A DNA stretch of 64,000 nt, from positions 1 through 64,000 of the forward strand of contig NIVC01003568.1 in NCBI GenBank assembly GCA_002269645.1. The letters are read 5' to 3'. Below, in pieces: positions 1 to 64,000 of this stretch. Position 1 is the first letter of the stretch; each line of letters starts with the position of its first letter. The notes beneath the pieces were generated by a model. It worked only from the letters and a program-made list of their open reading frames with translations. It was not told where the DNA came from and made no database searches. Source of the DNA: Macrostomum lignano. Taxonomy: Eukaryota. Both the position numbers and the translations under genes were made by a program.

Positions 1-1020
1 CTCTCCTCTCCTCTCCTCTCCTCTCCTCTCCTCTCCTCCCTCTCCTCTCCTCTCCTCTCCTCTCTCTCCTCTCCTCTCTCTCCTCTCCTCTCCTCTTCCT
101 CTCCTCTCCTCTCCTCTCTCTCTCTCCTCTCTCTCCTCCTCTCCTCTCCTCTCCTCTCCTCTCCTCTCTCTCTCTCCTCTCCTTCCTCTCCTCTCCCTCT
201 CCTCCCTCTCCTCTTCCTCTCCTCTCCTCTCCTCTCCTCTCCTCTCCTCTCCTCCTCCTCTCCTCTCCTCTCCTCTCCTCTCCTCTCCTCTCCTCTCCTC
301 TCCTCCCTCTCCTCTCCTCTCCTATCTCTCCTCTCCTCTCCCTTCCTCCCCTCTCCTCTCCTCCCTCCTCCCTCTCCTCTCCTCTCCTCTCCTCTCTCCC
401 TCTCCTCTCCTCTCCTTCCTCTCCTCCCTCTCCTTCCTCTCCTCTCCTCTCTCTCCTCTCTCTCCTTCCTCTCTCCTCTCCTCTCCTCTCCTCTCCTCTC
501 CTCTCTCCCCTCTCCTCTCCTCTCCTCTCTCTCCTCCTCTCCTCTCCTCTCCTCTCTCTCCTCTCCTTCTTCCTCTCCTCTCCTCTCCTCTCCTCTCCTC
601 TCCTCTCCTCTCCTTCTCTCTCCTCTCCTCTCTCCTCTCTCCTCTCCTCTCCTCTCCTCTCCCTCTCCTCTCCTTCCCTCTTCCTCTCCTCCTCTCCTTC
701 CTCCTCTCTCTGCTCTCTCTTATCTCTTTTTTCCTCTCCCATCTGTCCTCTCTACTCTCTCATCTATTGTCTCTCCTCTACCCGGTCCTCTCTTTCTTTT
801 TTTTTCTCTCTCCTCTCTGCTCTCATGTCTCATATCTATATTCTCTCTACCCTTTGTTTTTTTAAACTTCTCCTCTCTCCTCTCTCCTCTCTCCTCTCTC
901 CTCTCTCCTCTCTCCTCTCTCCTCTCCCATTCTCTCCTCTCTTCTCCTTTATTCTCTCGCCTCTCCTTCCTATCTCCCTTCCCTCCTCTCACGTTTCCAT
1001 TCCCTCTTCTCTTCCTTCTC
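1..1020. repeat. CT-rich low-complexity / (CTCTC)n-type microsatellite
   Basis: Almost pure C/T sequence of degenerate CT, CTC and CTCTC units; runs off the window start. Confidence 0.95.
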
Positions 1021-1889
1021 AAGATTTACATTTTTACATCTTACATTTTTATCTCTATATCTACAGTCGGTTAGGTTAAGCTTGATAGATAGCTCGTACT
1101 TCGCATAATTACTTTTAGTAGTACACTTAGAATCTGAATCCTTGAATTAATAATGAAATCAATGAGAAAATAAAATGTACCGAGGAGTGTCATGGCAACC
1201 TGTTTTTCACTTGGGTAAAATTAGCAAAGCATTAGCAAGAATTAGATGCTAATTGTCTAAACTTTTTCTTAGAATGAATAATGAAACACGCTTGTAGATG
1301 CTGCAGGAATTGCTGTCTTTTGCTTCAATTCTTTTCTTAGTTCATAAGCCATTCGCTCGTAGCCTTGAGTTGAAGCCATGAAGCCTGCGAATCCCAGACG
1401 GCATGCAGCCATTCGCTCGCCAAACGCTGCCCCACCGTGACTCACCGTTCCCATTCTGAACTGAGCTGCTGTCGCCCACTCCCTCGAGGACGCTTGTAAT
1501 ACAAAACTGGCCTGCAGTGTTGCAGCAGCCGAAAGCTGAAACATCCTCTCTACATTAAGAGCGCGAATTCCGATTTCAAGTTCTCAAGCATTCCATCGTT
1601 CTCAGGCTGCAAAGATAGCAAGGAACTTTGCATTCCTTGTAGGAATTTCAGAGATCAGCAATGAACTCACTGGAGAACCTGTCTGTCATTGTTGACTCAT
1701 TTGCCAACTTCGAAGACTCCGGTATAGTTCTCTGTTATATATTTGCTTAATCTATCGATTCGTACTAAGTATTTATTGATAATGTGTTTAAGCAAAGAGA
1801 CTGTGTTGATTGACACTTTTTCGCGGTATCTTGTTAAGCACTTCTCTACTTCTCTAAGCTAGTTCGCGTACTCTTGCATAGACTTGCGT

Positions 1890-2250
<361 letters not shown>

Positions 2251-2465
2251 TCCTTATTTCTCCAAAATGAATTCAACAAATTTTTCGATAAGCCCCAATC
2301 AAACACATGCAGGCACCAACTCTGTATGCATACTAGAAGCTCTGATGATGAGGCCAGAATGGGTTATATTCTTATAGCGAAAAGTTATATTCTTAGTCTA
2401 TGGTGAATATTAAATTTGCTGGGCTCTTTGCAACGAACTAAATATGAAGCAAAAATGTATAGTTA

Positions 2466-2732
2466 AGCCAGCTAAGTTGAGAATAGCAGCAGTGGATTTG
2501 GTCTTGCCCATAGACATAGACGGAAGAGGCAAACAAGTTGATAATTTGGCCATAGACATCAGCACGAAAAAGAATGCCAGCAGCAACCTCTCCCATAGAC
2601 TGTCTCTCAGGAGCTTAACATCGATTTCCGTGGAGTAGATCAGAATTATCCACTTCCTTGCCTTTTCCGTCTATGTCTATGGGCAAGACCAAATCCACTG
2701 CTGCCAAATGGCAATTCTTAACTTGGTTGGCT
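2466..2732. mobile_element. Small inverted-repeat (MITE-like / foldback) element
   Basis: gcagcagtggatttggtcttgcccatagacatagacggaagaggcaa (~2486-2532) is the near-perfect reverse complement of ttgccttttccgtctatgtctatgggcaagaccaaatccactgctgc (~2659-2705). Weaker pairing extends to ~2466/2732. No target-site duplication identified. Confidence 0.6.
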
Positions 2733-4011
2733 ATAGTGTCTCATTCTTACGAGCTAAGGCTAAGGGGGCATATTTTTTCAATTCCGCAGACACTCCGCCT
2801 TTGAAGTTATGGCGGAGTTGTGTCTTTACAACTGTTGCGAATAAACCCCTCATTCTTGGTTGCACTGCAGCAAGTGCTTTCAGTTCAAAACAGATTACCG
2901 ATATTACCGACGAAACAGTCGCTGCAGCAGGGGAAGTTACAGCAGAAAAAATGTATCCATTTGCTTCGCAAAGGTGCGACCAACCTTTTTGAGTCTATAG
3001 CGCCGCGAACGAACAAAGCCTTCCCCTAAAAGTTGCTTGGAGAAAAAGACACACAGCTATAGAAGCAATATTCTAGAACACTTTGTCGCCGCTCTGACTG
3101 TAGCAAGCCTCCTTCCAGTCTTACTAGAAATTTTTGTTGAAACCGCACTGAAGTTAATTTGAAATTCCTCGGGGGCAAATTTGAAGTTTTCTGGCTTCGG
3201 ATTGCTTCTAGCAGCAGGTGCTCCCACTGTAACTAGATTTAATTGGGCTGCGATGCGTTAAAGTCGTGTGATTAGTTTTCTGCCTGAGGTACCTGTGCGC
3301 GGTGGGTAGGAGTACACCGTACACCTCTACCTGATGTCGGTTCTCGCGCTCTCCGTTGCTTTTTGGATAATTTTTCCCCACGTGGGCTCCCCTAGCAACC
3401 ACTCTCATCACCTGCCCAAACACTTCTATCCTCAACACACCTGTCTTCTCATCTCTTTCCATCAGCTTCCTTCATCTCTCTCCATCGTTCCCCCTCCCAA
3501 ACTGCTCTTCCCCTGTTCAGTACGCCCCAGCATCTCATCTCCATCGCCCGGAGAGTGCACTGACAGAGCTATAGTTGATCACCATAGTGCACAGAGTAGC
3601 GGCCCTATGAGGCTGACTGACGGCGAGGGACGACAGAGAGTTGGGGAGCGGGGCCGCGTTGACGGACCCGTAATAAATAGCGACTCAGTCGCATCCCCTC
3701 GGGGCTGCTGACCGTCCGTAGCCCAGCCCGCAACGATCCCATCTGACTAAGAAAGTGCAGCACCGCCCACTGCCACCCACGGCCTTGGCGGCCATGAAGT
3801 TGCTAGAATTCAACCGGGGCTGAATCTGTCAATTAAATCATAGATAGAGAATAATAATGGTGGTGAAGCTGCACGGCCACCATGTTCTGCACGGTAAATG
3901 CCATTAGCGCCCAGTTCTGTTGCAATAAAACTTCTGAGTTTATGGTCACCGCCTTTGATCTATATTAGATCATATCGGAGCATCAGAATCCCCCCTCCCC
4001 CTGTGTCGCAC

Positions 4012-4191
4012 ATTGCAGCCATTCCCGAGGAGCCGGTCGGCGACTGCTGCATGGCGGACTCCGACTGCAGCCACCGACACGGCTGCTCCAGCGGCAGCGC
4101 CATGATGCGCTCTTCGGCTGGGAAGTCTTCGACAATGTCCACAAGCAGCGATGATAATTCTGGCCACAGCGAGGGCATGCAGCGTGAGTTG
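4012..4191 (-). CDS. Possible exon of an unidentified minus-strand gene
   Basis: GC-rich 180-bp segment between ctacag and gtgcga, open in more than one frame (e.g. NSRCMPSLWPELSSLLVDIVEDFPAEERIMAL...). No family recognised. Confidence 0.3.
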
Positions 4192-4225
4192 CTGTAGCAG
4201 TACATGTCAGTACCTGTCCTAGTTG

Positions 4226-5010
4226 TATTAGCAGTAGCAGTAGCAGTAGCATTAGCATTTGCATTAGCATTAGCAGTAGCATTAGCAGTAGCATTAGCAT
4301 TAGCATTAGCTTTAGCATTAGCAGTAGCAGTAGCATTAGCAGTAGCTTAGCTTTAGCAGTAGCAGTAGCATTAGCAGTAGCATTAGCATTAGCAGTAGCA
4401 GTAGCATTAGCAGTAGCATTAGCATCTGCATTAGCAGTAGCAGTAGCAGTAGCATTAGCATTAGCAGTAGCAGTAGCATTAGCATCTGCATTAGCAGTAG
4501 CAGTAGCAGTAGCATTAGCATTTGCATTAGCATTAGCATTAGCAGTAGCATTAGCATTAGCATTAGCATCTGCATTAGCATTTGCAGTAGCAGTAGCAGT
4601 AGCATTAGCATTAGCATTAGCATTAGCATTTGCATTTGCATTAGCATTTGCATTAGCATTAGCATTAGCATCTGCATTAGCATTTGCATTTGCATTTGCA
4701 TTTGCATTTGCATTTGCATTTGCATTTGCATTTGCATTTGCATTTGCATTTGCATTTGCATTAGCATTAGCATTAGCATTAGCATTAGCATTAGCATTAG
4801 CAGTAGCACTAGCATTAGCATTAGCATTAGCATTTGCATTTGCATTTGCATTTGCATTAGCATTAGCATTAGCATTAGCATTAGCACTAGCACTAGCATT
4901 AGCATTAGCAGTAGCATTAGCATTAGCATTAGCATTAGCAGTAGCAGTAGCAGTAGCAGTAGCATTAGCAGTAGCATTAGCATTAGCATTAGCAGTAGCA
5001 GTAGTTAGTA
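4226..5010. repeat. Hexamer satellite (TTAGCA/GTAGCA/TTTGCA)n
   Basis: 6-bp periodicity with blocks of variant units. Confidence 0.95.
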
Positions 5011-6099
5011 GTAGTACACAATTCCCCTGAATTACACCAGTTATAAAGAACCCGCAGTTTTATTAATACAGGCTTAACCAACATTGAATCGCAATAAACC
5101 GCACCAATCCCGGTTAGTAGCAACCCAAAGGCTGGCAATCTGGATCGCAGAAACCGAGGTCCGATTCCCAGATCCCAGCTGCGCAATGACTCACACCTGC
5201 TTTATTGCTCAATTCTATTTTCTAACCTTGAATTGCTTCGAGTGGGGCGCTTAGTCCGACTAAGCACTCTGCCACCCTGTTCTGGCAGCTCCCAGGTTCT
5301 ATACAGGCTCCCAGATCTATCACATCACCTGTCAATCAAGTAGATAATTATCATAGTACAGATGCAGATTTCTACTCAGCATACCTGAGCACAATAAAGT
5401 CCGCTCAGTGAGGAGGCTCAGACTGAATTGACTGTACTTGTACCAGGTGGTGACAATGAGTAAGCCCTCATCATTGTGAGAGAGGGAGAGGCAGAGAGCC
5501 CAGAGTCCAAGCCTCCCGCATCGATCCAGGTTTTATTATTTAGTGGTGGGCCAGACAGTAAAAAGTTCAGAGACGGTGGCTCTGCAGGGTAGGGGAGGAA
5601 GCAAAGTAAGAAACTGAATGGGAAATATTTCCCATTCTCACCTCCTGCTCACCACAGTTCACCTCTTCCCTGGCCTCACCAAATACAATGAGGACAAGGA
5701 GAGCTAGAGCAGCAATTTGGAGTTCCTCTCAAGCACTGCATTTTTAGACAACTATAGGCTGGACTGTCAGAATGCAATTGTCAATCTTTTGCCCTCAGCC
5801 TAGAGTTGTCCAAAACTATGAGGTTTGAAGCTGTCACTCCAGACTTTTAAAGTGGGGTCTCCTTGGCTCAGCCACATTCTACCTTTACCACTCAACTCAA
5901 CACAATGAGGGTTGGGAGTATTTTTGCGGTACAAATTTGATTTCTTCCCAACCGTGGGTTGAGTCAGCTTAGGAGTAAAAAACTCCTTCTCTTCCTTGAC
6001 AGCTGTCTGTCCCAGTTGGCAGCTCTTAGTTCAGGCCTGTCCCAGTGCCAAGAAGACTTTCCCAGCTCCAGCTGCTCCAGCTGAAAGGAAATCTACAAA

Positions 6100-6940
6100 T
6101 TCTCATTCTCATTCTCATTCTCATTCTCATTTTCATTCTCATTCCCATTCTCATTCCCATTCTCATTCCCATTCTCATTCTTATTCTCATTCTCATTCTC
6201 ACTCTTATTCTCATTCCCATTCTCATTCCCATTCTCATTCCCATTCTCATTCCCATTCTCATTCCCATTCTCACTCCCATTCTCATTCCCACTCTCACTC
6301 TCATTCTCATTCTCATTCCCATTCTCATTCCCATTCTCATTCCCATTCTCATTCCCATTCTCATTCCCATTCTCATTCCCATTCTCATTCCCATTCTCAT
6401 TCCCATTCTCATTCCCATTATCATTATCATTCTCACTCTCAATCTCATTCTCACTCTCACTCTAAGTCTCACTCTCATTCTAATTCTCACTCTCATTCTC
6501 ACTCTCACTCTCATTCCCATTCTCATTCTCACTCTCATTCTCATTCTCATTCTCATTCCCATTCTCATTCCCATTCTCATTCCCATTCTCATTCCCATTC
6601 TCACTCCCATTCTCATTCCCACTCTCACTCTCATTCTCATTCTCATTCCCATTCTCATTCCCATTCTCATTCCCATTCTCATTCCCATTCTCATTCCCAT
6701 TCTCATTCCCATTCTCATTCCCATTCTCATTCCCATTCTCATTCCCATTCTCATTCCCATTTTCATTCCCATTCTCATTCCCATTATCATTATCATTCTC
6801 ACTCTCAATCTCATTCTCACTCTCACTCTAAGTCTCACTCTCATTCTAATTCTCACTCTCATTCTAATTCTCACTCTCATTCTCACTCTCACTCTCATTC
6901 CCATTCTCATTCTCACTCTCATTCTCATTCTCATTCTCAT
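6100..6940. repeat. (CATTCT/CATTCC)n 6/12-bp satellite with internal block duplication
   Basis: Direct periodicity; the variant block cattatcattatcattctcactctcaatctc...ctaagtctc occurs twice (~6417 and ~6782). Confidence 0.95.
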
Positions 6941-7305
6941 TGCCATATTATTTCCAGGAGCTCCGCAGTCCTCCAGCTTGGCATGGCCAATAACCACCCA
7001 AAAACACAGGCTTGAGTTGAGTCACGCCGAAAGCTCCTTACTTTACTGAGACACTCCACAATAGCAGCAAAGGCTCTCAAAAAGAATTTTCTACAGCAAA
7101 AGCTTCAAAGCTTGTTTTTTATTCATTACTGCAACTCATCCGGGAGGTGAAGCAATTTCTGAGATTGCGCAACAAAATTTAAAAAGAAACCGCTTGATTG
7201 ACAGGCTGCTAATATGCAGTGGAAAGTCGAGACTTACAGAATTAAGTCTGCTGGGAATTAGGAATTAGGTTTTAAAAGATGCGTATTATAAGTCATGCAA
7301 GCTTC

Positions 7306-7960
7306 ACAAGGAGATGGAGAGGGGAGGCTGAGAGACACAGAGGAGAGGGAGAGAGACATGGAGATGCAGAGAGGAGGCTGAGAGACACAGAGGAGAAGGA
7401 GAGAGACATGGAGATGGAGAGCGGAGGCTGAGAGACACAGAGGAGAAGGAGAGAGACATGGAGATGGAGAGCGGAGGCTGAGAGACACAGAGGAGAAGGA
7501 GAGAGACATGGAGATGGAGAGAGGAGGCTGAGAGACACAGAGGAGAAGGAGAGAGACATGGAGATGGAGAGAGGAGGCTGAGAGACACAGAGGGGAGGGA
7601 GAGAGACATGGAGATGGAGAGAGGAGGCTGAGAGACACAGAGGAGAAGGAGAGAGACATGGAGATGGAGAGAGGAGGCTGAGAGACACAGAGGGGAGGGA
7701 GAGAGACATGGAGATGGAGAGAGGAGGCTGAGAGACACAGAGGAGAAGGAGAGAGACATGGAGATGGAGAGAGGAGGCTGAGAGACACAGAGGAGAAGGA
7801 GAGAGACATGGAGATGGAGAGAGGAGGCTGAGAGACACAGAGGGGAGGGAGAGAGACATGGAGATGGAGAGAGGAGGCTGAGAGACACAGAGGGGAGGAG
7901 AGAGACATGGAGACGGAGAGAGGAGGCTGAGAGACACAGAGGGGAGGGAAGGAGATAGGA
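7306..7960. repeat. 50-bp purine-rich minisatellite
   Basis: Unit gagagacatggagatggagagaggaggctgagagacacagaggagaagga, about 13 copies. Confidence 0.95.
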
Positions 7961-8639
7961 GACGGAGAGAACGAACCGCAACCTCAAACCGCAAAAGATG
8001 CAGGAAACAAGCAGACATTCAAGGAACTGCCTGCTCGTTAGGCTCGAGGATGGGGCGGAGACTCAGACCTCGGGAGAGGATGGAGCAGGGCGGGAGGGTC
8101 ACGGATGAACAGACTAATTGGGGAGATGCGCTGGCGTGACGAAGCGACGCAGCAAAGAGGAGAAGCAGCAGTCCTGAGCTTGTCCTACTCGCCCCTCCCT
8201 CAGTTTCCCAATCTAACTAACGAGCAGGTACAGCTAAGGCCTCACTAATCGCTTCCAATATTCCTTAGATTATTCCATAAGATTTTCGCTCTCCAGTCTT
8301 CAATCTCTTCGCATCGCATGGGGATCTGGGAGACCTGGCAGCCGCCACCACTGGAGGCAGTTCCGGTCCGGCTCTTCCTCCCCCGCCCCCGATTGAGATG
8401 CAGCAGCTGGATATGGATTGATGACGATGCTGGGGAGTGAGTCAGGCCGCCGCTAGCTACTCAAACTAACTTGAGAGCCACAGCTGCTTTAGCCTATCTT
8501 TAGTGCCATCATCAAATTAATCTTCGTCTTATCAGCAGCTCTTCCTCCCGCATGCCGCTATAGAGACATTCAGGTCTTCGCTTGCCTCTGCAAACTCAGC
8601 CTCCCTCCATGAGCCCTCCAACATGCCCATCTGTTAACC

Positions 8640-9143
8640 CTCCATCATGTCCCTTGCTTTACCCTTCATCATAACCCATGTTTTACCCTCCGCCATACCC
8701 CATGTTTTACCCTCCGCCATGCCCTATGTTTTACCCTCCGCCATACCCCATGTTTTACACTCCATCATACTCCATGTTTTACCCTCCATCATACTCCATG
8801 TTTTACCCTCCATCATACCCCATGTCTTACCCTCCATCATACCCCATGTCTTACCCTCCATCATACCCCATGTCTTACCCTCCATCATACCCCATGTCTT
8901 ACCCTCCATCATACCCCATGTTTTACCCTCCATCATACCCCATGTCTTACCCTCCATCATACCCCATGTTTTACCCTCCATCATACCCCATGTTTTACCC
9001 TCCATCATACCCCATGTTTTACCCTCCATCATACCCCATGTTTTACCCTCCATCATACCCCATGTCTTACCCTCCATCATACCCCATGTTTTACCCTCCA
9101 TCATACCCCATGTCTTACCCTCCATCATACCCCATGTCTTACC
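8640..9143. repeat. 24-bp minisatellite
   Basis: Unit ttaccctccatcataccccatgt(t/c), about 20 copies. Confidence 0.95.
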
Positions 9144-9772
9144 TCGATAATGCTCTAGACTGTCTACCCTCAAACACTCTGTAGCGATCTTTACTTACCC
9201 AAAATTGTATTTAATACAGCTAGAGCATAAAAATCAACATTCTACTGTCCCCTGGAATTCGGTCCTCATTTCGCAGTCTTTTTCGCTCTGTCAGAAGGCT
9301 CACAGTTTCTTTGATAAAACCAACTGATGCGTTAAAGAGAATTCATCCCAGGGACCGTACAGGTTGGAGACGAGCGGAGCACCTGCTCTGATGGGCGAGT
9401 GTAGCAGAGGGATTAGCCAAAAAACACATGGGGGCTCACATTGGACATGCCTGTTAAAGGAAAAATAGCTCGTCTAAGGCAGCCCTTTAAGGCCTCTCTT
9501 TTTCTGCGCGTTCTCAGACCGTGCGAGTCCGTCACTCACCGTCCGCTCCCCCGCCCCGCTGCCAGACGGGAATTTCCGGAAGGCTGGGGACGAAATGACG
9601 GGCCAGAAACAGGAGCAAGAGAAGCAGGTCGCCCTTCTTCTTCCCATCGGCTCTCCCTGCCTTCCTCCTCCTCGTGTTTCTATCGATCGGGTGCAGACGG
9701 TCTTGCCCGCAAGGTAAATCTCCGCACCTGGATTTCGAAGCAAAGCTGAGCCTGCCATAACTGCCTAGCTGC

Positions 9773-10506
<734 letters not shown>

Positions 10507-11722
10507 CCCCTTCAGAGCTGGCGGATTCCCATTGTGCTTAATAGTCTAATCCTTACCCACCAAGGAATTTTACACAGACAGTGAATGTCTGCCACGACTC
10601 CCCACTTACACTCACTACAGTCGCTCACTCCACTGAGCAGCCCAACTTCGCCTATCAGGGTTGAAGTGTCCGGGCCCTCAGTTGCAGCTGTTAAAATAAC
10701 TCCCAAACCCCAGTCAGTGCCGTGTGTGCCCAGGGAAGTCGAACTGCTGTGCGCCATAAAGACAGAGCAGTCGGATTGGGCGATCTCGCTCTCCTTCACT
10801 CTCTCCTCGCACAAATTTGAGTAGCAATGTCTGAGCAAAGAGCTGTGTGAGGAGAGCCTCAATAGGAAAAAAAGCCATAGCCTCAACAATGTAGTCTAAT
10901 AGTCTATGGCTTTAGCAAGAGTTCCCTTTACTTCCACTCCCAACCTTTTTCTCCAGTCCCAACCGACGGTGCAGTGAACCGCCAATGGGAAAGCTTTCCC
11001 TACAGGGATCCGGGGCTAAGTGGGGGGGGGGGCAGAAATGTTGGTAAGGTAGTTGCCGCGGAGGTTGGGTGTGCGGCTGTCGCTATATTTTAGTTAGTTA
11101 CTTTGTTAAAATCTGGCGCTTTGAAACTCCGAATTCGATAGCACACATTTTCAGTCTGCAGGTCAACGTCTCTAGTTTTGTAAAAGCAAAATCGGTTGGA
11201 TTCACGCCCAGGCTTTTGATATTCTTCAACAATTAGCTGTAAGTTTGGCTACACAGGGGCCTGCATCAAGCCCATGGGTGAGCTAGTTTGGTACACCAGA
11301 CCCTAAGCTCCGCCTGATCTGTTTCAATTATTATCAGCCAATGTATTGAGTTCTAGGGCTGAGCCTTATTGCATAATACTGGTCTTAATGGGCATAGGGA
11401 TGCTGGATGGATGCAGCATCTGTATCATCCTAGGGGAAGAGTTTCGATTTCCTGTTTCTAATTTCAATTTTCGATCCTTGGTCGGTTTGCTCTTGAGGAA
11501 AAATCTATTAAGCTTCTTGAACTGGGGGTGTCTGCTGCTGGCTTGTGCTGCAAGTCGAAACTGTCAAGAATGGCTCCGTTTCCATGGAGACTTTAGAAAA
11601 ATATTGCCGTTGGTTGAAACTAAAAAAATGGAAAGTTAAAACTATTCAATATTTTCCGATGGTCTCAGGATTTCTTCGGATTTTTTAAAAGTCTTCATCT
11701 CATTTTCGAGGGATTTTATTTA

Positions 11723-12175
11723 TGTTTCTTAGAGTTCTAGCATTCACCTCCCTGTTTCTTAGAACTCTAGCATTCACCTCCTGTTTCTTAGAACTCTAGC
11801 ATTCACCTCCCTGTTTCTTAGAACTCTAGCATTCACCTCCTGTTTCTTAGAACTCTAGCATTCACCTCCTGTTTCTTAGAACTCTAGCATTCACCTCCCT
11901 GTTTCTTAGAATTCTTGGATTCACCTTCTGTTTCTTAGAAATGTAGGATCCACCTCCCTGTTTCTTAGAATTCTAGGATTCACCCTCTGTTTCTTAGAAA
12001 TGTAGGATCCACCTCCCTGTTTCTTAGAATTCTAGGATTCACCTTCTGTTTCTTAGAAATGTAGGATTCACCTCCTATTTCTTAGAATTCTAGGATTCAC
12101 CTTCTGTTTCTTAGAAATGTAGGATTCACCTCCTATTTCTTAGAATTTTAGGATAAATATCCAGTTTCTTAGAAA
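11723..12175. repeat. 29-30-bp minisatellite
   Basis: Unit gtttcttagaactctagcattcacctccct, with alternating variants in the right half. Confidence 0.9.
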
Positions 12176-12334
12176 TCCGCCTCTGTTTCATAGGATTAAT
12201 TCAACTGTATTAAAATGTAATTTTCGCACTCCTTTATGAGATTCGCCCCAACAAGATTCTCCCTACAGAGTGTTAGATTTCGAGCTCATGCAACTACAGG
12301 ATTTACTAGCAGCCAATCACTGATCCACCTGCAG

Positions 12335-15300
12335 ACTCCCCGCGCGATGCGAAACTCCGTCTGGCCAGGCAGCTGCAGGCTGAGGAGCACCGGCGCCGGG
12401 TTCGCGACCTGATGGAGTCGCAGCGCATCGCCGAGGAGGTCCGCCAGCGTCAGGAGGCCGAGCGCCGGCGCCGGGCGGAGGAGGCGCGCCAACGCGACGC
12501 CGAGCGCCGTCGAATTGTCGAGGAGCGCAAGAAGCGACTCGAGCAAGCGGACCGGGAGCGCCGGGTGGCCCTGCTGCGCCGTCTAACGGAGAGCTCGCAG
12601 CCGGAGGACCAGCAGCAGCAGCAGCATCAGGAGCGACGCCGAGGTCGCACTGGGATGCCGTTCGCTTTCGGCAGCTGCACGCCCAGAGAGGTCTGCGAGA
12701 CTGTTCAGCCGGCGGCGCTGCGCTCGCAGTCAGCTAGCGGCGGCGGCGGCGGAGGCCATGACTGTCGCGATGGAGAGAGCGCCCACATGCGCTCGCACAG
12801 GCGCGCTGTCAGCTGCATCGTCCGCGACGGTGAGGCTTTGTTGGCTTGGAGGAGGGGCGGATGAGTTTGGGGGGGCGGATGAGTTTGGAGGGGGGCGGAT
12901 GAGTTTGGAGGGGGGGGCGGATGAGTTTGGAGCGGGGCGGATAAGTTTGGGGGGCGAATGAGTTTGGAGGGGGCGGATGAGTTCCTTTGGGGGCGGATGA
13001 GTTCCTTTGGGGGCGGATGAGTTCCTTTGGGGCGGATGAGTTTGAGGGGGGGGCGGATGAGTTTGGGGGGCGGATGAGTTTGAGGGGGGCGGATGAGTTT
13101 GGGGGGCGAATGAGTTCCTTTGGGGGCGGATGAGTTCCTTTGGGGCGGATGAGTTTGAGGGGGGGGGCGGATGAGTTTGGGGGCGGATGAGTTTGAGGGG
13201 GGCGGATGAGTTTGGGGGGCGAATGAGTTCCTTTGGGGGCGGATGAGAACCTTTTCGGGGCGGATGAGATCCTTTTCGGGGCGGATGAGATCCTTTTCGG
13301 GGCGGATGAGATCCTTTTCGGGGCGGATGAGATCCTTTTCGGGGCGGATGAGATCCTTTTCGGGGCGGATGAAATCCTTTTCGGGGCGGATGAGATCCTT
13401 TTCGGGGCGGATGAAATCCTTTTCGGGGCGGATGAGATCCTTTTCGGGGCGGATGAAATCCTTTTTTGGGGCGGATGAGATCCTTTTCGGGGCGGATGAG
13501 ATCCTTTTCGGGGCGGATGAGATCCTTTTCGGGGCGGATGAGATCCTTTTCGGGGCGGATGAGATCCTTTTCGGGGCGGATGAAATCCTTTTTTTGGGGC
13601 GGATGAAATCCTTTTCGGGGCGGATGAGATCCTTTTCGGGGCGGATGAGTTTCTTTGGGGCGGATGAGCTCCTTGAGGGGGGTGCAGATGAGTTCCTGGT
13701 ATTCAGTCTTGTAGAAAAGAAACAATGGCATTATCGCCGAAGTCCTCACACGGAAGAAATGAGATCAGCGATATTCGATATTTTATATGCTTAAAATAAA
13801 CCAATACCGTAATAACACGGCTGTTCTGTCTGTCTGTGTTGCAAACATTTCTCGAGCAATGCTTGCATACGAGCTCGCATATCGAATGCTTCTTTTTAAA
13901 AAAAGGGTAGAAAAATGCTAAAACTTTCTTCGCAGTGTCTCCCCTCCAACTCTGGCCCGAGCGCTTTCACTTTAGGAGCCGTGACAAGTTTCCCATACTA
14001 AACAGTATTTTTAGCAAAAGTAATGTGAGGCTATGAAGCAGTCAAAGGCATCAGGTAAGCAATGCTAATGAATTGACACCTGCTTAATGCTTTATTGCAG
14101 GTTTGTGCCTCTTCTCAGCTCTCTTCTAAGTTCTCTCCTCTCTCTCCCCTCTTCTCTCTTTTCTCTCCTCTCATCTCTCCTCGTCTCTCTCCGAGCTTGC
14201 CCACCCCTGCTTTATTGGATCAGATAGATTGGATCAGATAGATTGGATCAGATAGATTGGATCAGATAGATTGGATCAGATAGATTGGATCAGATAGATT
14301 GGATCAGATAGATTGGATCAGATAGATTGGATCAGATAGATTGGATCAGATGGATTGGATCAGATAGATTGGATCAGATAGATTGGATCAGATAGATTGG
14401 ATCAGATAGATTGGATCAGATAGATTGGATCAGATAGATTGGATCAGATAGATTGGATCAGATAGATTGGATCAGATAGATTGGATCAGATGGATTGGAT
14501 CAGATAGATTGGATCAGATAGATTGGATCAGATAGATTGGATCAGATAGATTGGATCAGATAGATTGGATCAGATAGATTGGATCAGATAGATTGGATCA
14601 GATAGATTGGATCAGATAGATTGGATCAGATAGATTGGATCAGATAGATTGGATCAGATAGATTGGATCAGATAGATTATATCAGATAGATTGGATCAGA
14701 TAGATTATATCAGATAGATTGGATCAGATAGATTGGATCAGATAGATTGGATCAGATAGATTGGATCAGATAGATTGGATCAGATAGATTGGATCAGATA
14801 GATTGGATCAGATAGATTGGATCAGATAGATTGGATCAGATAGATTGGATCAGATAGATTGGATCAGATAGATTGGATCAGATGGATTGGATCAGATAGA
14901 TTGGATCAGATAGATTGGATCAGATAGATTGGATCAGATAGATTATATCAGATAGATTGGATCAGATAGATTATATCAGATAGATTGGATCAGATAGATT
15001 GGATCAGATAGATTGGATCAGATAGATTATATCAGATAGATTGGATCAGATAGATTGGATCAGATAGATTGGATCAGATAGATTGGATCAGATAGATTGG
15101 ATCAGATAGATTGGATCAGATAGATTGGATCAGATAGATTGGATCAGATAGATTGGATCAGATAGATTGGATCAGATAGATTGGATCAGATAGATTGGAT
15201 CAGATAGATTGGATCAGATAGATTGGATCAGATAGATTGGATCAGATAGATTGGATCAGATAGATTGGATCAGATAGATTGGATCAGATAGATTGGATCA

Positions 15301-18300
15301 GATAGATTGGATCAGATAGATTGGATCACCTTCTATGATTTTTAGCTGTTGGAGCTGGCACAGAAAAGTTTTTAACCTTCCTTCCCCAGAGGATATTTAG
15401 TGGATCCAACATGGGAAGGAAACCAAAGTTGGTTGGGAGTAGAGGTTTTATTGGCAAACGAAATTTGATTCGAGGTGCTGTTTGTTTTCTCCCCTTTTCT
15501 CTCCTCACACAGTCAGCTGAGCTTTGCAGTCACGCACAGGGGGAACTCATTCACTGCTGCTGACTCATTCTAAAGCTGCTCCGGGAAATGGCGAAAATGC
15601 AAATAGCTAGCTGGCTTGTCAGCTTAACACCTGACCTGTTGGTATAAAACGGGTCTTAAAATATGGATACTTAAGTCTGAATAAAGCTGCTGTATAATCC
15701 ACTCTCAGGTAGCTTAGATCAAGGAAAATGCAGTGGCAACCATGAAGCATTCATTACCCTTTCCTTCGTCATTAACAAGCGGGGTTGCGACTCCGGAAGG
15801 CGTATTGGAAAGGGTGTGTGCGGGCGCAGAGTAAGTGATTACTGGACCATTAAGTCTGGTCGAAGCCATGACTGCAGTCGAAGGAGATAAGGTTAGATTC
15901 TAGAGTGGTCTGTCTACTCATATCTGAATTGAACTGAGCGTTGCGTAACTTCTAAATGGGTTCGGTAGGCTCTTATAGCGAGCGTGAAGTTGCCTTACTA
16001 CTGCTAGTCAGGTTAACGAGATAGCAGATCTCGCTACTGATGCGAATGCTTTTCTCAAGAAATAACAGGCATAGATTAACTAGAGATTCTTTTAAAGAAA
16101 TTCAAAGTTTCAGGGGCGCCAGCACCAAGGGCGCCAGCACCAAGGGGCGCCAGCACCAAGGGGCGCCAGCACCAAGGGGCGCCAGCACCAAGGGGCTTTA
16201 GCACCAAGGGGCTTTAGCACCAAGGGGCTTTAGCACCAAGGGGCGCCAGCACCAAGGGGCGCCAGCACCAAGGGGCGCCAGCACCAAGGGGCGCCAGCAC
16301 ATACCCCTATACAGTGTCAAGTTGGTGTCAGGTTTACAATGCCACAATGAGTCATTGCAACGCATAGCCACGTGTATGTACTAATACGCTGGTCATAAAC
16401 CCAAGCTATAAAGTTTTTATAAGTCTAAACATACGCTCCGCCATACACTAAAAGCATTGAGTTTAGCGGTCTGTCAGTCTGACTGACACTACAATACCCG
16501 CACGCATGCGAGTTATAAGTTGGCGTGCTTTCAAAGTCGTTGTCTGCATGTTGGGTCTCCAACTCTCCAGATCCAGAGCTCGTGTCGCATTCTGAGTGCC
16601 TCCGCCCCTCGCCATATCCGAAACAATGCCCCAGCCCCAATAGACGCTCTGCATTCTCAACTTGCTTCTTCAAGAGAGCGATTTGAATGCATTGTCGCTA
16701 ACGCGCTGACTCATCCCTCTTACGTGGCTTATACAGCTTAGCGCCGCGCGAGACCGTGCCGGATGCGGGCAGCGCCTGTTCTGCTCGGGTGGAAGTTGGG
16801 CGAAGGGAAAGTTTCTGCTGGGGTGGGGGGATTATTTTTTCTCCTTCTTCCTATTTCTCTTGACCCAACTGCTTAGCCTAGTTTTACCTTTATTTAATCC
16901 AAAAAGCGGTAATTGATGTAACCGCCCTTGTCGCCTGTCCGCTCCGTAGAGAGACGAACGCATGGCTAGAGGGGGCAATGACCGTAGGCTGCCTATGACC
17001 GGGCAATGACCTGACGGACCTCCAGCACCAGACTGTCCCGCCCACATGATTAGTAGCTTTGGTAGCGCTTCGTGACCAGAGGGCCAAGGACCCACATGGA
17101 CCCCACCTGTAGCCAAGGTGCAATAGTTGGTCACTCGGTCATGGTATGACCGAGTGGTTGCCACCACTCTATGTGACCTGGCGCACCTGGATCTTTCTAC
17201 CAGACCTCTCGAGGCTAGAGCCCCGCCTGGATTGGTTACCAGGGGATTTAGGCTAACAGGGGAGACGCATGCAGCCGAGTACAGGGACTCTGCTTGGGGC
17301 ATGATCGGGAACTCTGGGCTCAATCCTGGAGGATTTCTCAGCAGGGGATCCTTTGTGGCTGTGAGCGAGGCTGACTTGCGACTTTGATTACTAAGAGTAG
17401 TATGAGGCGAACATGTACTGTCTACAGTTTAGATTGCTCAGGGCGAAGGGACGCGTTAGCATGGGGTTGCAACCTTCCTACTGCCATTCTGTGCCAAGAC
17501 TCGCTAATCCCTCTACTGCACGCACACGCGGCCCCGCAGCACGCACTCACAGGCGGGCTTTGCACGGGGAGAGGCCATTAGCTTACCCAAACTTCCTTAT
17601 GCTTTGCCACCCCGGGAGAAAGGCTTAGCAAGCCATGAGTGAAATGATGGTGAAAGATTGAATAATGATGAAGTTAGTTAATAGTTAATAATTAGGCCCT
17701 TAGGCAAATAAGCAGGCAATTAGGCGGCTTCACTATTGAGTAAAATACAGCAAAAGATACGGTATCACAATTGGCTCAGCTCTCTAATCAGACAATGGAA
17801 AATAGGCAAACCCCGGATAAGCAAAGGCAATTAGAGCACAAATTAGTAGTAGGAACTTACCGGCAGCTGCACAGAGAGAGAGAGAGGCGGAGTGACCGAG
17901 GGCGGCTGTAGGCTGCAGTCAGGCAGACGGTGAAGCGGCGATGCGCTGGAGCGACGAGGCGCTGATGTAGATCAGGCGATGCTGATGATGCTGGGCGGTA
18001 TCAGACCGCTGGCCGATAGGCGAGCTCACTTGGGGAGCTAAGGATAACTTGGCGGTAACAGACCGCGGACCGGCAGGGATTCGTCTTATAGACGAATGGG
18101 TCAGAACTCAATCTGACAGCAAGTCCAAAGAAGGACGAGGAGAGGAACAGAGATAAACTCAGTTGAGTATTCTCATGCCGAAATCGCTTCCTTTTATAGA
18201 CCTCACAGCCGCCTCCTCAAGGTCGTTACCATGGCTCCCTCTCTCTGATTGGCTGCCGGCAGAATGACGTCAGAATGAGTCATGATGAGAAGCATGAGAC

Positions 18301-21300
18301 CGGCATAGCAACATGAGAAATCGGGAAATTGCGCAATCCGGAGGTGGGGTGGGGGGATAATTGGCGCAGCGGGTGGTCGCGAAAGTGTTGCGCAAGCAAA
18401 CATTGAGAACAATAGGGCTGGGGTCGAGAACAAAGGAATTGGAAATCGGGGATAATTGGGGAAAACTGAGAACAATGGAAAAGTAAACATTGGAGAAAAG
18501 GTGATAATTAGGTGCGAAAACGAGAACAAAAGAAAGAGAAAATCGGAGAAAATGTGATAATTGGTGGGGGTCGAGAGAACAAAAGAAGCAAAAACGAGAA
18601 CAATAGAAGCGGAGGTGGGGTGGGTGTCACATGAGAAATTTGGGAAGGAGAACAATAGCGTGAGAAAAGGTTGCGCAAGAGAGGGGGATGAGTCATCGAT
18701 GAGTCACCGAGGGGAGAAGGGGTCACACGACTTGCGTCACCGTTTGGGAGTTTGAGAGGGGATGGGGAGACGGTGAGCACACAAAGTACTGTAAGTAGAC
18801 ACAGGGAAAGAGGGGACAGCGCAGGAAAAGAGTGCAGAGGGAGACAAAAAAAGGAGGAGGTAGAGAAAGTACAGGAAGAATAGGGCGGGAACAGAAGAGA
18901 TAGGGTAGAGGGGGAGGTACAGAAAGGGGTAGGGGCTCCGGAAAGGCAGGTGTGGCGGCAGGAGAGACGGGACCAAGGCAGCAGGAGGGGTGCAGCAGAG
19001 CGGGAGTCTCCAGGCCCGGTCGGAGACCTGGCCGAGTCTCGACAGCTCTGTGCAGAGGGTGCACGGGATAGGAGGCACTTTCGAAAAAGTTCCCATGCCC
19101 TATCCCGCGACCAGAGCGTGGTTACATCATAATCCTATTAATCCGTTCACCCTTATGAAGGCTAAATTCGTTGTGAATATGAAACGAAAAAAGCTTGCTT
19201 AGTTCTCTGTACAATCTGACAGGCCTGCAGCAAGATGGGGCGTCAGATGAGGGAGAAGACGGCGCCAATTTGCCAGCAACAGGAGCCCAGTCCATGCCCC
19301 GTATGGCCCCGAATACTTGTGTGCTCTTTGAACTCTTTTGAACCGTTGACTATCGGAAGATTTTGTTTACTTTTGGTTTTCATAATAATAATAAATTTTA
19401 TTATTTATTGATTACACCTGCCCCAATTGGGCCAGATGTGCAACCGACAGCTCAGCCGCAGCTATTGCTGGGGAGGGGGGTTCGCCACACACCTTGAATT
19501 ACCCCAGCTAATACTGGCACCCATTTTACAGCTGGGCAATGTTAAGTTAAGTGTCTTACTCAAGGATACAAATTGTTCCGAGTGGGGTCGAGAATCGAAC
19601 CCCCGACCTTCAAATCGTGAGTCCGACGCTCCAACCACGAGGGCTACAACCCTCATAACAATAGGGTCTATCGTCGGGGTAGAGCAGCTTCTCAAGCCTC
19701 GATCCCCCCCCGCCAAGTTCGATTCCGCGTGCACAGCCACATTAATTTGGGGCTTATCCTAAGACACAGAGAGTGCACATGCCTGACGATTAGAAAGCCA
19801 GGGCCGCTGTACACCCTATGCTCAGGAGTCAGCGGGATGGACAGAATCATCTCGCAGCTGAATATGTTTTTTTTGTTTCTATGGTAACCAAAAGTGCAAA
19901 ATAAATCGCATTGGTTCTTAGCTTTTTTCTGTGTAGTTTCAGTTGCTACTTTGTCTACTGCTTTTTTGGGGGTTTGGGGCAAATTTCCTGGCAAAAGCAC
20001 TGACCAAAAATGCCCCCTCGAACCCAACAATGACAGTTCCGAAACCGCGAACCGCCGATCGACACCATCCGGCAGCCTCGGCCAGCAGCAGCCTGGAGCT
20101 CAGCGGCGCCAGCAGCGGCGCCGTCCGCTTGAGGCGTCCGGCCGCGACTGTGGGATCCGCGCCGAGTCCTCGGCCGGCTTCACTGCGCGACAGTCAGCTG
20201 TCAACAACGTCGTCGACGTCAGCAAAGTCTTCGTCGGCTCAAGAAGCAGTTGGTGAGAAAAATTTCTACGAAATTTGCTTGTTTGCGTCAAGTTTGATTC
20301 GTAGCACTTAGGACAGTAGCATTCATTAGCATTGTTCACGAGGACTCGAGGACCTCGTCAGGCCCCGTGTGGCTCCAGATATGGCAGACAACAAACCTGT
20401 GCACAGCTTGTGAGTGGTTGCAACTCCGGCCCTGTGTTTAACTCGCAGCTCAAACGTGAGCCAGTGGGGGTTAGGCCGATTTGAGCACATGATCATGGAT
20501 AAATCTTGGTTTCCCTACATAGGAGCAGGAGGGTCAGTACAAGTGACTCGAGTCTTTACAAACTAAACACCCTTAAAACTCATCTCGCAGTCGCTAAGCG
20601 CCGACCGAAGGCGCCGAACGCGGAACGGCTCAGCCGACTTGCGCAGCCTCGAACGCCGGCCCAGGCCGCAGATTCCCCAGCGCAGGCGGCGCTGAAACGA
20701 TCTCCCCCTAAGCCGCAAAAGACGCCTTCGTCGGCGGCGCCTCAACGTGCGAGCGCGTCCAGTCGCCAGCGCTCGCCGGCGGCTCCACTGATGACGAAAT
20801 CCATGGTTGAGCTGCCTTCGGCTAAAAAGGCCAAGGTGAGCCATTTGAATGAACCAATAAAGCTAGAAGAGCTTAATAATACAATTTCAACGCCCCGAAC
20901 TTCGAAATTCAGGCCAACAACTCTGCAACGCACGAGACCGGAGCCGCCCCCGCGGCTGTCATGTCGACTTCCCTGGTCGGTGTTCCCACAAATCAGCCGC
21001 GCTCAATTCGACCAACCCAGCTGGCCCTGCCGAAGGCGCAGTCCGTGTCCGAGCTGCCGCAGCGACGATCCGTGGTTGCCCCGGCAACCATCGCCCCCGT
21101 GGCCGAGTCGAACTCTGAGGAAGAGGCGGCGGCCGCAGCAGCGGCTAAGGAGGCGAAACGCCGTTTTGAAGAGCAGCGTCGGCTGCACCGGGAGAAGCTC
21201 GAAGCGGAGCGCCTCGCCGAGGAGGAGCGCCGCCGCGCTGAAGAGGAGTTCCGGCGGCGACGCGCCGAGGAGCAGCGTCGGCGCGAAGAGGCGGAGCGGG

Positions 21301-22207
21301 CGGCTCAGGAAGCGGCTGAGCAGGCAGCAGCTGCCGAGGCCGAGGAGCGGAGGTGTGCGGAGGAGGAGCGCCTGCGACAGGTTCGTGCCCGATCTCCCTC
21401 GTCAGCTCCTGCTTACCCCCCCCCCCTCTAGCCTGTAAGCTGAATCTTCAGTGAGGCCTGTCGGTACATTCTGGGTAATTCACATTTTAGGAGGCCCAGG
21501 CCGCCAAGGAGGCTCGCGAACGAGAAGAAGCGGCCCTGGCCGAGAAGCTGGCAGCCGAGGAGGCCGCTCGCCAGGAGCGGCGCCGTCGCCTCGAGGCGAT
21601 CATGCACCGCGTCAAGCCGGCCGCCTCCGCAGCCGCCGCCTTCGCCGCAGCCGGAGCGGCCAACGCCGCTGCTTCATCGGCAGCAGAGGCAGCGGCTGCG
21701 GCTGCGGCAGCGACCACCTCGCCAACCGGTGACGCATCGATGACCGTGTCGATGCCACCGACGGTGCTGGAAGCCGAGCTGAAGCAGCAGTCTCCGCAGT
21801 CGCCAGCCGACCTGGCCGTTCTGGCCGACCGTCTCAAAGGCACAAAAGCGGCGGAGATCCTCGCCAGACGCAGCGGCAGCCAGAACACGCTGCTGACTCC
21901 GTCGACGTCTCTCGCTGACGTGTCCAATTCCTCCACCAATGTGTCTGACGACTCCACCGATGCCAAAGTGAAGTCGCGGCTGGCGGCTGTGCGGGCCCGC
22001 CTGAAGCCTGCGGCGCCGGTCGGAGAGGCGGCTCCAGCTGACTCATCGTCCGCTTCCACGCCTCCGCCGCCGCCTCTGCTGCCTTCGTCCGTGACGACTA
22101 CGACAACGACGGAGACGACAACATCGGCGGCGAAGGACGAGGACGCGGAGAGCGGCGTCAGCTCGCCCCAGTCGGCACTCGGCGAGGGTGACCTGCTAGC
22201 GGTGTGA
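12335..22207 (+). CDS. MAP7: MAP7/ensconsin-family microtubule-associated protein (5' end not located)
   Basis: Exons 12335-12829, 20037-20252, 20591-20835, 20913-21380 and 21491-22207 join in phase at GT-AG sites. It has an N-terminal charged coiled coil (LRLARQLQAEEHRRRVR...EERKKRLEQADRERRVALLRRL), a FAFGSCTPR motif, a Ser/Pro-rich linker and a C-terminal MAP7 helix (AAKEAKRRFEEQRRLHREK...ERRRRLEAIMHRVK). The family call is from remembered motifs; further exons may exist. Confidence 0.8.
12855..13690. repeat. G-rich ~19-21-bp minisatellite at the start of the MAP7-like intron
   Basis: Core ggggcggatgag; units grade from ...tttggag variants to ggggcggatgagatccttttc. Confidence 0.92.
14214..15327. 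repeat. 14-bp satellite (TTGGATCAGATAGA)n
   Basis: About 80 near-identical copies. Confidence 0.97.
16113..16299. repeat. 16-bp minisatellite (caccaaggggcgccag)
   Basis: About 11 copies, three of them with a ctttag variant. Confidence 0.92.
17860..18740 (-). promoter_or_regulatory. Antisense promoter module: TATA, CCAAT and clustered bZIP sites, followed by a putative non-coding first exon
   Basis: Minus-strand TATAAAAG 18198-18191; CCAAT 18252-18248; TGACGTCA 18265-18272; TGAGTCA at 18276, 18689, 18700; TTGCGCAA at 18329, 18388, 18671; gtaagt donor near 17860. Confidence 0.5.
19400..19652 (-). mobile_element. tRNA-derived SINE family A (CORE-like), copy 1
   Basis: Head gggttgtagccctcgtggttggagcg...gggggttcgattct (A/B boxes), then tccttgagtaagacacttaac...ctgtaaaatggg, similar to the MIR-type CORE. 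Shared with copies at 22.5 and 33.4 kb. Confidence 0.85.
19664..19860 (+). mobile_element. tRNA-derived SINE family B, diverged copy
   Basis: B-box-like agttcgattcc; shares acattaatttggggct and agggccgctgtacacc with copies at 33.8, 41.4 and 55.4 kb. Confidence 0.65.
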
Positions 22208-22454
22208 ATTTGCCAGCTGCAAACACTACTGTTCTCACAGTCAGTAGGATATGCTGGATATTCTATTCAGAATTAATTGGCTGCAATCGATTTTTAATGA
22301 GTTCATCCCGCATCCATTGACTATCAGAGTTGATTTGTATTCAAAAGAAGAAAACCTGTCTGTTTTCCCACTGAAAAAAATTTCCCGCACACAATGACCT
22401 TTATCGGAGACTCGGCGACTTTGGAAAGACTTTGGCAATAATATTAATTAAATA

Positions 22455-22713
22455 ATTAATTACACCTGCCCTAATGGGTTGCGCGGACTGCTGAAGGCTG
22501 CGTACGGCTGTTCAGTCCAAGGACTGGGGGGTCGCCACACACAGCCTCAATTACCCCAGCTAATGCTGGCACCCATTTTACAGCAAGGTGAACTGAAGCA
22601 ATGCAGAGTTAAGTGTCTTGCTCAAAGGACACAGATTGTTTAGAGTGGGCCGAGAATCGAACCCCTGACCTTTCAGTCGTGAGGCTGACGCTCTAACCAC
22701 TAGGCTACAACCC
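22455..22713 (-). mobile_element. SINE family A, copy 2
   Basis: Same head, CORE-like block (tcctttgagcaagacacttaac...tgtaaaatgggtgcc) and caggtgtaat tail as copy 1. Confidence 0.85.
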
Positions 22714-23919
22714 CCTCTGACAATAATAGCAGCATGGCAACAGTCAACTTCTGAGAAACTTTGATAAAAATTAGTCGCTGAAAACATATCCTGCGTGTTT
22801 ATAACTGCAATGATTGGTGTTTGAGTTCCTCATCTACATAATCACCTGACCGCTGTCAGAAAAAGCATTCCAAAGGCTGCATCAGCCACTCGCTTACTCG
22901 GTTCATTGTGTACTTTATGCATCTTTTCAGTGCACTTGCCAGACACTCGGCACTTCTTTTTGAAACCCTCCAGCCCCCCCCCCCGATTTTTAGCCGCAGA
23001 CAGAAAAAGCTGAGACATTTGTGAAAATTTGAGTCTGAAGTTTTTCTTTCTGCAATGTGAAATTGTGCAAGGGGTAGCCGCTTCCTGCTAATTATGGATT
23101 TTTATAGTTAATATCCGACTTGGTTGCCTCGAATTCAACACCTCGCCAGCTGACCGAACTTGCCGCGGAGCTCCCCTATGCGGCCGTATATTGGTCGCGG
23201 GTTCGACTCCTGCTAAGAGAGCGTTCCTCGGGCTCGGCCAGATTCGGCCAGTCCGGGTGTCCGACGCTGTCCAGGAGTGCCTCGGCCTCGGTTCGGGCGG
23301 CGGCGGGTGGTTGAAGGTTGAAGCTTATAGGCAATGAAAGCATGCAAATGGTAAACTAGCGAAGCATGCACCCCTTCGCAATGTGTTTCTTATTTAAGCT
23401 AGCTCTCTTCGGTTTGCTGATCAAGTTTTGTTTCTTTTTTTCTGCTTTTTTTCTTGCCCTTTTTTCTGCCGATTAAAAAATTCGAAAGTTTTTTGCGCTT
23501 TTTTCTCTGCTATGCTTTTTGCTGCAAAGAGATGGACTTCGCTGACGCGGTCAAAGCATGTCCTGCTCTCCTCCACGCCTCTCTCAAAAGAAGTGACAGT
23601 TGCTTTCGATCATTAACTGCGCAAGTGCGGCACTCTCAAGGCATCCTGTTTTACGGAGTTGTATCACATCCCACTTAGAGTAGTCCCCCCTCTGCACATG
23701 AGACTTTTCAGCACCAGCTTTAATCCCTGGCACATATCACTTGAAAAATAAATACAAACAAATGCACTCTCTGTAATTCAATTGGACTGAACCGATCGCT
23801 TGCATTGACGGCATAGAATTCTGTCGCTTTGCTTTGACTCTCGTCTTTTTAATGAAGAAAACTAGTAAAATCCACTGTGGGAAATTTCTTTCTCTTGTTT
23901 TCTTTTCTCCTCCCTTCTC

Positions 23920-24275
23920 TTGTCTTGTCCTGTCTTGTGACTTGTCCTGTCTTGTGACTTGTCCTGTCTTGTCTTGTCCTGTCTTGTGACTTGTCCTGTC
24001 TTGTCTTGTCCTGTCTTGTCTTGTCCTGTCTTGTGACTTGTCCTGTCTTGTCTTGTCCTGACTTGTCTTGTCCTGTCTTGTGACTTGTCCTGTCTTGTGA
24101 CTTGTCCTGTCTTGTCTTGTCCTGTCTTGTCTTGTCCTGTCTTGTGACTTGTCCTGTCTTGTCTTGTCCTGTCTTGTGACTTGTCCTGTCTTGTCTTGTC
24201 CTGTCTTGTGACTTGTCCTGTCTTGTCTTGTCCTGTCTTGTCTTGTCCTGTCTTGTGACTTGTCCTGTCTTGTCC
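23920..24275. repeat. Pentamer-based satellite (CTTGT/CCTGT/GTGACTTGT)
   Basis: Direct degenerate 5-bp periodicity. Confidence 0.9.
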
Positions 24276-24855
24276 CTTTTTGTCTTATCCTGCTTGTCTT
24301 TTCCACTTTCTATTCACTTTCGCTCTTCATGTCTATTTACAGTAAGATAAGTTATTTATTGATTCGTTGTTTTTGTTAAGCGTATATTCTGCTGAACGCT
24401 GCTTTGCTCTCCGCAAACCATTTTCGTGAAAGTTTCTTGTTAAAGTTTAAAGCTTAACCACCAGCTAGAAAAAGCATAAGAAGGGATTAGAGCAGAGCAA
24501 AATGCCCAACTGGTCCTGAGAGCGTGCTGGCCAGTTTTTTTGCCCGAAAGTTACAAATCAAGATTGTCACCTTCTGAGCCTACTCAGCGGATAATTTACC
24601 TGCAGTTGCAGCCAGCTAGCTTTACACAGTTCAATCTTAGTATCGAAATCTAATCGCTCTGATCTGCGCTGAGCAGAGAGCAGCTCAGAACTCGAATGCG
24701 TCACCTGCGCGCGGGTCTCTCGCCTTGGCCTTATCAGTAGGTGCTCGGTTCTATTCTCGTATTTATTACTGAGCTGCGCCTGCCCGGCAGGTCAGCACCA
24801 AGCAGGTAAGAGAGAGAGAGAGGCTCCAAAGTAGAGGCTGAAAGCCAGAGAGGGG

Positions 24856-30858
<6,003 letters not shown>

Positions 30859-31828
30859 ACCGGAATTACTGCCGCTAGTAGTATGCATGGGATGCACACT
30901 TTTGAGAGACCGGCTTGCAGTGAGTAGCGGGATGCACTCCAAGGTGTCCGGCCAACACAATAAGCTGCGTAATTCTGCACTAAGTTTTGTATTGTAATTC
31001 CACTGGCTCTAAAAAAAGCAAAGTGGTCCTTGAGTAGATTTCACTTGGAACGGAAACCTATAGAAGAAGCTCTTCAATTTTCCAATTTTCCTGATTATCT
31101 CCCTTATTATGCTATTCGACTGACACTTCTAAACAATGTAATGTTTACATGAGGGGAAATGTAATGCCCCCCCCCCAAGTTTCTGCATAAGTAGTGTGTA
31201 TAGTCCATTAATTTTAGCCTTCTGTTGTTGTTAGCAGTCTTGCTCACTTGAGCACTGAACAGTAAGTATATGTAGAAATTACAGTGTAGAAACTGATTTT
31301 CCCAAATATATATTTTCTTTTATCTTCAGGACGAAGAAAGAGTTCTTTAAAAAGTGTGACGACCTCGAGTTCTTAGTCTCCCTTGATCAGGAATGTTCAA
31401 TGCAAATAAAGCGACAGAAGTTCCATAGACGACCATGGATTACAAAATGTGAGGATTTGTCAAATATAAAAAGCGTTGCCTTTGGCTGCCCAACAGCCGG
31501 CAGTGCTGACTCCCAATTCAGATCAATATATTTTCCGGGGCGCGTACGGCCCCGCTCTCTCCCTCGCTGCTCCAGCAATGCAAGCAAGTTTGTTAACTGT
31601 TCCGCCGAAAAGTAAATGGCATACAAAACTAACAAAAATGGCGACTGTGGGGTTTTGAACACAAAATGCCGAACAATTGAATAAGGGAAGAGTGAGGATT
31701 GGTGGGATAAATGCGAGGTTACAGAATGGAGAATATTTGCTACAACCGCGAGTTGCCGACGGCACAAAGTCGGAGGCAGTCGGGGAGATGAGAAAGCATT
31801 CTCCAAAGCCGAGAGCTTGCAGACGTGT

Positions 31829-34816
31829 TTAGGCCTCGGAGGCGTTTCTCTCAGTCTGAGCTAACGATGTTGACGTGTTGATGGTTCCGGTCTGCAGTGG
31901 TGGCGGCTCTGCCTGCTCAATTGAGTCAAAAAAATCGCCCTCTTTAAGGTAGTCCTGCTGCACAATGTCTGCCACGTAGCAGCGAGCTTTCGGATCTCTG
32001 ATGAGCAGCTGGTTGAGCACCGGGTGCACATTGGCAATGTTGGGCATTCGGCAGGCCGGGCAGGTGGCGAATATCCAGTTGGACTGGTTGGAACCGCGGA
32101 ACTTCGCCCACAGGTGCTCCCGGTCGCTTAATAGCATCTCGCACATGAAGAACCCCAGCAGCCAGCTGTCGATTCTGCATTGAGCAGTGTGGGGAGGCAG
32201 GGTAGCTCAAGGGTAACAAGTTGGGCTCTCAGGCTCAAGCTCACGCCGATGGGGCTAGCGCTCAAACAGTGTGTACATGCCTGATGATGGAAGCTGCACA
32301 CACGGTGCACTATTTTGGATTCAATAAGTTTGGGCATAAATTTTTTGTCTACCAGCAGGTTGCGGTCAGAACTAACTGACTATTAGATGAGGGGTAAGTG
32401 AGCAGCATCTCAATTAGATTCTGCATCGGATGAGGGGGTAATTGAGCAGCATCTCAATTAGATTCTGCATCGGATGAGGGAGGCGGTGAGCAGCATCTCA
32501 ATTAGATTCTGCATCGGATGAGGGGGTAAGTGAGCAGCATCTCAATTAGATTCTGCATCGGATGAGGGAGGCGGTGAGCAGCATCTCAATTAGATTCTGC
32601 ATCGGATGAGGGAGGCGGTGAGCAGCATCTCAATTAGATTCTGCATCGGATGAGGGGGTAATTGAGCAGCATCTCAATTAGATTCTGCATCAGATGAGGG
32701 AGATGGTGAGCAGCATCTCAATTAGATTCTGCATCGGATGAGGGAGGTGGTGAGCAGCATCTCAATTAGATTCTGCATCGGATGAGGGAGGCGGTGAGCA
32801 GCATCTCAATTAGATTCTGCATTGGATCAGGAAGGTGGTGAGCAGCATCTCAATTAGATTCTGCATCGGATGAGGGAGGCGGTGAGCAGCATCTCAATTA
32901 GATTCTGCATTGGATCAGGAAGGTGGTGAGCAGCATCTCTTACAAATTCTGTTTCAGTTAGAAAGGAGTAAAAAGGCCCACTAAAACCGCATCTTAAAAT
33001 GACTCACTTATAATCGTTGACAAAGTTCCCCATCTGTCTGGTCTCGGGTGGATAGTACTGCATCTGAGTCACCCTCGCATTGGGCTTGTACTCTGCCATT
33101 GTGGCGGGCGCTTTCACGGCCAAGCCGAAGTCAATGAGGGCCGGAGTGCCATTATGCATAATTAGAACATTGTCGCACTTGATGTCGCGGTGACAAATTT
33201 GAATACTGTGCAGCTTCACCAAGGCCGATGTGATGCACGCGAAGTAATAGCGGATGCTGGACTCCGGCAGGGTGCCGAGTTCCTGCTTTAGAGTCTTCAG
33301 AGAGAGTGGAGAAGAACAATTATGATTTATGTGATAGTCAGCTGGTAATAATCATTTATTACACCTACACTCGGGCAGATGAGCAACCGACAGCTCAGCC
33401 GCAGCTATTGCGCGGCGCATCTGAAGGCTGCGTACGGCTGTTCAGTGCAAGGACTGGGGGGTCGCCACACACAGCCTCAATTGCCCCAGCTAATGCTGGC
33501 ACCCATTTTACAGCTGGGTGAGCTGAAGCAATGCATAGTGAAGTGTCTTGCTCAAGGACACAATTTTTTCCAAGTGGGATCAGGAATCGAACCCCCGACC
33601 TTCAGGTCGTGAGTCCGACGCTCTAACCACTAGGCTACAAACACTAGTGAACCGGTAGCAACTCAATAAGTTTAATTCACAATAACCTAAAACCTCTGAC
33701 TCTTAAAATGATGATAATATGTAGTAAAATTAATATATAATAATATAATAATAGGAGGGCTGCGGGCAGCCTGGCGCAATGCCTTCGGCGACATGGTCCC
33801 ACAACCAGCGCTGACGGCAGTTCTGCCCATTTCGCCAATACTGTACGCAGGCGCGCACCCATGCACCCAGGGTGCACAGCGGCCCTGACTTTCTAATCCT
33901 CAGGCATGTACACTCTGTGTGCCTCATGAGGATTTGGATCGTACAGCCCCTGACCAACGCGCACAAGTTCCAAATCAATGTTTGTTTTATTTCTTACCTT
34001 TAGCGAGGCAAACTTCGCTTTCGGCATGATGGTAATAAAAAATCGTCGAGTGAGGTAGTTGACGAGAATTGTGCCAACAAACTGACTGGCTGACTGGCCT
34101 TTCAAGTGTAAAATGGTTCGCTGCACGTGACGCTCCACTTTTTTCTCTTCTCGTCTGTGATAGCACACCTTCATTGCCAGGCTGGTGGAGTGACCTTGGC
34201 GGCGGACGAACATCACAACGCCTTGACCTGAATGGACGAGTTAGCAAGATTTATACTCTGTTGCGTTGCTACTTTTTACTTCCTTCTACATGTATACTTA
34301 TGATCCCATTTGACCCGCCTATTGTATAGTTTAATTTGATTTTAATGATAGCAGTTGCTTGTACAGCGCAGGTGTCAGGATATGGGTTAATCTGTTCTTC
34401 AAGGTTGCTCAAAAACAACCTCTCAACAGTTGTAAACAAAGAGTCTCACCCCCGATAAACAGCCTCCTATCCTTTCGCTGCAGCACAAACTCGGACAGAT
34501 CCCAGGGCCGCTCGCCAGTTTTGGAATACATCTTGTCCGTGACGATGCACTCGAAAAGATCTTCCACTGAGACCTCCCTGGCGATGCGTAGAAAGTCTGG
34601 ACAGTCGATCTTGTTCCAATCCAGAGTCTCGTGAAGGCAGTTATGCCTCGCTTGAGGCGTCGGCCAGAGTCGAATTCGAACCACCGGACAACCAAAACGA
34701 TCAGCGGCTGACTCGGCTGAGACTAGACTTGGAGAACTGCAGCTCTTTTCCTCGATGCTCAGCGACATGGGATTGCAGTCCTCAGAGGCGCGCAGGCCCT
34801 TCCGAGTCATTGACAT
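31829..34816 (-). CDS. Ser/Thr protein kinase, divergent AGC/PKG-like, catalytic motifs intact (~409 aa)
   Basis: Exons 34816-34450, 34227-33998, 33294-33008 and 32174-31829 are in phase (1230 nt). Motifs: Gly-loop IGGGQGVV, LAMK, RYYFACITSALVKLH, HRDIKCDN, DFG, YYPPE, IDSWLLG, DPKAR. Confidence 0.88.
32375..32940. repeat. 44-bp minisatellite in kinase intron 3
   Basis: Unit gatgagggaggcggtgagcagcatctcaattagattctgcatcg, about 13 copies. Confidence 0.95.
33350..33640 (-). mobile_element. SINE family A, copy 3 (kinase intron 2)
   Basis: Head ttgtagcctagtggttagagcgtcggactcacgacctgaaggtcgggggttcgattcc; CORE-like tccttgagcaagacact...gctgtaaaatggg. Confidence 0.85.
33745..33960 (-). mobile_element. 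SINE family B, 5'-degraded copy (kinase intron 2)
   Basis: Reverse complement contains gaggcacacagagtgtacatgcctgaggattagaaagtcagggccgctgtgcacc, matching the other B copies. Confidence 0.65.
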
Positions 34817-35150
34817 GGGACAGATTTTTTATATGATTAACTGCCTTTCGAACTACATTGGAATATAGCCAACTCAAATAGTGGCTTGCATAGCCACCAA
34901 AGCTGAAATTGTGGCACAAAGCCGAAAGGCACACACAAGGGCGAAACAATTTTATTCAGCTATTGGTGAAATGAACGAACTAAAAATTCTACTACTTACC
35001 TACGTTAGGCGAATGCCTGCATTGTCTATGGACAAATCCTTAAAGCTCGTTATGTCAACCAAGTATTGGCTGATCGTGTTGCTACCGTCTTAACTTTGAC
35101 TTTTTACTTTCACTCTGTCAATGAGACACCATAAATTATAAGCAAGAGAG

Positions 35151-37465
35151 ATGCAAACAACTTCATTATCATATCACCGTGAAAACACGCCTGGTGAAAA
35201 CACGACCGACTCGAAGAAAAATGTACAAAAAAAGAAGACAGGAGCAAAGAAAGGCAATAAAGCCAACGACTTGAAAGCAAACGCTGATGTCCCCAAAGAG
35301 GAAGAAGCGAACGCCGGTCAGAGTGCCCCCAAAGAAAGCCAAATAATTCTATTCGACGGTGATTTCGATCTCAGCCACTTGACTCGAGATTTCTGGCTCG
35401 ACCAAAGGCGCTGCGTGCAAAATGGAAGCAGGTAAGTTGGCATTCTGTTCCAACCAACTCAACACCTAAACATCTGATCCATTGAAATAGCACAGTGTAT
35501 ACTAGGGAAAAATTATTCTATCTTGTTAACGAGCCTACCATATTCATAATGCTTTAGTATTTTACTGAACGTCTGCCTTATCTTATTCCAAATCAAAGAC
35601 ACATCCGCTGCGACAGCCACTGCGTCCGGTACATGTGCACTAGTCGATCATTACGCGACTGGCAAGAAGAGGAGATCAAAACAATATTGGAGAACTTTAA
35701 ACGGATTATCAAAGCTCAGAGAGACTTGGCCTCGTTGACGCCGTTTGTGCAGAAAGTTTTAGCAGCTAAGGTATACCGCCACGATCTGCTGGTCATTACG
35801 CCGCTGCCCAGTAACATGTACTTAAGCGATCTCAAGAAGTTAATGGTGCATCTCACGCACAGCACAGTTCGCTACTACGCTGCCTGCATCCTGCTGGCCT
35901 TGGAATTTTTGCACCACAGGAGAATATATCACGGAAATCTGTCGCTAACAAGCATAGCGTTGGATCACTACGGCAGGCCGCAGGTTACTGATCTAGACAC
36001 GTTGCTGTTCGAAACCATTGGCGAAATGTCGTACCAGCTTGATGTATTGCGGTACGCAGCTTTATTAGGCGTTTTACACTGCGACAATTTGCGACACTTT
36101 AGTGTCTCCCATATGCGCTCTACATCCCTGGATGATAGACGCAGAGACGTCTTCAGTGGAGTTTGTCCTAAGTGCCGACTAACAGCTGAGTGCATGGAAC
36201 CGAAGCTATGCAATTGCAACGACTTCGGTTCGCTAGTTCGTCACATCAAAGGCAAAGTTATTAATAAGGATTCGATGCGCCGCATCCTGGATACTCTTCA
36301 GTGCACATGGATTGAAGCTGATCTTCGCTACTCATGGAGTCGTATTCCAAAGGTAGAGGAAGCTTTAAAAGTTGCTATTAATTATGCGAGCGTAAATTTC
36401 TGCACGCTCTTTTAGTAGTCCATGAACTGTTTTTTGAGATGATAACAGATCAGTCATTTTCCTCCGCAGAAACAGAGTGCGCTGGGTTCTTCGACAGGCC
36501 CAAGTCAGTTACAGTATTCAGACGATGCCTACGATGACATTGACGAGGATTTCGACGAAGATATCGATTGGCCAATGCGACAATCGCATATATCTCTGTG
36601 CACCTCCAGCACCCCACAAAACACGGAAACGACGGGAACTAAGAGCGACTCCAGCAACCCCAGCATCGTGATCGATTTGACCAGCAAGAAAAAGCACCAA
36701 AATATGCAGCGCCAAAAAGAGTTGCAAAGCCAAGGGTCTCAACTACTCTCCGAGCCGTCCCAGTCGGTGAAACTTTCCAACTTAAATTGCATGGGAGTGT
36801 CGTACAAATCAGTTCTGGGAAAGTCTTCATCCGATGCTGCGTTGGAGCCGTCTCAGAATAAAAATGCTGAACCAAAACTGGTGTCACGTTCAGCATCAGT
36901 GCCAGAACTCCCTAAAGTACATCGTTCGAAGCGTCAGACTTCTATTGAATCGCTGAATGCAACGCCGAAAGTTTTCCCTTCCACGAAGAATTCATCATTC
37001 GATCAAAAATCGAAGCCTTTGCCACCTGAGTCATCACCAACGATGTCCGCGCAACAACAATGGGTCGACTTGAGCGATGAGGAATCCCGGGTAGAGACGA
37101 ATACCAGCACCGACAAGAAGCCGCAAAGCAGCAGTAGCAGCACTCTATGGCAAGGCCTTTTTACAGCAGCCAGCAACAGCTCTGTGTCTGTATCTGAGCA
37201 TACGGGGTGCGTATTCGATGCTGGCCACAATCAATCGGCTAGCAATTTATCCTCTGCAAAGGAGCAAAACCAAAAAAAGCCACCGACAGCACCGCCAGCG
37301 AACCCAACGCAGTTGCCTGCATCCAGTATGGACCAAGGCAAGCCAGCGACTATCAATGCCAAGTCGGATCACCACCAGTTCAAGTTTTCCGATTATCAGC
37401 AGATGATGCGACATGTTTATTTTGCTGTAGGATTTTTTTCGCTCATAAAACTTTGGAATAAATAG
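35151..37465 (+). CDS. Pseudokinase (AGC/PKG-like fold remnant) with long acidic, Ser/Gln-rich C-terminal tail (~676 aa)
   Basis: Exons 35151-35431, 35599-36352 and 36470-37465 are in phase (2031 nt). STVRYYAACILLALEFLHHRRIYHGNLSLTSIALDHYGRPQVTDLD aligns to kinase subdomains VIa-VII with HRD>HGN and DFG>DLD; no Gly-loop or VAIK is recognisable. The 3' end is uncertain. Confidence 0.75.
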
Positions 37466-38961
37466 CGGGTTTAAAATGGTTTCTTGTATGGGATCAGGAA
37501 ATTTAATTAAAAGGGATGAGGTGAGAGCGAATTCAAGTTTTGCAAATCTATGGAAGTTGAGAGAGGCACCAAATCAGCAACTGGGGGGGGGGGCAGAATC
37601 AGTCGTAGCTCAGCAATTAACACGGCTAAATTTCGTGCTAAAGTACACCCAGGTAAGGTAAGATACCCATGTGCACAAAAATTGGACTGGGGCTCGCGAA
37701 ACTTTCGCCAACGAGGGCCAATCCCAAGGCACAGAAAGAGCACATTTCAGTTGACGAGAAATTCGACCGCTTTACACCCTGTGCGAGCGTGTGTCTGTGT
37801 ACGTATTCTGCGTGCTCGGAGGTCAAATCAGCCAACCTTGATTTGTGGCACTGTCCTAAGCACTATCCCTGTCCCTACCACCGTCTAGGGCATCAACTGG
37901 ATCACTCTGGAAGCGGCCCAGCCTCCGGAAGGATTCTGGTTCGCGACTGGCCTCATCATGCAGGACTATGCACAGGATGCGGCTCCGCTACGGACTGGCG
38001 ACAACGCTGGTGGGGAAACCGACCAATTGGCTGGGTCGTACTTTACTAGCAGGTCGCGCCTTCTGTACAACATGTTCGGCTGATCGCGTCTTAATGTCTG
38101 ATGAATCATTGCTGGCTCATCGGTTTGGTATGGTCAGCGCTGTGTAGCTGCTCTATCGTTTATTTATGCAAGAAACTACCGATATTACCAAACCGTACTA
38201 TGTGAGTACTAAAAGTACAACTCTAGAATAATCATAGTAATTCATAAGCCCGAAACTTTTGTTAAAAGATACGAGTACTTGTACTATTTTAAAAAGTTTA
38301 AGATCAACCTAGGCTGCTTTCTAATAATTTTCAGGAGTTTGCATTATTATTTGCATTATTAGCTCGTATTTAAGGATTATTTTGTATGTCTGTTGGTTTG
38401 TAAAACGACACCCATTGCTGAAAAACTCTGCTTTGTACTAACCCGAACTTTTTTCTTAACGAATTCGACAGAATACAACGTGATAGGAATAAATATATTC
38501 AACTGATAATTTTTCACCTGCTTCTAGAGTAGCTCGTAATAGTCAAAATGGTTTCAATTCCAATTTCTCCTCGCGCGTAAGATACTTAATTGCACAGACC
38601 TGCTCATTTTTAACAGGATTCATATAATAAGTCCATGTGATCTAAAGCACTTCCTAAGAAACAGGTTGAAAATTTATCGTATGCTCTTCGTATCAAACAC
38701 GTGCCAATAAAAAATGATGCTGATTTTACGATTTATTTGTGGTCTTCATAAAATATGCTGACAGGTGTACAAACAAATTTATTTATTATACAATCGAGAA
38801 TCGGGTTTGATGTTTTTCAAAACATTCTATCACTCACTACTACAAGTAGGATCAGTGGGATCGTTGCTACTGCTAACAAGTTATGAGAGCAATATTTTAT
38901 AAGCGCGTGTTGCGTTTTACTGGGCAAAATGAAGGAAAATTTTGAGAAATTGAAAAATCAG

Positions 38962-39864
38962 TCAATCCAGCAACTTGCACAGCAGGTACTCGGTGAACTG
39001 TTGGCTGTCCGGGGCGCAGCCTCCAGACGATGCAGCCACTGTAAAACCGTGCGACAGGAACAGTCGCAGCACCTGAACAGAGTTGAGGTGACAGAAACCG
39101 TTCAGCGGAAATCGAATTACGTAATCCGAGTCAAGCTGATTCCAACTTGCGTTGCGCGGCTCCATCAGGGAGTCTGTAACATCCGGGAACAGCTCGGCTA
39201 GCAGGTGCTTCCGACCGGTGATCAGAATTCTCTCCTGTAGTTCCGGTCGCACGGTCAGCGTGACACACTCGCAGTCCCGCTGCTGCCGTTGCCAGTTCAG
39301 CTGCGACTGCTGCTGCGGCCTTGCACTTCGTCGCAATTGTTCCAACTGTCGTAGCATCCCAGACAGCTCGTAGAACTTCACTTCTTCAATGAGCTGATCA
39401 AGCTCCTGGAAGTCATGTGGCGTAGTCACCCGTCCTGAGCGCAGGTAATTAAGCACATGGCGAAACAACTCCCCGTCCCGGTCGATAAAATAGTGCTGCT
39501 TTAGCGTGTCCAGTACTATCGGTACCGATCCGTTGAACATTTTCCCCAGCCGCGATTCAGGATAGCGGGTCAGCGTCTCCAGCGAGGAGGTGTACGCCAC
39601 GCCGCCGACGTCGATGTGAACGGGCGCGGTATAGCGAGTTGGAGTGGCCGGACAAGGCACGCCGCTAATTTTGGACAGAAACAGCGAACTAATATGAGCC
39701 GAAGAGACGGTTACTGATGATGATGAGCACGGTAGCCCTGCTGCTAGACCTGAGGCCAGTCCGTTGCTTGGTGGGCTGCCGGATCGCATAGCCGCAGCAG
39801 CGGCGGCTGCCGCAGCCGTTAGCAAAAATTCAGCTGGCTCCTTCTTCACCGGGCCGTTATCCAT
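38962..39864 (-). CDS. KCTD15: BTB/POZ protein KCTD1/KCTD15 (Tiwaz-like), single coding exon, 300 aa
   Basis: SGVPCPATPTRYTAPVHIDVGG..YTSSLETLTRYPESRLGKMFNGSVPIVLDTLKQHYFIDRDG and C-terminal YVIRFPLNGFCHLNSVQVL...QQFTEYLL are hallmark KCTD1/15 sequences. Confidence 0.92.
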   Translation of the reverse strand: MDNGPVKKEPAEFLLTAAAAAAAAAMRSGSPPSNGLASGLAAGLPCSSSSVTVSSAHISSLFLSKISGVPCPATPTRYTAPVHIDVGGVAYTSSLETLTRYPESRLGKMFNGSVPIVLDTLKQHYFIDRDGELFRHVLNYLRSGRVTTPHDFQELDQLIEEVKFYELSGMLRQLEQLRRSARPQQQSQLNWQRQQRDCECVTLTVRPELQERILITGRKHLLAELFPDVTDSLMEPRNASWNQLDSDYVIRFPLNGFCHLNSVQVLRLFLSHGFTVAASSGGCAPDSQQFTEYLLCKLLD

Positions 39865-41411
39865 CGATGTTGTTTTGAAGAAGCAAATTTTCCAACAACA
39901 CCGGACGAAGACGCAGACAGGACGATAGAGATAACTCTAGTCGAGCTTGGAAAATGTCAAAGAGTGCCGGAAGAGACCAGAGGGGAGCCTTGGATGGTGC
40001 CCTCGGGATGTCGAGAGATGGAGGGATTTTATAGAAACGGACGGCACTGCAGGGAGGGGCCTCGCAGCCTGCAGCCTTAGAACTGAAGCGAGGCCTCCGG
40101 CTACAACTCTTGAATTGACGCGTCCCACCTCCTCTCCTCCGCTGCCTCCTCCCCAACCACCTCATTCCCATTCCCCTCGCTTCTCCGAATCGCCTCAAGG
40201 TTCCCGTGCGCTTTCACTTAGCCGGAGCTGGGGGGAAGGGGTGCAAAGAGGAATGGGAGGCCTAAGCAACCTCCCAAACCCGGGCCATGGGGTGCCCCCG
40301 GGGCCCTACCCAGAGCGGCTCTCCCAATCCAGCCAGTGTTCTATATATAGGAGGAGGGGGAGACGATGGGTGAGCCCGGGATTGCCCGAGGGGCCACATT
40401 ATCATGATAAAATTAAGGCGCCCCCGGGCCAGGATCCTCCATCTCGCGCACTCGCCTCTACATCCATCTCTCCGATTTCTCCCATGTATGCAGCGCCTTG
40501 CATTGTGCGCGCTCGGTGCAGAGGCCGAGATGATTAAAGCGCCCAGCCACCACACAATCCAACTCGCCCCTTTTCATATTCCCCCTCTGTGCTTGTGCGG
40601 CAAGACGGCCTGAGGCGGCCAACATAAAAAAGAGTGGAGCAGAGAGAGAGAGAGGAGGCGAAGGCAGCCTGAGGGCTCCATCGGGAAGGCGGCGAGCTAG
40701 GAAGAGGAGATCCATGCAGGCGCAGAGATAGGGGAAAAAAGAGAACGGTCATACGAAGTAGCCTCAGGACCGAAGCGAGTTCCTCTGACTCGGCTGGAAC
40801 TGCAATTGGGGAAGTTCCCTCAGCTACCATCAGCTTTGGATTGGGCCCTCCTGTACGATAGAAATCTAAATGAAGCTGTAAATGCAACTGTGTGTCATGT
40901 AAAATCGCTCATAAATTATTGTCGATGCTTGCTATTCAATAATCGTCGTCACCAACCCTATGCAGAAAAGTGAAGTGTTCAGCAACTGAGATATTACACA
41001 AATATTGCAGAGTGCTCCTACATGTAAAGCAATCCGACGACGTCTATAGACGTCTATGACAAATATGTTGTTTTACATTACACCCACGTTCAGCCGACAT
41101 ATGGGTGGGCCATAGACAAATGTTATGCTCTCGAGTCTCAGCTACCACATACCCCTTCTTGGGAAAGAAACTGCCATCAACTGTCAACAGGCGATAACAT
41201 TGCGATGTTTTTGCAAGCGCCTGTCTCTATAAACAAATGAGTTACAATATGAATATTTTCCTATAGCTGATTTCGGTCAGGTATTCGTTCGACCATTCAA
41301 ATAGCTAGTTTTTTTTCATTTGCAATGCACAAGCTTAATGCAATTTTACATACGCTCTCGTACAGTGGCTCGCTATTCGTACAATAGTACAATTCGTACA
41401 ATGCATGTATC

Positions 41412-41630
41412 TGACGGCTGTAGCCTAGTGCTCTGATGTGCCAGCGGCCCAGGCTCGATTCCCAGTGCAGTCGCATTAATTTGGGGCTAAATTTTAATCT
41501 CGGCTTGGGTCTGCTCGAGCAATATTGACGCCCTTGAGGGCAAACACCCGAGAGGCACAGCTTGAAGTGTACATGCCTACATAAACTTAAGGCCGTTGCA
41601 CACCCCTGTGTAAGTGTGTACCTGTAAGAT
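41412..41630 (+). mobile_element. SINE family B copy
   Basis: gacggctgtagcctagtg...ggcccaggctcgattcccagtgcagtcgcattaatttggggct; colinear with the reverse complement of 55.3-55.6 kb. Confidence 0.75.
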
Positions 41631-43952
41631 TGTCTTCGTATTATAGAGACCGACGAGCAATGGATTTTAGTCGAATCGAGTACTTGACCGAGTTTCAGTG
41701 CTTCGAGGGTCGAATTTTTGTTGAGTAGTCGAGTGTTAACTAAAAAATTCTAAATTTCAGTTTACAAAAAGGTCTTCACTGCCGCTAATAGTGGCTCCAA
41801 GCCACGAATTTTGGGCTGCCAAGTCCGCCACCGCCACACCAGCAACCGCCGATTCCAGCACCTCACCTGTTCAGCGTTTTTGGCTGGGTGCCACCGCCTG
41901 CTCGCCTGCACACAGGCCAGGCCATGTCTTCACGCAGTCCTCCGCAACCTCTTTGACGGTCTCCTTGGTAGCCAAACTGGGCCTACGTCTAGGTCGCGAG
42001 AGCGGCCCTGGCAACTGACAGCAAATCTGATCTCGCCACGCAACAGTGCTTCTGGCGTCGCCGTGTCTTCATCAATACCACGTCTTCGGCGAGCCCACAC
42101 CCCTGGCCTGGCCGCCTCTGCTTTTGCTGCACCATCGGCTGAATTCCCGGTCGTGAGATCGATCGACGATGTTGCTCAAAGTGCGCCTGAGTGCACAAAA
42201 CCTTTAAAAAAAGAAAAGCTAGCTCCTTGGCAAAATGGTTCGGTTAAATAATTGCCCATGTAAAGTCTAATACATGTACATGTACATGCGCGATACATCG
42301 ATGTACTTTACAAAGAAATTACACAAACACTGAAAAGTCTAGACTAGAAGCTTTAATTAATTTTTGTCAGTGACTTATTCCACAAAACCTTTGTGCCACA
42401 CACCACTTTTTTGAAACTTTCCTACTCCAGTGTCTGTAGATCGATGTGTGACATAGTCGTTTAAGTCGAGTACTTTTGTACAAGGACCACTAGGAACACA
42501 ATTCGTTATAGTTTACATGTAGTAGTCCTTGCTTTTGTTATAGGGCTTATAGATGATGTCTCCAAAGCTCAGAGAATTACTGCATGAACTTTATCAGTTT
42601 TTCATTCAACCATAAAGCGCCAATAATACACTCAAGTTTATTATTGTGGCCTAAAAACCACGCAGCATGCGGCAAAGGACGAAGTCTTGATCTTAAGTCA
42701 GTGAAACCTGTATGGCAATTTGTCTACTTAACGTCGCCTTTAAGGCCTACTTAAGTTGCCTTGGCTGTTGCGCGATCTCTGCAATTAGAAATTTAACTAT
42801 GACGGTTAAAATCACTTTCAAATACAATATTCAAATGACTTGCGAAAGATTTAATTTACTGCTCTAAAGATTCCGTACAATATATTTTCAAAATCTGTTC
42901 CGTACTAACAAAATATTTTTTAAATAATAATAAAGCCAGACAAAGCCTAAAACTAAAAGATAAAATATATTTGTGCTTTAAAGCAGCTAGATCAATTTAT
43001 TGAATAAAAACAGTAGAACCGCGTCATACTTAATGCCGTTCCTAGAAAAGGTCGCTTCATTGATGAATTTGAACCGCATACGCAACTACGCCTATTAATT
43101 AACTCGTACTTAATTAACTTCGTTTTTTGTCCAGTTACAGTTGTATCACGGATTTAAATAGGTTTGTTTAGCATATACAGAAAGCATGATATTTTTAGAT
43201 TTGCTGAGAAGGATACGAAATTGTTTTATTCCAACTTATTCGTTGTTTTCAACTGGTATGGTAGAATGTAATACCAAAATATTTAACATGTACACCAAAA
43301 GCCCAAAATCATCAACATGTACGCCAAATTTCTTGAATATACCCCAGAAATTTATGATATGCATGCTTTCTTTCTAACTATGGTTTAAGAATACTTTTTT
43401 TCAATGCAAAAAGAGTTATTAACTAATTAAGTTCCTAGGGTTGGCACTCAAAAATATTTTTGATACTATATTTATATTGTAGTTGGGATGGGGGCTTAAG
43501 TTAAAATGAATGAAGCTAGATAGAAACCTACCTAATATTAGCTGCATAAAGAAGACTAGATTGCAGACAATTTAGGAGGCTTGTTTTGAAGGAGAAGTGT
43601 AAGAGAAAATAGATTAAACAAAAAGGGAAGAGGGGAATATAGAAAGAGAAAAAATAGGCAAAAAGCAGTCAAGTTGATAGACATAAGGTGCCATATACTG
43701 ATATAGAGGGTAGAAATGTAGGATGAATATATAGAATATTCAAAATTGAATTAATTAAACCAAGTATTTGGTTTGAAATAGAACCAGAAAGTTAACAATC
43801 AATCCAAATAATGAAATATCCAATAGTCACTTTAATATGTGGCAAAGATTTAAAGCAAGTCAGGAGTTAAATATTGGTATTGTATTGTGACTTATAAATG
43901 AAGGGAAAGCATTAGGCCTAGGGATAAATAAAAATTATAAGACTAAAGACTA

Positions 43953-44913
43953 AAAAGTTTTGGACTTCTTCAAGTTTATGTTGATAAAATAGTTTCAATT
44001 TGGATAGGATCATAATTTTGTCTCTATAGGGGTTTTTGATGGTGCTGATTTCAAATTTGAGCTCCATTTTTAGGTAGCTTTAACCCAATTATATGTAGCT
44101 TAAAACCAACCACCGGGGCATGGGGAATGGGGGGTTTTAGGGTGGGGAGATTCTTCATGGGGATTGATTTTATCAACATAAACTTGAATAGAGGCATAGA
44201 GACCTATTCAAGATTGTGTTGATAAATTCCAATTCTAATAGGGGGGGGGGTTGAAACAAGTTGGAATTTATTTGACAATGAATCTCTGTTTAATTATATC
44301 AACATAAACTTGAATCAACATAACTTTATCGAAATGAATTTGCTTACCGAAATTAAGTGCTGTTACTGCCTTAATACAATTAGAATTAGTAATCTAGCCT
44401 TGTACAGTAGTTGGTTTTGAGGTGCGAAATACAAGTGCGAGTTTTGAACGTTGCTTTGGCTGGGTGCAGTGAAAGTGCAAGTGCAAAGATTGAGCGGATT
44501 GTGACGTGGCAGTTTTTAAAAAAAGGCACACAGTGACGTGGCACTGTCAATGCATTATAACTAAATTGAAAAACTATAATCCGCAAACAAAAAAAACATT
44601 TGCATATTAATTTGTAGATATTAATATTCATCTTTAATTGGCCTAATGAAGTTCTAGCACATGTGCCATAAAATTAAAAGTCAAGTGGATACACTTTCAA
44701 AAATGTATTTGTAGAAACTTTTTTCACCGAACCTCATTAAGAGAATAGGGAATCAAGTAAATCGTCATTGCATCAACCGTACAGGTAACTTTCTACACTT
44801 TTTTTGCATTTTTGTAATTTTGGGTGCCCCATAAGTCTCCACCGCAAGTTTCAGAAAAATTGAAAAATCGGAAGTATTTTATCAACATAAACTTGAAGAA
44901 GTCCAAAGTTTTT
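43953..44913. mobile_element. Non-autonomous DNA transposon-like element (inverted ends, repeated internal motifs)
   Basis: ttttggacttcttcaagtttatgttgataaaata (~43958-43991) is inverted at ~44875-44907. The tatcaacataaacttgaa motif recurs at ~44171 and ~44297. True ends are uncertain. Confidence 0.6.
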
Positions 44914-46056
44914 TATTTGAAAAGTTAAGAGTTTTAGCAGTTATAGAATTATGCCTCATAAGTGAGGGAGAGAATTTAGGATGGGATAATATGTGGTACA
45001 TCTGGAAGAAAGGCAGGGATACTTGAGCAGTTGTAAGCATGTTATGCTCAGATTGAATAATGGGGCTTTTGGAGGCTTTGGGACTTTAGGAGCCTTAAAT
45101 GCTTTTTAAAATAAAGCATATTGAAAATTAAGTATATAGAACATGGATTCAGGGGCACTAATTCCTACAAACTTGGAAGAGTAAGGTTGGCATATTGGTC
45201 TAGGTCCATTCTTTGGATAAGAAGTAAAGATGCAAGCCTATTGGTGGAAGGTTACTAAAAGGAATAGGGCTAAATATTAAATATAATGTGCTTCTAGCAG
45301 CGAGTATAGATAGTTATTTCTATATTGGCAAGGTTTAATCATTGCAATTTGTGGCTTCACCAAAAGCCTTCATCTGTGTGGCAGTTTTTTGAAAAAACAG
45401 CAACAATAAAACAACTTGCAATGAATATAGCAAGGATTTTGCTCATAGCTGTTTGAAATTTCTATCTTGATGAATATAAATATTTTATTACCTTGTTTCC
45501 TTAAATATATTTTATTTATAAATGGAAAAATGAAAGTTAGTTCCTATTTATAATTGCTTTGATAGCAATTTAAATATAGAGTGAACTAATTTAACTATCA
45601 ATTATTACTATTGGCAAATGATTGTTAAGTAGTAAGATAGGCATCTTATTGATTGAAATATTTGTATCTAGTATTATTCAATATTTAAATCATTTCTATC
45701 AGATTTTCAAAATCAATAATTTTACCTTTTCCTATCTCCAATGCCATTGTAGATACATTCTGCTAAATATTCTGACACATTCTGTGACATTTGTGATATT
45801 CTTGCCAAGTATTGCTAATTGGTGGCATTACAACCATAATAATAAAGTTATAGGAAGTTATAGAAAGTTTATAACTATGGATACAGATACAATATATAGA
45901 TAGGCTATAGGAAAAAATTGAGATATGTCTATAGATATAGATATGGGAAAAATGTGGTTATGGCAAAACTCTAATCCCTCTAGGCTATAGTGTATAAAAT
46001 TATATAGGGGCTAATACCAAGGTCTAAGCATATTCTTCAATTTTAATTTACATGGG

Positions 46057-49000
46057 TGTTGTGTATTGAACGCGTAGGTTTGGTTGCTAGAAAAACTTAG
46101 TGAGTCTCGCCGGACCACGGCCTGTATTTATATATTAACATGCACGCTGTGAGAAAAATTGGATGTTAGATTATTGCGTAACGCGTTTCGCAAATCAACA
46201 TGCCCGACGGGCCGCAAACTGAACACAGAGTTAAGTACGTATGGTCGCGCACCCACAACATCCTCCCCACATGAGATTCCCCTAAGTAATCGCATGTCAG
46301 TTCAGTGCATCATACACGGTTCAGTTCGGGTAGCGCATTGGCGGGCGACGCTCGCGCTCTGACCTTCTCAGCACCGGCAGGGGTGCCGGCGGTTCCCCAG
46401 CGAGATCATCAGGCGGTCCTGGCGGATCCACCTCCGGGCCGCCGCCACCTTCGTCGAGCTGCGCGTCGCCGTCGTCGTCGCTGCCTTTGCCCGGTCCGGC
46501 CGGCACGCAGCGCCGCAGGTGCCACCGCTTGCCGTTTTCGAGCAGCACAGTTGTCTTGAATCGCTTGCGAACCCGGAACGGCCCGGCGAGCTTCGGCTCC
46601 AGCTTGCCAGGTGCCACCGGCTTGGAGATGTGCACCCAGGAGCCGTCTTGGATGACCGCGGTCCGCGTCGCCGATGCATGCCGCCGACGGTCGGTGTCGC
46701 TCTTTGCTCGCTGCTTTGCCGTGGCGACCCGGTCATGAGCCGACGTCGGCCGCTTGGCTTCCGAGTCCGGTTGGAGTGCGAGCAGCGGGGTGCGCATTGG
46801 TCGGCCAGTCATGAGCTCGTGTGGACTCGAACCCGTGACGTGCGTTGGGGTCGCCCTATAGGCCGCGACGACAGCTCGGACGGCCTTGCAGAAGCTCCAC
46901 CCGGCGACCAAGTGCGCTGTCACGCCCTCGCCGAGAGTGCGGTTGAATCGCTCGACGTTGCCGTTTTGTTCTGGACAGTACACTGCCGTTCGCTTGTGTT
47001 CGATCGCCAGGCTCGCCAGGTACTCGTCGAACTCGCGGCCGAACTGGGGTCCATTGTCGGTTGTGATGCTTTTCGGGATGCCCCACCTCGACCAGATGAC
47101 CTCGAGGAAGTCGACGACTACCTTGGTTGTGACCGATTCTACGAGCGCGACTTCTGGCCATCGGCTAAACTGATCGATGAGCACGATCGCGAATCGCTGG
47201 TGACGCGGCGCCGCTCTGAACTCTCCGCAGATATCGAGTTGCAGCTCCTCCCAGGCTCCTGCTGGCGTGCTGGTGATCGTCATGGGCGGAACGCTTGGTC
47301 GAGACGCCTTGCCAGCCAGCGCGCAGGCCGTACAGTCCTTCACCGCCGACTCGATGTCCTTGTCGATACCGGGCCACCAAGCTGCAGATCGGCACCGCTG
47401 CTTGGTCCGCACAATTCCGTGGTGGCCTTCGTGCGCCATATTGAGAACCCGGTTCTGCAGTGTAGCTGGGATGACGGTAGCCTGGCCACGAGCCACGCAG
47501 CCGTCGCCGAACAGGTAGAGTTCGTCCTTTGCGCGGTAGTAGGCCTGCAGCTCCGGTGCCAGTTGTTTGGACGCCGGCCACCCCTCCTTGATGAAGCGAG
47601 AAACCGCTTGCAGGACTTTGTCGCTGGCCGTTTCTTGGCGCACCTCGTCCAGGTTGACTGCTGGAGCCAGCTGCGCCATCAGGATTCGGCCGATCTCCTG
47701 GTCGTCCGTGTTGCTCTGCGGATCCTCCTGGACGTTTGGTTGTTGCCTAGACAGCAGGTCGGCGATAGTGTTGTCTCGGCCGCGCACGTAGCGAATGGTC
47801 ACCAGGGGGTATGCCCTAAGACGCTCTGTCCACCGAAGGATGCGCAGCGGCCGGACTCCTTGACTGCCCGCGGTCAGCAGAGTGCTCAGCGTGCTATGGT
47901 CTGTGTAGACGGTCACTGGCCGGCCATAGGTGAACAGGTGCCACTTCTCGACCGCCCATACGACAGCCAGCGCCTCCTTCTCCCCGACCGAGTAGTTCCG
48001 CTCCGGTGAAGTGAGGGACCGCGAGCTGTAGGCAATCGGGTGCTCCTCGCCGAGCTGTATCTGTGCCAGCACGGCGCCGATGCCGTGGGCACTGGCGTCG
48101 CATCGGATGATTGTCTCGGATTTGGGGTCAAATGCCTTTAGGACTGGCGCCATGGTCAGCTGCCTCTTGATTTTCTGGAAAGCGCCATCTTGCTCTGGAC
48201 CCCACGACCACGGCTCATCTTTGCGTAGCAGCCGGCGGATCGGCTCCGTGGTTTCCGAGTAGGCATGGACGAACCGGCTGTAGAAGTTTGTCGCTCCGAG
48301 GAATGCAGCTGCCTCCTTGGTGTTACTCGGCTGAGACGTCTCCTTGATTGCCTTCACGTACGAGTCGATCGCTTGGATGCCGTTGCCGGAAATGCGGAAA
48401 CCATGGAAGTCCACTGCCGGTTGGGCGAAGACGCACTTATCGTTGAGCACGATGTTGTTCTCTCGAAGACGTTCTAGTGTCCGGCTCAGGTTGTCGTCGT
48501 GCTCCTTCTTTGTCTTGCCGTGCACCAGGATGTCATCGACTGCGTTGACCGTTCCTGGCAGGCCTTGCAGGATGCGAGCCATGGCCTTCTGGAAGAACCC
48601 TGCCGCGCTGCTGAGGCCGAACGGGACGCGGCAGAACTGGTACAGGCCTTCGTCCGTGATAAAAGCTGTTAGGTATCGACTGTCGTGGTGAAGTTCGAAC
48701 TGGAGGTACCCTGTCTTCATGTCCAGCTTCGAGAAGACTTGTGATCCACGGAACTCGGCCGCCAACTCATCGATAGTCGGTGTCGGGTAGGCGTCCGCGA
48801 CGATCGCCTTGTTGACGTCTCGTAGGTCGATGCAGAGTCGGATTCTACCGTCGCTCTTGGGGGCGATGACCATGTTGCTCACCCAGGCACTGGCGCTGAT
48901 CTTCTCGATGATTTTCTCCGCCTCCATTCGGTCAAGTTCCGCTTTTACCGCCTCCTTCATGGCGAGAGGGATCTTGCGGCGAGCCTGGATCACCGGGTGG

Positions 49001-50427
49001 GCATCCAGTTTCAACTTCGGTCGGTGCACGATGCCCTTGGCTCGCCTGATTGGCCCGAAGAGGTCCTTGAAGCTGTCCTGGGGTTTTGAGCCCTCGTCAC
49101 CGAGATGGTTGATTTGAAGCGACACGCCAAACTTCGGGAAGTCGGAGCGCCCAAGAAGGCTTGAACTGCCCTCTGCGACTTGAAAACAGACTGAGGCCGT
49201 CTTGTCCTTGAACGTGATCGGGAGCGTCGCTGTCCCGTAGGTCCTGATGTGCGAGCCGCCGTAGGCCACGAGCCGTGCTGGAGTTCCGCTTCCCTTGGTT
49301 GCGTGTCGTCGAACTCTCTGGAAGTCGGACATGCTGATCACCGACACGGAGGCACCGCTGTCCAGCGTCAGCGTCAGCAGCTCGTCGCGGACCGCGCATT
49401 CGATGTTGTGGACGGCAGTCGGATCCTGGTTCGCGACTTGCAGGATGGTGCTCACCTCCTCGCCGACTGTTGCCACCGTCTTGCTTCGGCATACAGCGGC
49501 AAAGTGGTTCGGCTTATTACAGTTGTTGCACTTTTTTCCCATTGCTGGGCACTTGTGCTCCTTGCTGTAGTCGCCGCCGCATCGCCTGCACTTCTCGCTG
49601 TCCTTGCGCGTTTTGGGCTTGGCTCTGACTTTCTGCTTTGAGACGGCGTGCACAGTCTTTTGAGACGCCCCTGATGTGCCGTTGAGGACCTTGGCTTCGT
49701 TGATGGCTGTCTCGATTTGGTTGGCAAGCTGCAGGGACTTCTCCAGTGTCAGGTCGTCTGGTTCCATCAGCAGTCTCTCACGGATACGTGGCATGCACGT
49801 TTTCTCGATAAGCTGATCGCGGACCATCTCCTTCGTCAGGTCCTTGAACGCGCAATCGGCCGCGAGCTGCTGCAGATCTCTGACGAACTGCTGCACCGGC
49901 TCCCCTGGTCGCTGCTCCCTGCACCGAAACCTGTAGCGAGCTCCGATGACGCTCTTGTTCGGCACGAAAATTTTGTCCAGTTCTTCGAGCAGCTTCTTCA
50001 TGTCGTTCGCCTCCACGCTTTCCGCCTGCCGTTGGCCTTCCGGCCCGAGGCAGTGTCGAAGGACGGCCATTTGTCTCGCCTCCGACGTTTTGTCCAGTTC
50101 CGTTGCTGTTGAATAGATCGCGAACTGACTTTTCCACCTTGGCCACGGGCAGCTTGGCTCGCCCGGGCTAGCCAGGTACGGCGTTGGTGGGTTGAGACTG
50201 AGGTCTGCCATCTTCGTCGCCAATGTTGTGTATTGAACGCGTAGGTTTGGTTGCTAGAAAAACTTAGTGAGTTTCGCCGGACCACGGCCTGTATTTATAT
50301 ATTAACATGCACGCTGTGAGAAAAATTGGATGTTAGATTATTGCGTAACGCGTTTCGCAAATCAACGTGCCCGACGGGCCGCAAACTGAACACAGAGTTA
50401 AGTACGTATGGTCGCGCACCCACAACA
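46057..50427 (-). mobile_element. Full-length Ty3/Gypsy LTR retrotransposon (Mag-like), 4371 bp
   Basis: LTRs 46057-46260 and 50224-50427 (204 bp, TGTTGTG...CACAACA, 2 mismatches); ATGGG target-site duplication at 46052-46056 and 50428-50432. PBS TGGCGACGAAGATGG lies next to the 5' LTR and the polypurine tract TGGGGGAGGA next to the 3' LTR. Confidence 0.98.
46321..50211 (-). CDS. Gag-Pol polyprotein (gag, protease, RT, RNase H, integrase) in one uninterrupted ORF
   Basis: Zn knuckles CRRCGGDYSKEHKC and CNNCNKPNHFAAVC; protease LDSGAS; RT LCIDLR..N, FSKLDMKTGY, PFGL, AVDD; RNase H CDAS..GIGAVL; integrase HEGH..CTAC, DICG, TDNGPQF, ERFNRT. The PR-RT-RH-IN order is the Gypsy type. Confidence 0.97.
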   Translation of the reverse strand: MADLSLNPPTPYLASPGEPSCPWPRWKSQFAIYSTATELDKTSEARQMAVLRHCLGPEGQRQAESVEANDMKKLLEELDKIFVPNKSVIGARYRFRCREQRPGEPVQQFVRDLQQLAADCAFKDLTKEMVRDQLIEKTCMPRIRERLLMEPDDLTLEKSLQLANQIETAINEAKVLNGTSGASQKTVHAVSKQKVRAKPKTRKDSEKCRRCGGDYSKEHKCPAMGKKCNNCNKPNHFAAVCRSKTVATVGEEVSTILQVANQDPTAVHNIECAVRDELLTLTLDSGASVSVISMSDFQRVRRHATKGSGTPARLVAYGGSHIRTYGTATLPITFKDKTASVCFQVAEGSSSLLGRSDFPKFGVSLQINHLGDEGSKPQDSFKDLFGPIRRAKGIVHRPKLKLDAHPVIQARRKIPLAMKEAVKAELDRMEAEKIIEKISASAWVSNMVIAPKSDGRIRLCIDLRDVNKAIVADAYPTPTIDELAAEFRGSQVFSKLDMKTGYLQFELHHDSRYLTAFITDEGLYQFCRVPFGLSSAAGFFQKAMARILQGLPGTVNAVDDILVHGKTKKEHDDNLSRTLERLRENNIVLNDKCVFAQPAVDFHGFRISGNGIQAIDSYVKAIKETSQPSNTKEAAAFLGATNFYSRFVHAYSETTEPIRRLLRKDEPWSWGPEQDGAFQKIKRQLTMAPVLKAFDPKSETIIRCDASAHGIGAVLAQIQLGEEHPIAYSSRSLTSPERNYSVGEKEALAVVWAVEKWHLFTYGRPVTVYTDHSTLSTLLTAGSQGVRPLRILRWTERLRAYPLVTIRYVRGRDNTIADLLSRQQPNVQEDPQSNTDDQEIGRILMAQLAPAVNLDEVRQETASDKVLQAVSRFIKEGWPASKQLAPELQAYYRAKDELYLFGDGCVARGQATVIPATLQNRVLNMAHEGHHGIVRTKQRCRSAAWWPGIDKDIESAVKDCTACALAGKASRPSVPPMTITSTPAGAWEELQLDICGEFRAAPRHQRFAIVLIDQFSRWPEVALVESVTTKVVVDFLEVIWSRWGIPKSITTDNGPQFGREFDEYLASLAIEHKRTAVYCPEQNGNVERFNRTLGEGVTAHLVAGWSFCKAVRAVVAAYRATPTHVTGSSPHELMTGRPMRTPLLALQPDSEAKRPTSAHDRVATAKQRAKSDTDRRRHASATRTAVIQDGSWVHISKPVAPGKLEPKLAGPFRVRKRFKTTVLLENGKRWHLRRCVPAGPGKGSDDDGDAQLDEGGGGPEVDPPGPPDDLAGEPPAPLPVLRRSERERRPPMRYPN

Positions 50428-50701
50428 ATGGGCATATATACAAACCTAGTTGTAAATTCAAATTTATACTAGAAACTTTTTATCAACTAATAATAAAAAT
50501 CATTACAAAAGATCTATTTTATAAGATTTTAACCCGATTTATATTTATTTGTATGTTATTTTAACTATAATAAAATCCTACAAATCATACAATAAGATCC
50601 TGCTAGTTTATAGGCTTTGGATATTAACAATTCTTTCTATGCATGTCTTTTCATAATAGTTAACTGTATTCTCTTTTTCCAGATTTAAGTGAGTATTAAA
50701 A

Positions 50702-56950
<6,249 letters not shown>

Positions 56951-57349
56951 CTTCACACCCAAACTGCTGACTGCCTGTCTGTGATCATTTCATTCACTTC
57001 AATTGTTGGCTTTGTCTGTTCATTCTACTGCAAGTAATATAAATGAATTATTTTGCTATTATTGCATCCCGTGTTTAATGTCTCTGCAAGTGCTCTGCTC
57101 TACTGTAAACCTAATTTCCGGCTTAAACCCTGTGCTTTTTATTCCAGATTTTTTCTTTTTTCGCTTTTCATTTTTTCTCGGTTTTTATCTTAATTTGCTA
57201 ATCGAGTGTCATATTCATCGTCCCAATATTGGCGTGATTTCTATCAGTGTTCGATGCTGAGCCAATCTAATTAGGAACGGATCTGAATATTCCTCATTTG
57301 CAGTACCGCTTCTGCCATCGGAGCTTTTACCTAATGTATTGAACCACTC

Positions 57350-58440
57350 GTATGTGCACCCTCTGCTCCAGCCCCCAGTGTACATCCTCTGCTCCAGCCC
57401 CCAGTGTACATCCTCTGCTCCAGCCCCCAGTGTACATCCTCTGCTCCAGCCCCCAGTGTACATCCTCTGCTCCAGCCCCCAGTGTACATCCTCTGCTCCA
57501 GCCCCCAGTGTACATCCTCTGCTCCAGCCCCAGTGTACATCCTCTGCTCCAGCCCCCAGTGTACATCCTCTACTCCAGCCCCCAGTGTACATCCTCTGCT
57601 CCAGCCCCCAGTGTACATCCTCTGCTCCAGACCCCAGTGTACATCCTCTGCTCCGGCCCCCAGTGTACATCCTCTGCTCCGGCCCCCAGTGTACATCCTC
57701 TGCTCCAGCCCCCAGTGTACATCCTCTGCTCCGGCCCCCAGTGTACATCCTCTGCTCCAGCCCCCAGTGTACATCCTCTGCTCCAGCCCCCAGTGTACAT
57801 CCTCTGCTCCAGCCCCCAGTGTACATCCTCTGCTCCAGCCCCCAGTGTACATCCTCTGCTCCAGCCCCCAGTGTACATCCTCTGCTCCAGCCCCCAGTGT
57901 ACATCCTCTGCTCCAGCCCCCAGTGTACATCCTCTGCTCCAGCCCCCAGTGTACATCCTCTGCTCCAGCCCCCAGTGTACATCCTCTGCTCCAGCCCCCA
58001 GTGTACATCCTCTGCTCCAGCCCCCAGTGTACATCCTCTGCTCCAGCCCCCAGTGTACATCCTCTGCTCCAGCCCCCAGTGTACATCCTCTGCTCCAGCC
58101 CCAGTGTACATCCTCTGCTCCAGCCCCCAGTGTACATCCTCTGCTCCAGCCCCCAGTGTACATCCTCTGCTCCAGACCCCAGTGTACATCCTCTGCTCCA
58201 GACCCCAGTGTACATCCTCTGCTCTAGACCCCAGTGTACATCCTGTGCTCCAGGCTCAATGTGCATCCTGTGCTCCAGGCTCAATGTACACCCTCTGCCC
58301 CAGTTCTCAATGTACACCCTCTGCCCCAGTTCTCAATGTACACCCTCTGCCCCAGTTCTCAATGTGCATCCTCTGCTCCAGACCCCAGTGTACACCATCT
58401 GCTCCAGCCCCCAGTGTACATCCTCTACTCCAGCCCCAAA
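57350..58440. repeat. 26-bp minisatellite
   Basis: Unit cccagtgtacatcctctgctccagcc, about 40 copies, degenerating at the right end. Confidence 0.96.
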
Positions 58441-59164
58441 CCAAGCACCAGAAACCGAACATTGTAATCCTAGTGCAACTTCAATTTACATCTGATCGAA
58501 TTCCAAATGTACGACTTATGAATAAACTTTGTACACAACCAACTGCAGATAGGCCCGGAATGTACTGTAATACCGAATGGCCAGTGCCCCTTGTTTTTGC
58601 AGCCCACCTAAATAAATGCAAACAATAATATATAATGTCTATTGTAAATTGCTTACTACAATATACGCTTGGCATGATTTATTCATAGTATTATAACTGC
58701 TTGCTTCCATACAGTTTTAACTGCAAAACTTTAACTATCCATTTTCCAACCAGTTTTTGAAAGTCGTTTCTGAAATATTACAAGTGTACGTTTATTAAAT
58801 ATTTTAATATATAGATTATTACTATGGCCTCATTTAATTTAATGCCTATAAAGCATCTCTTATAATTGGCGCTTTTCGCTTTCCTGTAAAATATTTTTGC
58901 TAAAAATTATAATTAGCTGCTAGTCGAAATTATATAGACACTAAAATGATTAATTACCTGTGCTTTTTCTACTCAATACAAATTTATCAGTGAATTGGTG
59001 ACTCTCAGCTGTTTTCTCATGTCCTAATTTTATATTACTTTAAGTAGAACTTTAATGTATAAGTATTTAATTTTTTGTTTATATGAAATTCTTTTAACGC
59101 AATATAATAACCTGAAAACACACCGAAAAAACACAACTTTTTATTTTAAATTCAGGAATAGAAT

Positions 59165-59365
59165 CTAATGGATTGCTAATCTAGCCAACATGAATTAGTG
59201 AAAGGATTGCTAATCCAGCCAACATGGATTATTAAAATGGATTGCTAATCTAGCCAACTAGGAATTTATGGCTAGAATGGATTGCTAATCTAACCAGCAT
59301 AAATTATTAAAATGGATTGCTAATCTAGCCAACATGGATTATTAAAATGGATTGCTAATCTAGCC
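59165..59365. repeat. ~35-bp degenerate minisatellite
   Basis: ggattgctaatctagccaac recurs about 6 times. Confidence 0.8.
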
Positions 59366-59794
59366 AATTTGGAGGACTAAAATGGATCTCTGAAAGCTGT
59401 ATATGATCTCCCTATTTTGCTTCGACTAAAACTAGTGGTTAATTTGCTTAATAATTATAAAATTTTGACGACTGCGCTGATCAGGTCATGTTACAGATTC
59501 GCTTTAAAGGTTGTTTTAAATGATTGCGTGCTGTGGTTTTCCCATTTCATGTTGCGCTTTTTTATAAACTGACTCTTTAACTGCCAAATAGCAAACCATT
59601 GGCCTGTATTGTTAATTATATTTTATTTTGCTGTATATTACATATCCAGCTGTATATCAAATTTGTGTAATTCAAAATAAATTTGTACTCCAGTTTGTGC
59701 GTTGTTGTCTCAAATCAGGGGCTTGCTAATCCTTAACGCACTCTGTTCAACAGTTTGAAGTAAAAACTATGATTTGCCTGTTTTTAGATGCTCA

Positions 59795-60530
59795 TTGGTG
59801 ATGGTATGGACTCATTAGTGATCGGGTGGACTCATTAGTGATCGGGTGGACTCATTAGTGATCGGATGGACTCATTAGTGATCGGATGGACTCATTAGTG
59901 ATCGGATGGACTCATTAGTGATCGGGTGGACTCATTAGTGATCGGATGGACTCATTAGTGATCGGATGGACTCATTAGTGATCGGGTGGACTCATTAGTG
60001 ATCGGGAGGACTCATTAGTGATCGGGTGGACTCATTAGTGATCGGGAGGACTCATTAGTGATCGGGTGGACTCATTAGTGATCGGGTGGACTCATTAGTG
60101 GTGGGGTGGACTCATTAGTGGTGGGGTGGACTCATTAGTGGTGGAGTGGACTCATTAGTGATCGGGTGGACTCATTAGTGATCGGGTGGACTCATTAGTG
60201 GTGGGGTGGACTCATTAGTGATCGGGTGGACTCATTATTGGTGAGGTGGACTCATTAGTGGTGGAGTGGACTCATTAGTGATCGGGTGGACTCATTAGTG
60301 ATTGGGTGGACTCATTATTGGTGGGGTGGACTCATTAGTGGTCGGGTGGACTCATTAGTGGTGGGGTGGACTCATTAGTGGTGGAGTGGACTCATTAGTG
60401 ATCGGGTGGACTCATTAGTGGTGGTGTGGACTCATTAGTGATCGGGTGGACTCATTAGTGGTGGGGTGGACTCATTAGTGATCGGGTGGACTCATTAGTG
60501 GTGGGGTGGACTCACTAGTGATCGGGTGGA
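59795..60530. repeat. 20-bp satellite
   Basis: Unit ggactcattagtgatcgggt with gtggggt/gtggagt variants. Confidence 0.95.
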
Positions 60531-60834
60531 TAGGAATAGTAGCGTCGATACTAAGCATTCATCATTGATATTTGCATTTTCCCCAGTTTTGTACTAGCGT
60601 ACTTGTACGTACTGTAAATGAAGCAAGGCTGGCTTCATTTGAGTAGTGGTGAAAGTGAACATCGCAGCTTAAATATTTACTGAGTTACTCAGAAAATTAT
60701 CAATACGGCCAAGTCTTCCCGATGGATGAAAGACTTAAATGTTAGCATGTGTAAAAGTACTCGTACGATTGCAGGATAGACAACGATATAAACCAAATTA
60801 TTGAATCAATCTATTATTCGTATACCGCAAAGTA

Positions 60835-61150
60835 AGGGTTTACCGCAGGAGGATTCCCGCAGGAGGGTTTCGCGCAGGAGGGTTTCCCGCGGGAGGGTAT
60901 ACCGCAGAAGGATTCCCGCGGGAAGGATTCCCGCAGGAGGATTCCCGCAGGAGGGTGTCCCGCAGGAGGGTTTCCCACACGAGGATTCCCGCAGGATGGT
61001 TTCCTGCAGGAGGGTTTCCCACAAGAGGGTTTCCCTCAGGAGGGCTTCCCGTAGGAAGGAGGGTTTCCCACAGGAGGGTTTCCCACACGAGGATTCCCAC
61101 AGGAGGGTTTCCCACAGGAGGGTTTCCCACAGGAGGGTTTCCCACAGAAA
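60835..61150. repeat. 15-bp degenerate minisatellite
   Basis: Unit aggagggtttcccac / aggaggattcccgc. Confidence 0.85.
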
Positions 61151-61960
61151 GTTTTCCTGCTGTAATTTTCCCCAGCAGTGAAGCTTTCCCGCCGAGATTC
61201 CAGCACTAGTTTTTTCCCGTCGCGACGTTTTGCTGTCAATATTTGAAAGCTTCATTGCGGGGAAATTTCCTGCAGGAAAACCTGCAGGAAGACTTCCTGT
61301 AATAATCTGAAATTCCATCTGGCGCTATACGCTTCCAGAGTAATGCCAGCAAACGTGTACACTAGTTAGTCCGCTCAACAGTGCCTTGCAATCGCAACTA
61401 TGTGCATTTGAGTCCATAGTCTACACTTAAGCGGGATAGGAGAATGATTTTAAAAGAATTGTTCAAGGAGAAGAAAACGAATGAATGCCATGGTCATGGA
61501 AGGAAGAGATTAATTGCATGGATTATATATGAATTATTGACTACAGATCGATGCGCAAAGGAATACTAACCGTTTATTTGATGCATTATCATGCTAATTA
61601 GTTCGTATTCGAGAGATTTTAGCTGAGCTGCGCGCTAAGCCATAATCCGTCCTGCTCTCGTAGTTACACGAGATGAACAGATGCAAGTTGATTTCTGCCA
61701 TTTCGGTTGCTATGAAAATGCTTGGACGCCCATCAGCTTTAAGCTTCTGCTCAGAGCCGCTTTTTCGAGTACTTAATTTAGTCCCTGTATACTGAAAAGT
61801 GCAGATGTGGAAAGCACAATCTAAACACAGTCGAGTTTATTCATCCTTCAACTGACAGTGCTACGAGTCTGCTCTACAGGTAGCACGTATCAGATTCCTT
61901 TATTTTTATGCTACGAAGTTACGCTCGTAATTGTCCCAGCAAACGGCTTTTCAATTGCAG

Positions 61961-63001
61961 TCACAGCGGAGCTATCTGTGCAAATTTTCCGCAGATAATT
62001 TTGCGCATTTCCCGTCTATAAGCTGGCGAGGCGATGATGTACATGATGAAGTTGACCGTGTGGTTCAGGTAGAAAAACATCTCCAGACCCGTTTGAATGA
62101 ACTCATTTGTAGCTTCGTCAGCCGGGCTGACCGTCGGCAGGGTCGGCCTGATGTTCAAGAAGGTGAAGAACGGGACAAGAAAGATCAGGAAGGCCACCGA
62201 GATGGCCAGCGTGAGACGGATGGAGTTCTTCAACGCCTGCTCCTGCTCGCTGTCGCCGCCCGAAGAGGAAGCGACAAAGCGTCGCTTGATGCCAACAAAA
62301 AGTAGGCAGTTCATCACCAGCGTGACGCCGGCTGGCACGCAGGCGACCGTGGCGAAGGCGATGGCATTGCGCACCGACCAAGCCGCCAGCATGTCCGGGC
62401 CGGCCCAGCAGTACTGATCAACCACGGTGCCGTTCACCGTTACGTAGTTCACCTACACAGAGTCAGGCATTGTGAGGTGTCAATTCTATTGGACCAGCTT
62501 GGATTTACGCTGAAATTTTTCACACATTTCATCAAAACTAACCTGCAGTCCGACCAGCAGGATGGCGTTCTTGGCCAGCGCCAAGACTGTCAGACCAGCC
62601 AGCACGGCTAGCGCCGCCTTTCGAGTGCACCACTGGCGACTTTTGAGCGGCAAGTAGAGCGCGAGCACCCGGTCCATGGACACGCAGGGAACTAGCCAGA
62701 CGGCCACGTCCGACACGATATAGTTGACAAACATCTGCGCCTTGCAGCCGGTGTCCGTCTGGGCAAAAATATCAATATTAGAGACGCCCAGAATGAAGTA
62801 GCGCCAGCATAGCGTGTGCACGGTGAGCGTGTCAGCCACAGCCAGCGCTCGTAAGTAGTAGGACGTGCTGGTCGTCTGCTTGGACAGGTGTAGCAGCATG
62901 TAGGACAGGCAGTTACCGATGGTTGATGCTGCAATCATTGGCAAAGTGACCAAAGCTAGGAACTGTCGGTGGCGTTGAGCGATCAGATCGGCCGCGTCCA
63001 T
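61961..63001 (-). CDS. Class A (rhodopsin-like) GPCR, peptide-receptor type, ~316 aa
   Basis: Exons 63001-62543 and 62452-61961 join at a 90-bp phase-0 GT-AG intron. Seven hydrophobic segments: TM1 IGNCLS, TM2 YLRALAVADT, TM3 C..SMDRVLA, TM6 FLIFLVP, TM7 LNHTVNFIMY, helix 8 PAYRRE. Confidence 0.9.
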
Positions 63002-64000
63002 GCCGGTGCAGAGCTAGCGACACATCTCCGGCGGCTCACCTGGCAATCATTTATACAGATTAAAGCTCAGTGCCTGAGATAGACAATGCGTGCCGATAGA
63101 CCTCGACTTGATGACGATTAGATCTCAGGAAATTAAGCTTTTGTCGAGGCTTCCTTTTTCACGTGTCTTCCTTCATCTGCTGCAAAAAATGATCGGAAGG
63201 CTCAAGAACGCGATGCTGAAAGCAATCTTCTGTTTGGTGCACCCTCCAAACAGGCAGAAATGCTGTCTGTTCGTGACTCGAGTATATTGAGGCAATGTCA
63301 ACTGCAAATTGACCTACGTCTACCGATGATTGAAAGTTAAAAAAGAAAATTGTTCCCGTTTAATTGTCTTTCCTTTGATAAAAATTTTAATTTCCTCAAA
63401 CCAAAGCCTGAAATTTCTGATTAAAACAATACACACCTGCAGTTCCTACTCGAACCAACACTCTGCTTTGAAGAGCAACTGTAATATCTTCCCATAGCTA
63501 GCGCTCCTGAAATGTCCTGAAATTAGACACGTTTGCTTACCTCAAGCCTGTCTTGAAGTTTAGATAAAAATTGTTGATAGAGTCGATGTCAAGGACTATA
63601 CTTAAGTAGACTACTTAAGTAAGTTTAACGAAGTGACTTCAGTGGTCCTTGGTCGATGTATATGTACTGTGCATGCATATCTGTCATGACTGCACTTAAT
63701 AGGAGATCCGGAGCTCCGGAGCTTTTCTTTACTGTATTTATATGCTTTCTCAGTACCTGTGATTGGTGATTAATATCCAGCATGTTTAATACACAAGCTC
63801 CAATGGCATGCTTTCTGTTGCAGTTGCACACACGCAATCAACCTGTTTTGAAATGCTTTAGGCCAACTCAGGTTGACTTCTGTGTGTTCCATAACACTAG
63901 ATTTTTATTTATTTTTAAATCTACTCATATACCCATAATCAAAGTGACTTATTTAAATAAACATAAACTGTGAAGACATCAAACTTCTTTGAGCTTACCG

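What the first reader, a model, noticed from the sequence alone, without database searches (positions are those of the whole stretch)
31829..37465. Head-to-head kinase / pseudokinase pair of apparent common origin
Seen: an intact Ser/Thr kinase (-) and a pseudokinase (+) start only 334 bp apart (ATGs at 34816 and 35151). They share an unusual helix-E signature (SSIRYYFACITSALVKLH vs STVRYYAACILLALEFLH) and a DLS motif before the N-lobe (WDLSEF vs FDLSHL). One keeps HRD/DFG; the other has HGN/DLD plus a long disordered tail. Knowledge: RFYxAC followed by LDHxG is characteristic of cGMP-dependent kinase (PKG), yet neither gene has cyclic-nucleotide-binding domains, and pseudokinases often regulate an active partner (STRAD-LKB1, JAK JH2-JH1). 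Inference: a lineage-specific inverted duplication gave a co-regulated enzyme/regulator module on a bidirectional promoter. This is the best candidate for an undescribed system in the window.
Basis: partly seen in the sequence, partly recalled or inferred. Interest (0 to 1): 0.75.

Follow-up and report, generated by a model that had tools for sequence, protein, structure and literature searches.

The report
Flatworm kinase and pseudokinase neighbours
Two back-to-back genes of the flatworm Macrostomum lignano encode a highly diverged AGC-like protein kinase and a catalytically dead but conserved relative; both are real, genus-restricted genes, but nothing yet shows that they work together.

Summary
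The observed sequence features are real. The window is Macrostomum lignano DNA. The minus gene is BOX15_Mlig019684 (409 aa, 4 exons). The plus gene is BOX15_Mlig006990 (728 aa, 4 exons). Their ATGs lie 334 bp apart.

Corrections:
- The plus gene ends at 38083, not 37465.
- The "tail" is a fast-evolving ~320-aa linker that leads to a conserved 64-aa C-terminal exon.

The kinase keeps the beta3 Lys, HRD, Asn and DFG, but has no acidic residue at the alphaC-Glu position. The partner lacks the Gly-loop, Lys, HRD-Asp, Asn and the activation segment, so it is a true pseudokinase. It is transcript-supported and under purifying selection (dN/dS about 0.13).

Both families appear only in Macrostomum-type data among 1.8-5.8 billion proteins. 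Both resemble AGC kinases most (PKG, PKN, PKC). Neither has cNMP domains or a detectable AGC tail. The "unusual" helix-E signature is essentially AGC consensus.

Local duplication is plausible. The neighbour scores about 10 bits above any solved kinase, and the two share a hinge Pro, RYYxACI and CxxC. It is unproven: 17 unrelated kinases score higher, intron positions differ, and the older pseudokinase paralogue (three loci) has no kinase neighbour. Functional coupling is untested.

The parts
31829..34816 (-). Kinase gene BOX15_Mlig019684 (409 aa). CDS exons are 34816..34450, 34227..33998, 33294..33008 and 32174..31829. The Pkinase domain is aa 121-371, roughly 34456..31946.
   Evidence: Translation is 100% identical to P0001. 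Pfam PF00069 scores 93.8 bits, E=1.5e-26. Exon borders match the transcript homologue L004.
34817..35150 (.). 334-bp region between the two start codons, 39% G+C. It is a candidate shared (bidirectional) promoter plus both 5' UTRs. The transcription start sites are unknown.
   Evidence: Coordinates. It is identical in the duplicate locus L002. No promoter test was possible, because the scan uses a bacterial consensus and is irrelevant here.
35151..38083 (+). Pseudokinase gene BOX15_Mlig006990 (728 aa). CDS exons are 35151..35431, 35599..36352, 36470..37426 and 37889..38083.
   Evidence: Translation equals P0033. The gene spans L003 6734..9666, which corresponds to window 38083..35151.
35331..36352 (+). 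Pseudokinase domain (aa 61-345, interrupted by intron 1 at 35432..35598). It lacks the Gly-loop. The beta3 Lys is replaced by Met, HRD by HGN, the catalytic-loop Asn by Ser, and DFG by DLD. About 40 aa of the activation segment and APE are missing. It carries a Cys-rich insert, CPKCRLTAECMEPKLCNC.
   Evidence: Alignments. Pfam gives only 18.1 bits, below the 31.7 cut-off. The AF2 model has pLDDT 70-87 for residues ~45-195, and every top Foldseek hit is a protein kinase. dN/dS is 0.13 against the paralogue.
36470..37426 (+). Exon 3, a ~320-aa low-complexity, probably disordered linker rich in S, T, K, Q and P.
   Evidence: Only 29% identity to the paralogue, with pN=0.52 and pS saturated. No Pfam hit.
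37889..38083 (+). Exon 4, a conserved 64-aa C-terminal module: GINWITLEAAQPPEGFWF...GSYFTSRSRLLYNMFG.
   Evidence: 56% identity to the C-terminus of P0004, with SYFTSRSR invariant. dN/dS is 0.32. There is no Pfam, PDB or hhalign match.
32398..32939 (.). 44-bp minisatellite, 12.3 copies, inside kinase intron 3.
   Evidence: TRF result. Copy number differs between the two genomic copies.
33408..33640 (.). Dispersed, tRNA-like (SINE-like) repeat inside kinase intron 2.
   Evidence: A second copy at 89% identity lies elsewhere in L002. ARAGORN calls no tRNA.

Best explanation
These are two real, expressed, genus-restricted genes of Macrostomum lignano arranged head to head.

Mlig019684 encodes a strongly diverged AGC/PKG-like Ser/Thr kinase. 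It has a 100-aa N-terminal extension and no regulatory domains. It keeps the phosphotransfer residues (beta3 Lys, HRD, Asn, DFG) and probably has some activity.

Mlig006990 encodes an AGC-like pseudokinase that cannot catalyse phosphotransfer and probably does not bind nucleotide. Its core is joined by a rapidly evolving disordered linker to a short conserved C-terminal peptide.

The most likely history (inference) is an old local duplication of an AGC-like kinase in the Macrostomum lineage. One copy then lost catalysis and was kept under purifying selection as a non-catalytic scaffold or allosteric protein. It later gave rise to a dispersed paralogue (Mlig007152/Mlig010400).

Shown here: the gene structures, the motif states, the lineage restriction, the selective constraint and the adjacency. 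Inferred only: the common local origin, use of a shared promoter, and any partnership between the two proteins.
For: - Identity and gene models.
- Transcription: the Mlig_3_7 annotation is built from RNA-seq assemblies (PMC5730564), and a spliced transcript homologue of the kinase exists (P0002/L004).
- Kinase motifs.
- Pseudokinase motif losses.
- Kinase fold of the pseudokinase core.
- Constraint (Nei-Gojobori): omega is 0.13 for the pseudokinase domain, 0.32 for the C-terminal exon and 0.14 for the kinase. The linker is near saturation at both site classes.
- Lineage restriction: a profile search of 1.84 billion representatives returns only M. lignano proteins above 50 bits. The kinase has one homologue (64% identity) and one 44-bit hit in 5.8 billion proteins.
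- AGC affinity: the best solved matches are PKG1, MSK1 and Aurora A for the kinase, and PKC-theta, GRK2, PKN1/2 and Akt for the pseudokinase.
- Closer-than-average relation between the two: the pseudokinase profile scores the neighbour at 31.9-33.3 bits against 22.0 for the best of all solved kinases.
- No named hit above the neighbour comes from a flatworm.
- Both families share a hinge Pro, RYYxACI and a CxxC at the same C-lobe position.
- The kinase-family profile scores the adjacent pseudokinase at 32.8 bits, but the dispersed paralogue at only 22-24 bits.
Against: - Seventeen unrelated kinases outscore the neighbour against the pseudokinase profile, so sister status is not demonstrated. 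They include PKN-like fragments from frogs, a yeast PDK1, a plant phototropin-like protein and trichomonad kinases.
- The alignable stretch is only about 105 aa at 32% identity.
- Intron positions and phases in the kinase domain differ between the two genes.
- The dispersed pseudokinase paralogue has no kinase within 10 kb at the two loci scanned (L001, L005); at the third (L006) no gene is called upstream.
- No pseudokinase orthologue was found in the data set that yielded the kinase homologue.
- The kinase lacks an acidic residue at the alphaC-Glu position, so its activity is itself uncertain.
- The AF2 model was built on an alignment of kinases and is low-confidence for the C-lobe.
Confidence: 0.6

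Rival explanations
1. Chance neighbours. The two genes descend from different AGC-type kinases and were brought together by rearrangement. They share only family-level features, and their proximity has no functional meaning beyond ordinary head-to-head gene packing.
For: - Unrelated AGC kinases from frogs, fungi, plants and protists score higher than the neighbour against the pseudokinase profile.
- The shared helix-E motif is AGC consensus.
- Introns differ between the two genes.
- The pseudokinase paralogue is solitary.
- The kinase looks most like PKG, while the pseudokinase helix-E looks most like PKN/PKC.
Against: - Two kinase-fold genes as immediate neighbours is unlikely by chance, since kinases make up only a few percent of genes (general knowledge).
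- The neighbour scores about 10 bits above every solved kinase.
- No M. lignano protein is among the named higher-scoring hits.
- The two share rare residues: a hinge Pro and a CxxC.
- Both families are confined to the same genus.
Confidence: 0.27
2. Dedicated enzyme/regulator module. The pseudokinase binds and allosterically controls the neighbouring kinase. It would do so either by domain-domain contact or by docking its conserved C-terminal aromatic peptide (...LLYNMFG) into the kinase's N-lobe pocket. The kinase lacks a hydrophobic motif of its own. Both genes would be driven by one bidirectional promoter.
For: - The ATGs are 334 bp apart.
- The pseudokinase core and C-terminal peptide are under constraint while the linker is not, the pattern expected for two tethered binding elements.
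- The kinase ends about 45 aa after its domain with no FxxF.
- The pseudokinase tail reads, by eye, like an AGC tail (F..INW..LE...PPE ... YxxF at the C-terminus).
- The adjacent pseudokinase is more similar to the kinase than the dispersed one is.
Against: - There are no interaction, expression or start-site data. Four supplement and full-text searches for the gene ids found nothing.
- The AGC-tail reading fails every statistical test tried: hhalign probability 1%, no PF00433 hit, no AGC hit in PDB.
- The paralogous pseudokinase exists without an adjacent kinase.
Confidence: 0.1
3. The plus-strand gene is a decaying pseudogene or an annotation artefact rather than a functional pseudokinase.
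For: The Pfam score is below the curated cut-off (18.1 against 31.7 bits). All catalytic residues are lost. About half the protein is low-complexity.
Against: - The 728-codon spliced ORF is intact at both duplicate loci, with a single nucleotide difference in 2.2 kb of CDS.
- dN/dS is 0.13 across 251 codons against a paralogue with dS about 1.5.
- The four-exon structure and the C-terminal exon are conserved in the paralogue.
- The gene models derive from RNA-seq.
Confidence: 0.03

Closest known systems
cGMP-dependent protein kinase (PKG) catalytic domain and the wider AGC group (PKN, PKC, GRK, Akt, MSK)
   Same: PKG1 is the best solved-structure match of the kinase (61 bits). PKC-theta, GRK2, PKN1/2 and Akt are the best matches of the pseudokinase (about 20-22 bits). 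Both have the helix-E motif R[FY]YxAC...LH, and the pseudokinase has LDHxG before DFG as in PKG.
   Different: Neither has cNMP-binding domains or a detectable AGC C-terminal domain or hydrophobic motif. The scores are far below those expected for orthologues. In the kinase the activation-loop GT/APE is altered and the alphaC Glu is missing. Both families are restricted to one genus.
Pseudokinases that regulate an active partner (STRAD-LKB1, JAK JH2-JH1, KSR-RAF, HER3-HER2)
   Same: This is a catalytically dead kinase fold kept under purifying selection, with a related active-looking kinase available as a potential partner.
   Different: In the known cases the interaction is demonstrated, and the partners are either domains of one chain or unlinked genes. 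Here the only link is gene adjacency. The pseudokinase also lacks the whole activation segment and very probably the nucleotide site.
AGC-type kinases that lack their own hydrophobic motif and are activated in trans (PDK1 with PIF peptides, Aurora A with TPX2)
   Same: The kinase has no FxxF tail, and its second-best solved match is Aurora A. The neighbour ends in a conserved aromatic peptide on a long flexible linker.
   Different: This is purely an analogy from established knowledge of those kinases. No pocket residues or docking could be tested here, and sequence tests of the tail were negative.
Head-to-head (bidirectional) gene pairs of animal genomes
   Same: The start codons are divergent and 334 bp apart.
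   Different: Transcription start sites are unknown, and about 30-39% of M. lignano genes are SL trans-spliced (PMC5730564, PMC8629364). Co-regulation is therefore not established.

Membership tests
Eukaryotic protein kinase superfamily (Pfam PF00069) | Profile match above the curated threshold (kinase gene) | tested here: met
   93.8 bits against a cut-off of 31.7, covering aa 121-371.
Eukaryotic protein kinase superfamily (Pfam PF00069) | Profile match above the curated threshold (pseudokinase gene) | tested here: not met
   18.1 bits against a cut-off of 31.7, covering only aa 132-226. Fold-level support exists instead: the AF2 core has pLDDT 70-87 and all top Foldseek hits are kinases at probability 1.0. 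The model's alignment consisted of kinases, however.
Catalytically competent protein kinase | Gly-rich loop, beta3 Lys, alphaC Glu, HRD Asp, catalytic Asn, DFG Asp | tested here: inconclusive
   The kinase has GGQGVV (two of three Gly), LAMK, HRDIKCDN and DFG. At the alphaC-Glu position it has Gln158 or Thr160, and it has PPE for APE. Activity needs an assay.
Pseudokinase | Kinase fold lacking one or more of the VAIK Lys, HRD Asp and DFG Asp | tested here: met
   The Lys is replaced by Met (Ala in the paralogue), HRD by HGN, Asn by Ser. There is no Gly-loop, and the activation segment and APE are deleted. The DFG Asp is retained as DLD/DFD.
AGC kinase group | Catalytic domain most similar to AGC members | tested here: met
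   PKG1, MSK1, PKC, PKN, GRK and Akt head the solved-structure lists for both proteins.
AGC kinase group | AGC C-terminal tail with turn and hydrophobic motifs (PF00433) | tested here: not met
   No PF00433 hit at E<=10 for either tail. hhalign between the two tails gives probability 1%. There are no AGC hits in PDB. Only a by-eye resemblance remains.
cGMP-dependent protein kinase (PKG) | N-terminal tandem cyclic-nucleotide-binding domains | tested here: not met
   No cNMP_binding hit in either protein at E<=1.
Kinase-pseudokinase regulatory pair | Physical interaction and change of kinase activity by the pseudokinase | not testable with these tools
   No complex prediction or experimental data were available.
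Kinase-pseudokinase regulatory pair | Co-expression, or conserved linkage across species or paralogues | tested here: inconclusive
   Linkage is kept only in two ~99%-identical duplicates. The older paralogue is unlinked at three loci. No expression tables mentioning the gene ids were found.
Bidirectional promoter pair | Divergent transcription start sites less than 1 kb apart | tested here: inconclusive
   The ATGs are 334 bp apart. The start sites are not known.

The most novel reading that the evidence does not exclude
A Macrostomum-specific signalling module. A regulator-less AGC-like kinase with no hydrophobic motif of its own would be switched in trans by the pseudokinase encoded on the other side of a shared 334-bp promoter. 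The switch would use the dead kinase core and/or its tethered, conserved C-terminal aromatic peptide, which would mimic the missing AGC tail.
Probability: 0.1. Interest if true: 0.55.

Novelty: new member of a known kind. Interest (0 to 1): 0.3.

Why it matters
If the two proteins do act together, this would be a compact, genetically linked kinase/pseudokinase pair. It sits in a flatworm where transgenesis and RNAi work, so it could serve as a model for how a new pseudokinase regulator evolves from a duplicate.

As the evidence stands, its value is smaller:
- It adds two orphan, fast-evolving kinase-fold families to the flatworm kinome.
- It corrects the gene boundary of the pseudokinase.
- It shows that a sequence below Pfam's threshold is nevertheless a constrained kinase-fold protein.

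Tried and rejected
1. AF2 on a two-sequence alignment of the pseudokinase gave pLDDT 31 and was unusable. A 15-sequence alignment gave a usable core only.
2. I read the conserved C-terminal exon as a displaced AGC tail. It was not supported by hhalign, by a PDB profile search or by Pfam.
3. P0012, a Logan pseudokinase-like protein, looked like a possible missing link. It is closer to ordinary AGC kinases (90 bits) than to the pseudokinase (53 bits) and was rejected.
4. A search for a nucleotide-level inverted repeat between the two genes found only one 26-nt pair, both arms within the kinase gene's introns.
5. Shared intron positions as evidence of duplication: the positions and phases differ between the two genes.
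6. dN/dS between the two recent genomic copies had too few differences to use: 3 synonymous changes in the kinase and 1 change in the pseudokinase.
7. Expression data: gene ids were searched in full texts and in the supplements of three M. lignano papers, with no hits.
8. The 5' UTR of the kinase homologue transcript does not align to the intergenic region and carries no spliced leader.
9. Rfam and tRNA scans of the region found nothing.
10. I did not build a tree. The only outgroups at hand were selected for similarity to the pseudokinase, and both targets are long branches, so the result would not be interpretable.

Full report
**What is there.** The window is eukaryotic DNA with spliced genes. 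The minus-strand reading frames assemble into four exons (34816..34450, 34227..33998, 33294..33008, 32174..31829) with canonical GT-AG borders. The 409-aa product is 100% identical over its whole length to Macrostomum lignano BOX15_Mlig019684g1. Window 21829..44816 is base-for-base identical to contig NIVC01003568.1 of assembly GCA_002269645.1. An intronless 1550-nt transcript contig from SRA run SRR30276812 encodes a 64%-identical homologue (P0002). It aligns to the window in blocks that end at my exon borders, which independently supports the model.

The plus-strand gene starts at 35151, 334 bp from the other ATG. The deposited 728-aa protein (P0033, BOX15_Mlig006990g1/g2) instead splices at 37426 to a last exon at 37889..38083. 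My four-exon translation reproduces it exactly. The accession numbers of the two proteins are consecutive (PAA50768 and PAA50769), as expected for neighbours.

**The kinase.** Pfam Pkinase scores 93.8 bits. The best solved relatives are PKG1 (61 bits), Aurora A (59 bits) and MSK1 (58 bits).
- Present: LAMK (beta3 Lys), CHRDIKCDN (HRD, Lys, Asn), IDFGLA, DSWLLG.
- Departures: the Gly-loop reads IGGQGVV, APE is PPE, and the alphaC position that pairs with the Lys is Gln158 or Thr160 rather than Glu. This holds in the PKG1 alignment (Thr160); the multiple alignment likewise places no acidic residue there (Ile161).
- There are no cNMP-binding or other domains.
- The chain ends about 45 residues after the domain, with no FxxF motif.

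It is therefore an AGC-like, probably active but atypical kinase.

**The pseudokinase.** Pfam sees only helix E to DFG, at 18.1 bits, which is below the cut-off. Alignment with its paralogue, the kinase family and generic AGC kinases shows several losses.
- No Gly-loop.
- Met (Ala in the paralogue) in place of the beta3 Lys.
- HGN in place of HRD.
- Ser in place of the catalytic Asn.
- DLD (DFD in the paralogue) in place of DFG.
- About 40 residues of the activation segment, including APE, are missing.
- A Cys-rich insert, CPKCRLTAECMEPKLCNC, is present.

An AF2 model on a 15-sequence alignment reaches pLDDT 70-87 for the N-lobe, helix E, the catalytic loop and helix F. Foldseek returns only protein kinases for it. 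The C-lobe remainder is unreliable, and the alignment itself consisted of kinases.

Exon 3 encodes a ~320-aa low-complexity linker. Exon 4 encodes a 64-aa C-terminus that is 56% identical in the paralogue, with SYFTSRSR invariant.

**Is it alive?** The Mlig_3_7 annotation is derived from RNA-seq assemblies (PMC5730564), so both models rest on transcripts. Nei-Gojobori estimates against the paralogue P0004 (locus L001) are as follows.

| Region compared | pN | pS | omega |
|---|---|---|---|
| Pseudokinase domain, 251 codons | 0.177 | 0.652 | about 0.13 |
| C-terminal exon | 0.256 | 0.547 | 0.32 |
| Linker | 0.52 | 0.77 (saturated) | not computable |
| Kinase against P0002 | 0.259 | 0.716 | 0.14 |

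dS is close to saturation, so these omegas are rough, but neutrality is excluded for the core. The pattern fits two constrained elements joined by a free linker.

**Distribution.** A profile of the pseudokinase domain was searched with full HMMER sensitivity against 1.84 billion representatives. Only M. lignano proteins scored above 50 bits: P0003 to P0008, with P0007 and P0008 being frameshifted versions. The kinase, searched alone and as a two-sequence profile in 5.8 billion proteins, found only itself, P0002 and one 44-bit hit. Both families are thus orphan and genus-level, as far as public data go. No paper mentions the gene ids.

**Are the two genes each other's duplicates?**

Evidence for:
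- They are significantly similar: BLASTP E=3e-10, 32% identity over 88 aa.
- The pseudokinase profile scores the neighbour at 31.9 bits and P0002 at 33.3 bits. The best of all solved kinases scores 22.0.
- None of the named library hits above the neighbour is from a flatworm.
- Both families share a Pro at the hinge position that is usually Glu, RYYxACI, and a CxxC around the conserved C-lobe Pro (CPACRM and CPKCRL).
- The kinase-family profile scores the adjacent pseudokinase at 32.8 bits, but the dispersed paralogue at only 22-24 bits.
- Adjacent members of one superfamily usually arise by local duplication (general knowledge).

Evidence against:
- Seventeen unrelated kinases score 35.5-46.8 bits, above the neighbour. 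They include frog PKN-like fragments, a yeast PDK1, a plant phototropin-like protein and a trichomonad kinase.
- Intron positions and phases differ.
- No nucleotide-level inverted repeat between the two genes remains.

I put sister status at roughly even odds or a little better.

**Is the arrangement conserved?** The pair recurs on NIVC01000158.1 (L002). That copy is about 99% identical, a product of the recent genome duplication, so it is uninformative. Across it there are 3 synonymous differences in the kinase and 1 difference in the pseudokinase. The older pseudokinase paralogue is 68% identical in the domain, with dS about 1.5. It occurs at three loci (L001, L005, L006). No gene is called within 10 kb upstream at any of them. 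Six-frame HMM searches of L001 and L005 (L006 was not scanned) find no kinase-like exon on either side. A pseudokinase of this family can therefore exist without an adjacent kinase.

**Mechanism.** I commit to the following reading. Mlig019684 is a stand-alone AGC-like kinase. Mlig006990 is a non-catalytic kinase-fold protein that acts through binding, using its core and its C-terminal peptide. Most likely it was born from the same local ancestor.

Whether it regulates its neighbour is open. The attractive version has the conserved C-terminal aromatic peptide (...LLYNMFG) standing in for the hydrophobic motif that the kinase lacks, as PIF does for PDK1 or TPX2 for Aurora A. That version rests only on analogy and on a by-eye reading of the tail. 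hhalign, Pfam and a PDB profile search gave no support. I give it about 10%.

**Verdict.** This is a new, orphan member pair of a well-known kind (kinase plus pseudokinase paralogue), not a demonstrated system.

Noticed in passing
window 1-64000 (e.g. 1-946, 4227-5004, 9773-10506, 14214-15328, 25076-26185, 26501-27536, 51297-52398, 57353-58437): The window is densely packed with micro- and minisatellite arrays. There are at least 25 arrays of 0.2-1.1 kb, with periods from 4 to 120 bp. Many of the long mechanical ORFs are simply translations of these arrays.
   Followed up: partly
window 32398-32939: A 44-bp minisatellite (12.3 copies, 92% matches) lies in kinase intron 3. Its length differs between the two near-identical genomic copies, where the gene is 2988 bp and 3154 bp.
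   Followed up: partly
window 33408-33640: A dispersed repeat with a tRNA-like T-arm (SINE-like) lies in kinase intron 2. An 89%-identical copy lies about 10 kb away in the duplicate locus L002. ARAGORN calls no tRNA.
   Followed up: partly
window 46324-50223 (-): An uninterrupted 1300-aa pol-type ORF with reverse transcriptase, RNase H and integrase domains. This is an apparently intact LTR (Ty3/gypsy-like) retrotransposon.
   Followed up: partly
window 38965-39864 (-): A single-exon 300-aa gene with BTB_2 and KCTD1/15 C-terminal domains lies immediately downstream of the pseudokinase, tail to tail.
   Followed up: partly
window ~24856-30858 (+): A Na+/Ca2+ exchanger family gene (555 aa, PF01699) lies tail to tail with the kinase. 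Its introns hold several of the satellite arrays.
   Followed up: no
window 36160-36230 (+), pseudokinase aa 283-300: The Cys-rich insert CPKCRLTAECMEPKLCNC is fully conserved in the paralogue and could be a small metal-binding site. The kinase has CPACRM, and its homologue CSECHI, at the same place.
   Followed up: no
window 37415-37465 (+): Retention of intron 3 would give a 676-aa isoform ending in a hydrophobic VYFAVGFFSLIKLWNK. No annotation supports it.
   Followed up: partly
loci L001, L005, L006 (paralogue loci): All three copies of the dispersed pseudokinase paralogue have a gene-free 10 kb upstream. At two of them (L001, L005) a C2H2 zinc-finger gene lies about 6 kb downstream. This is a conserved context, different from that of the window.
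   Followed up: partly
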